Source of the DNA: Escherichia phage ECOH1 | Reading direction: 5' to 3' (one strand) | DNA: 64,000 nt | Sequence record: ON540300.1 | Shown: one piece after another, positions 1 to 64,000 of the stretch | How positions within the stretch are numbered: position 1 is the first letter of the stretch | Layout of the letters: each line of letters opens with the position of its first letter | Notes under the pieces: generated by a model | The model's database searches: none | The model's input: the letters and a program-made list of their open reading frames with translations, nothing else | What the model was told of the DNA's origin: nothing | Translations under genes and position numbers: made by a program

Positions 1-13
1 ATCCCCCGCCAAT

Positions 14-92
14 GCTCCATTACTCCAATTGGCAGAGAGGCCAGACTTAAAATCTGTGTTATGTATCGGTTCGAATCCGATATGGAGTACCA
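14..92 (+). tRNA. tRNA with anticodon UAA (Leu-type anticodon, but short variable region)
   Basis: Acceptor gctccat/atggagt, T-arm atcgg-ttcgaat-ccgat, anticodon loop cttaaaa, encoded CCA; D-stem weak and 7-nt variable region are non-canonical. Confidence 0.5.
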
Positions 93-97
93 AATTT

Positions 98-173
98 AGC
101 GGTATAGCATAACTGGCAATGCAGCAGTCTCTGAAGCTGTCTTATTAAGGTTCAAATCCTTATGCCGCTGCCA
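98..173 (+). tRNA. tRNA-Gln (anticodon CUG)
   Basis: Acceptor agcggta/tgccgct, D-stem gcat/atgc, anticodon stem gcagt/gctgt with loop ctCTGaa, T-arm taagg-ttcaaat-cctta, encoded CCA. Confidence 0.7.
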
Positions 174-204
174 CTTCTAAGGATTCTTACGAGAGTCCTT
201 AAAT

Positions 205-280
205 GTGGCCTTATCATAAATGGTAATGACCCATGCTGTGAACATGGTCTATACGGGTTCAAATCCCGTAGGTCACCCCA
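205..280 (+). tRNA. tRNA-His (anticodon GUG)
   Basis: Acceptor gtggcct/aggtcac (7 bp), D-stem tcat/atga, perfect anticodon stem ccatg/catgg with loop ctGTGaa, T-arm acggg-ttcaaat-cccgt, discriminator C, encoded CCA. Confidence 0.75.
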
Positions 281-285
281 ATTTA

Positions 286-360
286 TAGTCCAAGTAGCTT
301 ATATGGTTAAAGCGCGTGTCTGAAAAACATGAGAAGAGGGTTCAAATCCCACTGGGCTAC
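286..360 (+). tRNA. tRNA-Phe-like (anticodon GAA), non-canonical acceptor/D junction
   Basis: Anticodon stem cgtgt/acatg with loop ctGAAaa, D-arm gctt-atatggtta-aagc, T-loop ttcaaat; acceptor pairing tagtcca/tgggcta leaves extra nucleotides before the D-stem and one T-stem mismatch. Confidence 0.45.
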
Positions 361-629
361 CAATTTCAAAGGTGCTTAATGAAAGAGATGACAGAACAAG
401 GTAAGGAGATTTTTAATCTCTTAAAAACCGGTAGAGGGTTTTCTAATCCCTTATTACTGGTGCAGCAGTTCTCGGTGGAACCGTAGCTGCCTCTACATCA
501 CTTGTAAGCTCTATTAGCTCTGTAACAGACCCTACAATAAAGGATAAACTTGTTGCTGCTGGACTTACAACAGTTCTGCTTAACAGCTTTACAACGAGTC
601 TGACAAGCACTACATCAACCACTAAGACA

Positions 630-1112
630 TTGGCAGATTACGGTCAAAAGTCCATTGATGAGTTTTCATCACGTATGCAGGTAGCAAAAGGATATTCCAA
701 TGTTATGGGTGCAGCAGGAGAGCAAGTCGGTTGCACACCATTTAGTGGTATTATGGGTGTTGCTACAGAGTACGGTCAAAAAGCTATTGACACAATTAAC
801 AGTACACTAGATGGTGTTAATGATGTATTAAGTGACTTACAAGATGCTATTGATAAAGGTCTTGATACTGTTTCTGATTTAGCTAATCAAGCTGTTAGTA
901 AGATTAATGAAGGTATCTCGAAGATTACAGCTTATGCAGATGAAGTTGTGCAGATGATTGAAGAAGAAGCTGCCCTTATTGCAGAGTACCTTAAAACGAA
1001 TATCAATGGGTTCTTAGCAGGTATCTTACCAGACTGGTTTGATGATGCTTGTAAAACTGGTGTAATTGACACTATTGCAACACCAGAAATGAAGAACGCA
1101 TTACAGAAATAA
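630..1112 (+). CDS. hypothetical protein; only available start is TTG, frame open upstream to 447
   Basis: 160-codon ORF from the track; no in-frame ATG/GTG upstream although the in-frame upstream translation is hydrophobic and protein-like. Confidence 0.4.
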   Translation: MADYGQKSIDEFSSRMQVAKGYSNVMGAAGEQVGCTPFSGIMGVATEYGQKAIDTINSTLDGVNDVLSDLQDAIDKGLDTVSDLANQAVSKINEGISKITAYADEVVQMIEEEAALIAEYLKTNINGFLAGILPDWFDDACKTGVIDTIATPEMKNALQK

Positions 1113-1113
1113 T

Positions 1114-1206
1114 GGAAGATTAACCCTAAAAGGTAAGGGAGCAGTTTGCTAAACTGCCAGTAGCTGAGAAATCGGTGTACCAGTTCAAGTCTGGTATCTT
1201 CCTCCA
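1114..1206 (+). tRNA. tRNA-Ser (anticodon GCU), type II with long variable arm
   Basis: Acceptor ggaagat/atcttcc, anticodon stem gcagt/actgc with loop ttGCTaa, 21-nt variable arm, T-arm accag-ttcaagt-ctggt, encoded CCA. Confidence 0.8.
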
Positions 1207-1210
1207 ATTT

Positions 1211-1286
1211 GAATCCGTGACAGAAATGGCTATGTACCTGTCTGCAAAACAGGTTTATAAGGGTTCGAGTCCCTTCGGATTCTCCA
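1211..1286 (+). tRNA. tRNA-Cys (anticodon GCA)
   Basis: Acceptor gaatccg/cggattc, perfect anticodon stem cctgt/acagg with loop ctGCAaa, T-arm aaggg-ttcgagt-ccctt, encoded CCA. Confidence 0.8.
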
Positions 1287-1323
1287 AGTTATTTTACTCT
1301 CTCTCAATTAAAATAATAATAAT

Positions 1324-1383
1324 GCCCTGCTATAAGTATTCTTCCTTTCGCTACCGAAGAGTATTTTTAGACAGGGCTTTTTT
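1324..1383 (+). terminator. candidate intrinsic terminator after the tRNA cluster (long imperfect hairpin + T6)
   Basis: gccctg...cagggc stem followed by tttttt. Confidence 0.45.
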
Positions 1384-1448
1384 ACAGAGTTATACTTTAT
1401 AAGAAGACTTATACAGTATGTCTCTGACGTACATTGTGGTTTCTCCTT

Positions 1449-1472
1449 GACGGTCTCTGTACCGTCTTTTTT
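1449..1472 (+). terminator. intrinsic terminator-like hairpin
   Basis: gacggt-ctctgt-accgtc followed by tttttt; immediately upstream of the RBS of ORF 1509. Confidence 0.55.
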
Positions 1473-1508
1473 AAGGAGAAACATGGTTAACTATTTGGAG
1501 AAAACATA

Positions 1509-1709
1509 ATGAGCGAGACCGTTTATAAAGAACTTTATGAAGCTAATAAGAAGCTAGAATTTATGCAGAATACTATCATGGCAATTGCAGACAGATTATC
1601 TGTAGCAACAGGTATTGATATTAAAGAAGCGTCTATGGATGCACTTCTTGACGCTGTTGATGCAAAGTTCGAAGTTAAGAAAGAAGAGACTGCTACAGAC
1701 TCTGAATAA
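1509..1709 (+). CDS. hypothetical small protein (first gene of the packaging/structural module)
   Basis: ATG with RBS ggagaaaacata; position just upstream of large terminase. Confidence 0.5.
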   Translation: MSETVYKELYEANKKLEFMQNTIMAIADRLSVATGIDIKEASMDALLDAVDAKFEVKKEETATDSE

Positions 1710-1730
1710 TTCTATTTGCGGAGGTGCTTA

Positions 1731-3332
1731 ATGGACTTAAATGCTGTTAAGCAGAAGCGAGTGGAAGATGTTAGGAAAGTCCTAGCTGGAGAGTTGGGGC
1801 TTTCTGATGAAGTAAAAGAAATTATCAAATCATTCGGTAAAGACCCCTCTAAATTCCTTCCAACTCAAATTCTGACTTTATTAAGATACACACCAGACCA
1901 AGTTAGACTTATCTTCAAATTGATGACTGATAAGAACTATGTAGCCCCTCAGCCGGGTTCTCAAGAGGTCTTTTTAAATACTAATGCTGACTTGGTTCTC
2001 TATGGTGGTGCTGCGGGTGCTGGTAAGACTGCTGCATTGTTGATGGATTCTTTAAGATTTATTGAAGACCCTAACTATAATGCTGTGTATTTCCGTCGAA
2101 ACACGACACAGTTACAAGGTGGTTTATGGCCTGCTGCAAAGAAACTATTTGGTAAGTTTGGTGGGGTTCCTCACGAGCAGAAGATGACTATCACATTCCC
2201 TTCTGGGGCCACTATCAAGTTTACCTACCTAGAACTTGAAAAGCACGCTGAAGGTCATCAGGGTATTGAATACTCAGCTATTTACTTTGACGAAGGTACG
2301 CACTTCTCTGCTTCACAGATTTCATACCTACAGACTCGTCTACGTTCTGGGGCTGAAGGTGATTCATACATGAAGATTTCTATGAACCCAGACAGAGACC
2401 ATTTTATTTACGATTGGGTAGAGCCATTCTTAGATGAAGAAGGTTACCCAGACCCTGAAAAGTGTGGTCGTATTCGTTGGTATGTAATGAATGATGGTGT
2501 TATGGTTTCTGATTGGGAGAGAGACAAGATTCTTGAAATGTTTCCTCTTGAGATTCCTCAAACATATACATTCATCTCTGGTACGATTGATGATAACCCA
2601 ATTCTTGACTTCTTAGAACCTAAATATCGTGGTAAGTTGGAAAACAACACCCCTGTAAACGTTGCAAGACTTCGTTTCGGTAACTGGAAGGCTCGTGCAG
2701 AAGGTTCAAACTATTGGCAAAGACAATGGTGTGAAATTGTTGATTCACTTCCAGAAGATGTATTCGATGTCAGAGCATGGGACTTAGCAGCAACTTTACC
2801 ATCTGAGATTAACCCTAATCCAGACTGGACAGCAGGTGTTAAGATGGGTAAATCTAAAAAAGACGGTTGCTATTATATCATTGATGTAGTAAGATTTAGA
2901 GATAGACCCTCTGGAGTCGAAACACAAATTAATTTGACTGCTGAAAGTGACGGTAAGCGAACTGGTATTTTTATCCCTCAAGACCCAGGCGCTGCTGGTA
3001 AATCCTACGCAACATCCCTCATCAGGAAACTTGCCGAGAAAGGTTATCGAGCAAGGGCTAAACCAACAAATAAAGATAAAGTTACCCGATTTGCGGGGTT
3101 TTCTGCTGCTTCTGAAGCTGGACTTGTAAAAGTCTTGAGAGGTAGTTGGAACGAAGCTTACTTCCAAGAACTTGAAGGTTTTTGTGGTGATGGTAAAACT
3201 AAAGATGACCAAGTGGATGCTACCAGTGATGCTTTCAACAGTCTTAACGAAGTTAAATTATTCAAGCCACCATCAATGGGTGCTCACACAGACTTAGTGA
3301 GAGGAAACCCATATGAGGGGCTTAGACGTTGA
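1731..3332 (+). CDS. terL: terminase large subunit
   Basis: Walker A-like GGAAGAGKT near N-terminus, ~530 aa, position at head of structural module; start moved to ATG 1731 with RBS ggaggtg (track start 1716 is TTG). Confidence 0.85.
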   Translation: MDLNAVKQKRVEDVRKVLAGELGLSDEVKEIIKSFGKDPSKFLPTQILTLLRYTPDQVRLIFKLMTDKNYVAPQPGSQEVFLNTNADLVLYGGAAGAGKTAALLMDSLRFIEDPNYNAVYFRRNTTQLQGGLWPAAKKLFGKFGGVPHEQKMTITFPSGATIKFTYLELEKHAEGHQGIEYSAIYFDEGTHFSASQISYLQTRLRSGAEGDSYMKISMNPDRDHFIYDWVEPFLDEEGYPDPEKCGRIRWYVMNDGVMVSDWERDKILEMFPLEIPQTYTFISGTIDDNPILDFLEPKYRGKLENNTPVNVARLRFGNWKARAEGSNYWQRQWCEIVDSLPEDVFDVRAWDLAATLPSEINPNPDWTAGVKMGKSKKDGCYYIIDVVRFRDRPSGVETQINLTAESDGKRTGIFIPQDPGAAGKSYATSLIRKLAEKGYRARAKPTNKDKVTRFAGFSAASEAGLVKVLRGSWNEAYFQELEGFCGDGKTKDDQVDATSDAFNSLNEVKLFKPPSMGAHTDLVRGNPYEGLRR

Positions 3333-3348
3333 TAGCTAGGTGAGAAGA

Positions 3349-4815
3349 ATGGCAGATATTACAGAAACACAAGAAAGCTTACCACCATTTAGAATGGGTG
3401 AAGTAGGTTCTTTGGGTCTGAAGGTTAAGAATGGAAGAATCTATGAAGAACCTCGTCAGGCACTAAGGTTCCCTGAAAGTATTAAAACTTTCCAATTAAT
3501 GATGCGTGACCCTGCTGTAGCAGCATCTGTAAATATTATTAAGATGTTTGTCAGAAAAGTCAACTGGAGATTCGTACCTCCAAAGGGAAAAGAGCAAGAC
3601 CCTAAAATGCTTGAAAGAGCAGACTTCTTTAATTCTTTAATGGATGACATGGAGCATGATTGGGCAGATTTTATTAACTCTGTAATGTCATTCTGCACTT
3701 ATGGGTTCTGTGTTAACGAAAAGGTTTATAAGAAACGTCAGGGTAAAAAAGGAAAGTATCAGTCAAAATTTGATGATGGTCTAATTGGGTGGGCTAAATT
3801 ACCAATCAGAAACCAGTCAACACTTGATAAGTGGTATTTTGATGAAGACTTTAGAAAAGTTACTGGTGTCAGACAAAATCTAAGAAATGTTTCACATATT
3901 GCTGGAGCAATTAATCTTGGAGAAAGACCACTAACAAGAAAACTTCCACGAGCTAAATTCATGCTGTTTAAGTATGATGATGAGTATGGTAACCCAGAAG
4001 GTCGTTCACCATTACTTAATGCTTATGTACCGTGGAAGTATAAAGTACAGATTGAAGAGTACGAAGCTGTTGGTGTTTCAAGAGACTTGGTAGGTATGCC
4101 AAAGATTGGTTTACCACCAGATTATCTTGATGAAAATGCAGAGCCTGAAAAGAAAGCTTTCGTACAATACTGCAAAACTGTTGTTAATGATATGATTGCT
4201 AATGACAGAGCAGGTTTAATCTGGCCTAGATATATCGACCCAGATACTAAAGAGGATATTTTTGAGTTCTCATTAGTTTCTAGACAGGGTGCTAAAGCGT
4301 ATGACACAGGTTCTATCATTGACAGATATTCTAAGCAGATTATGATGGCATTTATGTCAGATGTTCTTGCTATGGGTCAGTCAAAATATGGTTCATTCTC
4401 TCTTGCAGATTCTAAGACAAGTCTATTAGCGATGTCAGTAGATATTCTGCTGAAGCAAATTAAGAACGTAATTAACCGTGATTTAGTTGCACAGACTTAT
4501 GCTCTTAATATGTGGGATGACGAAGAACATGTACAAATCACATATGATGATATCGAAACTCCAGACCTTGAAGCAATTGGTTCTTATATTCAGAAGACTG
4601 TTGCAGTAGGTGCTTTGGAAGTTGACAAAGAGCTATCTAACAAACTTAGAGAGCATATTGGTCTCCCTCCTGCTGATGAGTCTCAGCCAGTATCTGAAAA
4701 GCTTTCTCCAAATAGCCAAAGCCGCTCAGGAGATGGTTATAAGACCGCTGGAGAAGGTACTGCAAAGACACCTTCAGCGAAAGACCCAAGCACAGCAAAT
4801 AAGGCAAATAAATAA
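3349..4815 (+). CDS. portal protein (putative)
   Basis: ~490 aa ORF directly after large terminase; start moved to ATG 3349 with RBS aggtgag. Confidence 0.6.
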   Translation: MADITETQESLPPFRMGEVGSLGLKVKNGRIYEEPRQALRFPESIKTFQLMMRDPAVAASVNIIKMFVRKVNWRFVPPKGKEQDPKMLERADFFNSLMDDMEHDWADFINSVMSFCTYGFCVNEKVYKKRQGKKGKYQSKFDDGLIGWAKLPIRNQSTLDKWYFDEDFRKVTGVRQNLRNVSHIAGAINLGERPLTRKLPRAKFMLFKYDDEYGNPEGRSPLLNAYVPWKYKVQIEEYEAVGVSRDLVGMPKIGLPPDYLDENAEPEKKAFVQYCKTVVNDMIANDRAGLIWPRYIDPDTKEDIFEFSLVSRQGAKAYDTGSIIDRYSKQIMMAFMSDVLAMGQSKYGSFSLADSKTSLLAMSVDILLKQIKNVINRDLVAQTYALNMWDDEEHVQITYDDIETPDLEAIGSYIQKTVAVGALEVDKELSNKLREHIGLPPADESQPVSEKLSPNSQSRSGDGYKTAGEGTAKTPSAKDPSTANKANK

Positions 4816-5315
4816 TGGCTGAAATTATCTCTATTTCAAATGCTACACGAGTGCATTCGTATAGGGGTGTCCTTATCATTACTGATAAGCTATCTGTAGA
4901 GGCTGGCTCAAGGGTCAGCCTTTCAGGTTATGTTAGTGATGGTGGAGTCTCTGACGTTTTCACTATTTGCAGGTTACTTGATGCACCAATGAGTGGAAAA
5001 CCGTTTATTTCAGGAAATTGTAGTGAAATTGTTAAAATTCCATTTGACAGTTCATGCCTTTTGGGTGTAAAGTTATATAACTGCGAGAATAAACGTATCA
5101 ATGTTAATAGCATTGAAGCCGCTTTCATTACCCTCGACACTGCATTTCAATCCCCAATGACAGTTAACAAAGAAACAAACAGACTTGAATACATTTTTTC
5201 ACAAAATGATTACAAAGTACTTGTCAAAGGTAAAGTATATGATATGATTGTAAATGTGGTAGATGAATCTGGTAACCATTCAACAGTCCTTAAACAAAAA
5301 GTAAGGTTTAATTAA
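4815..5315 (+). CDS. hypothetical protein (head module)
   Basis: ORF with start overlapping portal stop (translational coupling). Confidence 0.5.
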   Translation: MAEIISISNATRVHSYRGVLIITDKLSVEAGSRVSLSGYVSDGGVSDVFTICRLLDAPMSGKPFISGNCSEIVKIPFDSSCLLGVKLYNCENKRINVNSIEAAFITLDTAFQSPMTVNKETNRLEYIFSQNDYKVLVKGKVYDMIVNVVDESGNHSTVLKQKVRFN

Positions 5316-5647
5316 TGGGAACATTAACTATTGATGGTAAGAATAAAATCCTCGCCACGCTAACCCCAACGACTATTATTTTACACAATGTAGACCCAAC
5401 GGCAGACCCTACAGCAAATAAGGTTACTCAGCCAGTGGCTATTTATTTTTCTGAACCGGATAATGGCTTAATTGCCTCAGAAGACACAGTTAATATTACT
5501 GTTCCAGCTTCTGCAACGGTCTCACACTATAGCTTGTGGGATGCTAACGATAAATGCGTGGCAACTGGTGCTCTTAGCAAACCTCAATTCTTTGCTGAAG
5601 AAGGTATCTATGTTATCTCTTCAGTCTCTGTAGATTTAAACAAATAG
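5315..5647 (+). CDS. hypothetical protein (head module)
   Basis: ORF with coupled start/stop. Confidence 0.5.
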   Translation: MGTLTIDGKNKILATLTPTTIILHNVDPTADPTANKVTQPVAIYFSEPDNGLIASEDTVNITVPASATVSHYSLWDANDKCVATGALSKPQFFAEEGIYVISSVSVDLNK

Positions 5648-5658
5648 GGTGAGTAAAA

Positions 5659-7005
5659 ATGAGTTCGAATATCTTCAGACTTGCTGATAGATTATTCAAC
5701 CAACCTTTACTAGCCACTGAATCATTAGCTCACTCAGCAGCAACTTATGTGAATAACAGATTGCTGGGTGATGTCCAAGCAGCAGTAAACTTTGATAAAC
5801 CCAAAGGTGAAGCAAGAAGTCTTTTAAAAGTAAAAGATGACATTGCTATTATTCCTATTATGGGTGGTTTAACCCATCGTATGACATTCATTGATGCAAT
5901 GTGTACAGGTGGATTAAGCTCTTATGAAGGTTTGCGTAGAGGCTTTGACGAAGCTTTAGCAGATGAGTCAATTAAGACTATCGTTCTGCATATTGATTCT
6001 GGTGGTGGTGAAGCTTCAGGTTGCTTTGAATTAGCACGTCACATTATGGCTTCAAGAGGCCAAAAGAAAATTATTGCTTATGTAGATGAGTTCGCTTGTT
6101 CCGCTGCATATGCTCTTGCATCTTCTGCTGAAGAAATTATTGCATCACCAGATGCAGATGTTGGTTCTATTGGTGTAATCATGGTTCATCAGGAATTAAC
6201 TAAGGCATTTGAAAAGAATGGCGTAACAATTAACGTCATCAAAGCTGGTGAGTTTAAAGGTATGGGTTCACCATTCCAAGCACTCTCAGAAGAAAGCAAA
6301 GAAAGACTTCAAAAGAGAATTAATGATACCTACGCAACCTTTACAGGTTTTGTAGCTGAATCTCGTAATCTCTCTGAAGAAGCTGTAAAGAATACTGAGG
6401 CGAATGTTTATTCTGCTCAGGAAGCTCTTGAACTTGGTTTAATTAACTCAATCATGTCTCAAGATGATTTCTTAAATTACTTACAAGGTTCTGAAGAGGC
6501 TCCTGTAAGTTTAAACGTTAACAATTCAGGTGAAGAAATGACTGAACAAGAAAAGCAAGAACTAGAAGCTTTGCGTCTTCAGGTTGCTCAAATGAAAGCT
6601 AAAGAACAGGAAGCTGCTTTGTCAGATTTGACTAATAAGATTTCTGCTTCTGCTGAAGCTTTTGGATTTGATGCAAAAGAAGCTGCAACGACTATTTTAG
6701 GTGCTGGTCTTGATAACCCTCTGAGTGTTCTGTTTATGAATGCTATGGAAGGTGCTAACCAGAAACTTAATGAAACTATCGCATCCCATGCTTCTGCAAT
6801 GGAAGAAAAAGAATCAGAAATTACCAAGCTGAAAGAAACTGCTGGTGCTGTTCTTGAACATTCCAACGCTATGGAAGAAGTGGGTAATGACGGCGAAGCT
6901 GATTTGGTTGAAGAAGAAAAAGAACCAGCTAAGAATGCTTCCGAAGACACCGCTGAACAACGCAAACTGGCTCTCCAGAATGCTCTAAAATCTCTTATCA
7001 AATAA
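5659..7005 (+). CDS. prohead protease (S49/ClpP-like) fused to coiled-coil scaffold-like C-terminal region
   Basis: Motifs IPIMGG, DSGGGEASG, AYVDEFACSAAYALAS typical of S49-type peptidases; C-terminal half is Glu/Ala/Lys-rich and coiled-coil-like. Confidence 0.65.
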   Translation: MSSNIFRLADRLFNQPLLATESLAHSAATYVNNRLLGDVQAAVNFDKPKGEARSLLKVKDDIAIIPIMGGLTHRMTFIDAMCTGGLSSYEGLRRGFDEALADESIKTIVLHIDSGGGEASGCFELARHIMASRGQKKIIAYVDEFACSAAYALASSAEEIIASPDADVGSIGVIMVHQELTKAFEKNGVTINVIKAGEFKGMGSPFQALSEESKERLQKRINDTYATFTGFVAESRNLSEEAVKNTEANVYSAQEALELGLINSIMSQDDFLNYLQGSEEAPVSLNVNNSGEEMTEQEKQELEALRLQVAQMKAKEQEAALSDLTNKISASAEAFGFDAKEAATTILGAGLDNPLSVLFMNAMEGANQKLNETIASHASAMEEKESEITKLKETAGAVLEHSNAMEEVGNDGEADLVEEEKEPAKNASEDTAEQRKLALQNALKSLIK

Positions 7006-7016
7006 GGAACACAACA

Positions 7017-7394
7017 ATGGCATATCAAGGTTTTACTAAGTTAGGTAAAAGAGAACCTCTGAATGATATCATTCTTTGGGAACAGGTTACCCCAACAGGC
7101 CACTCTCGTAAAGAGTACACCCCACAGGCATCTACAGAATATCGTGTAGGTGAAGTTCTGAAAGCAGACGGTACTAAGGTTACAGCAGGGCAAGAAGCTC
7201 AGGCTGACTCTGTATGTATCGTTAACTTCTACGCAGACTCACAACTGTCTTATCATGGTCAGTTGAAAGTTGTTGGTATTTACCGCGACGCAGAACTGAA
7301 AGACATGCTTACTCTTGAAGCAAGCGTTGACGCTGCCGAAGTCAAGAAAGCTCTGGCTGCCAAAGGTATTGATTTCGTACCAACTGGCCTGTAA
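7017..7394 (+). CDS. hypothetical head protein
   Basis: 125-aa ORF between protease and capsid gene. Confidence 0.45.
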   Translation: MAYQGFTKLGKREPLNDIILWEQVTPTGHSRKEYTPQASTEYRVGEVLKADGTKVTAGQEAQADSVCIVNFYADSQLSYHGQLKVVGIYRDAELKDMLTLEASVDAAEVKKALAAKGIDFVPTGL

Positions 7395-7427
7395 TAAAAA
7401 TAATAAGACATTCTGGAGAATTTTACA

Positions 7428-8534
7428 ATGTTGACTAATTCTGAAAAAAGCAGATTTTTCCTTGCTGACCTGACTGGTGAAGTCCAGTCTATCCCAAATA
7501 CTTATGGGTATATTTCCAACTTAGGTCTGTTCCGTTCAGCACCAATCACCCAAACTACTTTCCTGATGGATTTGACTGATTGGGATGTTAGCTTGCTTGA
7601 TGCGGTAGACCGTGATAGCCGTAAAGCAGAGACTAGCGCACCTGAGCGTGTTCGTCAAATCAGCTTCCCAATGATGTACTTCAAAGAAGTTGAAAGCATC
7701 ACTCCTGATGAAATTCAGGGTGTACGTCAGCCAGGCACTGCAAACGAACTGACTACTGAAGCTGTAGTACGTGCTAAGAAGCTGATGAAGATTCGTACCA
7801 AGTTCGATATTACTCGTGAGTTCCTGTTTATGCAAGCTCTGAAGGGTAAAGTTGTCGATGCTCGTGGTACTCTGTACGCTGACCTGTACAAGCAGTTCGA
7901 CGTTGAGAAGAAGACTGTTTACTTCGACCTTGCCAACCCTAATGCTGACATCGACGCTTCTATCGAAGAACTGCGTATGCACATGGAAGATGAAGCTAAG
8001 ACTGGCACTGTAATCAACGGTGAAGAAATTCACGTAGTCGTTGACCGTGTATTCTTCAGCAAACTGGTTAAGCACCCTAAGATTCGTGACGCTTATCTTG
8101 CACAGCAGACTCCGCTGGCTTGGCAACAGATTACTGGTTCTCTGAGAACTGGTGGTACTGACGGCGTTCAGGCTCATATGAACACCTTCTACTACGGTGG
8201 TGTTAAGTTTGTCCAGTACAACGGTAAGTTCAAAGACAAGCGTGGTAAGGTTCACACTCTGGTTGGCATTGATGGTGTAGCAGCAACTGTTGGTGTTGGT
8301 CATGCCTTCCCTAACGTATCTATGCTGGGTGAAGCTAACAACATCTTCGAAGTGGCATATGGCCCATGTCCTAAGATGGGTTATGCAAATACACTTGGTC
8401 AGGAACTGTACGTATTTGAATACGAAAAAGACCGTGACGAAGGTATTGACTTCGAAGCTCACTCTTACATGCTGCCATACTGCACTCGTCCTCAGTTGCT
8501 GGTAGATGTTCGCGCTGACGCTCAAGGTGGCTAA
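7428..8534 (+). CDS. major capsid protein (putative)
   Basis: 368-aa ORF following protease/scaffold; highly expressed-type codon usage; position. Confidence 0.6.
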   Translation: MLTNSEKSRFFLADLTGEVQSIPNTYGYISNLGLFRSAPITQTTFLMDLTDWDVSLLDAVDRDSRKAETSAPERVRQISFPMMYFKEVESITPDEIQGVRQPGTANELTTEAVVRAKKLMKIRTKFDITREFLFMQALKGKVVDARGTLYADLYKQFDVEKKTVYFDLANPNADIDASIEELRMHMEDEAKTGTVINGEEIHVVVDRVFFSKLVKHPKIRDAYLAQQTPLAWQQITGSLRTGGTDGVQAHMNTFYYGGVKFVQYNGKFKDKRGKVHTLVGIDGVAATVGVGHAFPNVSMLGEANNIFEVAYGPCPKMGYANTLGQELYVFEYEKDRDEGIDFEAHSYMLPYCTRPQLLVDVRADAQGG

Positions 8535-8554
8535 TAAACTTAGGAGGGTTATGA

Positions 8555-9004
8555 ATGTGTTATACAGGCGACCCAGCCAATAACCCTCTTGATAGAGTAA
8601 GAATCCTCTGCACAGACACTAATAATGATGAAATTCTTATTGAGCAGTCTGTGCTAGAGTGGTTCTATCAAGAATCTGGAAAGGATGAAAAGAAAGCAGC
8701 CATCAAAGCTCTTAAATATTTACTCTTTCAAGTAGCCAAGATGGGAGATGAGAAGGTTGGTGGTGTTTACTTACGTAACTCTTCCAGATTCAAATCTCTG
8801 AAAGCTGTTTATGACGACCTTGTTAAAAGCTCTGTTTCAGGACTACCCTATGCAGGTGGTATTAACCAGTGCGACATTGATATGCGTCGTCAGAATCCTT
8901 GCTCTGTCAAGAAATACACAGAATATGGTGATGCTGCCAGATACGAAGGCAGAGATTACTGCAACCGTGTTAATGGCGTATTTATTATCGAGCGAGATGA
9001 ATAA
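8555..9004 (+). CDS. head-tail connector / head completion protein (putative)
   Basis: Position between capsid and tail genes. Confidence 0.4.
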   Translation: MCYTGDPANNPLDRVRILCTDTNNDEILIEQSVLEWFYQESGKDEKKAAIKALKYLLFQVAKMGDEKVGGVYLRNSSRFKSLKAVYDDLVKSSVSGLPYAGGINQCDIDMRRQNPCSVKKYTEYGDAARYEGRDYCNRVNGVFIIERDE

Positions 9005-9486
9005 TGGTTAAAAGGGTTATTCACCCCGCTAGAGCAAAATTAGTCGGGGCTATGAAGAACTTGCAAACGGCTAATGCTCAAGTTGGGTATTTTCAAGAAC
9101 AAGGTCAACATAGCTCTGGTTTTTCTTATCCTGCTTTAATGTATTTACAAGAAGTTATTGGGGTTCCTTCAGCTTCTGGTAAAGTATATCGTAGGTTGTT
9201 TGAAATCACTATGATGCTAAACAAACAGACCTTGTTAGAGCAGACTAAGAAGAATCTATATAAGCAACTTAGCAGTCTCAACACAGACCCTTCAAATACC
9301 TTAGAAGCATTTGCAAAGAATGCTCAAAAGGCAATTAAAAGAGGTTTTGGTAATTCTGCTATCCTCCCTCCTAACGCACCTTCCACAGTCAAGAAAAAAG
9401 GCTTTAATGCACCTCTTGTTGAGACAGGTGACTTAAGAGATAGCCTTGCTTATAAAATTTCTACTAAGAAGGGTATTAAGAAATGA
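9004..9486 (+). CDS. head-tail joining protein (putative)
   Basis: Position; coupled start. Confidence 0.4.
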   Translation: MVKRVIHPARAKLVGAMKNLQTANAQVGYFQEQGQHSSGFSYPALMYLQEVIGVPSASGKVYRRLFEITMMLNKQTLLEQTKKNLYKQLSSLNTDPSNTLEAFAKNAQKAIKRGFGNSAILPPNAPSTVKKKGFNAPLVETGDLRDSLAYKISTKKGIKK

Positions 9487-9884
9487 GACTCTTAAACAGA
9501 CACAGCTTTATAGTAAAGCGTAAAGTCTCTGAAGACGGTTATTATAATGATGATGGTGATTGGGTAGCTTCACAAGATATTGTAGAGGTTAACTGCAAAG
9601 GTAATATCCAGCCATATATCAAAGGTTCTGTAAAGAATGGTACACAGATTGCTTTACCGGAAGGTATTAGGCTTACCGATACAAGAATCCTGTATACCAC
9701 ATATAAACTTAGAACTTCAGATGATGTAGAGTGGAATGAGTCTGACATTGTTATGATTGATGGTCATGAGTATGAAGTATTTATGACTATGGATTGGTCA
9801 CAGCAATTAGCCCATACGTCCCATTATGAATATATCATTATTAGAAGGGATAAAATGAATGCAGTTAGAAACAGCAGAACTTGA
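9483..9884 (+). CDS. neck/tail completion protein (putative)
   Basis: Position; overlapping start. Confidence 0.4.
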   Translation: MRLLNRHSFIVKRKVSEDGYYNDDGDWVASQDIVEVNCKGNIQPYIKGSVKNGTQIALPEGIRLTDTRILYTTYKLRTSDDVEWNESDIVMIDGHEYEVFMTMDWSQQLAHTSHYEYIIIRRDKMNAVRNSRT

Positions 9885-10458
9885 AAAAGGTCTAGTTAGA
9901 ACCTTAGTGGATGTTATTGGTCACAGACTAACTCGTGATAAAAATAATAGACCAAATGTAATTAGAGCTTACCCTTCTGATAACTCAAATGACAAAGGTT
10001 TAAAACCTGACCAGCCATTTATTACCGTATATTGTCAAGATGCTGCAACACCTTATGGTTGGGTTCTTGATAAGTTTGTTGAGGATGATGTAGTTTGCTA
10101 CAGAATTGCTTTTCAGATTCCTGTACTAATTACGGTGAATGGTAAAGGTGCTCACAGTATTATGCTTGAGCTTAAACAACGATTAGAGATGAGTTCAGTC
10201 AGGGATTTAATTCTTGAAGAAACAGGGGCAACAGTCTTAGACACTGGAGCTATCCCGAATGACTATACTTATCTTAATACAGATTTCGAAAATTCTGCGC
10301 CTCTTGTTGTAACTCTTGTAAAAAATTCAGTCCTGAAAGATGAACGTGGAGGTATTATTGAACGTGTCATTGTTGATGGTGAATTAGTTTACGAAGAAGG
10401 ACAAGAGCCACCAGAATATACTATCCATCTAGATGTAGACTCCAAAGGGGTAAAATAA
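9859..10458 (+). CDS. tail completion protein (putative)
   Basis: Position; overlaps upstream ORF by 26 nt. Confidence 0.4.
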   Translation: MQLETAELEKGLVRTLVDVIGHRLTRDKNNRPNVIRAYPSDNSNDKGLKPDQPFITVYCQDAATPYGWVLDKFVEDDVVCYRIAFQIPVLITVNGKGAHSIMLELKQRLEMSSVRDLILEETGATVLDTGAIPNDYTYLNTDFENSAPLVVTLVKNSVLKDERGGIIERVIVDGELVYEEGQEPPEYTIHLDVDSKGVK

Positions 10459-11811
10459 ATGTGGAATCCAATTGTTAATGTAGATATTACATTGAACACC
10501 GCAGGAACTACAAGAGAAGGTTTTGGGCTACCACTATTTTTAGCTTCAACAGATAACTTTGAAGAAAGAGTCCGTGGTTACACTTCCTTAACTGAAGTTG
10601 CTGAAGATTTCGATGAAAACTCTGCTGCATATAAGGCTGCTAAACAACTTTGGAGTCAGACTCCTAAAGTAACCCAGCTTTATATTGGTAGACGTGCTAT
10701 GCAGTACACTGTATCAATTCCTGACTCTGTTACTGAAAGTACCGATTATTCTTTGACTGTAGCTGTGAGCGGTGGAATCTCTCAGCCATTCCAGTATACT
10801 TCAAAGACATCAGATACTGCTGAGAAGGTGTTACAACAGCTTAAAACACAGATTGAAGCTGACCCAACAATTAAAGATAAGGTCACTGTGAATGTAACTG
10901 GTGCTGGCGGTTCAGCCACAATGGTAATCACCAAAGCTGGTGTGAACGACTTCGTGAAGGTTACTTCTACAGCACAAACAGTGTCAATTGCAAGTACAAC
11001 TGCTGACACAGCATCTACTGCTTTGGCAGCTATTGAAGCTTATTCAACTGACTGGTATTTCATTGCAGCAGAAGACAGAACTCAACAGTTTGTCTTAGCA
11101 ATGGCTTCTGAGATTCAAGCTCGTAAGAAGATTTTCTTTACAGCTAACTCTGATGTAACAGCACTGCAAGGTACAGAATTAGCTAGTGCAAATGATGTTC
11201 CAGCACAGCTTGCTAAGAGTCAGTACACTCGTACCGTTTGCTTGTGGCATCACACGGCAGCAGAAGACTATCCAGAAATGGCATACATTGCTTATGGTGC
11301 TCCATATGATGCAGGTTCGATTGCTTGGGGCAATGCACAGCTAACTGGTGTAGCTGCTTCTCTACAGCCAGCTAATAAGAGACCTCTGACAAGTATTCAG
11401 AAGTCAGCTTTAGATGCACGTCACTGTAACTTTATTGACCTTGATGGTGGTGTTCCAGTGGTTCGTAGAGGGATTACTTCTGGTGGGGAATGGATTGATA
11501 TCATCCGTGGTGTTGACTGGTTAGAATCAGACCTGAAAACTTCTCTGAGAGACTTGCTAATTAACCAGAAGGGTGGTAAGATTACTTATGATGATACTGG
11601 TATTACCCGTATTCGTCAAGTCATTGAAACCTCTCTGCAAAGAGCAGTCAACAGAAACTTCCTGTCATCTTACACAGTTAATGTTCCTAAAGCCTCTCAA
11701 GTTGCTTTAGCAGACAAGAAAGCTCGTATCCTGAAAGATGTTACCTTCTCAGGTATCTTAGCAGGGGCTATCTTGGATGTTGACTTGAAAGGTACAGTGG
11801 CTTACGAATAA
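10459..11811 (+). CDS. tail sheath protein (putative)
   Basis: 450-aa ORF immediately followed by a ~150-aa tube-sized ORF, chaperone pair and tape measure: canonical contractile-tail gene order. Confidence 0.5.
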   Translation: MWNPIVNVDITLNTAGTTREGFGLPLFLASTDNFEERVRGYTSLTEVAEDFDENSAAYKAAKQLWSQTPKVTQLYIGRRAMQYTVSIPDSVTESTDYSLTVAVSGGISQPFQYTSKTSDTAEKVLQQLKTQIEADPTIKDKVTVNVTGAGGSATMVITKAGVNDFVKVTSTAQTVSIASTTADTASTALAAIEAYSTDWYFIAAEDRTQQFVLAMASEIQARKKIFFTANSDVTALQGTELASANDVPAQLAKSQYTRTVCLWHHTAAEDYPEMAYIAYGAPYDAGSIAWGNAQLTGVAASLQPANKRPLTSIQKSALDARHCNFIDLDGGVPVVRRGITSGGEWIDIIRGVDWLESDLKTSLRDLLINQKGGKITYDDTGITRIRQVIETSLQRAVNRNFLSSYTVNVPKASQVALADKKARILKDVTFSGILAGAILDVDLKGTVAYE

Positions 11812-11826
11812 TAGAGGTAAATTGGA

Positions 11827-12273
11827 ATGGCTATGTATCAGCAATATTCCCCTAAAGACGTTGTATGTAGCTGGAACGGCATTGCTATTGAAGGCTTTGC
11901 TCCAGATTCATTCTTACGTCTACAGAGAACATCACCACTTATCACACCAGTTGTAGGTGCGGGTGGTCAAGTTGCTCTGACAAGAAATGCAGACAAGACA
12001 GGTACTATTGAGATTGAGCTAATGCAGACTTCTCTCTCTAATCAGATGCTTTCTGCAATTCAAGCTAAACAAGACAATATGGAACTTGAAGAAGATATCT
12101 CTTCTAACTTCGTAATCTACGACCCATCAGGCTCTGTTCTGGCAACTGGTATTAATGCTTGGTTGCAGGAATTACCGCAGGTTGAACTTGGTCGTGACCA
12201 GAACTCTAAAACTTGGATTTTTGGTTGTGAGAAGCTAGACTACACTTCTACAATTCCAGCGTCAAGTGTTTAA
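11827..12273 (+). CDS. tail tube protein (putative)
   Basis: 148-aa ORF after sheath, followed by strong terminator. Confidence 0.5.
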   Translation: MAMYQQYSPKDVVCSWNGIAIEGFAPDSFLRLQRTSPLITPVVGAGGQVALTRNADKTGTIEIELMQTSLSNQMLSAIQAKQDNMELEEDISSNFVIYDPSGSVLATGINAWLQELPQVELGRDQNSKTWIFGCEKLDYTSTIPASSV

Positions 12274-12284
12274 TAAATCCTATA

Positions 12285-12318
12285 AGGGGGAGACTTTAAA
12301 AGGTCTTCCCCTTTTTTG
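12285..12318 (+). terminator. strong intrinsic terminator
   Basis: gggggagac-tttaaaa-ggtcttcccc hairpin followed by T7. Confidence 0.7.
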
Positions 12319-12346
12319 TTTCTTTTAAAAGTATTAAGGAATCACA

Positions 12347-12745
12347 ATGAAAACAGAATCTAGAGTAATTAATGGTAAGAAAGTAAATATCATTCTGCTT
12401 GGGGCAAGAGATGGTATTAAGATGTCTATGAAGTTGGGTAAAATTGTTGTTCCAACCTTTGCACAGATGCTATCAAGTCTGACTGATAAAGATAAGAAAG
12501 AAGCTCCAATGGTTCCATTTAAAGAACTTGTTGAAGCTTGTTTTGACAGAATTGAAGAAATTAACCTTGAAGAAATGGCTAACTTGTTATTTCAAGGGGC
12601 AACTGTTGATGACTTCCCACTTAATATTGATACGTACTTCCAAGCAAACTACGGTGAGTTTATTGATTACTTAGCATTTGCGCTGGAGGCAAACTTCGGA
12701 AGTTTTTTCGAAGCAAGCATTTTCAAAAGCCTAACTTCTCAGTAA
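12347..12745 (+). CDS. tail assembly chaperone (G-like)
   Basis: 132-aa acidic ORF directly upstream of the tape measure gene; contains slippery heptamer T_TTT_TTC near its 3' end. Confidence 0.55.
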   Translation: MKTESRVINGKKVNIILLGARDGIKMSMKLGKIVVPTFAQMLSSLTDKDKKEAPMVPFKELVEACFDRIEEINLEEMANLLFQGATVDDFPLNIDTYFQANYGEFIDYLAFALEANFGSFFEASIFKSLTSQ

Positions 12746-12747
12746 AC

Positions 12748-12986
12748 ATGGGTAACACTCTACAGACACCACTAACTGATGCTGCTGTAGAGGCAACCTA
12801 TGAAGAAGCAGACGAGATGAAATTTGTGCTTGCTATTTATGGTATGGAAGGGTGTAAAGAAACACTTGACCAACTCTTTGCTATGACATTCTCTGATTTA
12901 TTATCATTGAGACAATTTCTTGAAATTCAGAGGTCGTATAAAGAGGAAATTGCTTACAACGAACTTAGAAGAGCAGGAAAAATGTA

Positions 12987-12987
<1 letters not shown>
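12748..12987 (+). CDS. tail assembly chaperone extension (likely expressed as -1 frameshift fusion, GT-like)
   Basis: 79-codon ORF in the -1 frame relative to the upstream chaperone; -1 frame is open from slippery site 12703 through 12987. Confidence 0.45.
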
Positions 12988-18350
<5,363 letters not shown>

Positions 18351-18351
<1 letters not shown>

Positions 18352-19820
18352 TGGCAGGACTAACTACAACAGGATTACAAACTCTAAGATATCAGGAGAT
18401 TTTTGATAATATCAAATCAAGACTTCTTAGAGATATTTCACCAAACCTTGACGTTTCTGAAGACAGTCAATTAGGACTCTTCCTAGCTTCAATTGCAAGG
18501 TCTTTAGCAGATACTCATGAGATTCTATCAGAAGTCTATGACGGTGGAACAATTGACAAGGCCGAGGGTTTTAACCTTGACGATATTACAGCTTTGAACG
18601 CTGTCTACAGATATGTTGCTCAGGCAACAAGAGGTCAAGTTGAGTTTACTGGGACTACTGGTGCTACCATTCCTTCAACAACAAGATTAAGAAGTACTGC
18701 CGGAAACATCTTTTATCCAGTTAATAACATCACCCTTACTCCATCATATTGTGTTGAAGCTACACTTGAAGTTAACTCTTTACGAACTGATGCAGATTAT
18801 GTTATTATTATTGATAACGTCATTTTCTCATATAAACCAACCTCATTAGACACAATCACCACGCTGCTAACAAAATTAGCAGAAGCTATTAATGGTGGTA
18901 TTGTAGCAAAAGCAGAAGTCATTAATGATGGAGCCGCATTAAGAGTCTATAAAGACGAAGGTGATATCATTGCAAGAACAAACCCTATGGTTGTCACTGC
19001 AACAACGTTTCTGACCTTTACAAAGATTACAACTATTTCAGATGTAGTAGCTGAAGAGGTGGGTGCTACCCCTGCTTTGGCTGGTACGCTTATTGAGATT
19101 GAGACAACTGTTGATGGTCTTGACAGTATTTATAACAGATATGACTTAACAACTGGTAGAAACGAAGAAACTGACACAGAACTTAGACAGAGATATTTAG
19201 AGTCCTTAGCAGTTACTGGTGTGGGTACTTTGGATGCAATTGTAGCTGCTGTTAAAAGAGTTCAAGGTGTCTCAGATGCTTCAGGTGTTGAAAATGATAC
19301 TGAAGAGACAAACTCAGAAGGTCTTCCACCAAAATCTTTTAAGATTGTCGTAGTTGGTGGTCAAAATGATAATGTTGCTCAGGCAATCTGGGATACAAAA
19401 CCTGCTGGTATTAGGGCTTATGGCTCAATTTTTGGTACAGCCCATGATTTAGGTGGTTTGGCACATAATATTTATTTTAGCAGACCAACACCAAAATACG
19501 CATTTGTTAAGGTGTCTTACTCACTATACGACGAAGAAAACTTAACAATCCCTGAAGAGGATATCAGAGACAGCATTGTACAAGGTATTAATGCCTACGG
19601 AAGAACTCTTAAGGTTGGTAATGACGTTATCCCTAACAGAATCTATGGACATATCTATGACGTAATTAAAGGTATTGAGATTAATGAAGTTAAAGTGGCA
19701 TTATCAAATAACCAATCAGTTCCACCTAGTGACGGGCAGTATACTACAGCAAGAATTACTGTTGACGGTGACCAATATACTGTTTGGGAAAGTAGCCAGT
19801 ATACCATCACTAAGGAGTAA
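18351..19820 (+). CDS. baseplate J-like protein (putative)
   Basis: 489-aa ORF in conserved W-J-I order. Confidence 0.45.
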
Positions 19821-19822
19821 TA

Positions 19823-20677
19823 ATGTTTGAAAAGATTGATAGTGTTTATTATAAAACACTTGATGAAAGGACTGTAACACAGTTTAAAGATAAATTTATC
19901 TATACAAGTCTCTTGAAAGCAATCACTGATGAGCTACAAACACTAGAGGATGTTTGCTGGCAGATGCACACAGAGAGAAATATCAGGACGTCAGTAGGTC
20001 AACAACTTGATAATATTGGCTCACTGATTAAAGTTCCTAGACCTTTAGGTGCTGATGATGAAACATACAGAGCTATGCTTTATATCCAAATCTTCCTAAG
20101 ACGTTCTGATACTACTCCAACATTCTTGCAAAAAGCAATTATGACATTGTATGGTGCAACTTTCTCTCAGATTTTTGAGCATATTACTCCTAAGACTGGT
20201 GGTATCGTTATCCGTATTAATACTAGAAAAAGCGTTCTTGATGCTGCATATACACTGTCAAAGATTTCTGCAACAACCACTGGTTCCGCTGTTATCTTAA
20301 GAGATGTTACTTTAAATGGGACTGCTTGGACACCTGTAGAGGTTGCTGATTCATCACTTGCTATTGTTGATGATAAAGAGAACTGGTTTGTAACTGATGC
20401 TAACAGGGGTCTGGTAACAAATAACACTGGTGGCTCTCTGGAGTCCAACCTAGTAGGGAGTCTTGCAGATGCTGGTGTTATTGATGGTTACTTTAAGGTT
20501 GACAGAACAGCAAACCCACAGAGCGATGATTATATGACTGTAGATAGGTCCAATAATAGTGGCTATTTCATTGCTGGTAAAGAAGCTATTGCAGGTGGTG
20601 CATATGGAATCATGGCTGAGGTTGCACAAATTGTCAAAGGCAGAAAAGATAAATCACAACAAGAAGGAAATTCTTAA
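19823..20677 (+). CDS. baseplate I-like protein (putative)
   Basis: 284-aa ORF following J-like gene. Confidence 0.4.
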
Positions 20678-20979
20678 TGGCAGTTCTAAATTGGTCTACA
20701 AACGAAGTAGATACTGATGGTAATCAGTTAAAAGTTTTACCACCACCGGAAGTTCAAGAGACAGGTCTTTTAAAGGGTGAGCCTATGGGTAGACAGTGGT
20801 TCAACTATATTATCAACTACCTGCTGAATAAAGTAAATGGCACTGTTGGTGAAGTTCGTTCATATGCAACTGAGCAACCAGATTTAGTGGCTAATGGCTG
20901 GAATCTCATTAAGTCTGAGACAGGGACTGCATCAACAAGTACAAGAAACCTTTACACATATGAATATGTAGGAGCTTAA
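20677..20979 (+). CDS. hypothetical tail protein
   Basis: 100-aa coupled ORF before fibre genes. Confidence 0.4.
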
Positions 20980-20981
20980 TA

Positions 20982-22157
20982 ATGGCAGTAGGTGAAATTC
21001 AAATTAGTGCCTTGCCACAAGCGGCCTTACCAGTTGATTTGAGTGATATCTTCCACCTTAAGCAAGGTGTTGAGGATAAAAGATGTACGCTTGAGCAGTT
21101 GTTAGCACCTCACGCATCTTTGAGGAATAACCCTCATGGTGTAACTAAATCACAAGTAGGTCTTGATAATGTTATTAACTCTCTTCAATTAGTTGCAGCT
21201 AATAACTTGTCAGATATTGTAAGTGTTGCTGAGGCAAGAGCAAATCTACAAATTATGTCGTCAGAGGAAGTGAATAACTTAATTCAGCAACATATTGACG
21301 ACAAAAGTAACCCACACAATACAACGAAAGCACAGGTTGGTTTAAGTAATGTTCAGAACTGGACAACATCTAATCTGTACAATGAAGATGCTGATAAGTA
21401 TGCTACCGCGAAAGCAGTTAATAATTTATACAAAGCTATCCAAGCGTCATATCCAGTAGGGACTATTCATCTATCTGTTAACTCTGCTAACCCATCCACT
21501 TACTTGCTTTGTGGAGGTACTTGGGAGTTAGTTTCTAAAGGTAGAGCACTAGTTGGTTATGATACAGATTCTAGACCTGTTGGTTCAACGTTTGGTTCTC
21601 AGACTGTAGCATTAACAAATAATAATTTACCAGCACATACTCACTCTATCTATCTAACAGGTGGTGGTCATACACACTCTGCAAGTGTATCTATCTCTAG
21701 TTTTGATTATGGTTCAAAAAGTACATCAACTTTTGATTACGGTACAAAAACGACTAATAGTGCTGGTGCTCACACTCACACGTTTAGTGGCACAACAAGT
21801 AATGCTGGTAACCACAACCATAGAGTCCCTATGAGGGGTAATGATAGGGGTGGCACAAACGCTATCACTGCATCTGCTGATGCTGGTGTTGGTAATGCTA
21901 TGTATACTGATTTAGCTGGTGCTCACACCCATAGCTTCTCAGGTACAACTGCATCATCTGGTGCTCATAGCCATACTGTCGCAATTGGTGCTCACAGCCA
22001 CACTGTTAATATTGGTTCGCACAGTCATACAGGCACTGTTACTGTTTCTAGCTCTGAGCATACACACTCAGGGACATCTGGTTCTGTTGGTGGTGGTCAA
22101 GCTTTCAGTGTTGAGCAGCCATCTTTTGTAGTGTATGTGTGGCAGAGAACAGCTTAA
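20982..22157 (+). CDS. tail fibre protein with C-terminal His-x-His repeat domain
   Basis: Repeats such as GAHTHSFSGTT, GAHSHTVAIGAHSHTVNIGSHSHTG; C-terminus ...VVYVWQRTA shared with the next gene. Confidence 0.6.
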   Translation: MAVGEIQISALPQAALPVDLSDIFHLKQGVEDKRCTLEQLLAPHASLRNNPHGVTKSQVGLDNVINSLQLVAANNLSDIVSVAEARANLQIMSSEEVNNLIQQHIDDKSNPHNTTKAQVGLSNVQNWTTSNLYNEDADKYATAKAVNNLYKAIQASYPVGTIHLSVNSANPSTYLLCGGTWELVSKGRALVGYDTDSRPVGSTFGSQTVALTNNNLPAHTHSIYLTGGGHTHSASVSISSFDYGSKSTSTFDYGTKTTNSAGAHTHTFSGTTSNAGNHNHRVPMRGNDRGGTNAITASADAGVGNAMYTDLAGAHTHSFSGTTASSGAHSHTVAIGAHSHTVNIGSHSHTGTVTVSSSEHTHSGTSGSVGGGQAFSVEQPSFVVYVWQRTA

Positions 22158-22203
22158 TTTCTTTACAGGGGCTATAAAGCCCCTTTTAAGAGGAAAATTC
22201 ATA

Positions 22204-24753
22204 ATGGCAGATTACAAATTGAGTCAATTAAACTCAATCGACACAATTCGTTCAGAAGACCTATTGCACATCAGAGTTAAGAAAAGACCTGAAATGTTGG
22301 GTGACGAAGACCGTAGAATGACCTATCAAGACTTCTTAGCTTCCTTCAAACTAGAAAGGTTTGTTCAGATTGCTGGGAGTACTATGGTTGGGGATTTAGG
22401 TATTGTCAAGTTACTTTACGGTGGTAAGGCAGTATTTGACCCAACAGGCTCTTCTGAGATTACTATTGGGGATATTTTAAAGACTTTTAAAATTAACTCA
22501 AATGGGCTTAAACTCACTATTGCAGATGCCACAAGGTCGGCAACTGTTTATCATACTTTGAATAAACCAAGCCCTAATGAACTTGGTATGAGAACTAATG
22601 AAGAGAATGATGCAAGATATGCAAGGCTTGCTGTTACAAACACATTCTCTGGAACTCAGAACATTCAAGGTGATGCTAACTTACTTCGTCTTAGAAACCA
22701 GAATGCAAATAATGCGCAATATATTGAGGGTGTGAACTTAGATGGTTCAGCTAGATGGTGGGTTGGTATTGGTAGTAATGGCTCTGATGAAGTAAAACTG
22801 TACAATAACAAATACAACTCAGCTTTGACTATTGCAAGCAATATCTCTGTTAATAAGTCTTTAGCAATCACTGGACAAGTTCAACCTTCAGATTTCTCTA
22901 ACTTAGATGCTAGATACTTCACTCAGACAGTTGCTAATCAGAGATTTGCACAGTTAGCTGGCAATAATACTTTTACAGGTGCTAACACATTTAGGACTAT
23001 GAGTGTTATTTCAAATGCTGCTGCTATCACACTGCAATGTGCATCAGCAAACGAATCCCTGTATCTACTTGCAAAAGATTATGAAGGTGGAAACTTATGG
23101 TATCTTGGTAAAGGTAGTTCAGGTGCTGGTGTAACTATCTACAACTATACCACTGACACCTCTTTGGTCTTAGATGCTGCTGGAGTATCAGCAAATAAAA
23201 ATGTCAGAATCACTGGACAAGTTCAACCTTCAGATTGGGCTAACATTGACTCTAGATATATTCCGGCAGCAACATTAAGTACAATTGCAAGAACTAATGC
23301 AAGGAATACTTTTAATGGTGTACAGACAGTTGTTACGGATAATGAAGGTCTGATTGTTAAAAACTCTACTCAGAATAGACCATTATATATTCGTGGTGTG
23401 GACACTACTAATGTATCAAGATGGTGGATTGGTGTTGGTGGTGCTGATACGAATGATGTTACCCTAAATAACAGTTATTCTGGAACCCAATTGGTTCTCG
23501 GAAATACAACATCATACATTAACAAAACATTGACTATTGCTGGACAAGTTCAACCTTCAGATTTCTCTAACTTAGATGCTAGATACTTTACGCAAAGTGC
23601 TAGTGATAGCAGATACCTAAGAATCAGAAGTACTAGTTTTAATTTAGGAAACGGTGAAAAGTGGGCTAAAATCGCTACTGTTGTAATGCCACAATCAACA
23701 TCTACGGCAGTCATTGAGGTTTTTGGAGGTGCTGGTTTTAATGCGAATAACCCATACCAAGCAGGTAAGTGTGAAATTGTTTTACGAACGTCAAATAATA
23801 ATACAAAGGATTTAAATGCTGTAGCTTGGAGAACAGCAGATAATGCCCTCATCACGGATATTGGTTATATTAACACTTCTGGTGACACTTATGATATTTA
23901 CTGTAAGGTTGGTGGCTACCAAAATTCTACGGTATCTAGGGTTCAATCTTCTAGTAATGCAAGTGTACAGTTGTTTGAAGTCCCGCAAACATTTGATGAT
24001 GCTCCACAAGGTATTGTGAAGGGTACACTTGCAAGGTACTACACAAGTTTGCAAAAACCAACCCCTTCAGATATTGGTGCATACACTAAAGCAGAGACTG
24101 ACCAGAAAATTGCAGAAGCGATTAGTGACTCTACAGACCTGAATAAAATCTATCCAGTAGGTATTGTGACGTGGTTTAACAGCAATGTTAACCCTAATAC
24201 AGCACTTCCTGGGTTAACTTGGACGTACCTGAACAATGGTGTTGGCAGAACTATTAGAATTGCAGCAGCAAATGGTTCAGATGTTGCTACAACTGGTGGT
24301 TCAGATTCTGTAACGTTATCTGTTGGTAACTTACCTTCACACACGCACAGTTTCTCTGCTACCACTTCGACGTTTGATTATGGCACTAAGCACACAGATG
24401 GTCAGGGTGCTCACGACCATGATAGAGGTAATATGGAAATTCATGGTGATTTTGGTTTCTTCAGGAGTGACACATCAAGCTTCTACACTGCTAGTGGGTC
24501 TTTTGCTATCTCAGGTTCACAAGCATCTAGAGGATACACAGGTAATAACTTCACTTACGGTACTCCTGTTAATTTCTATGCCTCTAGAACTTGGACAGGT
24601 AGAACAAGTTGGGTAGGTGCTCATACACATGGTGTAGGTATTGGTGCTCATAACCATACGGTAAGTGGTAACACTGGTGGTACAGGTTCTGGTTCAGCAT
24701 TTAGTGTTACTAACCAGTTCTACAAGTTAATGGCTTGGGTAAGAACTGCTTAA
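22204..24753 (+). CDS. large tail fibre protein with internal repeats and C-terminal His-x-His domain
   Basis: 849 aa from ATG 22204 (RBS aagagga); three copies of ITGQVQPSD(F/W)SN(L/I)D(A/S)RY; C-terminal SHTHSFSATTSTFDYGTK...GAHTHGVGIGAHNHTV...MAWVRTA. Confidence 0.6.
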   Translation: MADYKLSQLNSIDTIRSEDLLHIRVKKRPEMLGDEDRRMTYQDFLASFKLERFVQIAGSTMVGDLGIVKLLYGGKAVFDPTGSSEITIGDILKTFKINSNGLKLTIADATRSATVYHTLNKPSPNELGMRTNEENDARYARLAVTNTFSGTQNIQGDANLLRLRNQNANNAQYIEGVNLDGSARWWVGIGSNGSDEVKLYNNKYNSALTIASNISVNKSLAITGQVQPSDFSNLDARYFTQTVANQRFAQLAGNNTFTGANTFRTMSVISNAAAITLQCASANESLYLLAKDYEGGNLWYLGKGSSGAGVTIYNYTTDTSLVLDAAGVSANKNVRITGQVQPSDWANIDSRYIPAATLSTIARTNARNTFNGVQTVVTDNEGLIVKNSTQNRPLYIRGVDTTNVSRWWIGVGGADTNDVTLNNSYSGTQLVLGNTTSYINKTLTIAGQVQPSDFSNLDARYFTQSASDSRYLRIRSTSFNLGNGEKWAKIATVVMPQSTSTAVIEVFGGAGFNANNPYQAGKCEIVLRTSNNNTKDLNAVAWRTADNALITDIGYINTSGDTYDIYCKVGGYQNSTVSRVQSSSNASVQLFEVPQTFDDAPQGIVKGTLARYYTSLQKPTPSDIGAYTKAETDQKIAEAISDSTDLNKIYPVGIVTWFNSNVNPNTALPGLTWTYLNNGVGRTIRIAAANGSDVATTGGSDSVTLSVGNLPSHTHSFSATTSTFDYGTKHTDGQGAHDHDRGNMEIHGDFGFFRSDTSSFYTASGSFAISGSQASRGYTGNNFTYGTPVNFYASRTWTGRTSWVGAHTHGVGIGAHNHTVSGNTGGTGSGSAFSVTNQFYKLMAWVRTA

Positions 24754-24760
24754 TCCCTTA

Positions 24761-24789
24761 TTGACTGATTGTTAAGATGGTGTTAATAT
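24761..24789 (+). promoter_or_regulatory. sigma70-like promoter TTGACT-N17-TAATAT flanked by a 9-bp inverted repeat
   Basis: TTGACT 24761-24766, TAATAT 24784-24789; inverted repeat aagatggtg (24774-24782) / caccatctt (24806-24814). Confidence 0.45.
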
Positions 24790-24832
24790 TCTTTATGGGT
24801 ATTCTCACCATCTTGGCTGATGAGGTGATTAA

Positions 24833-25030
24833 ATGCCTACAATCCTAGCAATTCTTCTAAAAAATCTAGGTAGCTTCTTCTGGAAACTCATTTTATCCCT
24901 TCTAAGTGAATACATGATTGAGAAAGTGTTCTTTAGGCTTGCAAGATACCTTGCGAGTAAAACAGACACACCTATTGATGATGAGTTCGTAGATAACTTA
25001 GAGAAAGCTTTTAAGGGGGAGAATAAATGA
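24833..25030 (+). CDS. small membrane protein (putative)
   Basis: 65-aa ORF with hydrophobic N-terminal segment, RBS gaggtg. Confidence 0.45.
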   Translation: MPTILAILLKNLGSFFWKLILSLLSEYMIEKVFFRLARYLASKTDTPIDDEFVDNLEKAFKGENK

Positions 25031-25398
25031 AGTGGCTAGAGGAAGCTTTTAAAAATAATATTGGTGCAATTGTAGTTGGTATTTTTAGTGTTATTGGGAT
25101 GTATACCACGATGCAAGTTTCAAGTGGTAAACAAGAAGTGTCTGTCTCAACAAAGTTACAGCAGCTAGATAATTATTCAAAAAGTAATTACTCAGCTATT
25201 CGTGATTTACAGTCTGACATGAGACTGCTACAGCTAGGGATGGAGAACCAGAAAGTCCAGTTAGAGAATGTTAAGGGTGAGAACGCAAAACTTACTAAGA
25301 CTCTTGATAAATTCTCTGATAGTGTGAACAATCTGGCTCAATCAGTATCAGCCCTCCAAGCTATTACTGAAAAGAACACAAAGAATACTGAAAAGTAA
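25027..25398 (+). CDS. membrane-anchored coiled-coil protein
   Basis: N-terminal TM segment (IGAIVVGIFSVIGMYTTM) followed by coiled-coil-like region. Confidence 0.45.
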   Translation: MKWLEEAFKNNIGAIVVGIFSVIGMYTTMQVSSGKQEVSVSTKLQQLDNYSKSNYSAIRDLQSDMRLLQLGMENQKVQLENVKGENAKLTKTLDKFSDSVNNLAQSVSALQAITEKNTKNTEK

Positions 25399-25405
25399 AG
25401 TTTAA

Positions 25406-25432
25406 GGCTCCTTTTTACGGGAGCCTTTTTTG
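25406..25432 (+). terminator. intrinsic terminator between convergent gene blocks
   Basis: ggctcc(t)-loop-(g)ggagcc hairpin followed by T6; lies between + ORF ending 25398 and - ORF ending 25435. Confidence 0.65.
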
Positions 25433-25434
25433 TT

Positions 25435-26334
25435 TTATTTACCTACTGACAAAGGTGCTTCAATCTTTCCTGCATGTTGGTAATTGTTAATACCACCAAT
25501 AAAGTCACTTGCAGTGAGATGTTTTAAGTCACTTAAAGTGTTAAGTGGGATACCAATCTCAAAAGTTGGTGCATGGAACTCTTCATTGTTCATCAGTTCA
25601 TAAACCTGTTTCATATGGTTCTGATAAATCTGAGTATCTCCAAAGACACCTATCAAGTACCGTGGAGTATATCCAGTCATCTTACAAAGAACTTCCAGAA
25701 TAAAACCGTAAGATGCAATATTAAATGGAAGTCCTAAAAAGGTGTCTACTGAACGCTGATACCATTGTAAGTCAACTTCACCCTCGTTAGTAATATAAAT
25801 CTGAAACAGAACATGACAAGGTGCTAGAGCCATTGAGTTTGCTGCAATATCTGCCGCATTCCAAGCATTAACAAGCATGTAACGGTCTGTGATATCACCC
25901 TTCATCTTCGTTACTAAGGTCTCTAACTGGTCTACAACACAACCGTTATGACCTTCAAAGTTTCTCCACTGAACACCATAAATTCTTCCACCCGCATCTT
26001 CTAACCAATCTTGTTCAGAAGAGTAATTAGAGCTTAACCAGCGTTTAAAATCATCTGACCAGATAGTCCAGCGTTCTCCATCATTCTCACCCCAAGTACG
26101 GTAACGGAGTTCACCCAGCTTATTCTCACCATTCAGGAACCATAAAGCTTCCCCGATAACTTGCCGTGTAAACACCTGTTTAGATGTTAAGAGCGGGAAA
26201 CCAGTTCGCATATCAAAACGAAACTGAGGTGGAGCAAATGCAGAGATAACATCTCCAGTTCGTGTAGTACGCAGTTCACCAACTGATAAAACATGGTTCA
26301 GGATATTTTTGTAACTCAAATCTGCTTGTGACAT
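25435..26334 (-). CDS. thyA: thymidylate synthase (ThyA family)
   Basis: Motifs GRIYGVQWRNF and catalytic-Cys region MALAPCHVLFQIYI; adjacent DHFR gene supports a thymidylate synthase assignment. Confidence 0.75.
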   Translation of the reverse strand: MSQADLSYKNILNHVLSVGELRTTRTGDVISAFAPPQFRFDMRTGFPLLTSKQVFTRQVIGEALWFLNGENKLGELRYRTWGENDGERWTIWSDDFKRWLSSNYSSEQDWLEDAGGRIYGVQWRNFEGHNGCVVDQLETLVTKMKGDITDRYMLVNAWNAADIAANSMALAPCHVLFQIYITNEGEVDLQWYQRSVDTFLGLPFNIASYGFILEVLCKMTGYTPRYLIGVFGDTQIYQNHMKQVYELMNNEEFHAPTFEIGIPLNTLSDLKHLTASDFIGGINNYQHAGKIEAPLSVGK

Positions 26335-26335
26335 A

Positions 26336-26881
26336 TCAAAAGTGTCCTTTTACTTGTGGAACATAAATTTCAAAAGTTGCTTTACCATCCTCTGATGGTT
26401 TTGACTGTACCTTTGTAAATACACGGTTATCATACAGCTTCTCAAAGAAGTTTTCAAAAGGTAAATGCACAGTGGCCTCTTCAGTAACTTTATGGAAAAC
26501 TGTATGAAACACTACATCAGCATACGGTAAAGCATTGACAAGGACACCTGCACCACCAATTACAAAGACATCTTCATCAATAGAGCTATCAAGATACTTC
26601 AAAAATGCTCCAAATGACTCTTTACTGGCTTTAGCATACATTACCTCATCTTTACCAAAGTCTATGCCTAAGTATGGTACAGAGTTTGTTAAGATTAGGT
26701 TTGCACGTTCTGGTAAAGGTTTACTACCCAGAGTCTTAAAAGTCTCATTCCCCATCACTACTAAGTTATTTTTAGTGAGTCTCTTAAACTCTTGCATATC
26801 CTGTTTATGTCGAGGCCACGGCATACCAGTTGGAGTACCAAACTCACCATTTTCACCACTTGCAAAGATTAATTTAATCAT
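26336..26881 (-). CDS. dihydrofolate reductase
   Basis: N-terminal DHFR signature IFASGENGEFG...MPWPRHKQDMQEFK...VVMGNETFKTLG...PLPERANLILT. Confidence 0.8.
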   Translation of the reverse strand: MIKLIFASGENGEFGTPTGMPWPRHKQDMQEFKRLTKNNLVVMGNETFKTLGSKPLPERANLILTNSVPYLGIDFGKDEVMYAKASKESFGAFLKYLDSSIDEDVFVIGGAGVLVNALPYADVVFHTVFHKVTEEATVHLPFENFFEKLYDNRVFTKVQSKPSEDGKATFEIYVPQVKGHF

Positions 26882-27138
26882 TTTGTAAACCCTTTCTTAA
26901 TGAACCAGTTGATAACATTCTTCACAGCTTTATTGCTATGGTAGATTAGGTGTGGTGTAGGCTGGTATGAACCATAGGCCCAGAATGATAGATGCTCACC
27001 ACAACCAACACATGTAGTACTTTCTTCAGCTATATGACCATTAACAATCACATGAACTTCACCTTGCAAGTCTGTACACCCACAATGTGGGCAACGGATA
27101 GGTGTTCCATCAGACTCATAGCAGTGTTCAATTTTCAT
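26878..27138 (-). CDS. zinc-ribbon protein (putative)
   Basis: CPHCGC...CVGCGEH cysteine pairs. Confidence 0.45.
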   Translation of the reverse strand: MKIEHCYESDGTPIRCPHCGCTDLQGEVHVIVNGHIAEESTTCVGCGEHLSFWAYGSYQPTPHLIYHSNKAVKNVINWFIKKGFTK

Positions 27139-27654
27139 TTATTTAACCTCAAAAACTGGCTCAAGAACCAATATAAAGTCTACACAATCATCTTCTTCAT
27201 CCAGAATACCATCAAAGTTCTTAGGAACGAAGTCGAAGAGGCTCATAACAAAACAGTCAGAAGTAACCCTGATAGTTCCTCCCATGTTCTCTACAGTCAA
27301 CACTGTACGACTTTCTTTTACCTCTCTCAGAAGATTACTCACAAAGTCATCTAAGAAGTACTTCATCAGTGACTTAAAACCTTTAGGGTAATCTGTACCA
27401 GAGTATGTTTCAATCTGGGGTACAAGCTTAACATTTATACTAGTCTTTGTTAAGAACGTGCTAGAGAACATGCTATCAGGTAACTTACAAACAATCTTTC
27501 CAGTACCTTCATGCTCAATCTCAACAAAACCAGCTTCGTCGCCACATGTAACTATTTTAAAAGATGCTTCATTCTCATGCTGTGAAGCCATAAACTTTTT
27601 AAGCATCACTTTAAGGAAATCTGCATGAGCATCTTGTAAGTAGATATCAATCAT
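27139..27654 (-). CDS. hypothetical protein
   Basis: 171-aa ORF tightly packed in minus-strand operon. Confidence 0.45.
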   Translation of the reverse strand: MIDIYLQDAHADFLKVMLKKFMASQHENEASFKIVTCGDEAGFVEIEHEGTGKIVCKLPDSMFSSTFLTKTSINVKLVPQIETYSGTDYPKGFKSLMKYFLDDFVSNLLREVKESRTVLTVENMGGTIRVTSDCFVMSLFDFVPKNFDGILDEEDDCVDFILVLEPVFEVK

Positions 27655-27667
27655 AGTTAATCACCTA

Positions 27668-28027
27668 TTATGGGAACAGACACTTGATGTCATCATTTTT
27701 GAAAACAAAACTTGTGTAGTTGTGACCATCAACATCCAGCCAAACAGCCTGAACATCTACACCATCAAGATTGTGGTAAAGCTCTTTGATGAAGTGGTCT
27801 TTCACAACCTGACTACTAGTTGTTTCCAGCTTAATGTTTGAGATTGCTGAACCTACAGCCATATAACCCATGACACGTTTCTTCTCAGTATGCTTAATCT
27901 TACCATCTTTGTAAGCCATAATGAGATTGGAAAGAATCTTCACACCATAATACTTTTCAAGGTGAGTAGGTACACCGTAAAAACCTAATGCGAAGTTTTC
28001 AGAGTGGATAATGTTTTCACGTTTCAT
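27668..28027 (-). CDS. hypothetical protein
   Basis: 119-aa ORF. Confidence 0.45.
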   Translation of the reverse strand: MKRENIIHSENFALGFYGVPTHLEKYYGVKILSNLIMAYKDGKIKHTEKKRVMGYMAVGSAISNIKLETTSSQVVKDHFIKELYHNLDGVDVQAVWLDVDGHNYTSFVFKNDDIKCLFP

Positions 28028-28028
28028 A

Positions 28029-28358
28029 TTAATCTGCCAACCTTAAATTAAAATTAACACCAAATTTTTCACATACTTCCAACATAAACTCAAGAGAGAC
28101 ATTACCAGTGAGGTTGATTATGTTGGATACACGAGCTTGAGAGATACCACAAATCTTAGCAACTTGCTCTTGAGAAAGACCTCTGGATTTAATCTCTCTC
28201 TTAAAACGATGTGCAACGAAGTCTCTCATTTCGTCTACATCCATTGGACAAATATAACTCTCCATTTCAGCTTCTCTGTCAGCCTCCCAATCATCTTGTG
28301 GAGCATAAGGGTCAAAAACCTCATTCATCTTTCTTCTTCCGTTTACGTGAAGCATCAA
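28029..28358 (-). CDS. helix-turn-helix DNA-binding protein (XRE-like)
   Basis: HTH-like segment LSQEQVAKICGISQARVSNIINLTGN. Confidence 0.55.
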   Translation of the reverse strand: MMLHVNGRRKMNEVFDPYAPQDDWEADREAEMESYICPMDVDEMRDFVAHRFKREIKSRGLSQEQVAKICGISQARVSNIINLTGNVSLEFMLEVCEKFGVNFNLRLAD

Positions 28359-28533
28359 TCAATGAATCTATGTTTGTAGCTCTAACCTTTTCACGTTCAT
28401 CGTTAAGATAATCATCAAGAGCCTTCTCAATCTGTGAATCATCTTGACAGATAACTGTAAAGACTGTAAAGCCATCTATATCATCAATTATCTTACCATA
28501 ACCGCTTCTGGGATGTAACTTTTTAAGAGCCAT
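28321..28533 (-). CDS. hypothetical small protein
   Basis: 70-aa ORF overlapping the start of the downstream gene. Confidence 0.35.
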   Translation of the reverse strand: MALKKLHPRSGYGKIIDDIDGFTVFTVICQDDSQIEKALDDYLNDEREKVRATNIDSLIDASRKRKKKDE

Positions 28534-28534
28534 A

Positions 28535-28918
28535 TCAAATACCTGTGCAGCTTCTGTTTTCTAAGAAATACTCAACACCATACATAGCTTTTTGCATCAA
28601 GTCTTCTTTAAACTGAATACGATGATTGAGCATAGCCTGTACATCAATATCTTCATGGTGCTTCTCTTTAATGTTTGCAGATTGCAGGAAATACTCTGCA
28701 AGAACACGATACTGATAGTCAGTTACCTTATCAGTCATCTCTGTTAAAGACTCTTCAGAGATTGGTTTAAGTAACTCACCATTAGCCAAAGCAACACCTT
28801 TAACAATCTGACAAGTGTCTTCTGGAACACCTGATAAGTCCACATTTGGGAGTTCTGTTGCATTGACTGGTAAATTCATTGACATAACCATTGCAGCAGC
28901 TAATAAAATCTTTTTCAT
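28535..28918 (-). CDS. secreted/periplasmic protein with signal peptide (first gene of minus-strand operon)
   Basis: N-terminus MKKILLAAAMVMSMNLPVNA resembles a Sec signal peptide. Confidence 0.5.
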   Translation of the reverse strand: MKKILLAAAMVMSMNLPVNATELPNVDLSGVPEDTCQIVKGVALANGELLKPISEESLTEMTDKVTDYQYRVLAEYFLQSANIKEKHHEDIDVQAMLNHRIQFKEDLMQKAMYGVEYFLENRSCTGI

Positions 28919-29478
28919 AATGACCTCAAAGTTATATTAAATTTTGTATTACATTGAGTATAAAAATAAGCTATAACACCTGATTTGTCAACAGATTTTA
29001 TAGCTTATTTGGCAGATTTTTTTTATAAGGCTACTGCCATCCTTCCATACCAAACCATACCAGACATAGCCATACCCGACCGTACCTCGCCTCACAACAC
29101 TTAAAAATCCTCTTAGAAGACTCTTAAGTGATGTAATCGAATTTTAATGTAGCTCCGATTAACTACCCATACCTCACCTCATCCAACCATACCATGCCTT
29201 ACCAGACCGCACCTTACCTTATTAAAAGACCCTATTTAAAGACCTTTTAAAAAGGTGAGTCTCATTTTAAATGTAGCTGAGACTAACTACCCATACTGTA
29301 CCGCACCTGACCCGACCTGACCAGACCTAACATTACCGTGCCACACCGTACCGAACAGAACATTGCCATACCTCGCATCACTTAAAAACCCTTTTAAAAG
29401 ACTCTTAAGTGATGCTGGTGAGTACCCGTCGGTTTATGCTGCTCAGTATACTCACCAAATTTTCTATGTCAACAACTT
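28919..29478. repeat. 560-bp non-coding region with composite direct repeats, CCATACC-like heptamer tracts and hairpins
   Basis: Two copies of cacttaaaaa(t/c)cc...aagactcttaagtgatg (about 29098 and 29380), two copies of ttttaa(a)tgtagct..aactacccatac (about 29142 and 29263), more than 12 CC(A/G)TACC-like units, strongly G-poor top strand. Confidence 0.7.
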
Positions 29479-30582
29479 TTATTCATAATCCCTAATAACT
29501 AGTCCGACAGGGAACTGTAAAGAACCCTTACGAGTCATCTTCTGGAACTGTACCGTTAAAGGCTTCCCGATAAACTCTTCAGGATGCTCAGCAAGATACT
29601 GTTTCTTCTCATGAGTAGTCTTCCATGAGACATCTACAAAGACGTTAGGAAGAGTCTCTACAACGAACTTGCCATGACCACGCTTATCAGTCTTTACACC
29701 AGTCACTTTAAACTCTTCAGTGTGCATCTTCTTGTGCTTAATCAAGAAGTATGAACGGTGACAACACTCATAGAAGGAGTCTTCAGAGATTGAACGGTAC
29801 ATTGCACCTTCAAACTTAGCTTCAACCCACTTATCATGAGCTTCATCAAACTCTTCCCAAGAATTTACACGACGAGACTTAACAGGAACAACTTTACAGC
29901 CGTCTCTGAAGTCATTCAATGGTGAAGTCTCAATAATATCTCTACGCTCAGGCCACGTCTTAGTACTATCACAGATATCGTACCAGTAAAACTTGAGCAA
30001 GTGTCTGTCAGGATTGTCTTCATTTTTAATCATGGAGACGATATCTTCTAAGTCCCACCCATGAGCATAAATCTCTCCATCAAATTCATCAACATCTTTG
30101 TGGAGCCTTAGCATTGCCATAATGTCAGGTATTAGTTCGGCAGGGATTTTATAAACAGTATTTTCACGAGAATATGCTGTAAATACACTGCCAATACTTA
30201 AGTGTCTTGAAATTCTACAACGGACACCATCAAGTTTTGGTTGAGCATCAGCAGGGAACTTCAGATACTTTGCATGACTAACCTTTGCAGCATCATGAGC
30301 AAGCTGCACACCTACCTTCTCAGTATTCTGTGCAGACTCTTTTGTGTAAGCATAGCCTTTGCGGTCAACCTGCTTTTTATACTTAGCAGCAACTTCAAAG
30401 AGAGCTTGCTGTTCAGCGTTACGCTCATTCTTTTTACCGATGTTTTTAGGTTCTGCTGTATACTCTTCAAACATCATCTTGCCATTTTCTTTGCCATACG
30501 TGGTAACAACTTTGTCACCTACAGCGACACATGACCAGACGTTAAAAGAGCCATCTTTATTTTGTTTGTACAGTATTGTCAT
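29479..30582 (-). CDS. ATP-dependent DNA ligase
   Basis: Adenylation motif I PKLDGVRCRIS (KxDG); start moved to internal ATG at 30582 with RBS cagaggaataaa. Confidence 0.7.
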   Translation of the reverse strand: MTILYKQNKDGSFNVWSCVAVGDKVVTTYGKENGKMMFEEYTAEPKNIGKKNERNAEQQALFEVAAKYKKQVDRKGYAYTKESAQNTEKVGVQLAHDAAKVSHAKYLKFPADAQPKLDGVRCRISRHLSIGSVFTAYSRENTVYKIPAELIPDIMAMLRLHKDVDEFDGEIYAHGWDLEDIVSMIKNEDNPDRHLLKFYWYDICDSTKTWPERRDIIETSPLNDFRDGCKVVPVKSRRVNSWEEFDEAHDKWVEAKFEGAMYRSISEDSFYECCHRSYFLIKHKKMHTEEFKVTGVKTDKRGHGKFVVETLPNVFVDVSWKTTHEKKQYLAEHPEEFIGKPLTVQFQKMTRKGSLQFPVGLVIRDYE

Positions 30583-30583
30583 T

Positions 30584-30775
30584 TTATTCCTCTGAGTGAT
30601 ACCAAGTATTGCAAGCATTACATGCGTAAAGCTCTAAGTCATTTTTATCTGGTTTATGAAAACAGTTTGCTCCGCAGTGGCAACGAAACGGCTTTCCACC
30701 AACTGTCAGGATGAAGGATTGAACCTTTCCATCAGGAGTCCGTACAGCATTTTTATGCTTGTCTTCTTTATTCAT
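30584..30775 (-). CDS. small zinc-finger protein
   Basis: CHCGANC...CNAC cysteine clusters in 63 aa. Confidence 0.4.
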   Translation of the reverse strand: MNKEDKHKNAVRTPDGKVQSFILTVGGKPFRCHCGANCFHKPDKNDLELYACNACNTWYHSEE

Positions 30776-30931
30776 TTGTGCTATTGCCTTTGTCAGATTT
30801 CATATAGGACATGTTACTATGCCTTTTAATAAAATGTACAACGCATTTTGGTGTATCTTTTGTGTCTTTGATGTGCAATCTATCGAAACTGTGTACTGTG
30901 AAGGTTGCATCTGTCATTGTCTGCTTAGGTT

Positions 30932-31138
30932 TCATTTTCTTTTACCACCAATCTCTACGTCAATAACTTGAACATCACCAGCAACATCAAACTTATGAAT
31001 GATGCTTTCCACAGTGTAAGTCCAACCCTCAATGCGAACCAACTCACCTTCTCGTGGGACGATTGGGTTACGTTGAGCTACGGTTGTAGTGGAGTGAACA
31101 ACATCATAACAGTAGATATAGTTTACTAGGACTTCCAT
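30932..31138 (-). CDS. hypothetical small protein
   Basis: 68-aa ORF. Confidence 0.4.
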   Translation of the reverse strand: MEVLVNYIYCYDVVHSTTTVAQRNPIVPREGELVRIEGWTYTVESIIHKFDVAGDVQVIDVEIGGKRK

Positions 31139-31391
31139 ATCTTCACCTTAAAAGAATAAGTCAGATGCTTTTGGGTTGATTAAACTCATGCAGTTTTGAA
31201 GCATGGCTTCATTGTACCCATCTTGGCAAACTACGTAGAGTTTATCGAAAGTTTCTTTTGATGCTGGGTAGACTGATAACTCCTGGCATACACTAAGATA
31301 CCATTAGTAATCTAAGCCTCTGCTCCAAGCGTCAGCGATTAGGGCTGTAGCTTTGTCTTTGCTTCTGATAACTTCATCAGACTTTTCAATT

Positions 31392-31547
31392 TTACTGTTC
31401 ACGATGTTCTACCTCTCTGTACGTTCGTCGATAGTATATGATAAGCTGTGCTAACTCGTTGCTTTTAACATCTGAACGTAGCAGTTGCCAATCAAAACCT
31501 TTACCGACTCTTCCATATAAGCTAAATAATTTTACTTTGCGTTTCAT
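31392..31547 (-). CDS. small basic protein (51 aa), not in the ORF track
   Basis: ATG preceded by RBS gggag; translation MKRKVKLFSLYGRVGKGFDWQLLRSDVKSNELAQLIIYYRRTYREVEHREQ. Confidence 0.35.
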   Translation of the reverse strand: MKRKVKLFSLYGRVGKGFDWQLLRSDVKSNELAQLIIYYRRTYREVEHREQ

Positions 31548-31564
31548 TTTGGTACTCCCAATAC

Positions 31565-31792
31565 TCAGAGGCCAATACTAATACGTTCACCCTTGAGGAC
31601 TCCTGTACGGTCTCTTGCAATCTTGCCGTCAACAATAAGGATATGCGCAGACCTTAAAGATTCACTATTAAAACCTTTTACGAACTTGCTAGGCATCACT
31701 ACAATGTACATCTTCTGAATCAACTCTGGAGTGTAGCAGTTATCATGAAGTTGCTGAATAACGTCTGCAAGTGTCATTTTTGATGTCTCCAA
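31565..31792 (-). CDS. hypothetical small protein
   Basis: 75-aa ORF. Confidence 0.4.
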   Translation of the reverse strand: METSKMTLADVIQQLHDNCYTPELIQKMYIVVMPSKFVKGFNSESLRSAHILIVDGKIARDRTGVLKGERISIGL

Positions 31793-31983
31793 TATTCAAT
31801 ATCTACAAGTTCTTGTGCAATGCTTTTCAGATTACCTTTCAAGAAAACCTTCTCAGAACCTGAAAGAGATGAATTGTCAATTAACCTGTTCATCCTCTCA
31901 AACAACTTCTGTTTACGGTTCTTGATAGTTTCCTTTGAAGCACCTTTCATCATCGCTGCATGGGTTCTTCCACGGTGGCTCAT
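31774..31983 (-). CDS. hypothetical small basic protein
   Basis: 69-aa ORF. Confidence 0.4.
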   Translation of the reverse strand: MSHRGRTHAAMMKGASKETIKNRKQKLFERMNRLIDNSSLSGSEKVFLKGNLKSIAQELVDIEYWRHQK

Positions 31984-32034
31984 AAGCCCTCCTATATAAG
32001 ATATTGTATAAGGTACTCTTCCCTGAGCACCTTG

Positions 32035-32568
32035 TCAACTTAGTTTTGCAAACTCTCCGTGGAGTTTCACAGCAGCTTCACAGTAAGCTTTATGGGCTTC
32101 TTCAGGTGTGTCATGGTGACCTAAAAACATCTTCTTACCTTTATAACTTATCTGTGCGACCCACTTACCAGACTTCTTCTTAAGGCTTACACCCTTGTAC
32201 CCAGATTTATTGGTGGCTAGTTTACCTTTATTCCAAGCACTTTGGAAGTCATCTGCTTCCCTTAAGTTTGCAATCCTGTTGTCAAGAGAGTCTCCGTTGA
32301 TATGGTCAATGATACCTTTTGGCATCTTGCCATATACATAAAGCCATGCGAGTCTGTGTGCTTTATGTGCTTTCTTGTCAAAATAGATACTAATCTGTTT
32401 ATGACCAGTTGAATCAGTCTGGATATTACCTGCCACCTTTCCTGCATAATTACTGTTAAAAACACTAACAGCTCTTGATTTACCTTCTCTACGAAGCCAA
32501 GTAAAGACCCCTGTTTCGGGGTCATAGTGCAGCAGCTCCTTTAAACGTTTTTGTAAAATTAAATCCAT
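32035..32568 (-). CDS. HNH endonuclease with AP2-type DNA-binding domain (free-standing homing-endonuclease-like)
   Basis: HNH-like IIDHINGDSLDNRIANL followed by AP2-like GYKGVSLKKKSGKWVAQISYKGKKMFLGHHDTPEEAHKAY. Confidence 0.65.
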   Translation of the reverse strand: MDLILQKRLKELLHYDPETGVFTWLRREGKSRAVSVFNSNYAGKVAGNIQTDSTGHKQISIYFDKKAHKAHRLAWLYVYGKMPKGIIDHINGDSLDNRIANLREADDFQSAWNKGKLATNKSGYKGVSLKKKSGKWVAQISYKGKKMFLGHHDTPEEAHKAYCEAAVKLHGEFAKLS

Positions 32569-32571
32569 TAA

Positions 32572-35271
32572 TCAATGTACCTCCAACCAGCTCTTACCAA
32601 CCTTTGCTGTACCAGTTACAAGTGTTTCTTTCCTCAAACCTAAGTTTTTTGAAGCTTGTCCATACATCCAGTCAGCAATTGCTTTCATATCCTGTGTCAT
32701 ACCCTCTGGACATTCCCAACTATTTTCATCGTGATATGCCAGAAGTAACCTTGCTCCGATAGCTGGTTTTCGAGCATTCAGTTTTGTCAGGCCATCTTCA
32801 CAGGCTTTTCTTGCTGCTAGGTTGATAGCCTCATTCTGAATCTGTGCTTCCGAACTCATCAGGAGGTAGTTCAGTAGTTTATGTGGAGATTTGCACCATA
32901 TCCATGCTCCAGCGACCCTGATATAACCACCTTTAGCAATTGAAGAATTCTTCCCAAAAACCTCTTCCAGAGCCTTTTTAGACGCCTTAAAATCGGCTTC
33001 TAAGCTATCAAGTAACTTCTTAATCTTTGGCAGACGCATATAGTAAGTTTGTTTAGTCAATGCACCCTCTTCCGTAGATGATGCCTTGATAGTTTTTGCA
33101 AACTTCTCGTCTCCGGCTCCAAATAACAGGGCGTAGATGCCATTTTTGCTCTTCTTACGACCTTTTGTAATCTCGTGAAGAAGTTCCTCATCCTGTGTCT
33201 CCCTGCAACGAACAATATCCTCTTCTTTGTTAAGACCAAAGTAAATACTGTTCAGTGTATGCGCATCAGTCCCTGTGTAGACTTCATAGAGGTCATTTTC
33301 AGCATCATAACGCAGATACTTGTCAGTTTCTGGGTTAAGATACTTGTCAAGATGTTTACAGTAGTATCTACCATCATCTTGCTTAGTGAACTCCACTGAC
33401 TCTTTACCCTCAGTTACCGCTTTAGTGAAGTCTTCATCACCCATAAAGTTACAAAGGAGAACTAGCTGGGCTGAGTTTTGGTCAACAGAAACAATGTTAG
33501 TCCCCTCTTCACAAATCCACACTGCCCTCATAGGTGCTCCGTAGACAGCAGCACCAGACGGTACGTTTACAATACCATACTGTGTCATACGTCCAGTTGA
33601 AGTACCAAACACCATTGCACCAGCACTAAGGCGACCATCAGGACGAATCTGGTTCAACCAACCTTTTTCATCATCCTTTGAGTTCTCAATAGTTCTGCGT
33701 CGGTGCATCAAAGTATAGTACTTTGCAATCTTCTGTCCAAGTTCACCTTCAATCGTATCATAAGATGACTCAGTAAGCTTTGGTGAAGTACGGATTAAGC
33801 AAGGCTCAAGCAAATCTGTGTACTTCTTCACAGACCAGTTATGCTCAATGTACTGTATACCTTCATGTTCAACATAACTCAAACCACACCGCTCAACCAT
33901 TTCCTGCCACTTAGGATGTTTTGTAATCATCTTTTTATTGTCTTTGAAACGACAAACTTTGACAGGGCGACCGTCTGAGTCTTTCTTGTAGTTCCAGTCA
34001 TCTGGAATCCAACCAACTGATTTCAAGTAGTCTTTAACAACGGCTACCTGAGTCATACGAGAAACTTCAAACTCAATTGGTGTATATGGTGCATCAATCA
34101 AACCTGTGTAGCGACTTGACTCAAGTTCAAAGTGGTTAACAACGTGACTGTTATAGTACTTCACAGTCTTGACTGTTTTTACTGGTTTCCAGTCTTTGCA
34201 TTTCTTACCAATCTTTGCGTTCAACTCATTGCAAATTGCACGAGCATCCTTCATTGCTACAAAACCTTCCTTGTACTCTTCACCAGTTACAGTGTTGGTT
34301 GGTGTATAGCAATTTCTCTTTTCAATGTTAAAAATCTTTGTAGTTGGCTTACCAAATGGTTTAATTTCGTATGTCTGCATCTCACCATTACGTACCTGCT
34401 GACGATACTTTGTCTTAGGGTACTTGGTAATTCTCTTCAGTCCATCTGCATGACCAAATGTTTCAACATACTCATTCCAAGCTTTTGCAAACTCTTCTCC
34501 AGTGACTTTACCTTTGGTCTTAATAGTTGGAGGCAGGTGTGGTTCAACCTCTGAAGCAAGCTCATTAGTCAACTTGTCAAGTTCCTTTACATGGAACTCC
34601 ATAAGCTCTTTATCAGCTTTCCAGCCATTGATAGCTTGTTGACTCATCCAGAAAGATGTTTCTTTAGCTCGCATATAGGTTTCATAAGTGTCTATGCCAC
34701 ACTTCTTTAGCTTCAGATATTCATTATCCAGTGCGCGTTTAGTTTTGGCGTTAATACGGATATCTTCTACAACACGAGTGAAGATTTCTGCATTCCACAC
34801 ACCCCAATGTTCAATCTCTGGTTTACGGACACCAACACGAGCACCCCATGCAGCCAAACCATGAGCACCTTTATAACCCTTTGGAGTTGGTCTATCCATC
34901 CACTGAACACGAGACTGGATAAGAGAATCCTGAAAGAAATTACTCCACGGCTTGCACTTTGGATTATCAAAGTTCCATAAATCAGGTGCAATGTGATTGA
35001 AAACCCACCAGTCATAACCCAGACCATTATGGATGCAAAGTCGTTTTGCCTTTAACGCAAACTCAATACCTTCACGTAAGCCACCCTTGATGTACTTGGT
35101 ATACTTGTGACCGAGGATAGGTTCATCTGTAAAGACCCATACAGGTGGCTCTTCATCGTCAGATTTATAGTCTGCGAAAGCCATTACGTGCACTTTAGTG
35201 AACTCAAGGAGTAAACCATCAGTTTCTGTATCACCAACCAAATGTAAGTTTTTAAAATCTACGTTTTCCAT
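32572..35271 (-). CDS. DNA polymerase, family A
   Basis: 3'-5' exonuclease motif DTETDGL near N-terminus, motif-B-like KKSKNGIYALLFGAG, motif C YHDENS; start moved to ATG 35271 with RBS agagggag (track start 35301 has no RBS). Confidence 0.8.
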   Translation of the reverse strand: MENVDFKNLHLVGDTETDGLLLEFTKVHVMAFADYKSDDEEPPVWVFTDEPILGHKYTKYIKGGLREGIEFALKAKRLCIHNGLGYDWWVFNHIAPDLWNFDNPKCKPWSNFFQDSLIQSRVQWMDRPTPKGYKGAHGLAAWGARVGVRKPEIEHWGVWNAEIFTRVVEDIRINAKTKRALDNEYLKLKKCGIDTYETYMRAKETSFWMSQQAINGWKADKELMEFHVKELDKLTNELASEVEPHLPPTIKTKGKVTGEEFAKAWNEYVETFGHADGLKRITKYPKTKYRQQVRNGEMQTYEIKPFGKPTTKIFNIEKRNCYTPTNTVTGEEYKEGFVAMKDARAICNELNAKIGKKCKDWKPVKTVKTVKYYNSHVVNHFELESSRYTGLIDAPYTPIEFEVSRMTQVAVVKDYLKSVGWIPDDWNYKKDSDGRPVKVCRFKDNKKMITKHPKWQEMVERCGLSYVEHEGIQYIEHNWSVKKYTDLLEPCLIRTSPKLTESSYDTIEGELGQKIAKYYTLMHRRRTIENSKDDEKGWLNQIRPDGRLSAGAMVFGTSTGRMTQYGIVNVPSGAAVYGAPMRAVWICEEGTNIVSVDQNSAQLVLLCNFMGDEDFTKAVTEGKESVEFTKQDDGRYYCKHLDKYLNPETDKYLRYDAENDLYEVYTGTDAHTLNSIYFGLNKEEDIVRCRETQDEELLHEITKGRKKSKNGIYALLFGAGDEKFAKTIKASSTEEGALTKQTYYMRLPKIKKLLDSLEADFKASKKALEEVFGKNSSIAKGGYIRVAGAWIWCKSPHKLLNYLLMSSEAQIQNEAINLAARKACEDGLTKLNARKPAIGARLLLAYHDENSWECPEGMTQDMKAIADWMYGQASKNLGLRKETLVTGTAKVGKSWLEVH

Positions 35272-35301
35272 TTTTACTCCCTCTAAAATCATTAACCTCA
35301 T

Positions 35302-35528
35302 ACATTACTGCAAAAAATTATAAAAAGCAAGTTGACAATGCACTTGACAAGGTGTTAATCTTTGCGAAGTGGGTTTTTACTTAAAAGGTTACTTAACAGT
35401 TTAAATATACAGATACTTTAAAACTCTTAAAAGATTATTTAATAGCTTTTAAAAAGCTTTAAAGTATAACGTATAGAATACGTTAAGATAAAAGATTAAA
35501 ACTTAATAGTTACTTAAAAGAGGCTTAC
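35302..35528. promoter_or_regulatory. divergent intergenic control region between polymerase (-) and early operon (+)
   Basis: Tandem TTGACA hexamers (35331-35336, 35343-35348), palindrome agcttttaaaaagct and inverted repeat aacgtat-aga-atacgtt in AT-rich context. Confidence 0.45.
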
Positions 35529-35951
35529 ATGCAGAAAATGTTTGTTCACCCAGACATAGCTGACTTTGTTAGAGCTTTGCAGAAGTTGGAAGAACTTGAC
35601 ATTGCTGCTCAACGGGAATATGCTCACCATCACAGGAGAATGGTTGATATACAACATGAAATAGAGTTGTCTGAAAACTATGAAGATGACTTAAAATGCT
35701 CTGTATTTGAGCATATGAAAGATGTTGCTACAGCGAGACGTAAAGCTAAAGACACAGTTGCTTTACTAGATTCTCTTAAAAAGAGGTTGCAAAGTGGTAC
35801 AGACCTGTGTAATCTAGCATCACTGATTAACGATGTTGAAACTTCTTGGGATAGGCACTATTATCCACGTTCTGAAAAGACACTTGACTTTTCTTCATCC
35901 GAAAACTTAAAATGTTCTAGAAAGAAACTCAACCAACTGAGAGAGAAATAA
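35529..35951 (+). CDS. hypothetical protein
   Basis: 140-aa ORF, first gene after divergent promoter region. Confidence 0.5.
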   Translation: MQKMFVHPDIADFVRALQKLEELDIAAQREYAHHHRRMVDIQHEIELSENYEDDLKCSVFEHMKDVATARRKAKDTVALLDSLKKRLQSGTDLCNLASLINDVETSWDRHYYPRSEKTLDFSSSENLKCSRKKLNQLREK

Positions 35952-35952
35952 T

Positions 35953-36765
35953 ATGAATATCAATGTAGAAAAGATGCTTGAAGAAAAAGGTATTGACGAA
36001 GCGTTCTTAATCAATGCCGTAGAAAGCATGGCTATGATTCTTCGTGGCAACAACTACACAGAACAGTTTATGCCTGCAAGCTATAACTTGCCTAAAGATA
36101 AGTCTGATAACGGTGCTTTTGCAGAACAGGTTAATATGATGCTGTGTGATAAAACACTTGCTTTAGCATCTATCGTTGTAGGTGTTGATGCTCTTGCAGA
36201 GTTCATTTTTTATGAGATGCAGAAAAATGACTATATTGCCATGACCTCTGAAGAAAAAGACTCGCTACTGCTCTTAGGTTATGATGAGCTAGTTAACCTG
36301 TTAATTTCGTCAACGAGTGCTGTTATGGCTGCTCTTGAGAAGCGAATGGAAGAGAAGCTGTCACGATATGAAAAGCTTGATTGGGGTGTAGAAGAGTTAA
36401 ACCCACGAATCAAAGAGATTATCCAGCAAACCAAAGATTCTTTGGAAGAAGCTGTGAAAAATGATTCTGTAGCTGACATAGAGCCACTTCAGGTGAAAGT
36501 TGCATTGATGATTCCAGCCATCTCCACGATGATGAATATCGTTGCACTAATCCAGCTTTCACAGATGATGGGCACAAGCATTGAGTTCATTGAGAGTATG
36601 ACTGGTGGTGTGAGTATGCAAGCAATCAATGATGTTCTGGTGAGCATTGGTGCTTCAATCATTGAAGAGAAGCTGCGCATTAACTTTGGTGATGATTTTG
36701 TGAAGCAAATCTCAGCTATGGCTGAAAAAGAGTATTCACAGGCTAATACTGACCAACTGCACTAA
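35953..36765 (+). CDS. hypothetical protein
   Basis: 270-aa ORF, coupled to upstream gene. Confidence 0.5.
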   Translation: MNINVEKMLEEKGIDEAFLINAVESMAMILRGNNYTEQFMPASYNLPKDKSDNGAFAEQVNMMLCDKTLALASIVVGVDALAEFIFYEMQKNDYIAMTSEEKDSLLLLGYDELVNLLISSTSAVMAALEKRMEEKLSRYEKLDWGVEELNPRIKEIIQQTKDSLEEAVKNDSVADIEPLQVKVALMIPAISTMMNIVALIQLSQMMGTSIEFIESMTGGVSMQAINDVLVSIGASIIEEKLRINFGDDFVKQISAMAEKEYSQANTDQLH

Positions 36766-36783
36766 GTCTTTATAAATTTTACA

Positions 36784-36808
36784 AGCCTCCTTAGTTGGGG
36801 GCTTTTTA
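36784..36808 (+). terminator. intrinsic terminator
   Basis: agcctcc-ttagtt-gggggct followed by T5. Confidence 0.6.
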
Positions 36809-36826
36809 GTAATTAAGGGAGATAAA

Positions 36827-37570
36827 ATGAGTAATATTATCGCATTTACTGGAAAGGCACGTTCTGGAAAAGACACCTCATGTTCTATTGTGAAGAATAT
36901 CTTAGAGGATGAGTACGGCTACAATGTTGCAGTAATGGCCTATGCAGACAACCTTAAACTCTCTGCTTCAAAGATATTTGACCTGACTTGGAATGACCTG
37001 TACGGTGAAACTAAAGAGACTCCACAGGTTTTTGATTTATCATACTCTGAACTTATGCCTAAAGTTACGGAGGCTATCGAGTTCACCTTCAGAGATGAAC
37101 GTTATCATATGGACTTTAAGCTTATGTCAGAGTTAACCGGACGATTAGTCATGGAGCTTAAGAAGGTCGCTAAACCGACTCTATTGACACGTCTAGGGTT
37201 TAGTAAAAAGTATAAATTCTCATCAAGGCAAATTCAACAGATTTGGGGTACTGAAGTCATCCGTAAAGTTATGGGTGACAAATTCTGGGCTAAAGACCTT
37301 GAAAAACGAATGGCTCGCTTCTTTGAATCTTGTTCACTTATGAATCAAGAGGGTGTTGTTTTAATCAGTGACTTAAGGTTTGACTCTGAAGCGGAGTGGC
37401 TGAGTAGATTTGCACACCAGACTATTGAAGTAAAAAGAGACAATGTGGATAAGGTTTCATCACATGTTTCAGAAAATGGGATTTCTACCAAATATGCGCG
37501 TGACATTATCCATAATAATGGTACTCTTGCAGACCTTGAAAGTAAGCTAAGAGCTATCCTTAAAATTTAA
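36827..37570 (+). CDS. deoxynucleoside monophosphate kinase-like P-loop protein
   Basis: N-terminal Walker A IAFTGKARSGKDT, as in phage dNMP kinases. Confidence 0.55.
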   Translation: MSNIIAFTGKARSGKDTSCSIVKNILEDEYGYNVAVMAYADNLKLSASKIFDLTWNDLYGETKETPQVFDLSYSELMPKVTEAIEFTFRDERYHMDFKLMSELTGRLVMELKKVAKPTLLTRLGFSKKYKFSSRQIQQIWGTEVIRKVMGDKFWAKDLEKRMARFFESCSLMNQEGVVLISDLRFDSEAEWLSRFAHQTIEVKRDNVDKVSSHVSENGISTKYARDIIHNNGTLADLESKLRAILKI

Positions 37571-37578
37571 AAGAGAGC

Positions 37579-37779
37579 ATGAAGATGAGAGTAAAAGATA
37601 ATTTCAAAGTTATTGACCATCGTTTAGTGGAACTCTCATCTCTTTCCAATGAGGTAATGATTGAACGTCTTAAGAGAGTTGAATCACGAAGGAAAGAGAT
37701 TGCAGATGAAATCCATGAACTGGACAAGATTGAAAATGGATTGAAGGCAGAACTACAACGAAGAGGTGCTAATGTCTAA
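37579..37779 (+). CDS. hypothetical small protein
   Basis: 66-aa ORF. Confidence 0.4.
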   Translation: MKMRVKDNFKVIDHRLVELSSLSNEVMIERLKRVESRRKEIADEIHELDKIENGLKAELQRRGANV

Positions 37780-39757
37780 AGGTCGTAAATTGAAAGAGGC
37801 TGGTCAGTTTGTTGGTCATTGTGCATGTCCACGTTGTGGTTCATCAGATGCTGGTTCAATCTACCACCATGACGATGATTCTTATTCGATGACTTGCTTT
37901 AGCTGTAACAAAGGTTTCCCAGAGTGGGATTTTGATAAAGGACAGATTGTGAGCACTTATTCTACTGGTTCAGATAATAAAAACCGTACTTTCCGTGGGA
38001 TGGATTTAGACGATGTAAAAGAAAACCTTGAAGCAATGGACTTGAAAGACAGGAAGATTCCTGCAAAAGTTCTTGAACGCTTAGGTATCAAGGTCGACAT
38101 TGACAGTGATGGTGAAATTGATGCACATTTCTATCCGACTTACAAACGTAATGAAGATGGCAAGCTAGAACATGTTGGCTACCGTGTTCGTCACCGTTAC
38201 CCAGAAGACCATCCAAAAGAACACCTACGTGGTAAGTTAAAAGACTTTTCAGGTGGTGTTGGAGACATTAAAGGTGAACTGGCAATGTTCGGTTCATGGA
38301 TTGCTCCAGAAGGTGGCAACCGTCTATTCATCTGGGAAGGTGAGATGGAGTGTGCTACAGCAATCTACATGACTTCTCTGGCAATTAAAGACAAGTCTCG
38401 TCGTAAGAACTACTGTCACGTATCTGTTCCATCAGGTGCAAACATTAAGTCTATCAAAGACAACTATCAGTACATTACATCATTTGATGAGATTTACTTG
38501 TGCTTTGATAACGATGAAGCAGGTGCTAAAGCAACAAAAGAGGCTGCTGGCATCCTACCTATTGAGAAGGTTCGTTTATTCCAGTATCCAGAAGGTGTAA
38601 AAGACCTTAATGAATGGTGGACAAAGTTCTATAAAGAGAAAGACACAGTTCTGGAAGGATTTAAGCAGCGTATCTACAATGCACCTCGTTATTGCCCTGC
38701 TGGTATCAAGAACTTTGCAGATGGTTTTGAGGCAATGAAGAATCGTGGTCAGATTCCATTGATTCCTTTCCCAGAATCTTTCGGGGATTTGAACAGACTA
38801 ACTTACGGTGGTTATGGTTTAGGAGAGATTACAACTCTGGCAGCACCATCTTCAGTAGGTAAATCAGCTTACACTCGTGAGATGATTTATTCAGCTTGGA
38901 AGGAAACCGATTACAATATTGGTGTAATTCCGGTAGAAGATACTTACGAAGAACTTATGGAAATGCTCTGTGCAATCCACCTGAGCAAGCAGATTTCTGA
39001 GATTCCTTATGATGAACGTGATTGGGATGAACTAAAGAGAGCACACGCAGAACTATCTAAAGGTCGTCGTATCCATATCGTTGACCATCAAGGGGCAATT
39101 GACCAAGATAACCTGCTGGAATTTGTTGACTATCTTGTTAATAGTTTAGACTGTAAGATTATCATTCTTGACCCTATTACGTTGGCTCTGTCACGTTCAG
39201 ATACTGATGAAGAGGAAGTTTTGTCTGAGCTATTGCGTCGTTGCAAACGCTACCAGTATGCACAGGTAAACGTCTGTCACGTTCGTAAGAGTGCAGGTGG
39301 TCAGAAGGCTAACTCTGAAGGTGGGGATATCTCTGAAGAGGATATTAAAGGTTCTGGTGCGTATTTCCAGATTTCTATGAACAACATCCTGTTAATGCGT
39401 AACAAGGTTGACCCAGACCCTGTTAAGAAAAACTTGACAAAAATCAAGCTAACTAAATGTCGTCGGCATGGTAAGTCAACGGGTATTGCTGGTCATACTT
39501 GGTACAATCCAGATACAGGACGCCTCATCAAAGCATCTGGTTGTGGAGTTGACATTGATGGTGCAGCAGAAAATATTCGCCAACAGTTTGGTATTGGTGA
39601 AGTGGAAGACCATTACGATGACTCTTTGCCACATTATGAGGATGAAGTGTTTGACCGTGAGACTGGTGAAGTCTATACTGAAGAGCAGCGTCAAAGCTCA
39701 ACAATTCCACCTGTATTAAGTGAGGATGCAGATGACTGCCCATTCGAAACTGAGTGA
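37772..39757 (+). CDS. DNA primase-helicase (zinc ribbon + TOPRIM + DnaB-like helicase)
   Basis: Zn ribbon CACPRCGSS...CFSCNKG, TOPRIM DxD (CFDNDEAG), Walker A APSSVGKSAYT; start at ATG 37772 with RBS agaggtg. Confidence 0.8.
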   Translation: MSKGRKLKEAGQFVGHCACPRCGSSDAGSIYHHDDDSYSMTCFSCNKGFPEWDFDKGQIVSTYSTGSDNKNRTFRGMDLDDVKENLEAMDLKDRKIPAKVLERLGIKVDIDSDGEIDAHFYPTYKRNEDGKLEHVGYRVRHRYPEDHPKEHLRGKLKDFSGGVGDIKGELAMFGSWIAPEGGNRLFIWEGEMECATAIYMTSLAIKDKSRRKNYCHVSVPSGANIKSIKDNYQYITSFDEIYLCFDNDEAGAKATKEAAGILPIEKVRLFQYPEGVKDLNEWWTKFYKEKDTVLEGFKQRIYNAPRYCPAGIKNFADGFEAMKNRGQIPLIPFPESFGDLNRLTYGGYGLGEITTLAAPSSVGKSAYTREMIYSAWKETDYNIGVIPVEDTYEELMEMLCAIHLSKQISEIPYDERDWDELKRAHAELSKGRRIHIVDHQGAIDQDNLLEFVDYLVNSLDCKIIILDPITLALSRSDTDEEEVLSELLRRCKRYQYAQVNVCHVRKSAGGQKANSEGGDISEEDIKGSGAYFQISMNNILLMRNKVDPDPVKKNLTKIKLTKCRRHGKSTGIAGHTWYNPDTGRLIKASGCGVDIDGAAENIRQQFGIGEVEDHYDDSLPHYEDEVFDRETGEVYTEEQRQSSTIPPVLSEDADDCPFETE

Positions 39758-39829
39758 TAGTTATAAAAGAGAGGGGTTCATACCCTTCTTTGAAGAAAAA
39801 AGTTTAAATAAATTTCAGGAAGAGTGTTT

Positions 39830-39858
39830 GACAAAGATTGATAGGTTCTATAGAATGC
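39830..39858 (+). promoter_or_regulatory. sigma70-like promoter TTGACA-N17-TAGAAT
   Basis: TTGACA 39830-39835, TAGAAT 39853-39858. Confidence 0.5.
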
Positions 39859-40009
39859 TCCTCATGAAATGTGATGGGGAGGTTGCTATAAAAGAAGATT
39901 CCTACCAAAGCACGATTACAGTCATCATTACACTGCCTCAGCATAATATTAGTTGGCTGTTTATAATTAAAGAAAATGTGTTTGAATATCAAGTATATCG
40001 GAGAATACC

Positions 40010-40159
40010 ATGAAACACTCTAAAGCATTTGAAAAAGTTTTTGGGGATTCCTTAAAAGCCACTGCTGGAAAACCAGCAAAATACTATGAAGAAAAACGTG
40101 TAAGAACTGGAAAAACTGCACGTAAAGCAGCTTCTAAAGATAAGCACAACTTCCAGTAA
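40010..40159 (+). CDS. small basic protein (49 aa), not in the ORF track
   Basis: ATG at 40010 with RBS ggagaatacc; translation MKHSKAFEKVFGDSLKATAGKPAKYYEEKRVRTGKTARKAASKDKHNFQ; downstream of promoter 39830. Confidence 0.4.
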   Translation: MKHSKAFEKVFGDSLKATAGKPAKYYEEKRVRTGKTARKAASKDKHNFQ

Positions 40160-40166
40160 TTAGTAT

Positions 40167-40195
40167 TTGACAATAGAGTATCAACAAACTAGAAT
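40167..40195 (+). promoter_or_regulatory. sigma70-like promoter TTGACA-N17-TAGAAT upstream of SSB gene
   Basis: TTGACA 40167-40172, TAGAAT 40190-40195. Confidence 0.5.
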
Positions 40196-40231
40196 TGGTA
40201 CTCTTCATAAATTGAGATAGAGGTTTAAATA

Positions 40232-41089
40232 ATGTCTAAAGTTGTTAAAATGAAAGCTCCGGTAGAGAAATACAATGGTACTGAACGCCAAACTCTGCGA
40301 TACCTGCTGAAAGATGTCTGGTTTTATTACCTGAACACTTCACCACGTCCGGGAAAAGGTAAGTCTATTGATAAGAAATTCCCAGGCAAAGACTGTAACT
40401 ACAGCGTATCAATTCTGGCAGAAGACGGTAACAAGCTGTTTAAAGAATTTACTAAGTCTAAGAAAAACCCAGAAGGTTGGGATAAAGTTACTACTGAAGC
40501 AGTTGATGCAGATGACTTCGAAGAGAAGTTTGGTTGCAAACCACCATTTGAAGCAGATACTTACTACATCTTGAAAGTAAGTCGTGCAGCAGCTTATAAA
40601 GATGGTGCTGTATGGACAGCTAAACAGTCATTCCCTGTAATGCTGATTGAAGAAGTAAATGGTAAGCGTGTAGCTGTTAAGCAGCCGATGAAGAAAATCA
40701 AAGCTCAAGCATCTGATAAACATGAAGATGACAAGAACTATGATGTAATTCATCCAGATATTGCAGTTGGTAACGGTTCTTTTGGTAGCGTGATTCTTTC
40801 TACTCACTTCTACACTTTTGAGAACAATGTTCTGACAAAACCTATTCAGGAACAGTTTATCATTGATACTCTTGTACCTTACACTGGTGGTAACGGTGCT
40901 AACGGAGAACCTGAACTGGATGAAGACGAACTGGCTATGCTTGGTCTTGATGGTGTCGAAGATAACGGTGAAATCACTGAAGAAGACGCAACAGACCATA
41001 AATCTTCGAATGATTCTGATGATGGTGATGATGAAGATTTGCCAGACCCAGATGACGAAGAAGATGAAGACTTCGATACAGAAGATTAA
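40232..41089 (+). CDS. single-stranded DNA-binding protein (putative) with acidic C-terminal tail
   Basis: C-terminus DDGDDEDLPDPDDEEDEDFDTED typical of phage SSBs; location in replication module. Confidence 0.55.
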   Translation: MSKVVKMKAPVEKYNGTERQTLRYLLKDVWFYYLNTSPRPGKGKSIDKKFPGKDCNYSVSILAEDGNKLFKEFTKSKKNPEGWDKVTTEAVDADDFEEKFGCKPPFEADTYYILKVSRAAAYKDGAVWTAKQSFPVMLIEEVNGKRVAVKQPMKKIKAQASDKHEDDKNYDVIHPDIAVGNGSFGSVILSTHFYTFENNVLTKPIQEQFIIDTLVPYTGGNGANGEPELDEDELAMLGLDGVEDNGEITEEDATDHKSSNDSDDGDDEDLPDPDDEEDEDFDTED

Positions 41090-41107
41090 TCTCTAAAGTT
41101 ACTTTAA

Positions 41108-41134
41108 AGCCCTGTACTCCGTATGGGGCTTTTT
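41108..41134 (+). terminator. intrinsic terminator-like hairpin
   Basis: agccc-13 nt loop-gggct followed by T5. Confidence 0.45.
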
Positions 41135-41150
41135 CATATGGAGAGCCATA

Positions 41151-42191
41151 ATGGAGAAGTACACATTAACAAAACTTCCCGATTCAGTTACACATGTTTT
41201 TATTGACTCTGACAGTATTGCCTATAAAGGTGCTTGTGTAGTTGAGAAAGCAAAGTATAAATATGTCAATAAACTCACAGCAGAAGAGTCTGAGCCATTT
41301 GATAATGCGAAAGATGCTGCAAGATGGTTAGCAGACCAGAGAATCCTTGTGGAAGAGCTTGGCCTGACATTTGATGAAGATGAATGGGAAAGACAGACTT
41401 GGAAAGAAGCTAAGAGTGAAAAAGAAGCTATCATGGCTACTCAACAGGTGCTTCAGGAATGGCTTAAGGTTGTTGGTAAAGAGAGAACTTGGGTAGGTTA
41501 CTTAACAGAGAAAGGTGTGCATAAACACAAAGACATTAAAGGTCTTGAGCACCAATATCAAGGTAACCGCAAAGATGCTGTCACACCAACACACTTAGTT
41601 GCTTGTCGTGAGTATCTTCTGTCAAGACCAGAGTTCAAGCTGATTCTTGATGGATTTGAAGCTGACTCTATCGTAATTGCTAAAGCTGAAAAGATGGGTA
41701 AAAAGGCTGCCTTAATGAGTATTGATAAAGACCTTCGACAAGCTGAAGGTACTTACTGCATTGACATGACCTATGAAAAATCACCTTTAATTTTTATTGC
41801 TGATAACAATGTTGGTGAAATCTGGGATTGTCCAATAAAATCGACACCAAAAGCTAAGAAGACAGTTGGGGTAGGTTTTAAATTTCTTTGTTACCAAGCT
41901 GTGGCTGGTGATAATGCTGATAATTATTTTGGTTTAAAGGGCGTTGGTAAGGCTACTGTAATGAAAGCCCTTGAAGGGAAAACAACTTACAAAGAGTGTC
42001 TTGATGCTATCTATGAACTTTATGCTAAGAAAGAGTCATACACTTATGTCTCGTGGGATGGTCAAACAATTACCAGAACACCTTTAGAGTTAATGCAGCA
42101 ACACTTTTTCTTAGCTTATCAGGAAAGAAACAAGAAAGATGATTTCACTTTTAAGAAATATAATTGGGAGCCTTGTATGAATGAAGATTAA
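41151..42191 (+). CDS. 5'-3' exonuclease / flap endonuclease (RNase H-like)
   Basis: Motif LILDGFEADSIV resembling the GxEADD motif of 5'-3' exonucleases; replication-module context. Confidence 0.55.
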   Translation: MEKYTLTKLPDSVTHVFIDSDSIAYKGACVVEKAKYKYVNKLTAEESEPFDNAKDAARWLADQRILVEELGLTFDEDEWERQTWKEAKSEKEAIMATQQVLQEWLKVVGKERTWVGYLTEKGVHKHKDIKGLEHQYQGNRKDAVTPTHLVACREYLLSRPEFKLILDGFEADSIVIAKAEKMGKKAALMSIDKDLRQAEGTYCIDMTYEKSPLIFIADNNVGEIWDCPIKSTPKAKKTVGVGFKFLCYQAVAGDNADNYFGLKGVGKATVMKALEGKTTYKECLDAIYELYAKKESYTYVSWDGQTITRTPLELMQQHFFLAYQERNKKDDFTFKKYNWEPCMNED

Positions 42192-42678
42192 AGGATTTGG
42201 TAATTGCCCCACCTATGGTCATTGGGTATCTTTATGTGGGGAAGTTGACCCCACTAAACATTTTGGTTTTGTCTATTTAGTACACTGTAAGAAAACCGGA
42301 CAATATTATATAGGAAGGAAACAGTTTAACAGTGTTACCAAAAGAAAAGTTGCTGGAAAGACTCGGAAGAAGGTAGTCACTAAGGAGAGTGATTGGATGA
42401 CTTATGAGACTTCTTCTGAGTATATTAAAAAAGATATTGAGAGCTTTGGAAAAGAATTTTTTGACTTTTACATCATTCAAACCTACTACACAAAAGGTGG
42501 CCTAGTCTATGGTGAAGCAAACCTTCAACATAAATTCGATGTAATGACAAAAAGGATTGACTCGAAGCTCAGACTCTTCTACAATGCCAATATTGCAGCA
42601 ATTAAGTTTATTACTAAAGAAACTTATGAAGATGCTGAAAAAAGAATCCATAAGGTAATGAAAGCAAATTGTGCTTGA
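42181..42678 (+). CDS. hypothetical protein, possible GIY-YIG-like nuclease
   Basis: Segment FVYLVHCKKTGQYYIGRK resembles GIY-x10-YIG spacing; weak. Confidence 0.35.
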   Translation: MKIKGFGNCPTYGHWVSLCGEVDPTKHFGFVYLVHCKKTGQYYIGRKQFNSVTKRKVAGKTRKKVVTKESDWMTYETSSEYIKKDIESFGKEFFDFYIIQTYYTKGGLVYGEANLQHKFDVMTKRIDSKLRLFYNANIAAIKFITKETYEDAEKRIHKVMKANCA

Positions 42679-42684
42679 TAACTA

Positions 42685-42930
42685 TTGAGAGAGAATAAAA
42701 TGTTTAACAAAAGTAAAGCTGTGAGCCATGTAGCAAAAGTTGACAGCAAGATTGAAGAACTTGAGCGCATTCTTGCAAATGCCAGAGAGTCAATAATTAA
42801 AGAAGTTGAAGCTGTTGAATCTCAAATGCAGCACCTAATGCTTAAACGTCAAGAGTTACGTGAGCATCTGGAATATATTGAAACACGAGAGCTAAAAGTT
42901 AACAGATTTTTAAGGAGCCAAAATGTTTAA
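42685..42930 (+). CDS. hypothetical coiled-coil small protein
   Basis: 81-aa ORF. Confidence 0.4.
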   Translation: MRENKMFNKSKAVSHVAKVDSKIEELERILANARESIIKEVEAVESQMQHLMLKRQELREHLEYIETRELKVNRFLRSQNV

Positions 42931-43678
42931 CTCAAGAGAGTCAGTAAAAAACTGGAACCTTCGTTGTGGAAACACTCAAAAGCAACCTTACAGTGATGAG
43001 TATTGGGAATCTTTAAAATCTCAATCTCTGTGTATGCTTGAAGAAGCAAAAGAGCTTGTAAAAGCAATTGAAGAGAAAGACCCCATTGAGACACTGGATG
43101 CTCAGGCAGATTTGCAATATGTTCTTGATGGCTTGATTTATCTGTCACAACATGACCATAATGGCGCTATGAAAGCTGTTTGCCATAATAATGACCTGAA
43201 GTACACAGACGACTATGAAGAAGCTTTAAAACGTCTTGCAGATATTGAGAAGCGTACTGGTCAAGAGTGTATCATCAGAATGTCAGTAGTTGATGGTAAA
43301 GAATGGTATGCAATTGTTCGTGCAGCCGATGGGAAGATTATGAAGCAATCTAATCTCCCTAAAGTTCAGCTTGGTGAATACATTGTAGAACTTGAAAGCC
43401 AAGAACTTTTTGTGGTAGTATCTGACACATGCGTTATCTGCAAAGGTATTGTATGTAGCTTAAAGGATTTGGGTGTAGATGGTTTTGTAGAAGTTAATCC
43501 AATTACCTCTAAAGCAGATAAAGATTTCTGTAAAGAGAATGGACTATGGATTGCAGATATTGTCTACTATGATGGTGAGCAGTTCCATGTAACCTCATAC
43601 CCGAAACTGAATTATGATGCTAATAACCTGAAGTGCTGGTTAAAAGGGGTTGGTTATAATGGATTCACAGAACATTAA
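42923..43678 (+). CDS. hypothetical protein (possible MazG-like NTP pyrophosphohydrolase N-terminus)
   Basis: EE..E...D helix pattern LEEAKELVKAIEEKDPIETLDAQADLQYVLDG; weak. Confidence 0.35.
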   Translation: MFNSRESVKNWNLRCGNTQKQPYSDEYWESLKSQSLCMLEEAKELVKAIEEKDPIETLDAQADLQYVLDGLIYLSQHDHNGAMKAVCHNNDLKYTDDYEEALKRLADIEKRTGQECIIRMSVVDGKEWYAIVRAADGKIMKQSNLPKVQLGEYIVELESQELFVVVSDTCVICKGIVCSLKDLGVDGFVEVNPITSKADKDFCKENGLWIADIVYYDGEQFHVTSYPKLNYDANNLKCWLKGVGYNGFTEH

Positions 43679-43982
43679 TAAAGAAGGTGTGGCTCAGAAG
43701 AGCCACTTCTCAAACTACAATATTTCTATGACGGTGTTTATGAATGACCCGTTACTTGAGAAGTATGGTGAGACTCCAGATACACTTCTGGATAATGAAC
43801 AAGTTTTAAAAGCAGTCCTGTACAAATACGGGATTGATATTGAGAAAGAGTATTCTTTTGAAATCTGTCAACACAGGAATACTTTTGGTAAAGTTGTAAT
43901 GGCTCCACTCTTCATGGGTGTAGAAAGGACTGACTATGGTTGGTTATATCTAAAAAGAAACTTGGAGAAATACCGTGTCTAA
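43650..43982 (+). CDS. hypothetical protein
   Basis: 110-aa ORF. Confidence 0.4.
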   Translation: MVIMDSQNINKEGVAQKSHFSNYNISMTVFMNDPLLEKYGETPDTLLDNEQVLKAVLYKYGIDIEKEYSFEICQHRNTFGKVVMAPLFMGVERTDYGWLYLKRNLEKYRV

Positions 43983-44310
43983 AGCAAAAAAGTTATCTTA
44001 TGATGACATTATCTCAGGTGCTAAATTAGGTGTTGATAGTATCGGACAAGATGTTAAGCACGGAGACACAGTTATGTACTGTGACGACCGAAGAGGCAGA
44101 AGTCCAATCTTGTTTGGAAGAGTTGTTTGCAAGATGCGAGGTAATTATGTTGTTTCAGATATGGATGTCAACGTCGCACAAAAGCTCAAAACAATCATGG
44201 ATAGCAAGATTTCATCATGGCTCTTAAATTGTATGCACGCATCGTCAATCACAAAGGTAAGTGATAAGTTTTACGATATGTGGCAGAATGAGCAAATTTT
44301 CAAGATTTAA
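43975..44310 (+). CDS. hypothetical protein
   Basis: 111-aa ORF. Confidence 0.4.
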   Translation: MSKAKKLSYDDIISGAKLGVDSIGQDVKHGDTVMYCDDRRGRSPILFGRVVCKMRGNYVVSDMDVNVAQKLKTIMDSKISSWLLNCMHASSITKVSDKFYDMWQNEQIFKI

Positions 44311-44316
44311 ACTAGG

Positions 44317-44338
44317 GAGCCTCTTCGGAGGCTCTTTT
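44317..44338 (+). terminator. intrinsic terminator
   Basis: gagcctc-ttcg-gaggctc followed by T4. Confidence 0.6.
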
Positions 44339-44356
44339 CATCTGTAGGATTTAAAA

Positions 44357-46591
44357 ATGATTAAGACAATTAAAAAATCAAACGGTACAGTAGTAAGCTT
44401 TGACCCAGAAAGACTGAATAAATGGGCATCATGGGCAGATAAGCGTGGAATTATCTGGTCAGAAGTCACTATGGAAGCTATGAAACGTGTCTATGAAGGT
44501 TGCACCACAAAAGAGATGCACCAAGCCATGATTGATGTTTGTGTTGATAAGCAAACTCAAGAGTACTCAGATATGGCTGGACGGCTACTTCTGGGAATTA
44601 TCTACAAAGAAGCCTTTGGAGGTTTTACTAAGGTTCCTACGCTGGTTACCTTCGTTAAAAATATGGAGAGAGCAGGACTTTGGGAGAAGATGGATTATTC
44701 ACAGGAAGAGCTTGAATACCTGCAAGGTTACATCGTGCACTCAAAAGATATCTCTTACGGTTATGCAGTCTTGAAACAGTTCAGAGACAAGTATGGTATC
44801 CGTGATATTAAAACTGGAAGGCTTTTTGAGTCACCTCAATTTATGTTTATGGGTATGGCTATGAAAGCCTTTGAGAAGCAACCAAAGCACCGTAGACTGC
44901 AAGATGTTATCAAGCTGTACACTTACCTATCTGACCTGAAGATTAACGCTCCTACGCCTTATTTAAACGGTTTAAGAGCAACTAAATCAGGCTATGCGTC
45001 ATGCTGTTTGATTAAGGCAAATGATACTGCTGAATCACTTGGTATTGCTGCAAAGGTTGCTTATGACATGACTACAAAGCAAGCTGGTATTGGTATGTTG
45101 ATGGAGACTCGCACTATTGGTGATGGTATCCGTCAAAATACTATTGAGCACATGGGTAAGCTACCTTATTACAAGCTTGTACGTTCATCTGTAGAGGCAA
45201 ACAAACAGAAGAGTCGTGGTGGTTCAGCTAATAACTTCTACACTGCTCTAGACCCGCAGATTGAAGATTTACTGCGTTTGAAGCACCCTACAACGGTTCC
45301 TTCTAAACGTATTAATGAGATGGACTACTCATTCGGTACAAACGATTATTTCTGGCAGTGTGTTCAGTATGATACAGATTGGTTGCTATTCTCTTACAAA
45401 GATGCACCAAAACTCTATGACATGTTCTACACAGCATCTGCTGATGAGTTTGCTATGGCAGTTGGTCATGCAGTACATTCAGGTGTTAAACACAGACGAG
45501 TCAAGGCTCGTGAAATTGCTAAGCTGTTTATTCAACAGCGTTATGCTACAGGTCGTGTGTATCCATTCTTCACTAACAATGCAAACACACATACACCATT
45601 TAAAGAGCCTTTGAAGATGTCAAATCTTTGCATGGAAATTGTGTTGCCAGTGTACGGCTTTGAGAAAGAGACAGACCTTTACAGAGACGATGCTGTGAAG
45701 GAGGATGGTGAGGTAGCTCTTTGCTTCCTAGCTAGTTTGGTTGCAGGGAGAATTTCAGAAGATGAATACGCTGACGTTGCTTATTATGCTCTTGCAATGG
45801 TTGACTCCGTTATTGACCTTATGGATTATCCGTATCCGTCGATGCGTAACCATGTTCAGAAGCGTCGCTCTGTTGGCATTGGCCTTACAAATGTGGCTCA
45901 TTACCTTGCGAAGAACTACGTGAACTACTCTTCACGAGCAGGTAAAACGAAACTTCATGAACTTGCAGAGATGCACTCTTACTATCTGCATGAAGCCTCT
46001 CTGAGACTTGCTAAAGAGCGTGGCGTTCCAGAGTACATGAAGTTCACTAAGTATCCTGAAGGCTGGGTTCCTCCAAAGACAGCTAACAAGAAGATTGATG
46101 AAAAGCATGATGCAAAACTACGATATGATTGGGATGACTTAGCACAACGTATCAAAGAAAATGGTGGAATCCGAAACTCTGTATTAGAAGCTTACATGCC
46201 TAATGAGAGTTCTTCACTAGCAACTAATACGACAAATGGCTTGTACCCAATTCGTGACTTTATTTTAACTAAAAAGTCTGCAACTGGTAACGTACTGTTT
46301 ATTGTTCCAGATTATGAAGAACTGAAGTATGTCTATGAAATTGCTTGGGATATTGACACCTTTGATATGATTGATTGTTATGCAATTGTTCAAAAGTTCA
46401 CTGGTCAGGCTATCTCTTCAGACTTCTATGTTGACTATGCAAAGTCTAAGAAGGTATCATTGGCTCAAGCTTTGAAGTACATGATTTATGCCAACTCGGT
46501 AGGTATGAAAACCATGTACTACCTTAACAGTCGCATTGGTGTAGGTAAATCTGCACTGCAAGATGCTTATTGCGAGGGTTGTGGTGTTTAG
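44357..46591 (+). CDS. nrdA: ribonucleotide reductase class I large subunit
   Basis: 744 aa; active-site motif SNLCMEI; C-terminal Cys pair CEGCG. Confidence 0.8.
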   Translation: MIKTIKKSNGTVVSFDPERLNKWASWADKRGIIWSEVTMEAMKRVYEGCTTKEMHQAMIDVCVDKQTQEYSDMAGRLLLGIIYKEAFGGFTKVPTLVTFVKNMERAGLWEKMDYSQEELEYLQGYIVHSKDISYGYAVLKQFRDKYGIRDIKTGRLFESPQFMFMGMAMKAFEKQPKHRRLQDVIKLYTYLSDLKINAPTPYLNGLRATKSGYASCCLIKANDTAESLGIAAKVAYDMTTKQAGIGMLMETRTIGDGIRQNTIEHMGKLPYYKLVRSSVEANKQKSRGGSANNFYTALDPQIEDLLRLKHPTTVPSKRINEMDYSFGTNDYFWQCVQYDTDWLLFSYKDAPKLYDMFYTASADEFAMAVGHAVHSGVKHRRVKAREIAKLFIQQRYATGRVYPFFTNNANTHTPFKEPLKMSNLCMEIVLPVYGFEKETDLYRDDAVKEDGEVALCFLASLVAGRISEDEYADVAYYALAMVDSVIDLMDYPYPSMRNHVQKRRSVGIGLTNVAHYLAKNYVNYSSRAGKTKLHELAEMHSYYLHEASLRLAKERGVPEYMKFTKYPEGWVPPKTANKKIDEKHDAKLRYDWDDLAQRIKENGGIRNSVLEAYMPNESSSLATNTTNGLYPIRDFILTKKSATGNVLFIVPDYEELKYVYEIAWDIDTFDMIDCYAIVQKFTGQAISSDFYVDYAKSKKVSLAQALKYMIYANSVGMKTMYYLNSRIGVGKSALQDAYCEGCGV

Positions 46592-46646
46592 TTTTAACAA
46601 CTATGAGGGTCGTAAAAGACCCTCTAAAAATAACTTTGGAGAGACC

Positions 46647-46904
46647 ATGAAAGATTTAATAGAAAAACATGAGCGACCTATATACTTGCTCCATAAGCCT
46701 CGGAAAACGATGTACTATGTGAGTAGCACAGACATGATGATAAAACAAAATGATGACTCATGGGTCGATGGCGTCTCTTACATCTTTACAGCAGATGGTA
46801 AAATCTACGCAAGACCTTATGAGATGTTTAACAAAGAAAACTGGGAAGTTTTAGACAGAAAACAAGCCCTAGAAATGATAAAGAAAGGAGAAATCACGCT
46901 ATGA
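46647..46904 (+). CDS. hypothetical protein between nrdA and nrdB
   Basis: ATG 46647 with RBS ggagag (track start 46563 overlaps nrdA). Confidence 0.4.
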   Translation: MKDLIEKHERPIYLLHKPRKTMYYVSSTDMMIKQNDDSWVDGVSYIFTADGKIYARPYEMFNKENWEVLDRKQALEMIKKGEITL

Positions 46905-47974
46905 TTAACCAGCACCCAATCTTTTTAGGTGGTGAGAGAAAAACTTTTGACTCACTTAATAAACACTACCCAAAAATCTTTGAACTTTATAAACAACAAA
47001 AAGCACAAGACTGGTCAGAAGATGAGTTCCCTTTTGAACAATCACGTCTTGATTTTGAGAGTGTCCCAGCATCAATGTCAGGTGTAATGCTTGAGATTCT
47101 TAAGTGGCAGTGGGAAGCAGATACCCAAGTTGCTAAGAGCTTGGCATTTGCCTTTGCACCCTTTATCTCTGATGACATCTATGCAACTGCAATTATGAAG
47201 CAGTCTGAGATTGAAAACCTACATGCTCTTACTTACTCAGAGATTGTAAGGCAATGTATTAAAAACCCTGAAACCATCTTAGATGAGATTAACCAGAATG
47301 TTGCTGTGCAAGACCGATTAAAAACTGTGAATCGTGTTCTTGAAGAATTACTGGATGAAGGTATAAACTACCGTCTGAGTTATGTGCGTGATTCACTTCT
47401 GGACAAAGACCCTTTACACTTCCATAAAGTGATTCTGAAAGGTCTATTTGCAGTGACTGCACTGGAAGGTATATCTTTTATGGCATCCTTTGCATGTACT
47501 TTTGCACTTGATGCTCAAGATAAATTTCAGGGTATTGCTCAAGCTGTCCAGAAAATTATGCTTGACGAAATCCTTCACACTAAAATTGATATTGAAGTTT
47601 TAAAAGAAACTTTAAGAGATGATGAGTGGCAGAAAGCTTTTCAACAAATTCTTCCAGAGATTAAAGTAATCTTAGATGAAGTAGTTGAAAGTGAAGAGAA
47701 ATGGTCGTATTATATCTTCTCCGAAGGACGTGCTGTAGTTGGCCTAAATACAAAGCTTCTTCATGAGTGGGTTTACTATAATGCTGCCCCACTGTATGAT
47801 ATGTTTGGCATTCAAAGAGATTTTGTAGCTCCTAAAGAACCACCTTTGAAATATATGATTAAGAAGATGGAAATTGATAAAGAGCAGAATGCTAATCAGG
47901 AGCAACAGAATGGCGCGTACCTATTGAATACTGTTGTAGATGATTTGAATAGTGGATTTTTAGAGGTTCCTTAA
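46901..47974 (+). CDS. nrdB: ribonucleotide reductase class I small subunit (putative)
   Basis: 357-aa ORF coupled downstream of nrdA; size and context. Confidence 0.6.
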   Translation: MINQHPIFLGGERKTFDSLNKHYPKIFELYKQQKAQDWSEDEFPFEQSRLDFESVPASMSGVMLEILKWQWEADTQVAKSLAFAFAPFISDDIYATAIMKQSEIENLHALTYSEIVRQCIKNPETILDEINQNVAVQDRLKTVNRVLEELLDEGINYRLSYVRDSLLDKDPLHFHKVILKGLFAVTALEGISFMASFACTFALDAQDKFQGIAQAVQKIMLDEILHTKIDIEVLKETLRDDEWQKAFQQILPEIKVILDEVVESEEKWSYYIFSEGRAVVGLNTKLLHEWVYYNAAPLYDMFGIQRDFVAPKEPPLKYMIKKMEIDKEQNANQEQQNGAYLLNTVVDDLNSGFLEVP

Positions 47975-48216
47975 TGACTTATGTAATTTACTCCAAAGCT
48001 GGATGCCCTCAGTGTGAGACTGCAAAGAATTTTGCAAAAGCTCGTGGTATTGGCCATGTTGTGAGAATGTTAGGGCAGGATTATGAACTATCAGACCTGA
48101 TGGAGATTGCACAGATGCCAGTTCGTCAGATGCCATTCATCATGAAAACTGATGGACAAAACCTAAAACCTGTTGGGACGCTACAGAATTTTATGGCAGA
48201 GGTGAATAATGCTTAA
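47974..48216 (+). CDS. glutaredoxin-like protein (NrdH-like)
   Basis: 80 aa with CxxC motif YSKAGCPQCETAK; context in nrd cluster. Confidence 0.55.
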   Translation: MTYVIYSKAGCPQCETAKNFAKARGIGHVVRMLGQDYELSDLMEIAQMPVRQMPFIMKTDGQNLKPVGTLQNFMAEVNNA

Positions 48217-48415
48217 ACGCATTTGGGAAGGTTTGGTTGTTGATGCACCAGCTATTGTGATTGGTATGCTTATTGTTAACCTATTTACTGACTTTGAACA
48301 AGGTTCATTGTTTGGAGCCATGTTACTATGGGTTATCTTTGAAATATTAGAGATACAGTTAGGTATCACTGAAAAACTAAGAAAACTCTTTGTGAAGTTT
48401 TCTAAAAAGATTTAA
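48209..48415 (+). CDS. small membrane protein
   Basis: 68-aa hydrophobic ORF. Confidence 0.4.
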   Translation: MLKRIWEGLVVDAPAIVIGMLIVNLFTDFEQGSLFGAMLLWVIFEILEIQLGITEKLRKLFVKFSKKI

Positions 48416-48422
48416 AATGAAA

Positions 48423-48444
48423 GGGTCTCTTCGGAGACCTTTTT
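48423..48444 (+). terminator. intrinsic terminator
   Basis: ggtctc-ttcg-gagacc followed by T5. Confidence 0.6.
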
Positions 48445-48463
48445 AGCATGTAAAGGGGCAATA

Positions 48464-49660
48464 ATGAACAAAGTACAGATTATTAAAAAGAGTGGCTCAC
48501 TCGAAGAACCTGATATCAAAAAAGTTTTAGCAGCAGTCACAAAGTCAGCTAATAGGGTTGGTTATAAAGAGCTTCCACCAGATGTTACTCAAGCTCTTGA
48601 GTCAGCATTTATGAGGATTCTGGTAAAATCTACTAAGCAGAATAATTTACTCGTTTCAGTAAATGATATTCACAGTATTGTTGAGGGTGCTTTGGCAGAA
48701 GTCAATCACGAGATTTATGAGTCTTACTCAACATATAGAAATTACCGTAAAGAAGTTGCTCAAAATTGGGATGAACTTTACCAGAAGACCAAAGATACAC
48801 TCTTCTTAGGTGACAGAGAGAATGCTAACTTTGACAGCAGTTTAATTTCTACAAAAGGTTCAATTATTCGTGGTTATCTGACTAAAGAAATCTTTAAACA
48901 GTACCATTTAACACCAGAGGAACTTGAAGCCATTGAAAAAGGGTTTATCTATATCCATGATTTAAGAGACCTAATTTTTGGTGGTATCAACTGTTGCCTG
49001 TTTGACATTGGTAAAGTCCTGAAAGGTGGCTTTGAAATGTCTGGCATCGAATATTGTGAACCAAAGTCTGTACTGTCAGCCTTACAGGTTATTGGTGATG
49101 TAGTTCTTTCAGCAACTGCACAGCAATTTGGTGGCTTTACTTTAGCAGAGATTGATAAGGTACTTGTACCGTATGCTAAGAAGTCTCTACGCTATCATGC
49201 TGAGAAAGCAGCATCTTATGGTATTCCTAAAGAACATTACCACAATTATGTCATGGAGCAGCTACAGATTGAATTAACTCAAGGCTTCCAGTCACTAGAG
49301 ATGAAACTGAATACTGTACCATGTAGTCGTGGGGATTTTGCATTCACAACTTTGACATTCGGGTTACTTGACTCAGATATGTCCAATGAAGATAACCGAC
49401 TGCAATACATGATTGCAAGTACTCTCCTAGATGTTCGTATGAATGGACAAGGCAAGAGCAAGAAACCTGTTGTATTCCCTAAACTGGTTTATATCTATGA
49501 CCAGAAGAGACATAATGAGAATATCTGTCAAGGCCAACTGTACAGCAAAGCTATTGAGTGTTGCTCTAAAGCGATGTATCCAGATTTTTTAAGTGTATCT
49601 GGTCATGGTGCTGTAGCAGAGGCTTTTGAGCGTTCTGGTAAGGTAATTTCACCGATGGGT
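48464..49660 (+). CDS. nrdD: anaerobic ribonucleotide reductase NrdD, exon 1
   Basis: ORF ends at a TAA that lies at the start of the intron; proposed exon end ...VISPMG. Confidence 0.7.
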
Positions 49661-49975
49661 TAACAAGCTCTATAGCTCATCTAAAACGTGCCTAAACAGG
49701 GAAACTCTACAGGTGTAGACAATCCTGTGCTAAATGATGTACGATGTAAGAAACTATATAACATAGGAGTCTTACATGCCAAATAACTTCGAACATGAAT
49801 TTGAATACATCTAAATGCCGAACGACTAACCGTGATGAATGTAGCGGTGTAGGGTCAAGCGACTCGAAATGGTACGCTACTTAGAAATAAGTAGAAGATA
49901 TAGTCTGGACTTACTGGCGACAGTAAGCAGCTTGAATAAAGCGGGTAAGCTTAGCGAACTTACCTGAACAACAAG
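49661..49975 (+). mobile_element. group I self-splicing intron (IA2-like core), ORF-less, interrupting nrdD
   Basis: 315 nt (multiple of 3); core elements ctaaacagggaaactctacaggtgtagacaatcctgtgctaaat, aaatgccgaacgactaaccg, gtagggtcaagcgactcgaaa, agatatagtctgg, terminal ctgaacaacaag ending in G; exon 1 ends in U; these match group I core elements of T4 td-type introns as recalled from memory. Confidence 0.7.
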
Positions 49976-50923
49976 TGTAGAGCATTTTTATCACCATACC
50001 ATAACGAATATGGTGAAGAGTTTTATGTAGGTCGTGCAAACATTGGTGCTGTATCATTGAACTTACCAATGATTTACCAGTATTCTAAAGAGAATGGTTT
50101 AGATTTCTGGAAAGAGCTTGATAAGTACCTAGAGATGATTCGTAGTTTCCATAAGAAACGCTATGAAATGATTGCCAATATGCCAGCAAGTTCTAACCCT
50201 CTTGCATTTACACAAGGTGGTCTGTACAAAGGAACTAAGAAGCCTACTGACAGGGTTGGTTGGGATATTGTGAAGTCCTTCACAGCTTCTTTTGGGGTTA
50301 CTGCGCTTGATGAGCTATCTGTTCTTGCTGAAGGTAAACGACTTCATGAAGTTGGAAGCTGTAGTTTTGCATACGATGTTCTGGAATACATCAACATGAA
50401 AACTGAAGAGTTTAAAAATGAAGATGGCTTCTTATATGCAGTTTATGGCACTCCAGCAGAATCACTTTGTGGAACTCAGCTAAAACAGTTCAGAGATATG
50501 TTTGGTGTTATCAAAGGTGTTTCTGATAAGGAATACTTTACAAACAGTTTCCATATGAATGTTGCAGCAGATATTACACCATTTGAGAAGCAGGACTTAG
50601 AAGAACCTTTCTTCCATATCTGTAGAGGTGGTAGAATCCAGTATGTCAGAGTAGCTAACCCAGAAAACTTACCAGCACTTAAAAGTTGTATTACAAGAGG
50701 GATGTTGAAAGGTTTCTATCAGGGACTTAACTTTGACCTAGCAATCTGTGAACATTGTGGTAACAGACCAAAGGCTGATGTTGAAGAATGTGAGGTTTGC
50801 CATTCACACGATATCTCTGTGATTAACAGGGTGTGCGGGTACTTGTCATTCACAAAAATTAAAGGTCAGTCTCGAATGAATGACGCTAAGATGGCAGAAA
50901 TTAAGGATAGGGTTTCTATGTAA
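49976..50923 (+). CDS. nrdD: anaerobic ribonucleotide reductase NrdD, exon 2
   Basis: Same frame as exon 1; begins CRAFLSPYHNEYG; contains CxxC zinc-ribbon cysteines and glycyl-radical motif RVCGYL near C-terminus. Confidence 0.75.
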   Translation, partial: CRAFLSPYHNEYGEEFYVGRANIGAVSLNLPMIYQYSKENGLDFWKELDKYLEMIRSFHKKRYEMIANMPASSNPLAFTQGGLYKGTKKPTDRVGWDIVKSFTASFGVTALDELSVLAEGKRLHEVGSCSFAYDVLEYINMKTEEFKNEDGFLYAVYGTPAESLCGTQLKQFRDMFGVIKGVSDKEYFTNSFHMNVAADITPFEKQDLEEPFFHICRGGRIQYVRVANPENLPALKSCITRGMLKGFYQGLNFDLAICEHCGNRPKADVEECEVCHSHDISVINRVCGYLSFTKIKGQSRMNDAKMAEIKDRVSM

Positions 50924-50933
50924 AACTTGACAT

Positions 50934-50970
50934 GGTGGTGTGAGTCTTGATAGGCTTGCATCACCTTTTT
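50934..50970 (+). terminator. intrinsic terminator-like hairpin
   Basis: ggtggtg-loop-catcacc followed by T5. Confidence 0.45.
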
Positions 50971-50985
50971 ATTTGGAGTTACATT

Positions 50986-51321
50986 ATGGACTTGTGGCTT
51001 TATGTAGCAGTTTGTGGGATTGTATGTCTGATAATCTTATTTATTCTTGGAGTAATGCGATTTAGAGACATCATACAGTCAGATTTTTTGCCTGAGTTTG
51101 CCATGATAGTTGGGGTTATTACCCTTTGTGTCTTGGCAGTGTTCTATTCATACAAAACTGTGATATGGATGGAGGCAAACAATTGTGTAAAAACTCATCA
51201 GCATCGTGAGGTTACTCATTTTGTGAGTGTACTTAGTGGTAGCACCACTATACTTGTCCCACAAACTTCTGTAGAGTATCTTTACACATGTGATAATGGT
51301 AAAACTATATGGTGGAATTAA
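50986..51321 (+). CDS. membrane protein
   Basis: ATG 50986 with RBS ggag; multiple hydrophobic segments. Confidence 0.45.
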   Translation: MDLWLYVAVCGIVCLIILFILGVMRFRDIIQSDFLPEFAMIVGVITLCVLAVFYSYKTVIWMEANNCVKTHQHREVTHFVSVLSGSTTILVPQTSVEYLYTCDNGKTIWWN

Positions 51322-51524
51322 CAATGACAACACTCTTAAAAGTATTGATGCCCATACTACATATAGCAGTCTTCTTCTTTGGTATTAGTGTTATGGTATG
51401 GGGCTTTTCAGACCCACAATGGAGTTTTTCATATCATGGTCAGATGGACTTATGGTCATGCTTCAAACCATTTTTAGGGTTAGCTATAGCATTCAGTGCA
51501 TTACCAACTAAGGTGAAATTATGA
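51309..51524 (+). CDS. small membrane protein
   Basis: 71-aa hydrophobic ORF. Confidence 0.4.
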   Translation: MVELTMTTLLKVLMPILHIAVFFFGISVMVWGFSDPQWSFSYHGQMDLWSCFKPFLGLAIAFSALPTKVKL

Positions 51525-51916
51525 TTAAGTTGAACCAAAAACAGCTAGAGTGGATTAAAGACTACGCCTCAGAGTGTGGCTCTTGTGAAAAGAACCACCT
51601 AAGATACTCAACATTCCATACGACCTTCACATTGTATATTGGTGACAATGTTCTAAGTGACTCCGTAGAAGATAATGTAGCATTACCTAATGAGTTGCTT
51701 GACAAATTAGCTGTAGTCACTGGAACTTGGTCTGAAGAAGACGGTCATGAATTATCTAACGATGTTGTCTTCTACAGTCTTGAAAACATTATGAATCCAG
51801 AGTACATTATGTTAATGACTTGTGCACAAGACTGTGTGCCATTACAAAACTTCATTAAAGAACACTGTGAAGAGTTTATTACTAAACAGGTTCCTTGTCA
51901 GGTGGTGTTTGAATGA
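51521..51916 (+). CDS. hypothetical protein
   Basis: 131-aa Cys-containing ORF. Confidence 0.4.
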   Translation: MIKLNQKQLEWIKDYASECGSCEKNHLRYSTFHTTFTLYIGDNVLSDSVEDNVALPNELLDKLAVVTGTWSEEDGHELSNDVVFYSLENIMNPEYIMLMTCAQDCVPLQNFIKEHCEEFITKQVPCQVVFE

Positions 51917-51951
51917 GTAAAAGGCTTAAATAATATTGGTGAGGTAACTAG

Positions 51952-52437
51952 ATGAATTACATGGAGATTAGACCATTTGACACAGCTAATGGTGAAGGGG
52001 TTCGTGTAAGCCTCTTCGTAGCTGGCTGCAAACATCACTGTGAAGGCTGCTTTAACAGGGAGTCTTGGAAATTTAATGCTGGTAAAGAGTTTACTTATGC
52101 AAACCTCTACGGCATCATTAAGTTAATGGATGATAATGCTATCAGTGGACTGTCAATACTTGGTGGGGAGCCTCTGGATGACAGAAACATTCAAGAGGTC
52201 ACTAATATATGCAAGCATATTAAAACCGTTTATCCAGAGAAGTCTATCTGGCTCTGGACAGGTTTTCAGTTACACGAAAAAATTCACCTAGATGTGATGA
52301 AATACGTTGACGTGGTGATTGATGGTAAGTATGATTCATCTAAACCAACAGTTAAGCCGTATCGTGGTTCTGATAACCAAAACCTCTGGAGAAAAGAGTA
52401 TGGGTGGCAAGGTGACTGTCAGTGGAGAGCCGAGTAA
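51952..52437 (+). CDS. nrdG: anaerobic ribonucleotide reductase activating protein (radical SAM)
   Basis: CxxxCxxC motif CKHHCEGCF; size 161 aa; nrdD context. Confidence 0.7.
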   Translation: MNYMEIRPFDTANGEGVRVSLFVAGCKHHCEGCFNRESWKFNAGKEFTYANLYGIIKLMDDNAISGLSILGGEPLDDRNIQEVTNICKHIKTVYPEKSIWLWTGFQLHEKIHLDVMKYVDVVIDGKYDSSKPTVKPYRGSDNQNLWRKEYGWQGDCQWRAE

Positions 52438-52474
52438 GTCTCGTCGTAAAGTGGGTTACAGAAAAGGTGAGATA

Positions 52475-52777
52475 ATGGTTCTTTCTTTTAACAGTGCTTT
52501 ATTGGGTACTTATAAAATTAAGACCGAGCTACTTGATGAATGGAGAAAGTATACAAACTCCCTTTTCGGTAATGTTGGAATGGAAGCCTTAGCAGAGATT
52601 GAGAAGGCTGGAACATTTGAAGTTGTTGGTAAAGGTAACTACACAATGTTCTACAAAACAAATTTAAACGTTGGTGACAGTATTGTTGGTGTCACTGAAG
52701 AAGAACTTAAAACATTTTGTGAAAAGATTGAGAGAGATGCGAAATGGGACTCTGGAACAGTTTTAAATCAAAAGTAA
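52475..52777 (+). CDS. hypothetical protein
   Basis: ATG 52475 with RBS aaaggtgag (track start 52319 overlaps nrdG). Confidence 0.4.
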   Translation: MVLSFNSALLGTYKIKTELLDEWRKYTNSLFGNVGMEALAEIEKAGTFEVVGKGNYTMFYKTNLNVGDSIVGVTEEELKTFCEKIERDAKWDSGTVLNQK

Positions 52778-53001
52778 AAGCAGCACTAGCATCATTAGGC
52801 ATACTCACTGGCATTGATGTGACTCATCTTATGCAGAACTTTAAGATGGATGAGAAGCTGGCTAATGAGATTATGAAAAGTATCTATGTAGGCCGTGGCA
52901 AAGGTGGTAAGAAACAAGCCCACCGTCCGTCTGGTGCAGCAGCTATTAAACGAGCAGCTAAGAAAGCTCGTAACCGTAAACGTAATAAGAAGGCTAAATA
53001 A
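52744..53001 (+). CDS. hypothetical protein with basic C-terminus
   Basis: 85-aa ORF. Confidence 0.35.
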   Translation: MGLWNSFKSKVKAALASLGILTGIDVTHLMQNFKMDEKLANEIMKSIYVGRGKGGKKQAHRPSGAAAIKRAAKKARNRKRNKKAK

Positions 53002-53003
53002 TC

Positions 53004-53324
53004 ATGAGCAAAGTTTATAACACTCGTAAATTACAGATTTTCGTACTGTGCCAGTTTATGGCTAAAGAATATAACTTCTACTATTGTGGTACAGGTTTTA
53101 TTAGCGATGATGATGGCTCATACCTCCCATTTAAAGAAGCTGTGAAACTCTTTAATGAAGAGAAAAGCTCTAAGAAAGATATTGAAAAGGTTAAGCTAAC
53201 CTACAGCAAGAAAGATAAGAAGATTATCTGCCTAGATAACTTTGTGAAAGTTACTGGAGAAGCAAAAGAGTTTATGGATGAGAGTGAAATCTCATTCACA
53301 AGCATCTTGAAAGTAGCTCAGTAA
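53004..53324 (+). CDS. hypothetical protein
   Basis: 106-aa ORF. Confidence 0.4.
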   Translation: MSKVYNTRKLQIFVLCQFMAKEYNFYYCGTGFISDDDGSYLPFKEAVKLFNEEKSSKKDIEKVKLTYSKKDKKIICLDNFVKVTGEAKEFMDESEISFTSILKVAQ

Positions 53325-53337
53325 ACAGATACTATAA

Positions 53338-53361
53338 GGGGACTGTAAAGGTTCCCTTTTT
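53338..53361 (+). terminator. intrinsic terminator
   Basis: ggggac-tgtaaag-gttccc followed by T5. Confidence 0.55.
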
Positions 53362-53375
53362 ATTTTGGAGATAAT

Positions 53376-53891
53376 ATGTATCTGTCAAATCTGAAACGTT
53401 CTGTTGCAATGTCAGTGTTAAGACTCAGTTTTGAGGAACGTCAAGAGTTCATTGACTCCCACCAATACGACCCTTCCAACTCCAATCACATGATTCTCTG
53501 GAATCGTGAGAGTACTCGTGAAAGAGCATTATTTCGATATTATCCACACTACACCATAGACAACCTGTATGAATGTTTTGTTGTGAAGAACACCATTAAA
53601 GTACTCAATAAACTTTGCAGATACACAGGCAGTCAATCCTTCACATTAGGCCACCACAAACCTGTTACAAAAGGTGGTGAACATCACTGTGCAAACTGGT
53701 TTATTCAGACTAAAGCTGATAACCAGAAGCAAGGAGATAGCCTCCTAAGTATCCCTAAGATGACCTATGAAGAGCAAGAGAGATATATCAAAAATAATAT
53801 GCCAGATGTGCTTGACAACAACTATACAGATTTGGCAATATCTCTCCTGTTGAAGTTCGAGATAGTTTATAGGGCAACTTACAATGGCTAA
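53376..53891 (+). CDS. HNH endonuclease-like protein
   Basis: HNH-like segment GHHKPVTKGGEHHCANWFIQTKADNQKQGD. Confidence 0.5.
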   Translation: MYLSNLKRSVAMSVLRLSFEERQEFIDSHQYDPSNSNHMILWNRESTRERALFRYYPHYTIDNLYECFVVKNTIKVLNKLCRYTGSQSFTLGHHKPVTKGGEHHCANWFIQTKADNQKQGDSLLSIPKMTYEEQERYIKNNMPDVLDNNYTDLAISLLLKFEIVYRATYNG

Positions 53892-54162
53892 AGAAAAGTG
53901 GGAGATTTTACCATTAGTCAGTGAAGGCGGTAATGGTTGTGAAATGTACATGATACGTGGTCATGTTCCAGAGCCAATTGCACTTGAGATGGTAAATAAT
54001 TATACAGATGGTTCCTGCAAAGACTTAGGAGAACCAACTGTCAAGCAGCAATGGGTAAAGCCTGTGCCAGATAGTACAGGAAACTGTAGTGTACTTTATC
54101 ACGTTGTAGACCCTGTAAAATGCAAGTCTGCAATGGCAGTAACTAACGTAACTTTTGATTGA
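53884..54162 (+). CDS. hypothetical protein
   Basis: 92-aa ORF. Confidence 0.4.
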   Translation: MAKEKWEILPLVSEGGNGCEMYMIRGHVPEPIALEMVNNYTDGSCKDLGEPTVKQQWVKPVPDSTGNCSVLYHVVDPVKCKSAMAVTNVTFD

Positions 54163-55055
54163 GAGAGAAAATTATGAAAACATCTATACGTGTTACAGTT
54201 CATTCACCAACTAAAGGAACTCATGAAGAAGAGTTTAACATCATCCAATTTCCTTCTGGTGAGATTGGTGGACACTTTTCACCAGAGTTTGTTGATTTTA
54301 CTGCTTATGCAGCATCATCTATCAACAATGTGATTATGATTGTAAAAGGTTATGATAAGGACACATTGTTTGCTGTGGCACTTGCTAAAGAAGCAATTGA
54401 TGATTTAGTACCTCATAAGTTTGCTATGAAGACTGCTATCTTTTACTATTTGCCAAATGCACGTTACGACCGTCACATGTTTAAAGGTGATGCAGCAGCT
54501 TTGAAAGTGTTTGCACAACAGGTTAATGCAATGGGTTTTGATGCAGTCTGTGCAGTTGACCCTCACAGCTATGTACCAGATAACCTGTTTAACTGCTTCC
54601 AGAGTATTCCTCAAAAGGAAATTGCAGTCCACTATGCAAATGACCCACGCATTGATTTCTTGGTAGCCCCAGATGCAGGTGCAGCTAAGAAGACTGAAGA
54701 GACTGCTAAAGAGGTGGATAAACCATACATCACAATGTCTAAAGTACGTAACCTTAAGACTGGTGAAATTACTGGTATGCGAATCCTTGATGATGTTGAT
54801 TTGACCGATAAAACTGTCATGATTCTCGATGATATCTGTGATGGTGGTCGAACCTTCATAGAAGCAGCTAAACATCTTCGTGAAGCAGGTGCAAAACGTG
54901 TGGAACTCTATGTAACTCATGGCATTTTCTCTAAAGGTGTTGAAAACTTACTTGACAATGGTATTGACCATATCTACACTACAAACTCTTTAGGGGAAGC
55001 TAAAGACCGTGGCTTAACACATTATGCCCAAGTTACTGTAATTACCATTGATTGA
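54159..55055 (+). CDS. ribose-phosphate pyrophosphokinase (Prs) family protein; candidate ADPR-pyrophosphate synthetase of a NAD+ reconstitution pair
   Basis: Prs-like motifs DPHSYVP and PRPP-binding loop VMILDDICDGGRTF, GAKRV...THGIFS; similarity to E. coli Prs judged from recalled sequence. Confidence 0.75.
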   Translation: MREKIMKTSIRVTVHSPTKGTHEEEFNIIQFPSGEIGGHFSPEFVDFTAYAASSINNVIMIVKGYDKDTLFAVALAKEAIDDLVPHKFAMKTAIFYYLPNARYDRHMFKGDAAALKVFAQQVNAMGFDAVCAVDPHSYVPDNLFNCFQSIPQKEIAVHYANDPRIDFLVAPDAGAAKKTEETAKEVDKPYITMSKVRNLKTGEITGMRILDDVDLTDKTVMILDDICDGGRTFIEAAKHLREAGAKRVELYVTHGIFSKGVENLLDNGIDHIYTTNSLGEAKDRGLTHYAQVTVITID

Positions 55056-55102
55056 AACTTTATAGGGGGTTTCAAAGCCCCATTTTGAGAGAGATTAAAA
55101 AG

Positions 55103-56884
55103 ATGACTAAATCACTTTATGCAGTACCAGCAGGTTTAAACGCGGATGCTTACAAATCTGGCCATATTTATCAGTATCCTAGTGCAACAGAGTACCTAAT
55201 GTTCAACCTGACACCACGTAGTGACAAATGGTTTAACAGCCCTTTAGCAATTGACGGTGTAGTGGCTTTTGGTATTCAACGTTTTGTTAAAGATTACCTG
55301 ATAGACCACTGGAACGCCACCTTCTTTGAACGTGACAAAAAAGAAGCAATTGACGAAATCTTAGAAGTCATGAACGGTGTTCTGGGTAAAGATGCTATTG
55401 GTCGAGAACATTGGGAAGCACTCCATGACTTAGGTTATCTACCAGTTGAAGTATACGCTGTAGAAGAAGGCACAGTTGTTCCTATGCGTGTACCAATGAT
55501 TGTCTTCCAGAACACTGTCTCAGGTTTCCATTGGGTAGCGGGGTATCTGGAAGATGCTTTCTCTGCTGAGATTTGGAAGGCTTGTACCATTGCAACTATT
55601 GCATTGCACTACAAACGTATCTGTAAGAAGTGGTCTGACCTTACTTGTGACAACGACTTGCATTTGCCTTATCAGTGCCATGACTTTGCTATGCGTGGTA
55701 TGTCCGGCTTTACCGATGACGCATTTAACGCTGTAGGCCACTTAACCAGCTTTAAAGGAACTGATAGCTTCCCTGCTGTGTATACAGCTAAACGCATCTA
55801 TGGACAGTCCTACCCAATCTCTGATATTGGTAGCTCTGTACCAGCCACTGAACACTCTGTAATGTGTGCAAACATTGCTTGGGAAGGTGGTAGTGAGTTG
55901 ATTGAAGAAGAAAGACGCTTTAAAGGTGAGTTACAAACCTTCCGTCGTTTCTTAACAGAAACTTACCCAACTGGTATTGCAAGTGTTGTTTCAGACACTT
56001 ATAACTTCTGGAGAACTGTATCAGTCATATTACCAGAACTCCGTAAAGAGATTATGGAACGTAATGGCAAACTAGTAATTCGTCCTGATTCTGGAGACCC
56101 TGTACATATTGTCACAGGATACAAAGCAATCCATTTAGAGTGTGCTAAAAAGGCTTATTACGAACACCTAAGTAAGCTGGAAGCCAGCGACACAATGCTG
56201 AATGCTGTTCTGAACATGAAGCTTGAAAACATCAATTATGGTATTGCTGGATGGCTACTGTCAGAAGGTTACGAAATGGTTGTTGACAGAGAAGACTTTG
56301 AAGTTGCTGATACAGTGCTGTTGAAAAATGCTTATATGGTTGGTTCTGCAAACGTTGTAACACGTCCTGTAGCGGAGATTGATGGAGCTATCAAGACACT
56401 GTATAACATCTTTGGAGGAACTATCAACTCTAAAGGTTTTAAAGTACTGGATGAGCATATCGGGCTTATTTATGGTGACTCTATCACGTTGGAACGTGCA
56501 AACGAAATACTGAAGCGTTTGTATGAAATGGGTTTTGCAAGCTCTAACGTAGTATTTGGTGTAGGTTCTTACACTTACCAGTACATGACTCGTGACACTT
56601 TTGCATTTGCTGTCAAAGCAACTCTTGCAAGTATTGGTGGTAAAGAGATTATGCTTGCAAAAGACCCTAAAACAGATAGTGGTGTTAAGAAGTCTGCTTT
56701 TGGTGGTGTAGCACCTATGTGGGATGGTGAAAATCTTAAAGCTGTAGATGGCTATGGATTCCAGAGCTTTGCAGATGCACTTGAACACCCAGCTTGTGCT
56801 TTACGTCTAGTCTTTAGCGACTCTGAGCAGTTCGGTTACACAACTCTTGGTGATATTCGAAATAATATTGACAAGCAGCTTTAA
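55103..56884 (+). CDS. nicotinamide phosphoribosyltransferase (NAMPT/NadV) family protein
   Basis: Recalled NAMPT signature blocks: LNADAYKSGHIYQYP, LPVEVYAVEEGTVVP, HDFAMRGMSG, FKGTDSFPAVY, SVPATEHSVM, VVSDTYNFW, IRPDSGDPV; start at ATG 55103 with RBS gagagag. Confidence 0.8.
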   Translation: MTKSLYAVPAGLNADAYKSGHIYQYPSATEYLMFNLTPRSDKWFNSPLAIDGVVAFGIQRFVKDYLIDHWNATFFERDKKEAIDEILEVMNGVLGKDAIGREHWEALHDLGYLPVEVYAVEEGTVVPMRVPMIVFQNTVSGFHWVAGYLEDAFSAEIWKACTIATIALHYKRICKKWSDLTCDNDLHLPYQCHDFAMRGMSGFTDDAFNAVGHLTSFKGTDSFPAVYTAKRIYGQSYPISDIGSSVPATEHSVMCANIAWEGGSELIEEERRFKGELQTFRRFLTETYPTGIASVVSDTYNFWRTVSVILPELRKEIMERNGKLVIRPDSGDPVHIVTGYKAIHLECAKKAYYEHLSKLEASDTMLNAVLNMKLENINYGIAGWLLSEGYEMVVDREDFEVADTVLLKNAYMVGSANVVTRPVAEIDGAIKTLYNIFGGTINSKGFKVLDEHIGLIYGDSITLERANEILKRLYEMGFASSNVVFGVGSYTYQYMTRDTFAFAVKATLASIGGKEIMLAKDPKTDSGVKKSAFGGVAPMWDGENLKAVDGYGFQSFADALEHPACALRLVFSDSEQFGYTTLGDIRNNIDKQL

Positions 56885-56899
56885 AAGTATATGATAAGA

Positions 56900-56920
56900 G
56901 GCTCCTACGGGAGCCTTTTT
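56900..56920 (+). terminator. intrinsic terminator
   Basis: ggctcc-tacg-ggagcc followed by T5. Confidence 0.6.
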
Positions 56921-56937
56921 AATTTCTGGAGAAGATT

Positions 56938-57273
56938 ATGAAAATCAAAGAGATGAACATCAACATTGTCTTAGAAGAGCGTTGGGAGAACATCAAGAAG
57001 CCTGAAAATGGTCATAAGTTCCTCAATAAAATCTTAGTAGCAGCTAAAGAAGAACTGACTGGCAAGATTGCAGCAGCAATCACAATAAAGGTCTGTGTAA
57101 AAGGTCTTCCAGACAATCACCAATTTGCACTTGACGAGTTTAAAGAGAGCTTCTACAATCCAAACAAACAGATGCTTGAAAGTAACTTTGCAGTGTCTAC
57201 AAGTATCGTCCATGACAGAAGCTTTATCCTTTACAAGAATATGAGAGGTGAGTCATGCAAGCATATTGGATAG
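56938..57273 (+). CDS. hypothetical protein
   Basis: 111-aa ORF. Confidence 0.4.
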   Translation: MKIKEMNINIVLEERWENIKKPENGHKFLNKILVAAKEELTGKIAAAITIKVCVKGLPDNHQFALDEFKESFYNPNKQMLESNFAVSTSIVHDRSFILYKNMRGESCKHIG

Positions 57274-57431
57274 AAATTTTGCTATCACTTGGTAGTGTAG
57301 CAGTGTTTGTTTATCTTCTTTGTAAGTACTTTGCAGAGTACAAGAAGTGTGATTACTGCAACGGAGAAGGGTATACAAGAGCAGGTTGTTGCCCTATGTG
57401 TGGCGGTTCTGGTAAAATGTTTAATAAGTAA
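57255..57431 (+). CDS. small membrane protein with DnaJ-type zinc-finger repeats (58 aa), not in the ORF track
   Basis: Translation MQAYWIEILLSLGSVAVFVYLLCKYFAEYKKCDYCNGEGYTRAGCCPMCGGSGKMFNK: TM helix plus two CxxCxGxG motifs. Confidence 0.4.
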   Translation: MQAYWIEILLSLGSVAVFVYLLCKYFAEYKKCDYCNGEGYTRAGCCPMCGGSGKMFNK

Positions 57432-57459
57432 TTTAACAGTAAACTAAGAGGAAAGTATT

Positions 57460-59826
57460 ATGCGCATGGTAAATGACCACGCAGAAGTGATTAAGAGTTC
57501 AACTTCTTTAGAGACGTCTCAAGCACAGATTACAATGACACCTGAGATGTTCAGCCTTTTGAGTTCTGGTGTATATACCTTTAAAGAAAGGGCAGTGATT
57601 CGTGAACTGTCATGTAACGCAGTAGATGCTCAGAAAGAAGCTGGAAAAGAGAACATCCCGTTCCATGTGCATTTACCTACTCGTTTTGAGCCTTACTTTG
57701 AAGTTCGTGATTTTGGAACTGGATTGACTCATGATAAAGTTATGAGTTTGTACCTAAACTACGGGGCTTCTACGAAGAATGACTCTAATGACTACATTGG
57801 TGCAATGGGTATCGGCTCAAAATCCCCATTTGCAATTGCTCAGTCATTCACAGTATCCAGCTATGTTGACGGTGTTGTTAACAAGTACTCTGTTTACCTT
57901 GAGAATGGTATCCCTCAAGTAACTAAGCTAACCACCAACCCAACGAATGAACCTAATGGTTTAGCTGTACGTGTAGCAGTTGCTGACCATCGTATTTCAA
58001 AGTTCTTTGAAGAGGCTGGTAATGTATACTCATACTTTGCTGTAAAACCAGAAAGTAATATTGAGTATGACGATGTATTAGCAGATATGAACGTCATTGC
58101 CCGTGAAGAAGGTGTCTATGATGCCATGATTCATAAGCAAAGCTGGCGTTCTAGTGGTAACAGGACAGAGTTTAATGTGGTGATGGGTAACATTGCCTAC
58201 CCTGTTAATATGGAAGCATTACTTGGTGATGATTTCTTCAAAGTATTGCCAGAATTTTTCCGTAGGAGCGTAGACCTTGTAAACATCTACATGCCTATTG
58301 GTTCAGTTGCTATTGCAGCTTCTCGTGAAGCATTGCAGATGAATGACACGACAAAAAATGTTATCATTGAGGCTACTAAAAAGATAACTGAAGCAATTAC
58401 AAAGGATGTTATCAAGAAAGTTAATAGCCAACCTACACTCATGGATGCTGCACAGGCTTATGCTGAGTTACGTTTGAACTCACGAGAGATGTTTAATGCT
58501 GTGTGTCCAAAGCTAGAGTGGGGAGGCGTTAAGCTTGATTCTCTGGAAGAAGAATTACTAAACATTCGTCGTGGAATTATCTACGCAGAAGACGGCTCAG
58601 TTGTCTATGAACGCGATGGTAAAGGTAATATTAAGGTTGATAGGAACGGAAACAACATCCCTAAAGTAGATTATCTTTATAATCCAGTTGCTTATGTTAA
58701 GTTTAACTCTTTAGAGAGTAAGATTCGTGCAACAGCACTTTCCTACACTCAAGAGGCGAGTATGTTCAATATCTTTGGTGCAATGCGCAAAAGCCAAATT
58801 GAACAGTTTTTGTTTGTTATCAATGACCGTCGCAATAAAAATGGTACTGAGAAGACTGTAGGACGCAATCAGATTCTGCGTGGTGCATGTCGAGACTATG
58901 CCAGTGAGTCAAGTCTGTTTCACAGATACAATGGTATTGTCTTTGTATTCTCGACTGAAAAAGAGTTAGACGACCTAATCAATCTGCACAAACTTGATAA
59001 AAGCTTGTTAAAGATTGTGAAGATGTCTGATAAGGAACACCATTATCAGCGTAAAGAAGCTGTAAGAGGTGTTGTAAAACTTTGGAAAGCTGTTCCAGCA
59101 GAAGGTGTAGCTTCCTATAAAGAGGTTTCAGAGGACTTTGATACAATTGAAGAACCTCAGTTTTATATTAAGGCAGTAGGCGACACAGTTGATGGCGAAT
59201 GTTTTTGCTCATCTCCAGAAGATGTAGCTAAGTCAGTTGCCAATGTCATTGGAAAGACAGTATATGTTTTCCGAAAAGCAAATTGGAAAAAGATACCAGA
59301 AGACTGGATTGAAGTAGATGAGAAGCTCTTGAACGACAGCTTAACTGATGTTCATTGGATTAATCATAACAGATATATGACACGTATCTATATGAATGGT
59401 GTCCTCGACCTTACAAGCAGTTGGATTATTGCCAGAAACTTTACGTTCAATAACAGAAAGATTTCTCGTGGTTATTGTTATTCACGAGATACAAACAAAA
59501 CTATCTTCTTAGAAGGTAATGAAGATGCTGTTGAGGCAATGTTTGGTAAAATCCAATACGTTGCTGCACCGTTTGCATACACTTACACTATTAGTAGGTT
59601 GCAAACTTTGAAAGATTGCCTTGACAATGATACAAAGCTGTACAAGAAAATTAAGAAAGCTGGTGACCGTATGGTCATCAAGGTGACAAACTATCTTTCA
59701 AAAAGAAAACAAGAAAACTTCTTGCTTTCTCATTTAGATTGGAATAAAGTGTCACCTATTGAAGTGAGTAAGTTCTTAGGCTTTGATGTGAAGTGTGTTC
59801 CAGAAGGAACTACAATTTACGATTAA
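57460..59826 (+). CDS. rIIA: rIIA-like protein with N-terminal GHKL/histidine-kinase-like ATPase fold
   Basis: N-terminal motifs ELSCNAVDA and VRDFGTGL...GAMGIGSKS; 788 aa; followed by a second large ORF. Confidence 0.5.
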   Translation: MRMVNDHAEVIKSSTSLETSQAQITMTPEMFSLLSSGVYTFKERAVIRELSCNAVDAQKEAGKENIPFHVHLPTRFEPYFEVRDFGTGLTHDKVMSLYLNYGASTKNDSNDYIGAMGIGSKSPFAIAQSFTVSSYVDGVVNKYSVYLENGIPQVTKLTTNPTNEPNGLAVRVAVADHRISKFFEEAGNVYSYFAVKPESNIEYDDVLADMNVIAREEGVYDAMIHKQSWRSSGNRTEFNVVMGNIAYPVNMEALLGDDFFKVLPEFFRRSVDLVNIYMPIGSVAIAASREALQMNDTTKNVIIEATKKITEAITKDVIKKVNSQPTLMDAAQAYAELRLNSREMFNAVCPKLEWGGVKLDSLEEELLNIRRGIIYAEDGSVVYERDGKGNIKVDRNGNNIPKVDYLYNPVAYVKFNSLESKIRATALSYTQEASMFNIFGAMRKSQIEQFLFVINDRRNKNGTEKTVGRNQILRGACRDYASESSLFHRYNGIVFVFSTEKELDDLINLHKLDKSLLKIVKMSDKEHHYQRKEAVRGVVKLWKAVPAEGVASYKEVSEDFDTIEEPQFYIKAVGDTVDGECFCSSPEDVAKSVANVIGKTVYVFRKANWKKIPEDWIEVDEKLLNDSLTDVHWINHNRYMTRIYMNGVLDLTSSWIIARNFTFNNRKISRGYCYSRDTNKTIFLEGNEDAVEAMFGKIQYVAAPFAYTYTISRLQTLKDCLDNDTKLYKKIKKAGDRMVIKVTNYLSKRKQENFLLSHLDWNKVSPIEVSKFLGFDVKCVPEGTTIYD

Positions 59827-59831
59827 AGTGT

Positions 59832-59861
59832 TTGACAAGGGGCTTCAAAGCCCCTTAGAAT
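59832..59861 (+). promoter_or_regulatory. promoter-like TTGACA-(GC palindrome)-TAGAAT element
   Basis: TTGACA 59832-59837, palindrome ggggcttcaaagcccc 59839-59854, TAGAAT 59856-59861. Confidence 0.45.
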
Positions 59862-59905
59862 AGCCTTACAAAATGATTTATTAACTAACAAGAGAGAGTA
59901 ATAAG

Positions 59906-61015
59906 ATGACTACTAAAACTAAAGCACAGATTGACGCAGAAATTTACAAACTGGTTAAAGAAGGCAAGCTGACTAAAACAGCTATTGCACAGAAGTTCAA
60001 TACTTCAACCCGTTCAGTTGGTCGTGCTGTAGAGCGTCATGAAGCAACCTTAAAGGGTAAGAAAAAGACAGCTTCGACACCAGCTACGAAGACTTTGAAG
60101 CAAGTTGCTAAGACCTTTAAGAAGAAAGCTGGCAAACCAGTTGAAAAGGTCGTTAAAGACACTGTACAGAAAGTTCCAGTAAATAAACTGCACGAAGCTA
60201 TGCAGAAAGATGACAAGATTGAGTACATGATTACTGGCGACTCTGTAATTATGACTTACGGTTCAGAATCTGAAATTGTTGAGTCTACTCATCCGAACTA
60301 TCAAGAGATTGTAGTCCATGTTGTGAAAGGTGAGTTCAAGAAAGCTTTCGAACTGATGAACATTCGTAAATCTATCGAAAACTTCACTCAGGGTGCTATC
60401 ACAATCAAAGGTGACAAGCTATTCTACGGTGCTGTTGAAATGCGTTCTACTCTGGTTGACCGTATCCTTCACATGATGAAGACTGGTGATAAAGGTTTTG
60501 AACGACTTGTAATGTTCTTCGAAAAACTGATGGAAAACCCATCTAAAGACTCTGTAGAACAACTTTGGGGATTCGTATCTCACCTTGATGTTGAAATTGA
60601 TGAAGAAGGCTACATCATTGGTTGGAAGAAAGTCTCTACTCGTGAAGGCAAGCTGGTTGACTCTCACACCTACAAAGTACCTAATGATTTAGGTAACATT
60701 GTAGAAATGCCACGTTGGATGGTTGATAACAACCGTAACGTAACTTGCTCTCAGGGTCTTCATGTTGGTGCTTGGGATTATGTTCGTTGCTTCTCAGGTG
60801 ATACAATCCTGAAGGTTCGTGTCCATCCACGAGATGTTGTATCTGTTCCGACTGATTACAACGATATGAAGATGCGTTCATCCCGTTATGAAGTTGCAGC
60901 AATCGTTGATAATCAACGTAAAGTGTTGAAAGCATGGGACGGTAAGACTGAAGCTTTGCATGTCATCGTCGGTACTGCTGGTGAACTCATCTCCCAACGT
61001 AAACGTGAAATCTAA
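59906..61015 (+). CDS. rIIB-like protein (putative)
   Basis: 369-aa ORF immediately downstream of rIIA-like gene; assignment by context only. Confidence 0.3.
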   Translation: MTTKTKAQIDAEIYKLVKEGKLTKTAIAQKFNTSTRSVGRAVERHEATLKGKKKTASTPATKTLKQVAKTFKKKAGKPVEKVVKDTVQKVPVNKLHEAMQKDDKIEYMITGDSVIMTYGSESEIVESTHPNYQEIVVHVVKGEFKKAFELMNIRKSIENFTQGAITIKGDKLFYGAVEMRSTLVDRILHMMKTGDKGFERLVMFFEKLMENPSKDSVEQLWGFVSHLDVEIDEEGYIIGWKKVSTREGKLVDSHTYKVPNDLGNIVEMPRWMVDNNRNVTCSQGLHVGAWDYVRCFSGDTILKVRVHPRDVVSVPTDYNDMKMRSSRYEVAAIVDNQRKVLKAWDGKTEALHVIVGTAGELISQRKREI

Positions 61016-61032
61016 TAAGTAATTTCTTAAAA

Positions 61033-61054
61033 GGCTGCTTCGGCGGCCTTTTTT
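61033..61054 (+). terminator. intrinsic terminator
   Basis: ggctgc-ttcg-gcggcc followed by T6. Confidence 0.6.
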
Positions 61055-61115
61055 ATTTGTATTTTGTGCAGAGTGCTGTATAATTGTTGTCACGATAAAC
61101 TAAACAGGAGAACCA

Positions 61116-61664
61116 ATGAAGAAATTGATTCTAGGATTGTGCTTAATGTTTACAGCACATTTATCTTATGCAGTTGACTGCCCAGAGCTATCAATTAGCC
61201 AAAAAGTTAACATGTTAAAAGCTTACCAGTATGGTGAGAACAACATGGGGAAAGGCTGGGGTATTACTCTAGCAGCTATAGCCTTACAAGAGTCAGAGTT
61301 AGGTCTGAAGGTAGAGAATAAAAAGACCCATGACTATGGTATTTTCCAGAATCACTTGAAGACTGTTGTAAAGCGTAACAAAATTAGTCCTAATGTGGCT
61401 AAAAAGAAACTCTTAAAAGATTTTGACTATGCAGCAAAAGAGACACATAAAGAGCTTGAGTTTTGGACTAAGGTACATGGTCACCCGAAGTCAAAGAAGA
61501 CTTTACAAAAAGTTTTAGCATCATATAATGCTGGGTATTCGTACAAAATCCCTAAAGCTAAGAAATACTCTCAAGATGTCTATAACAATATGAAAGTTAT
61601 TGCTCAATGTGAATTTGCAACAAACATTTCTAAGGTAAATCATGAAAAAATTAAGAAAGCCTGA
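61116..61664 (+). CDS. secreted lytic transglycosylase (SLT-domain)-like protein, endolysin candidate
   Basis: Signal peptide MKKLILGLCLMFTAHLSYA; catalytic-like segment AIALQESELG...YGIFQNH. Confidence 0.45.
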   Translation: MKKLILGLCLMFTAHLSYAVDCPELSISQKVNMLKAYQYGENNMGKGWGITLAAIALQESELGLKVENKKTHDYGIFQNHLKTVVKRNKISPNVAKKKLLKDFDYAAKETHKELEFWTKVHGHPKSKKTLQKVLASYNAGYSYKIPKAKKYSQDVYNNMKVIAQCEFATNISKVNHEKIKKA

Positions 61665-62337
61665 TGAAGTCCTGTGCCACGCTTATGACTTGCATCCTCA
61701 TGAGTTAGGTCTTGATTCCTGTGTATGGACTCCAGAACAGTGCAGGGATTTTGAAGACACTGCAAGAGAAGTTGTATGTTCACTTGAAGAGTTCCACACA
61801 TCAGAACCAATTGTGAACGTTGTGGATAAAGAAACTGGACAAGCTATAGGTGTAAGTCGTGATAGTTTAGTCATAGTCAATAAAGACCTTGTAGAAAAAG
61901 GTAACCTCATCTTAGCAGATATTGATGGTGTTCTTACAAATTTTAATCACGAAGATTGCTCAACGGAATTGACTGATGGGTCATTCTCACAGTACACTAA
62001 TCTTCTTGACTCTGTAAGAGCAAAACCAACATATGTTTTTAGTATTATTGATGCAATTGCTAATCATGCTACCATTGGACTCTTGACAGCTAGAGGTGAA
62101 TCTCAGAGAATACCTACTGAGATGTTTTTAAGGCATAACATAGAGCATGATTACATGCTTTTTATGCGTGGTTTTGGAACTAACTCTATAAGTGCAGAAA
62201 GTTTAAAAGCTAGGATGATTCAGTCTTGCATTCTTCCTTACTTTAATATAGTATGCTTTATAGAAGATACAGAGAAGAATGTTCAGAAGGTAAACAGAAT
62301 CCTTCCACACATTAAAACCATGTTAGCTAAACATTGA
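61642..62337 (+). CDS. HAD-superfamily hydrolase-like protein
   Basis: Motif ILADIDGVLTNF (DxDG); overlaps upstream gene by 23 nt. Confidence 0.4.
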   Translation: MKKLRKPDEVLCHAYDLHPHELGLDSCVWTPEQCRDFEDTAREVVCSLEEFHTSEPIVNVVDKETGQAIGVSRDSLVIVNKDLVEKGNLILADIDGVLTNFNHEDCSTELTDGSFSQYTNLLDSVRAKPTYVFSIIDAIANHATIGLLTARGESQRIPTEMFLRHNIEHDYMLFMRGFGTNSISAESLKARMIQSCILPYFNIVCFIEDTEKNVQKVNRILPHIKTMLAKH

Positions 62338-62348
62338 GAGAAAAACTT

Positions 62349-62813
62349 ATGAACAATATCATTACGGTAGCACTGGACGATACGACAAACAAATCTGTAG
62401 TAGTTCGTAAATTGATTCAAGGTAACTTTGAAGGTAAAATTTTTCGTGCTGTCAATGTAAAAGCTGATGGCAGCATTCGTGAATATCGTGCATTGTTGAA
62501 CGTTAAGAAGCACGTAAAAGGTGTTGGTTCAACGACTGCACACAAAGAAAACCTGATGACTATCTATGATATGGGTAAGGCTTCAGAGTTAGGTGCTGAA
62601 GGTATCGTTAAAGAAGGTGCTCCGTATCGCTCTTTCAATCTGGAAACTACTCTTATGCTTTCCTTTACGAGTGGTTCTAAAACAATCACTTATCTCTTTA
62701 CTGATGCTGCAACGGTATCTGCTATTAAGGATGGCACTGTCAAAGCTGGCGTAGTTGCTGCTGCAAAAGCTTCTTCGATGGCTGCAAATATCCTTGCTAA
62801 AGTCCTCGGTTAA
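62349..62813 (+). CDS. hypothetical protein
   Basis: ATG 62349 with RBS gagaaaaa. Confidence 0.4.
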   Translation: MNNIITVALDDTTNKSVVVRKLIQGNFEGKIFRAVNVKADGSIREYRALLNVKKHVKGVGSTTAHKENLMTIYDMGKASELGAEGIVKEGAPYRSFNLETTLMLSFTSGSKTITYLFTDAATVSAIKDGTVKAGVVAAAKASSMAANILAKVLG

Positions 62814-62825
62814 GGTTAAGATACA

Positions 62826-62846
62826 GGCTCCTTCGGGAGCCTTTTT
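62826..62846 (+). terminator. intrinsic terminator
   Basis: ggctcc-ttcg-ggagcc followed by T5. Confidence 0.6.
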
Positions 62847-62865
62847 CATTTCAGGAGATTGTTAA

Positions 62866-63213
62866 ATGACATTTAAAGAGTTCTGTCAAGCTACTTTCAT
62901 AATTGTTTTCTTAGTTGGGGCAGGTGTCTGGGGAGGATACTCTTACAGAGACTACCAAGTTGCTGAAGCTGAGCTAAATAATGAGAAACTAATAAGTGTT
63001 GCTAAAGATGCTTATCAGGAAGGTTTAGCCACACTCAGCACCAATTACAAAAATGATTTGAAAGACGTGCTTGCTAAGAATAAGCATACAAAAGAGGTAC
63101 TAACGTATGAAAAGACTAAGCCAGAGTTTTATAATGTTTGTGTTACTGATAATTATGTCAGGGTGTTCAACGAACAAAGTGAACAGTACATTCAAAAACT
63201 CCCAAGTAAGTGA
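62866..63213 (+). CDS. i-spanin-like protein (N-terminal TM + periplasmic domain)
   Basis: N-terminal hydrophobic FIIVFLVGAGVWGGY followed by charged helical region; overlapped by a lipoprotein ORF in another frame. Confidence 0.45.
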   Translation: MTFKEFCQATFIIVFLVGAGVWGGYSYRDYQVAEAELNNEKLISVAKDAYQEGLATLSTNYKNDLKDVLAKNKHTKEVLTYEKTKPEFYNVCVTDNYVRVFNEQSEQYIQKLPSK

Positions 63214-63376
63214 GAGTGACAAGTACACTCAAGAAGATTCAAGATTCACTGTCAAAGGTAATACTGGTAGTGATGTGGCATCAGCCCTTGAGTTTTACCG
63301 TGATGGTTTTTACCAGTGCACAATCAAAGCTAATAACCTTATTGATATGATTTTATTAGGAAACAAACAGCAATGA
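63107..63376 (+). CDS. o-spanin-like outer-membrane lipoprotein, overlapping the 3' end of the i-spanin-like gene
   Basis: Lipoprotein signal with lipobox LLIIMSGC; overlaps 62866..63213 in a different frame. Confidence 0.45.
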   Translation: MKRLSQSFIMFVLLIIMSGCSTNKVNSTFKNSQVSESDKYTQEDSRFTVKGNTGSDVASALEFYRDGFYQCTIKANNLIDMILLGNKQQ

Positions 63377-63642
63377 CAGAGAATGAAGACACTTTCTATG
63401 TAGAAGGGTACTTACTGCTACCACGACCAAAAGAAACTTATATGCGGGTTGATTTCTCACCAACCATTATGGATAACGTGATGTGTCATATCTTTATGCA
63501 AGGTGTCACAGCACAACTTAAGCATGTTGGTAAAGAGTGCAAAATAAAGGTTGACACTCATCCAGAAATCAAAGAGAATCACTACACATGGTTCTTACCA
63601 GACTCTAAAGAAATCTTAGCAGTTCTTAAAACGAGGAAATGA
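63373..63642 (+). CDS. hypothetical protein
   Basis: 89-aa coupled ORF. Confidence 0.4.
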   Translation: MTENEDTFYVEGYLLLPRPKETYMRVDFSPTIMDNVMCHIFMQGVTAQLKHVGKECKIKVDTHPEIKENHYTWFLPDSKEILAVLKTRK

Positions 63643-63953
63643 TTATGCAATTCCAGCCAACAAATCGTGGGTTTTCTTATGCAGAATTTAAAGATGCTAA
63701 AGGAGAGATTTGTACTTTACAAGAAAGTTCATCATATGAACCATGTATCTGGTTAGGTGCTAAAGAGGTCTCTGTTCAGTACCTAGATGGTGGCTGGAAA
63801 ACACTTGATATCCCAGCATTAGTAGGCAAAGATTTTGTAGGTAACCAAAGAATGAAACTCAACCAAGAACAGGTGAGAGAGTTATTACCATACCTTCAGT
63901 ACTTTGCTGAAAATGGTGAATTACCAGCAGAGGAACTTACAAATGCAGATTAA
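63639..63953 (+). CDS. hypothetical protein
   Basis: 104-aa coupled ORF. Confidence 0.4.
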   Translation: MIMQFQPTNRGFSYAEFKDAKGEICTLQESSSYEPCIWLGAKEVSVQYLDGGWKTLDIPALVGKDFVGNQRMKLNQEQVRELLPYLQYFAENGELPAEELTNAD

Positions 63954-64000
63954 TGGAAGAGATTTTGTAGCCGTTTACTACGAGAACGATAAAGAAGTTG

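Follow-up and report, generated by a model that had tools for sequence, protein, structure and literature searches.

The DNA analysed here, a stretch of 64,000 nucleotides from Escherichia phage ECOH1 (ON540300.1; hereafter the window), is a Felixounavirus genome whose DNA is 95–96% identical to that of many FelixO1-like coliphages and Salmonella phages. Two adjacent genes on its plus strand are the subject of this analysis. The first, adps (54174–55055), encodes a Prs-like protein of 293 aa, and the second, namat (55103–56884), encodes a NAMPT-like protein of 593 aa; a 47-nt spacer containing no gene separates them. The names anticipate the functions proposed below, in which the products would act as ADP-ribose pyrophosphate synthetase (Adps) and as the nicotinamide ADP-ribose transferase (Namat), the first and second enzymes of NAD+ reconstitution pathway 1 (NARP1). 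An earlier note on this DNA had described a Prs-like gene followed directly by a NAMPT-like gene, and both plus-strand open reading frames are real. As listed, the frames begin at TTG codons at 54159 and 55052, while the likely true starts are the ATG codons at 54174 and 55103. Both ATG codons have a GAGAGAGA-type ribosome-binding site upstream, and translation from them gives proteins of 293 and 593 aa, matching the annotated lengths of the corresponding genes of phage Bas63. The same adps-namat arrangement is found in 23 related loci, namely those where scanning detected a Namat open reading frame downstream. Minus-strand open reading frames also occur within the two genes (54405–54920 and 56261–56788) and are regarded as incidental. 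A PADLOC search returned only ShosT and PsyrT matches, which are generic phosphoribosyltransferase-domain hits and are uninformative.

The spacer contains a hairpin, GGGGGTTTCAAAGCCCC (55065–55081, plus strand), followed by AUUUUGAGAGAG, the ribosome-binding site of namat. A palindrome had been noted at this position; it is present with a conserved stem, but it starts one base earlier than described (55065 rather than 55066) and its fold is weak. As an isolated RNA it reaches a minimum free energy of -10.7 kcal/mol (z = -1.05); among 200 shuffled sequences, 34 fold as well. A role as a terminator was considered and rejected, since the element does not pass the terminator scan and folds with no better energy than shuffled sequence. 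Across 23 related Felixounavirus-like loci the loop differs but the GGGGC/GCCCC stem persists, and for this reason the hairpin is likely to be a real element. The terminator that the earlier note placed after the pair is borne out. It lies at 56896–56925 on the plus strand, closes the unit, and comprises a 10-bp stem (56896–56919), a UACG loop and a T-run; the fold is strong (z = -3.09), with none of 200 shuffles folding as well. A sigma-70-like promoter match (TTGACA-16-TATGAT, 11 of 12 positions) at 56868–56895 abuts this terminator. A scan of 53000–58000 against Rfam gave a sole match, a sub-threshold histone stem-loop on the terminator, which is attributed to chance.

Upstream of the pair, two plus-strand genes (53376–54162) are orthologues of Bas63 gp77 and gp78, to which their products are 95% and 96% identical. 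Only 11 nt separate the stop codon of the gp78 orthologue from the adps ATG, and a promoter-like site together with a terminator hairpin at 53307–53358 forms the upstream boundary of the unit. This layout suggests that the gp77 and gp78 orthologues are probably co-transcribed with adps and namat. The gp77 orthologue has a weak HNH-like PHROG match, and the only match of the gp78 orthologue is a PHROG whose function is unknown; gp77 is said in a preprint to counter retron Ec67. A Pfam scan of six flanking proteins detected neither a Macro domain nor a RyR domain (PF02026).

Profile matches place the two products in the Prs and NAMPT families far beyond chance. For Adps, these are PF00156 (2.7e-12), PF14572 (2e-9), PHROG 619 (4e-99) and TIGR01251 (4e-36). 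Reciprocal HMM scores, used in place of a full phylogeny, were used to place the protein relative to cellular Prs. With PHROG 619, ECOH1 Adps scores 332 bits, Bas63 Adps 333, SPbetaL1 Adps 248 and Escherichia coli Prs 193; with TIGR01251, the corresponding scores are 124, 138, 106 and 423 bits, and E. coli Prs reaches 533 bits with PRK01259. The Prs equivalog models give ECOH1 Adps 41–106 bits, all far under their cut-offs of 296–536. By these scores, the ECOH1 protein appears to group with phage Adps and apart from cellular Prs.

The peptide motifs quoted in the earlier note are all present in the two proteins. In Adps, MILDDICDGGRTF is found at residue 216, and the catalytic lysine is K190, within S-K-V-R-N-L-K-T-G-E-I, which aligns with K162 of SPbetaL1 and K185 of the Vibrio phage ICP1 enzyme. 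Also conserved are R97, H131, D167 and the loop D219-D220-I-C-D-G. The protein ends in AQVTVITID, directly after the last strand, while E. coli Prs runs about 20 residues further; the C-terminal helices of Prs (the alpha11-alpha12 module) are therefore missing, and loss of this module is a signature of the Adps family (PMC13586617). A comparison was made with the ICP1 residues that contact ADP-ribose (ADPR) and ATP (F18, R87, F92, H121, D161, D212, D213 and PP-loop residues C215-S220). Those kept in ECOH1 Adps are F26, R97, H131, D167, D219, D220 and C222-D223-G224, most of which are also found in true Prs. ICP1 F92 aligns with M102, which F103 adjoins, and the PP-loop residues A218-A219-S220 are replaced by G-R-T. 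The correspondence of F18 with F26 was placed by motif inspection, because the global pairwise alignment misplaced the N-terminal F-x-x-G-E motif. Since most Adps active-site residues are conserved in true Prs, sequence alone separates the two enzymes weakly. The PDB sequence set searched, which does not include the ICP1 structures of PMC13586617, contains no solved Adps structure; the best match was Sulfolobus Prs (4twb, 5e-21).

The N-terminal part of adps lies in a mosaic block (54074–54650, plus strand) that constitutes an alternative allele of this domain relative to Bas63. Within the block, DNA identity to Bas63, L022 and L023 falls to a minimum of 64–69%, with 77–83% in the two edge 150-nt bins and about 90–100% in the flanks. 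At the protein level, identity to Bas63 Adps is 69% over the first 150 aa and 95% over the rest. The ECOH1 allele is the commoner one, matched by 153 phage records at 90% identity or more. From these comparisons, the N-terminal domain, predicted to serve oligomerisation and adenine binding, appears to exist in two allelic forms, about 69% identical to each other and exchanged through recombination, with the rest of the operon 95–99% identical.

Namat matches PF04095 (3e-34), PHROG 448 (4e-201) and NF006629 (8e-140), and carries the blocks LNADAYKSGHIYQYP at residue 12, HDFAMRGMSG at 193, FKGTDSF at 217 and IRPDSGDPV at 326. Among solved structures, the closest by sequence is SPbetaL1 Namat (9w5w/9w5x, 428 bits). 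The AlphaFold2 model of ECOH1 Namat (pLDDT 93) likewise finds its best match in 9w5x (TM-score 0.95), with H. ducreyi NadV (HdNadV) and human NAMPT ranking behind the Namat crystal structures. The residues listed for SPbetaL1 (D13, Y15, F189, R192, D215, A242, R306, D308, G360-D361 and G390-S391, plus the catalytic histidine) served as the reference, and the catalytic and contact residues are all kept in ECOH1 as D15, Y17, F195, R198, D221, A248, H251, R327, D329, G458-D459 and G488-S489. All residues that contact nicotinamide or the ribose phosphate are conserved.

Two further elements bear on specificity. The Namat SCH motif has the form GSxΦxΦxΦTRD, in which the third and seventh motif residues are aromatics that stack on adenine (PMC12774641). 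In ECOH1 the motif reads GSYTYQYMTRD (residues 488–498), with Y490 and Y494 at these positions. The clamp aromatics are absent from H. ducreyi NadV (9ke8; GAQTYQRNTRD) and from Xanthomonas Nampt (GGALLQKVDRD). In the SCL loop, Arg, Lys or Tyr occupies the third position, and where it is Lys or Tyr the following residue stacks (PMC12774641). The ECOH1 loop, P38-R-S-D-K42-W43, aligns with P36-R-T-S-R40-V of SPbetaL1 and is the same as in Bas63.

ECOH1 Namat also contains an insertion subdomain of about 85 aa (residues ~340–427; 56120–56383, plus strand) that is missing from SPbetaL1 Namat and from NAMPT. It is confidently folded in the predicted structure, and a search for structural relatives detected no known fold match; the same site holds unrelated inserts in other Namat lineages. 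This insertion and the allele swapping in Adps hint that NARP1 of Felixounavirus may do something beyond the published two-step chemistry, an idea that we consider unlikely on present grounds. If it were true, the insertion or the Adps alleles could serve in docking, in regulation, in the handling of labile ADPR pyrophosphate (ADPR-PP), or in escape from a host sensor or inhibitor of NARP1.

NARP1 was discovered in the Bas63 operon formed by genes 79 and 80 (Osterman et al., bioRxiv 10.1101/2024.02.11.579819). In this pathway Adps pyrophosphorylates ADP-ribose and Namat couples the resulting ADPR-PP with nicotinamide to yield NAD+, which overcomes SIR2-HerA as well as further NAD+-depleting defences. 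When Bas63 genes 79–80 are deleted, the phage fails to grow on SIR2-HerA cells and NAD+ recovery is lost, and ADPR-PP appears only upon wild-type infection of defended cells (10.1101/2024.02.11.579819). An independent study found that deletion of either gene 79 or gene 80 reduces plating by 10^4 to 10^6 and that complementation restores it (10.1101/2024.10.10.617714). NARP1 activity or protection has been shown in the literature for Bas63, SPbetaL1, FADO, ICP1 and DyoEdafos; the evidence for chemistry and anti-defence comprises in vivo work on Bas63 and in vitro work on the SPbetaL1, ICP1 and DyoEdafos enzymes. Within the Adps clade, 97% of genes have a Namat gene nearby (Osterman et al., 10.1101/2024.02.11.579819).

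Taken together, these observations make it highly probable (about 0.93) that the ECOH1 pair is a core two-gene NARP1 operon of Felixounavirus. The NARP1-like anti-defence pair suggested by the earlier note is upheld: the locus is the same as that of Bas63 genes 79 and 80, and the clamp signature of Namat is present. For the pair, we establish orthology and synteny as well as conserved catalytic and specificity residues, and we infer from the literature on homologues that the two proteins share the chemistry and the anti-defence phenotype. The mechanism would start with a host system such as SIR2-HerA, DSR1/2 or type I Thoeris, which splits NAD+ to release ADP-ribose and nicotinamide. Adps, as a hexameric Prs-like enzyme, would then move the beta,gamma-pyrophosphate from ATP onto the terminal ribose of ADP-ribose, at its 1'' hydroxyl, giving ADPR-PP. 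Namat, as a NAMPT-like dimer, would replace the pyrophosphate of ADPR-PP with nicotinamide and so form NAD+ directly, its adenine clamp (K42/W43 with Y490 and Y494) presumably selecting ADPR-PP over phosphoribosyl pyrophosphate (PRPP). The regenerated NAD+ would allow phage replication to be completed. This transfer of function draws on in vitro Adps enzymology from homologues about 30% identical (SPbetaL1 and ICP1), and on Bas63 with an N-terminal domain 69% identical. The earlier statement that sequence alone cannot tell whether the first enzyme uses ADPR or ribose-5-phosphate is strictly true but too cautious, because the Namat clamp signature and the Adps family traits are present and, with the Bas63 orthologue, infected cells produced ADPR-PP.

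The pair could instead be read as ordinary salvage, in which a PRPP synthetase and a NadV/Nampt enzyme produce nicotinamide mononucleotide (NMN) that host enzymes convert into NAD+, a metabolic boost with no recycling of ADP-ribose. Most database records annotate the pair in this way, the Pfam and NCBIfam names agree, and a nucleotide-metabolism cluster (nrdAB/nrdDG) lies just upstream. Moreover, homologues of Namat can still make NMN from PRPP in vitro, working about half as fast as human Nampt (PMC12774641), and a minor NMN-forming role is therefore possible for ECOH1 Namat. As an account of the operon as a whole, however, salvage is very improbable. The published operon was tested in a host without pncC and nadR, and tests comparing ribose-5-phosphate with ADPR, and PRPP with ADPR-PP, on the SPbetaL1 enzymes led to the reassignment of the two as an ADPR-PP synthetase and a transferase that makes NAD+ from ADPR-PP (10.1101/2024.02.11.579819). 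In ECOH1 itself, the clamp aromatics that true NadV lacks and the low equivalog scores of Adps point the same way.

A still smaller chance attaches to the arrangement known as NARP2, in which the Prs-like enzyme would supply PRPP, the NAMPT-like enzyme would make NMN, and a phage Nmnat would adenylate it to NAD+. An enzyme of the NAMPT family is used there too, and this pathway accounts for about 20% of phage Namat/Nampt homologues (10.1101/2024.02.11.579819). Those Nampts nevertheless form a separate clade, found in phages without Adps but with Nmnat (10.1101/2024.02.11.579819), while the ECOH1 gene adjoins adps and its product carries the Namat clamp motif; no Nmnat is annotated in 50 kb of Bas63 (genes 45–129) or found among the ECOH1 neighbours scanned. 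The least probable reading is an extended NARP1 in which the pair works with an Adpp Macro-domain phosphatase (NARP1-AP, directed against aRES) or with the RyR-domain glycosidase RyDEP (directed against the cADPR signals of Thoeris): a Macro-domain gene occurs in about 15% of NARP1 operons, RyDEP lies within the NARP1 locus of a mycobacteriophage, and the pair seems to share a transcript with gp77 and gp78, but neither domain was matched in the six neighbours, gp77 and gp78 have only the matches given above, and the spacer between the two genes is empty. It is this lack of a flanking Adpp or RyDEP gene that assigns the ECOH1 operon to the core two-gene form.

As a core NARP1 operon lacking the Adpp phosphatase, the ECOH1 pair should leave the phage susceptible to defence of the aRES type, in which ADPR-1''-phosphate is produced; this expectation derives from the aRES preprint. 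NARP1 is a major phage counter-defence, carried by no fewer than 4% of the phages sequenced, and its recognition helps to predict escape from NAD+-depleting immunity of the SIR2, TIR and DSR types, which is relevant to the choice of Felixounavirus phages for therapy. The database labels 'ribose-phosphate pyrophosphokinase' and 'nicotinamide phosphoribosyltransferase' should be replaced by Adps and Namat.

Among known systems, cellular Prs (E. coli b1207) and NadV/Nampt (H. ducreyi 9KE8, Xanthomonas 7YQO and human NAMPT) share the folds and core catalytic residues of the ECOH1 pair. E. coli Prs is 26–27% identical to ECOH1 Adps, has the C-terminal alpha11-alpha12 module, and scores 423–533 bits against Prs models, compared with 94–124 for the phage protein. 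ICP1 Adps (gp228; structures in PMC13586617) is 31% identical; it shares the DDICDG loop, the truncated C-terminus and K185, R87, H121 and D161 (K190, R97, H131 and D167 in ECOH1), although the N-terminal region is longer in ECOH1. The Bacillus phage SPbetaL1 (Adps WIT26982, Namat WIT26983; 9W5W, 9W5X) has the same two-gene order, with identities of 30% for Adps and 46% for Namat, and the two Namat proteins have the SCH motif and every ligand-contact residue in common. SPbetaL1 Namat (491 aa) lacks both the ~85-aa insertion of the ECOH1 protein and one of ~15 aa that follows HSVMCAN, Arg40 does the stacking in its SCL where ECOH1 has K42-W43, and the PP loop of its Adps reads DDLSSFGGT rather than DDICDGGRT.

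Closest of all is Bas63 (JohannRWettstein, GenBank MZ501086), which belongs to the same genus and carries its Adps (bas63_0079) and Namat (bas63_0080) at the same locus among the same neighbours. The alignments with these proteins are full-length and gap-free, with 82% identity over 293 aa for Adps and 97% over 593 aa for Namat. Genes 77, 78, 79, 80 and 82 occur in the same order in both phages with equal lengths, and their products are 95, 96, 82, 97 and 93% identical. The terminator is the same base for base, and the intercistronic hairpin is homologous, with a 6-bp stem in Bas63; an extra gene of 114 aa (0081) beyond the terminator is present in Bas63 and not in ECOH1. The ECOH1 pair is thus a close copy of Bas63 Adps and Namat, an already known and published system re-identified in the same phage genus, and the current understanding of NARP1 is unchanged by it.

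Two open reading frames on one strand fill the region 54159-56884, for which an earlier note had proposed a NARP1-like pair: a Prs-like ADP-ribose pyrophosphate synthetase (Adps) and a NAMPT-like nicotinamide ADP-ribose transferase (Namat) that together rebuild NAD+ from ADP-ribose and nicotinamide. The listed starts are TTG 54159 and TTG 55052; initiation at the in-frame ATG codons 54174 and 55103, both of which have a GAGAGAGA-type ribosome-binding site ahead of them, yields products of 293 aa and 593 aa, the same lengths as the annotated genes of coliphage Bas63, the source of the NARP1 prototype. The first protein matches Pfam Pribosyltran and Pribosyl_synth, PHROG 619 (4e-99) and TIGR01251 (4e-36), and the second matches NAPRTase, NAMPT_N, PHROG 448 (4e-201) and NF006629 (8e-140). 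Since these family profiles are joined by all of the peptide blocks noticed earlier, each at its expected position, the gene pair is real and far beyond chance.

The second protein carries the features of a Namat. In the SPbetaL1 Namat structure, a selectivity clamp is formed by the SCH motif (GSxΦxΦxΦTRD), in which the aromatics at positions 3 and 7 stack against the ADPR-PP adenine, and by the SCL loop, which contributes one more stacking residue; where the third SCL position is Lys or Tyr, as in Bas63, the next residue stacks (PMC12774641). The published numbering was checked on the SPbetaL1 sequence and transferred by alignment, which places GSYTYQYMTRD at residues 488-498 of the window Namat and K42-W43, the same as in Bas63, in its SCL. 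All catalytic and ligand-contact residues are kept (D15, Y17, F195, R198, D221, A248, H251, R327, D329, G458-D459 and T496-R497-D498). In contrast, the specificity controls, a bona fide NadV from Haemophilus ducreyi (9ke8; GAQTYQRNTRD) and Xanthomonas Nampt (GGALLQKVDRD), lack both aromatics. The AlphaFold2 model (pLDDT 93) best matches Namat crystal structures (TM-score 0.95), followed by HdNadV and human NAMPT. Klebsiella, Cronobacter, Phytobacter and Erwinia encode 496-aa homologues on their chromosomes (P0072, P0073, P0086 and others) that are 45-47% identical to the window Namat. These bear a Namat-type GS[YF]TYQYNTRD motif, in agreement with reports of NARP1 homologues in bacteria.

For the first protein, the alternative is a true Prs. 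ICP1 Adps has catalytic Lys185, an acceptor groove of R87, H121, D161, D212 and D213 and a remodelled PP loop, and absence of the C-terminal alpha11-alpha12 module is described as a family signature (PMC13586617). By alignment, K190 of the window protein is equivalent to this Lys185 and to SPbetaL1 K162; R97, H131, D167 and D219-D220-I-C-D-G are also present, and the C-terminus directly follows the last strand. Two contact positions differ from ICP1, F92 corresponding to M102 and A218-A219-S220 to G-R-T. Because most of these residues are common to true Prs, they discriminate poorly. Clade membership was judged by reciprocal HMM scores against PHROG 619, TIGR01251 and PRK01259. The window protein (332, 124 and 94 bits, respectively) scores like the validated Adps proteins of Bas63 (333, 138 and 101 bits) and SPbetaL1 (248, 106 and 74 bits) and unlike E. 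coli Prs (193, 423 and 533 bits), which on profile evidence places it with Adps.

The terminator noted after the pair was borne out; it is strong (56896-56919 plus a T-run, z = -3.09) and is base-for-base the same in Bas63. The palindrome between the genes is also present, at 55065-55081 rather than 55066-55081; its hairpin is weak in energy (z = -1.05) and received no score in the terminator scan. Because its GGGGC/GCCCC stem is kept while the loop varies across 23 related loci, conservation suggests a real RNA element. Another hairpin that resembles a terminator spans 53336-53358. Sigma-70-like promoter matches (9/12 at 53307-53335 and 11/12 at 56868-56895) end exactly where the two hairpins start, so that sites at 53307-53358 and 56868-56925 bracket gp77-gp78-adps-namat; given also a gp78-adps gap of only 11 nt, these genes likely form one four-gene transcription unit. 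Pairs of this kind, though weaker, are also seen at 48422, 36783 and 62825, and promoter plus stem-loop may be a recurrent cassette bounding gene modules.

The gp77 orthologue (53376-53891; 171 aa) has only a weak HNH-like PHROG match and no Pfam domain was found in it; Bas63 gp77, called GIY-YIG-like, is reported to counter retron Ec67 (PhageMaP preprint). As it lies two genes upstream of adps and is probably co-transcribed with it, the gp77-to-namat block looks like an anti-defence cassette. Orthologues of rIIA (57460-59826) and rIIB (59906-61015), assigned by position and annotation, follow; Bas63 g84 and g85 are reported to counter QatABCD (PhageMaP preprint), and with their orthologues nearby several anti-defence functions are therefore clustered within ~8 kb.

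In megablast searches, the pair and the surrounding 24 kb match hundreds of FelixO1-like phages of Escherichia, Salmonella, Shigella and Citrobacter at 94-96% identity across nearly full length; the window is a Felixounavirus genome, as is Bas63 (GenBank MZ501086). Full-length, gap-free alignments give 82% identity between Adps and Bas63 gp79 and 97% between Namat and gp80, and the flanks are syntenic (gp77, gp78 and gp82 orthologues 95%, 96% and 93% identical). The Adps difference lies mainly in the N-terminal ~150 residues (69% identical; the rest, 95%). DNA identity falls to 64-69% at lowest within about 54074-54650 and is ~90-100% on either side, and this confinement points to a discrete recombination block. 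Both N-terminal alleles circulate in Felixounaviruses, that of the window being the commoner among sequenced phages, and key active-site residues are identical between them. Two more mosaic blocks (51074-51374 and 52424-52874), upstream of the operon and around nrdG, share ~53-63% DNA identity with Bas63 and other relatives, typical of the usual modular variation of the genus. In Bas63, the interval from the Namat terminator to the gp82 orthologue (L001:25455-25857) contains an additional 114-aa gene, bas63_0081; the window lacks it, having only 56926-56937 before its gp82 orthologue (56938-57273), which directly follows the terminator region.

Among known pathways, neither NARP2 (Nampt and Nmnat) nor NARP3 (PnuC and NadR; PMC13464706) fits the pair. 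Extended operons add either Adpp, a phosphatase with a Macro domain that acts against aRES (preprint 10.64898/2026.01.28.702374), or RyDEP, a glycosidase with an RyR domain that acts on Thoeris signals (preprint 10.64898/2026.05.28.727677). As none of the six flanking proteins scanned has a Macro or RyR domain and no gene separates adps from namat, the pair is the core two-gene NARP1. Deletion of both genes renders Bas63 sensitive to SIR2-HerA; recovery of NAD+ is seen with wild-type phage only, and ADPR-PP (m/z 720.010), a new metabolite, is detected solely when wild-type phage infects defended cells (10.1101/2024.02.11.579819). In a separate knockout screen, each gene was singly required on SIR2-HerA cells, plating falling 10^4- to 10^6-fold and being restored by complementation (preprint 10.1101/2024.10.10.617714). 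Identity to gp79 and gp80, synteny and the Namat and Adps features thus support the NARP1-like reading, and the pair is a re-identification of a published, already known system in the genus where NARP1 was discovered.

Follow-up and report, generated by a model that had tools for sequence, protein, structure and literature searches.

The DNA analysed here (the window, 64,000 nucleotides) has a GC content of about 39%. Its 57–62 kb part shares 97% identity with Escherichia phage vB_EcoM_E9 and matches 276 phage records, mainly from Felixounavirus (Ounavirinae), and judged by these similarities the source phage is a Felix O1-like Felixounavirus. This group comprises the Felix O1-like myoviruses infecting E. 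coli, Salmonella, and Shigella, which are widely used for typing and biocontrol of Salmonella and E. coli. Three intergenic regions of the window carry the palindrome GGGGYT-N4-AGCCCC, and they are referred to below as site 1 (between two tail-fibre genes), site 2 (between prs and the NAMPT gene, nadV), and site 3 (between rIIA and rIIB). The genes and features at these sites are the following.

20982–22157, + strand: gene for a Gp10_C-type fibre protein (Pfam and related records)
22167–22187, + strand: site-1 stem-loop AGGGGCT-ATAA-AGCCCCT with TTTT, a short T run, after it, in the gap between the tail-fibre genes
22204–24753, + strand: gp37-type fibre gene (Pfam and related records)
54159–55055, + strand: Prs gene (Pfam and related records)
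55066–55087, + strand: site-2 stem-loop GGGGTT-TCAA-AGCCCC followed by ATTTTG, between prs and the NAMPT gene
55103–56884, + strand: NAMPT (nadV) gene (Pfam and related records)
57460–59826, + strand: rIIA (97% identity to annotated phage records, Pfam)
59824–59826, + strand: rIIA stop codon TAA; the hairpin starts 11–13 nt further on
59832–59837, + strand: -35 hexamer TTGACA of the rIIB promoter (11/12 sigma70 match; annotated in MZ726792)
59837–59856 (core 59839–59854), + strand: site-3 stem-loop AAGGGGCT-TCAA-AGCCCCTT, filling the 18-nt promoter spacer
59856–59861, + strand: -10 hexamer TAGAAT, whose first T is still paired, as the final base of the extended stem
59866–59870, + strand: predicted start zone of rIIB transcription, about 7 nt past the -10 hexamer by the usual geometry of sigma70 promoters
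59891–59908, + strand: Shine-Dalgarno-like AGAGAGAG and the rIIB ATG (59906), kept in relatives
59906–61015, + strand: rIIB (97% identity to annotated phage records, Pfam)

Anatomy of the three stem-loops

The palindromes are located where the initial annotation of this DNA had placed them: GGGGCTATAAAGCCCC at 22168–22183, GGGGTTTCAAAGCCCC at 55066–55081, and GGGGCTTCAAAGCCCC at 59839–59854; an additional G at 55065 accounts for the 17-letter string that it gave for site 2. Its guesses at the neighbouring genes (two fibre genes of the Gp10_C and gp37 types, Prs and NAMPT, rIIA and rIIB) are borne out by Pfam and by the annotations of related phages. The motif search that it proposed, run on the window, found GGGGYT-N4-AGCCCC exactly three times (at 22168, 55066, and 59839), as against 0.00 matches in 100 shuffles, and the looser pattern GGGG-N8-CCCC also gave three matches with 0.04 expected, so that the frequency of the motif is above chance.

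The distance of the hairpins from the preceding + strand stop codon is nearly uniform. They start 10 nt past it at site 1 (stop codon ending at 22157, next ATG at 22204), 11 nt at site 2 (55055 and 55103), and 11–13 nt at site 3. The canonical terminators of the window, at 12284, 50934, 53336, 56896, 61029, and 62825, are found 10–13 nt past stop codons, and a fourth copy of the hairpin, present in the complete genome of phage ASO1B, begins 11 nt past one. At sites 1 and 2 the stem is followed by TTTT or ATTTT and then by a Shine-Dalgarno sequence, with the ATG 20–21 nt past the stem, and at site 3 by TAGAAT and a 44-nt leader.

The predicted RNA stability of the three sites is -10 to -15 kcal/mol (-13.3 to -14.2 at site 3), and that of the canonical terminators of the window is -12 to -21 kcal/mol; the fold z-scores are modest, -1.8 to -2.9 in 40-nt windows. 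The strands are not equivalent at site 2, where the hairpin reaches -10.3 kcal/mol on the + strand versus -6.3 on the - strand: because it includes a U.G wobble (T.G in DNA), full pairing and good folding are possible only in the + strand RNA. All three sites thus possess one of the two parts of an intrinsic terminator, a GC-rich hairpin of the sense transcript soon after a stop codon.

The second part, a U-rich tract (typically at least 5 U in 8 nt) directly 3' of the stem, is missing from all three. The consensus terminator scan, which demanded at least 5 T among the 8 bases after the stem, calls none of the sites, their tails being TTTTAAGA (site 1), ATTTTGAG (site 2), and TTAGAATA (site 3), and TransTermHP and WebGeSTer did not flag the three hairpins in ASO1B. 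This is why we name them leaky, or attenuator-type; judged by their letters they would be weak terminators at best. Sites 1 and 2 look like stand-alone leaky terminator/attenuator hairpins, and the T run of site 1 is lost in two Mooglevirus-like contigs (L090 and L091). At site 3, where UUAGAAU stands in place of the U-tract, termination is only inferred; A residues further upstream are available for pairing with its two U residues, and intrinsic termination could therefore be weak or absent.

At site 1 (22158–22193, + strand) the minimum-energy fold includes an extra lower helix, in which UUUCUU from the 5' flank pairs with AAGAGG, which serves the downstream fibre gene as its Shine-Dalgarno sequence. 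In this model the helix could partly mask the ribosome-binding site of that gene.

Several other elements of the window were noted in passing. An Rfam scan of the whole window at gathering thresholds found only tRNAs and a group I intron, with no match at the three hairpin sites, for which a known RNA family was rejected on this ground. Six tRNA genes are located at the window start (14–358 and 1114–1283, + strand), upstream of the structural module. The intron (49576–49927, + strand; RF00028, 54.2 bits versus a gathering score of 50) sits between the ORFs 48464–49663 and 50057–50923. In phage ASO1B, nrdD (anaerobic ribonucleotide reductase) is a single uninterrupted CDS of 2145 nt, and the window phage, to judge from its sequence, appears to carry an intron-split nrdD. 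The nrdD gene of T4 is also intron-split. A 560-bp non-coding region (28919–29478) lies upstream of an operon encoding a Cro/C1-type HTH protein (28029–28355). It contains a near-palindrome of about 41 nt twice (29094–29134 and 29375–29415), the roughly 240 nt between the two copies show a CCATACC/YACC pattern with a period of 5 nt, and an 11/12 promoter TTGACA-16-TATACT starts on the - strand at 29472. This region might serve as an iteron-bearing origin, encode a non-coding RNA, or hold several regulator sites.

The predicted rIIB promoter and other promoter/hairpin composites

For comparison we used about 80 related loci from IMG/VR (32 of rIIB, 29 of NAMPT, and 24 of the fibre genes), together with annotated Mooglevirus, Suspvirus, and Kolesnikvirus genomes and the complete ASO1B genome.

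At site 3 the palindrome forms the 18-nt spacer between TTGACA and TAGAAT at 59832–59861, as the initial annotation had it, and the two hexamers represent an 11/12 match to the sigma70 consensus. Matches of at least 11/12 occur eight times in the window versus 2.4 ± 1.3 in first-order Markov simulations, an approximately 3-fold enrichment. Of the 29 IMG/VR loci whose hairpin is GGGGCT/AGCCCC, 28 read TTGACA at -35 and the remaining one TTGACT; TTGACA is likewise found in the annotated genomes of Mooglevirus and Suspvirus. At -10, every Felixounavirus, Mooglevirus, and Suspvirus-like locus has either TAGAAT or TAAAAT, and the spacer measures 18 nt in Felixounavirus and 17 nt in the other genera. 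The leader, from the -10 hexamer to the Shine-Dalgarno sequence, is almost wholly different from genus to genus, the hexamers and the stem remaining as conserved islands. Between rIIA and rIIB of Kolesnikvirus the hexamers are absent and a hairpin is kept, which suggests that the hairpin is the older component. RT-PCR on Felix O1 placed the peak of ORF2 (rIIB) at 10 min and that of ORF1 (rIIA) at 25 min (PMC3185647), which fits separate control of the two genes.

The other two sites do not follow this layout. The TTTACA that the initial annotation pointed out before site 1 is present, but it lacks an acceptable -10 partner: TTTACA-17-TTTAAG at site 1 and TTTATA...TTTTGA at site 2 do not possess the essential A2 and T6 of the -10 hexamer, and we rejected promoters at both sites for this reason. 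No sigma70 match of 9/12 or better was found at either.

Promoter-like hexamers are combined with hairpins elsewhere in the window as follows.

56868–56919, + strand: TTGACA-16-TATGAT (11/12), annotated as a promoter in MZ726792 and abutting a terminator hairpin, AAGAGGCTCC-TACG-GGAGCCTTTT, where the NAMPT gene ends
39828–39881: strong promoter/hairpin composite with TTGACA...TAGAAT (11/12)
53305–53358 and 48390–48445: weak promoter/hairpin composites (9/12)

In these four composites the -10 hexamer directly abuts or overlaps the GC hairpin, and by their geometry the transcripts would begin inside the hairpin and so escape it. The pair TTGACA...TAGAAT is also found at 40167. On the - strand, 32010–32045 holds TTGACA, a 24-nt hairpin (AAGGTGCTC...GAGTACCTT), and TACAAT in series; with 24 nt between its hexamers it exceeds the spacing of a normal sigma70 promoter, unless the hairpin plays no part or the likeness arose by chance.

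Variation of stems and loops among relatives

Within Felixounavirus the nucleotide diversity of the stems is 0.014–0.044, as compared with 0.11–0.18 for third codon positions of the adjacent genes and 0.26–0.39 for the 4-nt loops; at site 3 the stem reaches 0.014 versus 0.109 for third codon positions. This pattern indicates that the stem is under strong purifying selection and that the loop is free, even hypermutable. Among the stem variants compatible with G.U pairing, five types would pair on the sense strand versus one on the antisense strand, and two contigs have a stem mismatch at site 3.

The loops (22174–22177, 55072–55075, and 59845–59848), together with their counterparts in the homologous loci L008–L092, are about twice as diverse as third codon positions, and at every site their variants form reverse-complement pairs: ATAA/TTAT, ATCA/TGAT, and TGAA/TTCA at site 1, TAAA/TTTA and TGAA/TTCA at site 2, and TCAA/TTGA at site 3. 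Since TGAT and ATCA differ at four of four positions, these changes represent minute inversions by replication template switching and not point changes. As far as can be read from the alignments, the loop variants look like recurrent events of this kind. Reverse-complement loop pairs with perfect stems kept, as seen at all three sites, resemble the known template-switch inversions of hairpin loops (PMC8794818) and quasipalindrome mutagenesis (PMC7202029), which account for the mutation of the loop and not for the function of the element.

The stem pairs are essentially invariant in Felixounavirus, Mooglevirus, and Suspvirus, so that classical covariation is uninformative either way and structural support comes from the deeper comparisons only (Kolesnikvirus and L038), in which the hairpins correspond by position, their homology being unproven. 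Kolesnikvirus has the hairpin GGGCTG-GAAA-CAGCCC between rIIA and rIIB, a canonical terminator GGACTC-TTCG-GAGTCC+TTTTATT between its fibre genes, and no hairpin in its 13-bp prs/nadV gap; its other GC hairpins have several unrelated stems. In a contig whose rIIB is 55% identical, rIIA is followed by a different hairpin, GTGGTC-N6-GGCCAC, with the -10 hexamer in its loop. At this depth it is apparently structure and position that are conserved, rather than sequence.

A second terminator stem, GGCTCC/GGAGCC, is also used three times in the window (25406–25425, 56900–56915, and 62826–62841; 0.02 expected by chance) and occurs twice in the Felix O1 terminator table. Its reuse, along with the several unrelated stems of Kolesnikvirus, suggests that the repetition of a stem is a general habit of this phage's terminators and not the mark of a special element. 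We therefore rejected stem reuse as an argument for sequence-specific recognition, the equivalent Kolesnikvirus sites having unrelated stems.

Site 2 can be lost altogether. In at least seven relatives an HNH endonuclease gene lies exactly in the prs/nadV gap (L045, L047, L048, L054, L059, and L060, and ASO1B at 41556–42047 of L007, homologous to 55056–55102 of the window), and the hairpin is gone without replacement. Its absence wherever the HNH gene has been inserted means that site 2 is dispensable.

One more gene of these relatives was noted. In the Kolesnikvirus relative Erwinia phage Panisse, a ProQ-like RNA chaperone is annotated three genes upstream of rIIA (19–480 of L005, record positions 70916–71377). 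Terminator hairpins are among the RNAs that ProQ/FinO proteins bind. In the window, the one ORF examined at a comparable position, 56938–57273, had no Pfam match.

Possible roles of the hairpins and related systems

We consider it likely that the hairpins act in the sense-strand RNA, where they attenuate or terminate the transcripts of the upstream genes or stabilise their 3' ends, and that the site-3 hairpin shares its DNA with a sigma70 promoter whose transcripts begin downstream of the hairpin. The three palindromes would then belong to the phage's ordinary class of intergenic terminators and attenuators. As polymerase leaves the fibre gene, prs, or rIIA, the G4...C4 hairpin would form in the nascent RNA 10–12 nt after the stop codon, and since only four U residues follow it at sites 1 and 2, termination there is probably partial. 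Upstream transcripts that are terminated or processed would carry a protective hairpin at the 3' end, and read-through transcripts would include the next gene, with its ribosome-binding site a few nucleotides past the hairpin. At site 3 the hairpin would be packed into the 17–18-bp spacer of the near-consensus promoter, from which host polymerase would begin rIIB transcripts about 7 nt after the -10 hexamer. With the start downstream of the hairpin, promoter-derived RNA would be free of it and rIIA-derived RNA would be attenuated. The outcome may be a timing of its own for rIIB within minimal space, which is the design of the promoter-early stem-loops (PeSLs) of T4-type phages. Actual termination, promoter firing, and the transcription start site are what we infer from the observed sequence, positions, fold stability, conservation pattern, and parallel architectures; our literature search found no RNA-seq, TSS, Term-seq, or 5'/3' transcript-end data for any Felix O1-like phage, and the CRISPRi-ART paper on SUSP1 contains no transcript-end data.

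The main rival, rather unlikely in our estimation, is that the hairpins act post-transcriptionally only, as barriers to 3'->5' exonucleases, as processing landmarks for differential mRNA stability in polycistronic transcripts, or as modulators of downstream translation; it overlaps partly with a role in termination and attenuation, and the two are not fully exclusive. The short or absent U-tracts would agree with such a role, as would the loss of the site-1 T run in Mooglevirus-like contigs in spite of a conserved stem and the pairing of the site-1 lower helix with a Shine-Dalgarno sequence; moreover, read-through must be frequent because the downstream genes need to be expressed. However, the position and stability class of the hairpins are the same as those of hairpins with full U-tracts, TransTerm called the Felix O1 homologue of site 1 a terminator (PMC3185647), and a PeSL stem-loop of the Gn-loop-Cn type strongly terminated transcription in vivo (PMC2839356, PMC4122927).

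The initial annotation had also suggested a regulator-binding site. In such a case the half-sites GGGGCT and AGCCCC, each of 6 bp and one helical turn apart, would be a DNA operator bound by a dimeric phage regulator, for which the Cro/C1-type HTH protein (28029–28355, - strand; HTH_3, Pfam E = 5e-11) is a candidate, and an operator in the site-3 spacer would repress or time rIIB. The half-sites are identical at three or four sites per genome in three genera, the central 4 bp vary freely, as would be expected of an operator, and the loop inversions keep the DNA palindrome unchanged. We nevertheless hold this to be improbable. Operators of a dimeric HTH protein would be expected to share one half-site and to be located in promoters, but two of the three sites are outside any promoter; every site lies at the offset past a stop codon that is typical of terminators, and no copy is found near the promoter region of the HTH gene itself, where the long palindromes are different. 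The comparative data leave the suggestion unsupported as well, because the corresponding Kolesnikvirus sites have stems unrelated to GGGGCT/AGCCCC and also unlike each other, the stem variants are mostly G.U wobbles of the sense strand, which favours sense RNA, and site 2 is cleanly lost at the HNH insertions in several phages.

We find it equally improbable that a phage factor (such as the Cro/C1-type HTH protein, an RNA chaperone, or an antiterminator) specifically recognises the GGGGCT/AGCCCC stem and switches weak terminators and the rIIB promoter during infection. The idea arises from the fixation of this stem at three to four sites per genome in three genera, in spite of the evidence from Kolesnikvirus that a GC stem of any sequence would do. 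If true, it would supply the mechanism of temporal control and read-through, since passage through the many terminators and the control of timing are stated to be unknown in the Felix O1 genome paper (PMC3185647).

Finally, it is very improbable that the cassettes are mainly substrates of recombination or mobility, a role proposed for PeSLs, offering short homologies for fibre swapping and gene insertion with regulation being secondary: PeSLs do mediate indels and mini-circles in T4-type phages (PMC2839356, PMC4122927), site 1 precedes a highly mosaic fibre gene, site 2 is the exact point of HNH insertion, and the flipping loops show the DNA palindrome to be mutationally active, but arms of six bp give homologous recombination very little length to work with, the hairpin is gone where the HNH gene is inserted and no copies of it flank the insert, which is typical of endonuclease homing, and the mosaic breakpoints are inside the fibre genes. 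The identity over the 200 nt upstream of the site-1 hairpin tracks that over the 200 nt downstream with no change at the hairpin, and we rejected it as a linker for fibre swapping.

The palindromes are real and non-random and represent one strongly constrained stem family; under the preferred reading of sense-strand terminator/attenuator hairpins, they belong to an ordinary phage regulatory architecture without a new mechanism. They predict testable landmarks, namely a separate promoter for rIIB and leaky terminators in the fibre-gene and prs/nadV gaps, which can guide annotation and engineering, for example in the choice of safe insertion points and insulators.

Parts of this architecture have been annotated before. 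Whichard et al. (2010, PMC3185647, Table 2) listed the rho-independent terminator t76 of Felix O1, gggggctgtacagccctcttt, after fibre gene 76, a TransTerm call that was checked with MFOLD. Its position between the tail-fibre genes makes it the homologue of site 1; it has a stem of the same GGGGCT/AGCC family and differs in a G.U wobble, a GTAC loop, and the tail CTCTTTCT. Sites 2 and 3 are not in their terminator table, and the rIIB promoter is not among their listed promoters. The GenBank record MZ726792 (Escherichia phage vB_EcoM_ASO1B) annotates the promoter 2298..2327, which is the same TTGACA-N18-TAGAAT upstream of rIIB, as 'similar to TTGACA(N15-18)TATAAT with 1bp mismatch', that is, by consensus match only; the hairpin in its spacer is unmentioned and the three hairpins are not annotated as terminators.

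The closest known counterpart of site 3 is the PeSL, described in the T4-type phages RB49/phi1, PST/T4, and nt-1/KVP40 (Arbiol et al. 2010, PMC2839356; Comeau et al. 2014, PMC4122927). The RB49/phi1 type combines a Gn-loop-Cn stem-loop with TTGACA-N17-TATAAT; the drop in lacZ expression caused by one PeSL stem-loop was about as large as that caused by the rrnB T1 terminator, and activity of about 13,000 Miller units was obtained from one PeSL promoter (PMC2839356, PMC4122927). Several differences separate the window from these phages. Its host phage belongs to Ounavirinae and is not T4-type, site 3 is situated between the conserved rIIA and rIIB genes and not in a hyperplastic ORFan region, and its activity is predicted, as opposed to that of the assayed T4-type PeSLs. 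Several promoter/hairpin composites occur in the window, those with the stem-loop just past the -10 hexamer (56868 and 39828) corresponding to known PeSL variants, but a stem-loop within the spacer is found in one copy only. The fibre identity profiles give no sign of cassette-mediated shuffling, and neither site 1 nor site 2, the two sites tested, proved to be a crossover point for shuffling or indels. No paper linking PeSLs to Felix O1-like phages was found in the literature searched.

The likeness extends both to the elements and to their order. Site 3 has a near-consensus intergenic sigma70 promoter, TTGACA-18-TAGAAT, conserved in 29 related loci and three genera, with a stable G-tract/C-tract stem-loop between its hexamers, and the stop codon, AT-rich stretch, -35 hexamer, Gn-loop-Cn stem-loop, -10 hexamer, Shine-Dalgarno sequence, and ATG follow one another as in PeSLs; the proposed logic, halting upstream transcription and restarting it in minimal space, is also the same. 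The idea of a dual terminator/promoter, which the initial annotation had raised for the palindrome, is partly supported: the conserved hexamers and stem, the diverged 5' UTR, and the PeSL-like layout make it right for one of the three sites, where it is already paralleled by published and deposited annotations, and sites 1 and 2 lack a credible -10 hexamer. PeSL-style terminator/promoter cassettes thus appear, from their sequence, to be present outside the T4-type phages, and by analogy site 3, though not a proven PeSL, may work like one in another phage subfamily.

Follow-up and report, generated by a model that had tools for sequence, protein, structure and literature searches.

Do the genes downstream of rIIB in Felix O1-like phages form a lysis cassette, or do they serve separate tasks at the cell envelope? 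The question arises from a stretch of 64,000 nucleotides of Escherichia phage ECOH1 (ON540300.1), here called the window; all features described below lie on its + strand. An earlier note on this DNA had described a lysis-related cluster, in which a gene for a secreted protein with a lytic-transglycosylase-like (SLT) segment accompanies an overlapping spanin-like gene pair. The three open reading frames concerned, 61116-61664, 62866-63213 and 63107-63376, were placed correctly there, exact to the base. The window is 98.2% identical in DNA sequence to Escherichia phage vB_EcoM_E9, with which it is collinear over E9 positions 15090-79176, and 257 related records were found. It belongs to a Felixounavirus genome, that of a Felix O1-like myophage; phage EC6 is 97% identical to it across the SLT-to-spanin region. 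The SLT gene and the spanin pair are part of an rII-proximal non-structural block, and this block carries two independent envelope-directed functions, the spanin pair and a Vs.1-type transglycosylase. We are confident of the account as a whole, in which an overlapped spanin of the JH2/Felix O1 family stands beside a separate secreted orthologue of T4 Vs.1 that is most likely an accessory enzyme.

The first gene of the spanin pair, at 62866-63213, encodes an i-spanin of 115 aa, recognised by its reading frame, its hydropathy and a match to PHROG 1152 'Rz-like spanin' (8.9e-42). The only strongly hydrophobic segment lies at residues 6-24 (KD19 = 1.75), and the N-terminal transmembrane domain (TMD) falls within residues ~6-26. 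It is conserved in homologues and is followed by a segment that is net acidic. Cys92 is invariant and lies in the motif FYNVCVTDNYVRVFNE. An AF2 model of the protein is mostly helical at low confidence (mean pLDDT 56.2, pTM 0.44), and for this reason a helical or coiled-coil fold of its periplasmic part stays no more than a prediction.

The second gene, at 63107-63376, encodes an o-spanin of 89 aa, for which a lipoprotein signal, selection and a conserved geometry argue. The protein starts MKRLSQSFIMFVLLIIMSGC, and an AAGAGG Shine-Dalgarno sequence lies 5' of the start codon. Its lipoprotein signal, MKRLSQSFIMFVLLIIMSG followed by Cys, ends in the lipobox IMSGC; the Cys20 codon is at 63164-63166 and the next residues are Ser-Thr (C20-ST), the Ser at +2, in place of an Asp, being the mark of outer-membrane sorting. 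Export signals, here as in the i-spanin and the SLT-like protein, were judged by hydropathy and motif rules. A lipoprotein-signal filter that considered each start codon of the 64 kb, in six frames, passed the o-spanin frame alone. The -3 residue of the lipobox is atypical, being Met here and Thr in two distant relatives (SeKF_13 and EP335). The mature protein would be 69 aa long; it has an invariant Cys71 and no proline, and the o-spanin matches PHROG 456 (1.5e-4) and PHROG 4180 (1.4e-50). The two genes overlap by 107 nt (63107-63213), with the o-spanin in the +1 frame of the i-spanin gene. Only 40% of the o-spanin lies inside that gene, and the 'embedded' spanin class was accordingly rejected in favour of the 'overlapped' class.

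Selection was assessed in 27 distinct related DNA sequences, over the part of the o-spanin gene downstream of the overlap. Variable sites there number 15, 8 and 46 at codon positions 1, 2 and 3, respectively, so that 46 of 54 third positions vary. Single-site differences are predominantly synonymous in the o-spanin frame (4759 synonymous to 716 non-synonymous) and predominantly non-synonymous in the other two (440:5118 and 243:5184). Within the overlap, variability is lower and there is no third-position bias in either frame. Both overlapping frames are coding and under purifying selection. All 29 of the IMG/VR relatives share the overlap geometry and both cysteines, with the lipobox (M/I)SGC; Cys20 is invariant and is followed by Ser21 in every relative. 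Kolesnikvirus SeKF_13 and EP335 also retain the overlap, the signal and both cysteines, with identity down at 26-36%, the o-spanin being 36% identical.

Sequence comparison supports the assignment of the overlapping pair as a two-component spanin of the overlapped type, within the JH2/Felix O1 family; the i-spanin and its counterpart in phage JH2 are 100% identical. This agrees with the earlier description of a TM protein overlapped by an IMSGC lipoprotein frame in the manner of spanins. The pair is already known, having been catalogued for the genus and annotated in many GenBank relatives: the o-spanin is named as such in Moogle, Sf14 and others, and the i-spanin is annotated in close relatives too. 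No report of a genetic or biochemical test of any member of the JH2 spanin family was found.

The SLT-like gene at 61116-61664 encodes a protein of 182 aa. Its N-terminus, MKK followed by LILGLCLMFTAHL and then SYA before VD, has the n-, h- and c-regions of a Sec signal; the n-region contains Lys, and the small residues of an SPase I-type site are Ser at -3 and Ala at -1. By motif rules, the predicted signal peptide comprises residues 1-19 (61116-61172). Homologues carry sites of the same type (AVA-SD, ATA-SD, AIA-DD and TFA-ED, the hyphen marking the cut), and a signal-like N-terminus is found in 152 of 168 Vs.1-family representatives. A SAR (signal-anchor-release) endolysin was considered for this protein and rejected, as the hydrophobic core is only ~13 residues long, is not Gly/Ala-rich and is followed by an AxA-type site.

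The SLT motifs ALQ-ES (E59, S60), GIFQ (Q78) and SYNAGY (Y137, N138, G140) are all present, with the codon of the predicted catalytic residue, Glu59, at 61290-61292. These six residues and Y151 are invariant or nearly so in 15 sequences, down to 29% identity, and the ES dipeptide occurs in the expected region in 163 of the 168 family representatives. The Pfam SLT profile (PF01464) gives the protein 18.8 bits, below the gathering score of 21.3. Its membership is supported at the level of the family even though its own score falls short, because 14 of 15 homologues match the profile at E <= 0.01 (best 8.2e-12). The best sequence match in the PDB is EtgA (E = 5e-4). The structure model is confident and its fold matches are GH23 enzymes, with T7 gp16 and phi29 gp13 among the weaker ones. 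The protein is thus predicted to be a signal-peptide enzyme of the GH23/SLT fold, as the earlier note had proposed; a lytic transglycosylase and a goose-type lysozyme cannot be told apart by this fold. A Cys22/Cys165 pair is conserved in Felix-type SLT-like proteins and is probably a periplasmic disulfide pair. GenBank and UniRef records call the protein 'putative lysin', 'Lysin' or 'hypothetical protein'.

T4 Vs.1 (NP_049725) matches the SLT-like protein by BLASTP at E = 2e-16, with 32% identity over 174 aa, and tblastn matches fall on annotated vs.1 genes in RB32, AR1, CC31, nt-1 and Aeromonas phage 65. By these sequence relationships, the protein is identified as the orthologue of T4 Vs.1, a family present in more than 2,000 phage records. 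The marginal SLT match of T4 Vs.1 was already pointed out in 2006 (PMC1524935). No activity data for any member of the family were found in the searchable literature, nor was any test of a lysis involvement of the SLT-like protein or Vs.1 found there. The order of an SLT gene followed by a HAD gene recurs in L034 and SeKF_13. In another phage, L035, the SLT homologue adjoins Gad2- and Mom-type (anti-defence-type) genes, and a lysozyme and a u-spanin-like gene are located elsewhere.

The surroundings of the SLT-like gene bear on whether it forms a unit with the spanins. A terminator-like GC hairpin with a T-run, found by consensus scan after rIIB (61029-61052), separates rIIA/rIIB from it. This hairpin is kept in relatives of ~77% identity, in which a single G-to-A change replaces a G-U pair by A-U. 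A TATAAT -10-like hexamer (61079-61084) and an AGGAG Shine-Dalgarno sequence (61106-61110) can be read from the sequence 5' of the gene. The hexamer is conserved in most relatives, Moogle-like ones included; its -35 element is weak (TTGTAT), and a promoter scan that needs 9/12 matches did not list it. By its consensus, the hexamer may be the promoter of the SLT gene.

Two further genes follow. The first, at 61642-62337, shares 23 nt with the end of the SLT gene and encodes a HAD-phosphatase-like protein annotated 'polynucleotide kinase' (PHROG 3970, 1.3e-132), with a weak Pfam HAD_PNKP match and a DIDGV motif; no P-loop was seen in it by eye. The second, at 62349-62813, encodes a protein of 154 aa with a weak WYL_2/SH3-barrel likeness in a profile match; its open reading frame begins at TTG 62334, and ATG 62349 is the start used in GenBank relatives. 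Neither gene has a lysis function. Beyond them, the consensus scan lists another terminator-like hairpin, AGGCTCC-TTCG-GGAGCCT with a T-run (62825-62842), which sits 24 nt 5' of the i-spanin start and is conserved in most relatives, Moogle-like ones included.

Both genes and this hairpin therefore occupy the 1.2 kb between the SLT gene and the spanins, and there is no contiguous holin-endolysin-spanin unit in the region. A TM segment, which would mark a holin candidate, is missing from all four other neighbouring ORFs, in line with the earlier remark that no obvious holin is adjacent. In E9, the nearest relative, the canonical endolysin is a lysozyme-type protein of 154 aa encoded at 5851-6315 (PHROG 7, 1.2e-58), and a counterpart is absent from the window. 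The main endolysin is a lysozyme-type enzyme (PHROG endolysin) encoded outside the window, and not the SLT-like protein. In T4, vs.1 (~62 kb) and pseT.3/pseT.2 (~135 kb) are ~73 kb apart. A dispersed arrangement of lysis genes, as in T4, is supported, and the earlier suggestion of a dispersed lysis module stands. The reading as one 'lysis-related cluster' is not supported, given the two unrelated genes and conserved hairpin in between, the SLT gene's own TATAAT and its overlap with the phosphatase gene, the distance between vs.1 and the spanin genes in T4, and the arrangement in L035.

By analogy with lambda Rz/Rz1 and T4 PseT.3/PseT.2, the i-spanin would be held in the inner membrane through its N-terminal TMD, whilst the o-spanin would be lipidated at Cys20 and then sorted to the outer membrane. 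The C-terminal regions of the two proteins may join across the periplasm, where disulfides via Cys92 and/or Cys71 could stabilise the complex. Once the endolysin had cleared the murein meshwork, the complex would fuse or disrupt the outer membrane, the last step of lysis. The SLT-like protein would be exported by the Sec pathway and cleaved by signal peptidase to act as a periplasmic lytic transglycosylase. It could build up in the periplasm without a holin and help to degrade murein upon de-energisation of the membrane during lysis. By analogy with two precedents, the F352 SLT endolysin and kayvirus Tgl, it is most likely an accessory muralytic enzyme.

Could the SLT-like protein instead be a true, holin-independent endolysin that makes up a real lysis cassette with the nearby spanins? 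A signal peptide and an SLT fold are what the verified SP-endolysin of F352 combines (PMC7692668), and the lysin labels in some database records, like the 1.2 kb distance to the spanins, point the same way. The separate endolysin of E9 makes the proposal improbable, as do the two unrelated genes and conserved hairpin that intervene, the lack of an adjacent holin candidate and a resemblance to F352 Lys that is confined to the signal peptide. L035 has both a Vs.1 homologue and a canonical lysozyme. The same is true of T4, in which the canonical lysozyme is the product of gene e. Little weight at all can be given to a virion-associated murein hydrolase for DNA injection, although SLT/lysozyme domains occur in tail or internal virion proteins of many phages and T7 gp16 and phi29 gp13 are among the weaker fold matches. 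A small single-domain protein encoded outside the structural module, whose Sec-type signal peptide is predicted to be cleaved off and whose Cys22 and Cys165 probably form a disulfide in the periplasm, does not suit that role, and the searched text of the cryo-EM paper on the Felixounavirus Bas63 mentions a transglycosylase only with regard to hub proteins of another system. It is possible, if rather unlikely, that the Vs.1-family enzyme acts before or apart from lysis, in an early remodelling of periplasmic murein that might alter the sacculus against superinfecting phages or tune lysis timing. The gene follows rIIA/rIIB immediately, in the company of non-structural and host-interaction genes, and is preceded by the terminator-like hairpin and the conserved sigma-70-like TATAAT, a setting that fits such a role at least as well as one in lysis. 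The T4 homologue lies between regB and vs, far from the spanin genes, and that of L035 beside Gad2- and Mom-type genes. Holin-independent export would make the enzyme periplasmic as soon as it is made, and the phages that carry the family have their own endolysins, as far as examined. However, the promoter assignment is consensus-based, and the conclusion drawn for kayvirus Tgl, which is early-gene-like and secreted, was that it is an additional endolysin (PMC7150955). It is doubtful that the Vs.1 enzyme, shared by T4, Felix O1-like and Vi1-like phages, has no part in lysis and is instead an early, holin-independent periplasmic murein-remodelling factor; were this true, its closeness to the spanins in this genus would be a coincidence. 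Such a factor might, for example, change the sacculus in a way that keeps superinfecting phages out, or prime the wall so that lysis and the action of the spanins, when triggered, run fast.

The spanin assignment has a competitor of its own, in which the 89-aa frame is a chance ORF or the pair serves the envelope in some other way, for instance as a lipoprotein and its membrane partner in superinfection exclusion. Several GenBank records leave the frame out or place its start at Met17 and so lose the signal peptide, and a functional test of the family was not found in the literature. Moreover, the protein has no proline, unlike lambda Rz1, which is proline-rich; T4-type and Jersey-type o-spanins likewise lack the Rz1 proline stretch (PMC6139136). 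Chance or another function is very improbable in view of the strong frame-specific purifying selection and the matches to PHROG spanin families. The frame is also the sole lipoprotein-like ORF in 64 kb, and the gene on whose 3' end it precisely falls codes for a protein with an N-terminal TMD; in other genera the overlapped pairing, the signal and both cysteines persist at 26-36% identity.

The spanin pair and the transglycosylase are both real but ordinary, and little in them is new. Their interest is partly one of annotation. In many deposited Felixounavirus genomes the o-spanin is absent from the annotation or begins at Met17 and so lacks its signal peptide, or a spurious ORF is annotated in a different frame. 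The window has the correct start at 63107. The gene after rIIB can now be read as the Felix O1-group orthologue of T4 Vs.1, and hence as one of a very widespread group of predicted periplasmic lytic transglycosylases. Felix O1-like phages would lend themselves to a study of Vs.1 function: they are small, genetic work on them is feasible, and Bas63 already has a genome-wide knockout library.

Among known spanins, those of JH2 and Felix O1 belong to the same family as the present pair and show no material difference from it. The overlapped JH2 i- and o-spanin families list Felix01, FO1a, EC6, WV8, Moogle and UAB_Phi87, an assignment that is bioinformatic, according to the consulted part of the survey (Kongari et al. 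2018, PMC6139136). The survey gives at least one periplasmic cysteine for intermolecular disulfides in 507 of 528 spanin systems; the pair described here has Cys92 in the i-spanin and Cys71 in the o-spanin. In architecture, which is the level of comparison here and not sequence, lambda Rz/Rz1 and P2 LysB/LysC likewise combine an inner-membrane protein that has an N-terminal TMD with an outer-membrane lipoprotein whose gene uses the +1 frame; periplasmic cysteines are common to them, and P2 shares the overlapped arrangement. Rz1, in contrast, is fully embedded and a proline-rich protein of 40 aa (PMC6139136), whereas the o-spanin here is 40% embedded and, when mature, has 69 aa and no proline. 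Unlike the lambda and P2 genes, the present pair is not beside a holin or endolysin gene.

T4 PseT.3 and PseT.2 are of similar size (117 and 99 aa), and their genes, like those described here, lie in a non-structural region near a polynucleotide-kinase-type gene, away from holin and endolysin genes. They are separate genes, however, where those of the window overlap, and BLASTP detected no sequence similarity to either protein (E = 17 and 8.1). The T4 spanins complement a lambda Rz/Rz1 defect and are located away from the holin and endolysin, and for T4-type and Jersey-type o-spanins, which are without the Rz1 proline-rich stretch, secondary structure is predicted (PMC6139136).

As to the transglycosylase, T4 Vs.1 and the protein of the window are of nearly equal length (181 and 182 aa) and share an N-terminal signal-like sequence and the motifs QES, (Y/F)QN and SYN(A/S)G. 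They differ in that T4 Vs.1 is without the Cys22/Cys165 pair of Felix-type proteins, and in that vs.1 has regB and vs as neighbours, whereas here they are rIIB and the HAD phosphatase gene. EtgA, a small lytic transglycosylase of a secretion system, is only ~20% identical, and the SLT-like gene is phage-encoded and without secretion-system context. IagB, IpgF and VirB1 are further specialised small lytic transglycosylases of secretion systems. Campylobacter phage F352 Lys and staphylococcal kayvirus Tgl are, like the enzyme predicted here, phage-encoded, Sec-exported and of lytic-transglycosylase type. Tgl is secreted in addition to a major endolysin and can be transcribed by the host RNA polymerase like an early gene (PMC7150955); it differs in having a Gram-positive host. 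In F352, too, the lysis genes are dispersed and the spanin pair is of the overlapped type, and its Lys is an experimentally verified signal-peptide SLT endolysin (PMC7692668). Sequence comparison detects no similarity between Lys and the SLT-like protein beyond the signal peptide, so Lys is an analogue and not a relative. Lys is also the main endolysin of its phage, whereas the SLT-like protein stands beside a separate canonical endolysin.

The segment at 60900-64000 is 98.2% identical in DNA comparison with phage records to Escherichia phage vB_EcoM_E9 (E9), the nearest relative, whose positions 15090-79176 are collinear with the whole window. It is matched by 257 phage records, nearly all of Felix O1-like myophages (Felixounavirus) with Escherichia, Salmonella, Shigella or Citrobacter as hosts; phage EC6 is 97% identical over the spanin region. 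On the plus strand, rIIA (57460-59826) and rIIB (59906-61015) are followed by the gene for the 182-aa SLT-like protein (61116-61664), a HAD-type phosphatase gene annotated as "polynucleotide kinase" (61642-62337), which overlaps it by 23 nt, and a gene for a 154- or 159-aa protein with no assigned function (62334/62349-62813). Next on this strand come the gene for a 115-aa transmembrane-domain (TMD) protein, the i-spanin (62866-63213), the overlapping 89-aa lipoprotein ORF, the o-spanin (63107-63376), and, directly after it, genes for two small soluble proteins. An ORF check reproduced exactly all coordinates of the earlier note, which had proposed one lysis-related cluster at 61116-63376. An NCBIfam search with five proteins gave no match above any cut-off. 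The "polynucleotide kinase" carries the HAD phosphatase motif ILADIDGVLT and only a weak HAD_PNKP Pfam match, and inspection by eye revealed no P-loop kinase motif; judged from its sequence, it is probably a phosphatase alone. Elsewhere, a stretch of ~530 bp (32039-32568) that does not align with E9 is filled by a 177-aa ORF on the minus strand (32035-32568), which by eye looks like an HNH/AP2-type homing endonuclease; the stretch may be a mobile insertion.

The overlapping genes at 62866-63376 very probably encode a spanin, as the earlier note had proposed. The 115-aa product has a single hydrophobic segment (residues 6-24), and its gene is overlapped over 107 nt, in the +1 frame, by the 89-aa ORF, which has a Shine-Dalgarno sequence upstream and begins MKRLSQSFIMFVLLIIMSGC. 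When a lipoprotein-signal filter was applied to every start codon in the six frames of the 64 kb, this ORF was the sole match. Beyond the overlap, its 27 distinct relatives show 15, 8 and 46 variable sites at codon positions 1, 2 and 3, respectively, and a synonymous to non-synonymous ratio of 4759:716 when read in its own frame; for the other two frames the ratios are 440:5118 and 243:5184. Its uniqueness under the filter, together with this frame-specific variation, excludes chance as the origin of the ORF. There is less variability within the overlap, where neither frame is biased to third positions, a pattern that would be expected of dual coding. Offset, length, the (M/I)SGC lipobox and both cysteines are kept in 29 of 29 IMG/VR relatives. 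A full-length match to PHROG 1152 ("Rz-like spanin"; 8.9e-42) was obtained for the i-spanin, and phage JH2 has an i-spanin identical to it (100%); with these matches, every feature by which a two-component spanin is recognized in sequence is found in the pair. An AF2 model of the i-spanin (pLDDT 56) was too uncertain for use.

The spanin reading is correct but already known. One i-spanin and one o-spanin family, classed as "overlapped", have been catalogued for phages JH2, EC6, FO1a, Felix01, Moogle, Mushroom, UAB_phi87 and WV8 (Kongari et al. 2018, PMC6139136), the labels i-spanin and o-spanin are given to the two genes in several near-identical GenBank relatives, and the genes are treated in a comparative study of Felixounavirus (PMC8300805). 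More distant versions occur in the Kolesnikvirus SeKF_13, at 26-35% identity to the two proteins, and in phage EP335, whose o-spanin is 32% identical. In both, the TMD is N-terminal, the genes overlap, and the signal has the form MKRL-hydrophobic-Cys with Ser at +2; also kept are the motifs P-x-F-x-N-x-C-x-x-D-x-Y-x-x-x-FNE in the i-spanin and LE(F/Y/W)(Y/W)(R/Q)D, then a conserved Cys and N-x-LI(D/E), in the o-spanin. The two Cys residues are invariant throughout. Close relatives have the o-spanin wrongly annotated. In phages fjerdesal and Pr103Blw it starts at Met17 (window position 63155), so that the signal peptide is lost, and the E9 record is without it, having instead a 36-aa ORF in another frame that corresponds to 63216-63326. 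The GenBank records with o-spanin mis-annotation are MN850605, MW481326 and PP886229, and the largest single o-spanin cluster in the protein database (303 member sequences) contains the 73-aa truncated form.

The SLT-like protein was described in the earlier note as secreted and lytic-transglycosylase-like, and both descriptions were supported. It begins MKK-LILGLCLMFTAHL-SYA/VD, a standard Sec signal peptide as predicted, and carries the SLT family-1 motifs ALQES, GIFQ and SYNAGY. Its Pfam SLT score of 18.8 bits lies just short of the 21.3-bit threshold; 14 of 15 homologs match the family (best 8.2e-12). Across these 15 homologs, with identity down to 29%, E59, Q78, Y137, N138, G140 and Y151 do not vary, and S60 is almost invariant. 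The aligned homologs have either both or neither of Cys22 and Cys165, with a possible exception in one that is N-terminally truncated (P0013), which fits a putative periplasmic disulfide. A search of solved structures with the single sequence gave no match; EtgA and goose-type lysozymes were found only with the family profile. Two other readings of the N-terminus were rejected. In the LGLC motif (residues 6-9) the Cys comes too early for a lipoprotein, Leu at -1 is unsuited to a lipobox, and homologs do not keep the motif; as a SAR domain, the hydrophobic core is too short (~13 residues), is followed by an AxA-type site and is not Gly/Ala-rich. It is highly likely that the enzyme has a GH23 fold and is exported by Sec independently of any holin.

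The SLT-like protein belongs to a known family. When phage genomes were searched in translation, it proved to be the ortholog of T4 Vs.1, with 2128 matching records, among them vs.1 genes annotated in T4-like phages as well as Vi1-like homologs; in direct comparison it is 32% identical to T4 Vs.1 (E = 2e-16). An exhaustive profile search returned 1265 cluster representatives at E <= 1e-3, and nearly all of those among the matches listed are 150-270 aa long. A signal-like N-terminus is present in 152 of 168 family sequences, and the ES dipeptide in the expected region in 163 of the 168. One homolog (P0020) comes from Campylobacter coli, and no Campylobacter phage record is close to it. A comparative genomics paper of 2006 (PMC1524935) reported the marginal SLT likeness of vs.1 and took it to suggest "some role in cell lysis"; a literature search for functional studies of Vs.1 returned this paper alone and nothing functional since. 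Some records already label the SLT-like protein a "putative lysin". The text of the PhageMaP preprint describes lysis and membrane genes as mostly non-essential and gp79/gp80 as NAD-synthesis genes; gene-level fitness data for the Bas63 orthologs were not found in that text.

The SLT-like gene and the spanins probably do not constitute one functional cluster, since two genes and a terminator-like hairpin stand between them. A terminator-like hairpin and a TATAAT, both conserved, precede the SLT-like gene. Between the HAD phosphatase gene and the i-spanin gene come one unrelated gene and then another conserved terminator-like hairpin (62825-62842). In L034, a distant relative whose SLT homolog has 38% identity, the SLT to HAD phosphatase order is kept, and out to 13.6 kb from the homolog there is no lipoprotein-like ORF. 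In another phage with a homolog, the metagenomic L035, the homolog adjoins Gad2- and Mom-type genes, and the genes for a lysozyme and a u-spanin-like protein are at other positions. The region is better described as holding two unrelated envelope-directed functions, 1.2 kb apart by chance in a non-structural region.

Several observations on these neighbourhoods may be added. The hairpins at 61029-61052 and 62825-62842, GC-rich with TTCG loops and T-runs, flank a unit of three genes, for the SLT-like protein, the HAD phosphatase and the 154-aa protein. Relatives of ~77% identity retain the two hairpins, with a G-U to A-U change in the 61029-61052 stem. In L035 (8001-8878) the 3' end of the SLT homolog is overlapped by a gene for a 103-aa lipoprotein, and near a Phage_lysozyme gene a 131-aa ORF (13776-14171, minus strand) has a lipobox at its N-terminus and a hydrophobic segment at its C-terminus, in the manner of a unimolecular spanin. 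In L034 two small membrane proteins (7398-7905), one of 92 aa and one of 75 aa with two TMDs, are encoded between rIIB and the SLT homolog, where the window has only the intergenic terminator-like hairpin and a promoter-like element; in that lineage the secreted enzyme may have them as holin-like partners.

The remark that the lysis module may be dispersed was right, because genes intervene between the SLT-like gene and the spanins, the endolysin is elsewhere and no holin is adjacent. A tblastn search of the window for a canonical endolysin found none; in E9 the principal endolysin is a separate 154-aa lysozyme-type protein (5851-6315; PHROG 7, 1.2e-58), outside the window. No neighbour of the SLT-like or spanin genes has a transmembrane segment, in agreement with the earlier note. 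The nearest small membrane-protein ORFs, all on the plus strand, are three among the ribonucleotide-reductase genes (48209-48415, 50947-51321 and 51309-51524), with one or two predicted TMDs, and one for a 58-aa protein with one TMD just 5' of rIIA (57255-57431; PHROG 3931, function unassigned); none of the four products matches a holin family. After its TMD the 58-aa protein has the sequence CDYCNGEG...CCPMCGGSG, reminiscent of a DnaJ-type zinc-finger motif. Farther away, a 123-aa protein (25027-25398, plus strand; PHROG 4038, unassigned) has a TMD at its N-terminus and a C-terminal region that is long and polar. It shows a faint match to an Rz-like spanin family, and its gene comes shortly after the tail-fibre gene in E9 coordinates; it is a candidate membrane-acting late protein, perhaps a holin, an antiholin or the like.

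The best-supported guess on the role of this Vs.1-type periplasmic transglycosylase, resting on two precedents, is that the enzyme would be an accessory muralytic one, helping the main endolysin after membrane de-energisation. Campylobacter phage F352 has an experimentally characterised SLT endolysin that is Sec-dependent and holin-activated (PMC7692668). This endolysin was considered as a homolog and rejected; BLASTP and profile comparison align the signal peptide only, so that it is an analogue and nothing closer. Kayvirus Tgl is secreted and acts alongside the major endolysin LysK; its gene can, as early genes are, be transcribed by host RNA polymerase (PMC7150955). That the Vs.1-like enzyme acts before lysis, in murein remodelling, is a rather unlikely alternative to this accessory muralytic role.

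The arrangement has a parallel in T4, where the lysis genes are likewise dispersed and vs.1 lies ~73 kb from the spanin genes. In T4 (NC_000866, 61386-62271) vs.1 is two genes from tk.4, which encodes a macro-domain/A1pp phosphatase, and a macro-domain "phosphatase" gene is found a few genes downstream of the spanins in Felix O1-like phages and Kolesnikvirus (E9 79841-80626); this may point to a neighbourhood loosely shared by the T4 group and the Felix O1-like/Kolesnikvirus group. The T4 spanins PseT.3/PseT.2 complement lambda Rz/Rz1 and require their cysteines (PMC6139136). By analogy with these two systems, the pair described here would be lipidated, form a disulfide-linked complex and disrupt the outer membrane, acting at the final step of lysis. 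Because BLASTP found no similarity between the T4 spanins and this pair, the resemblance to T4 is one of architecture and position only.
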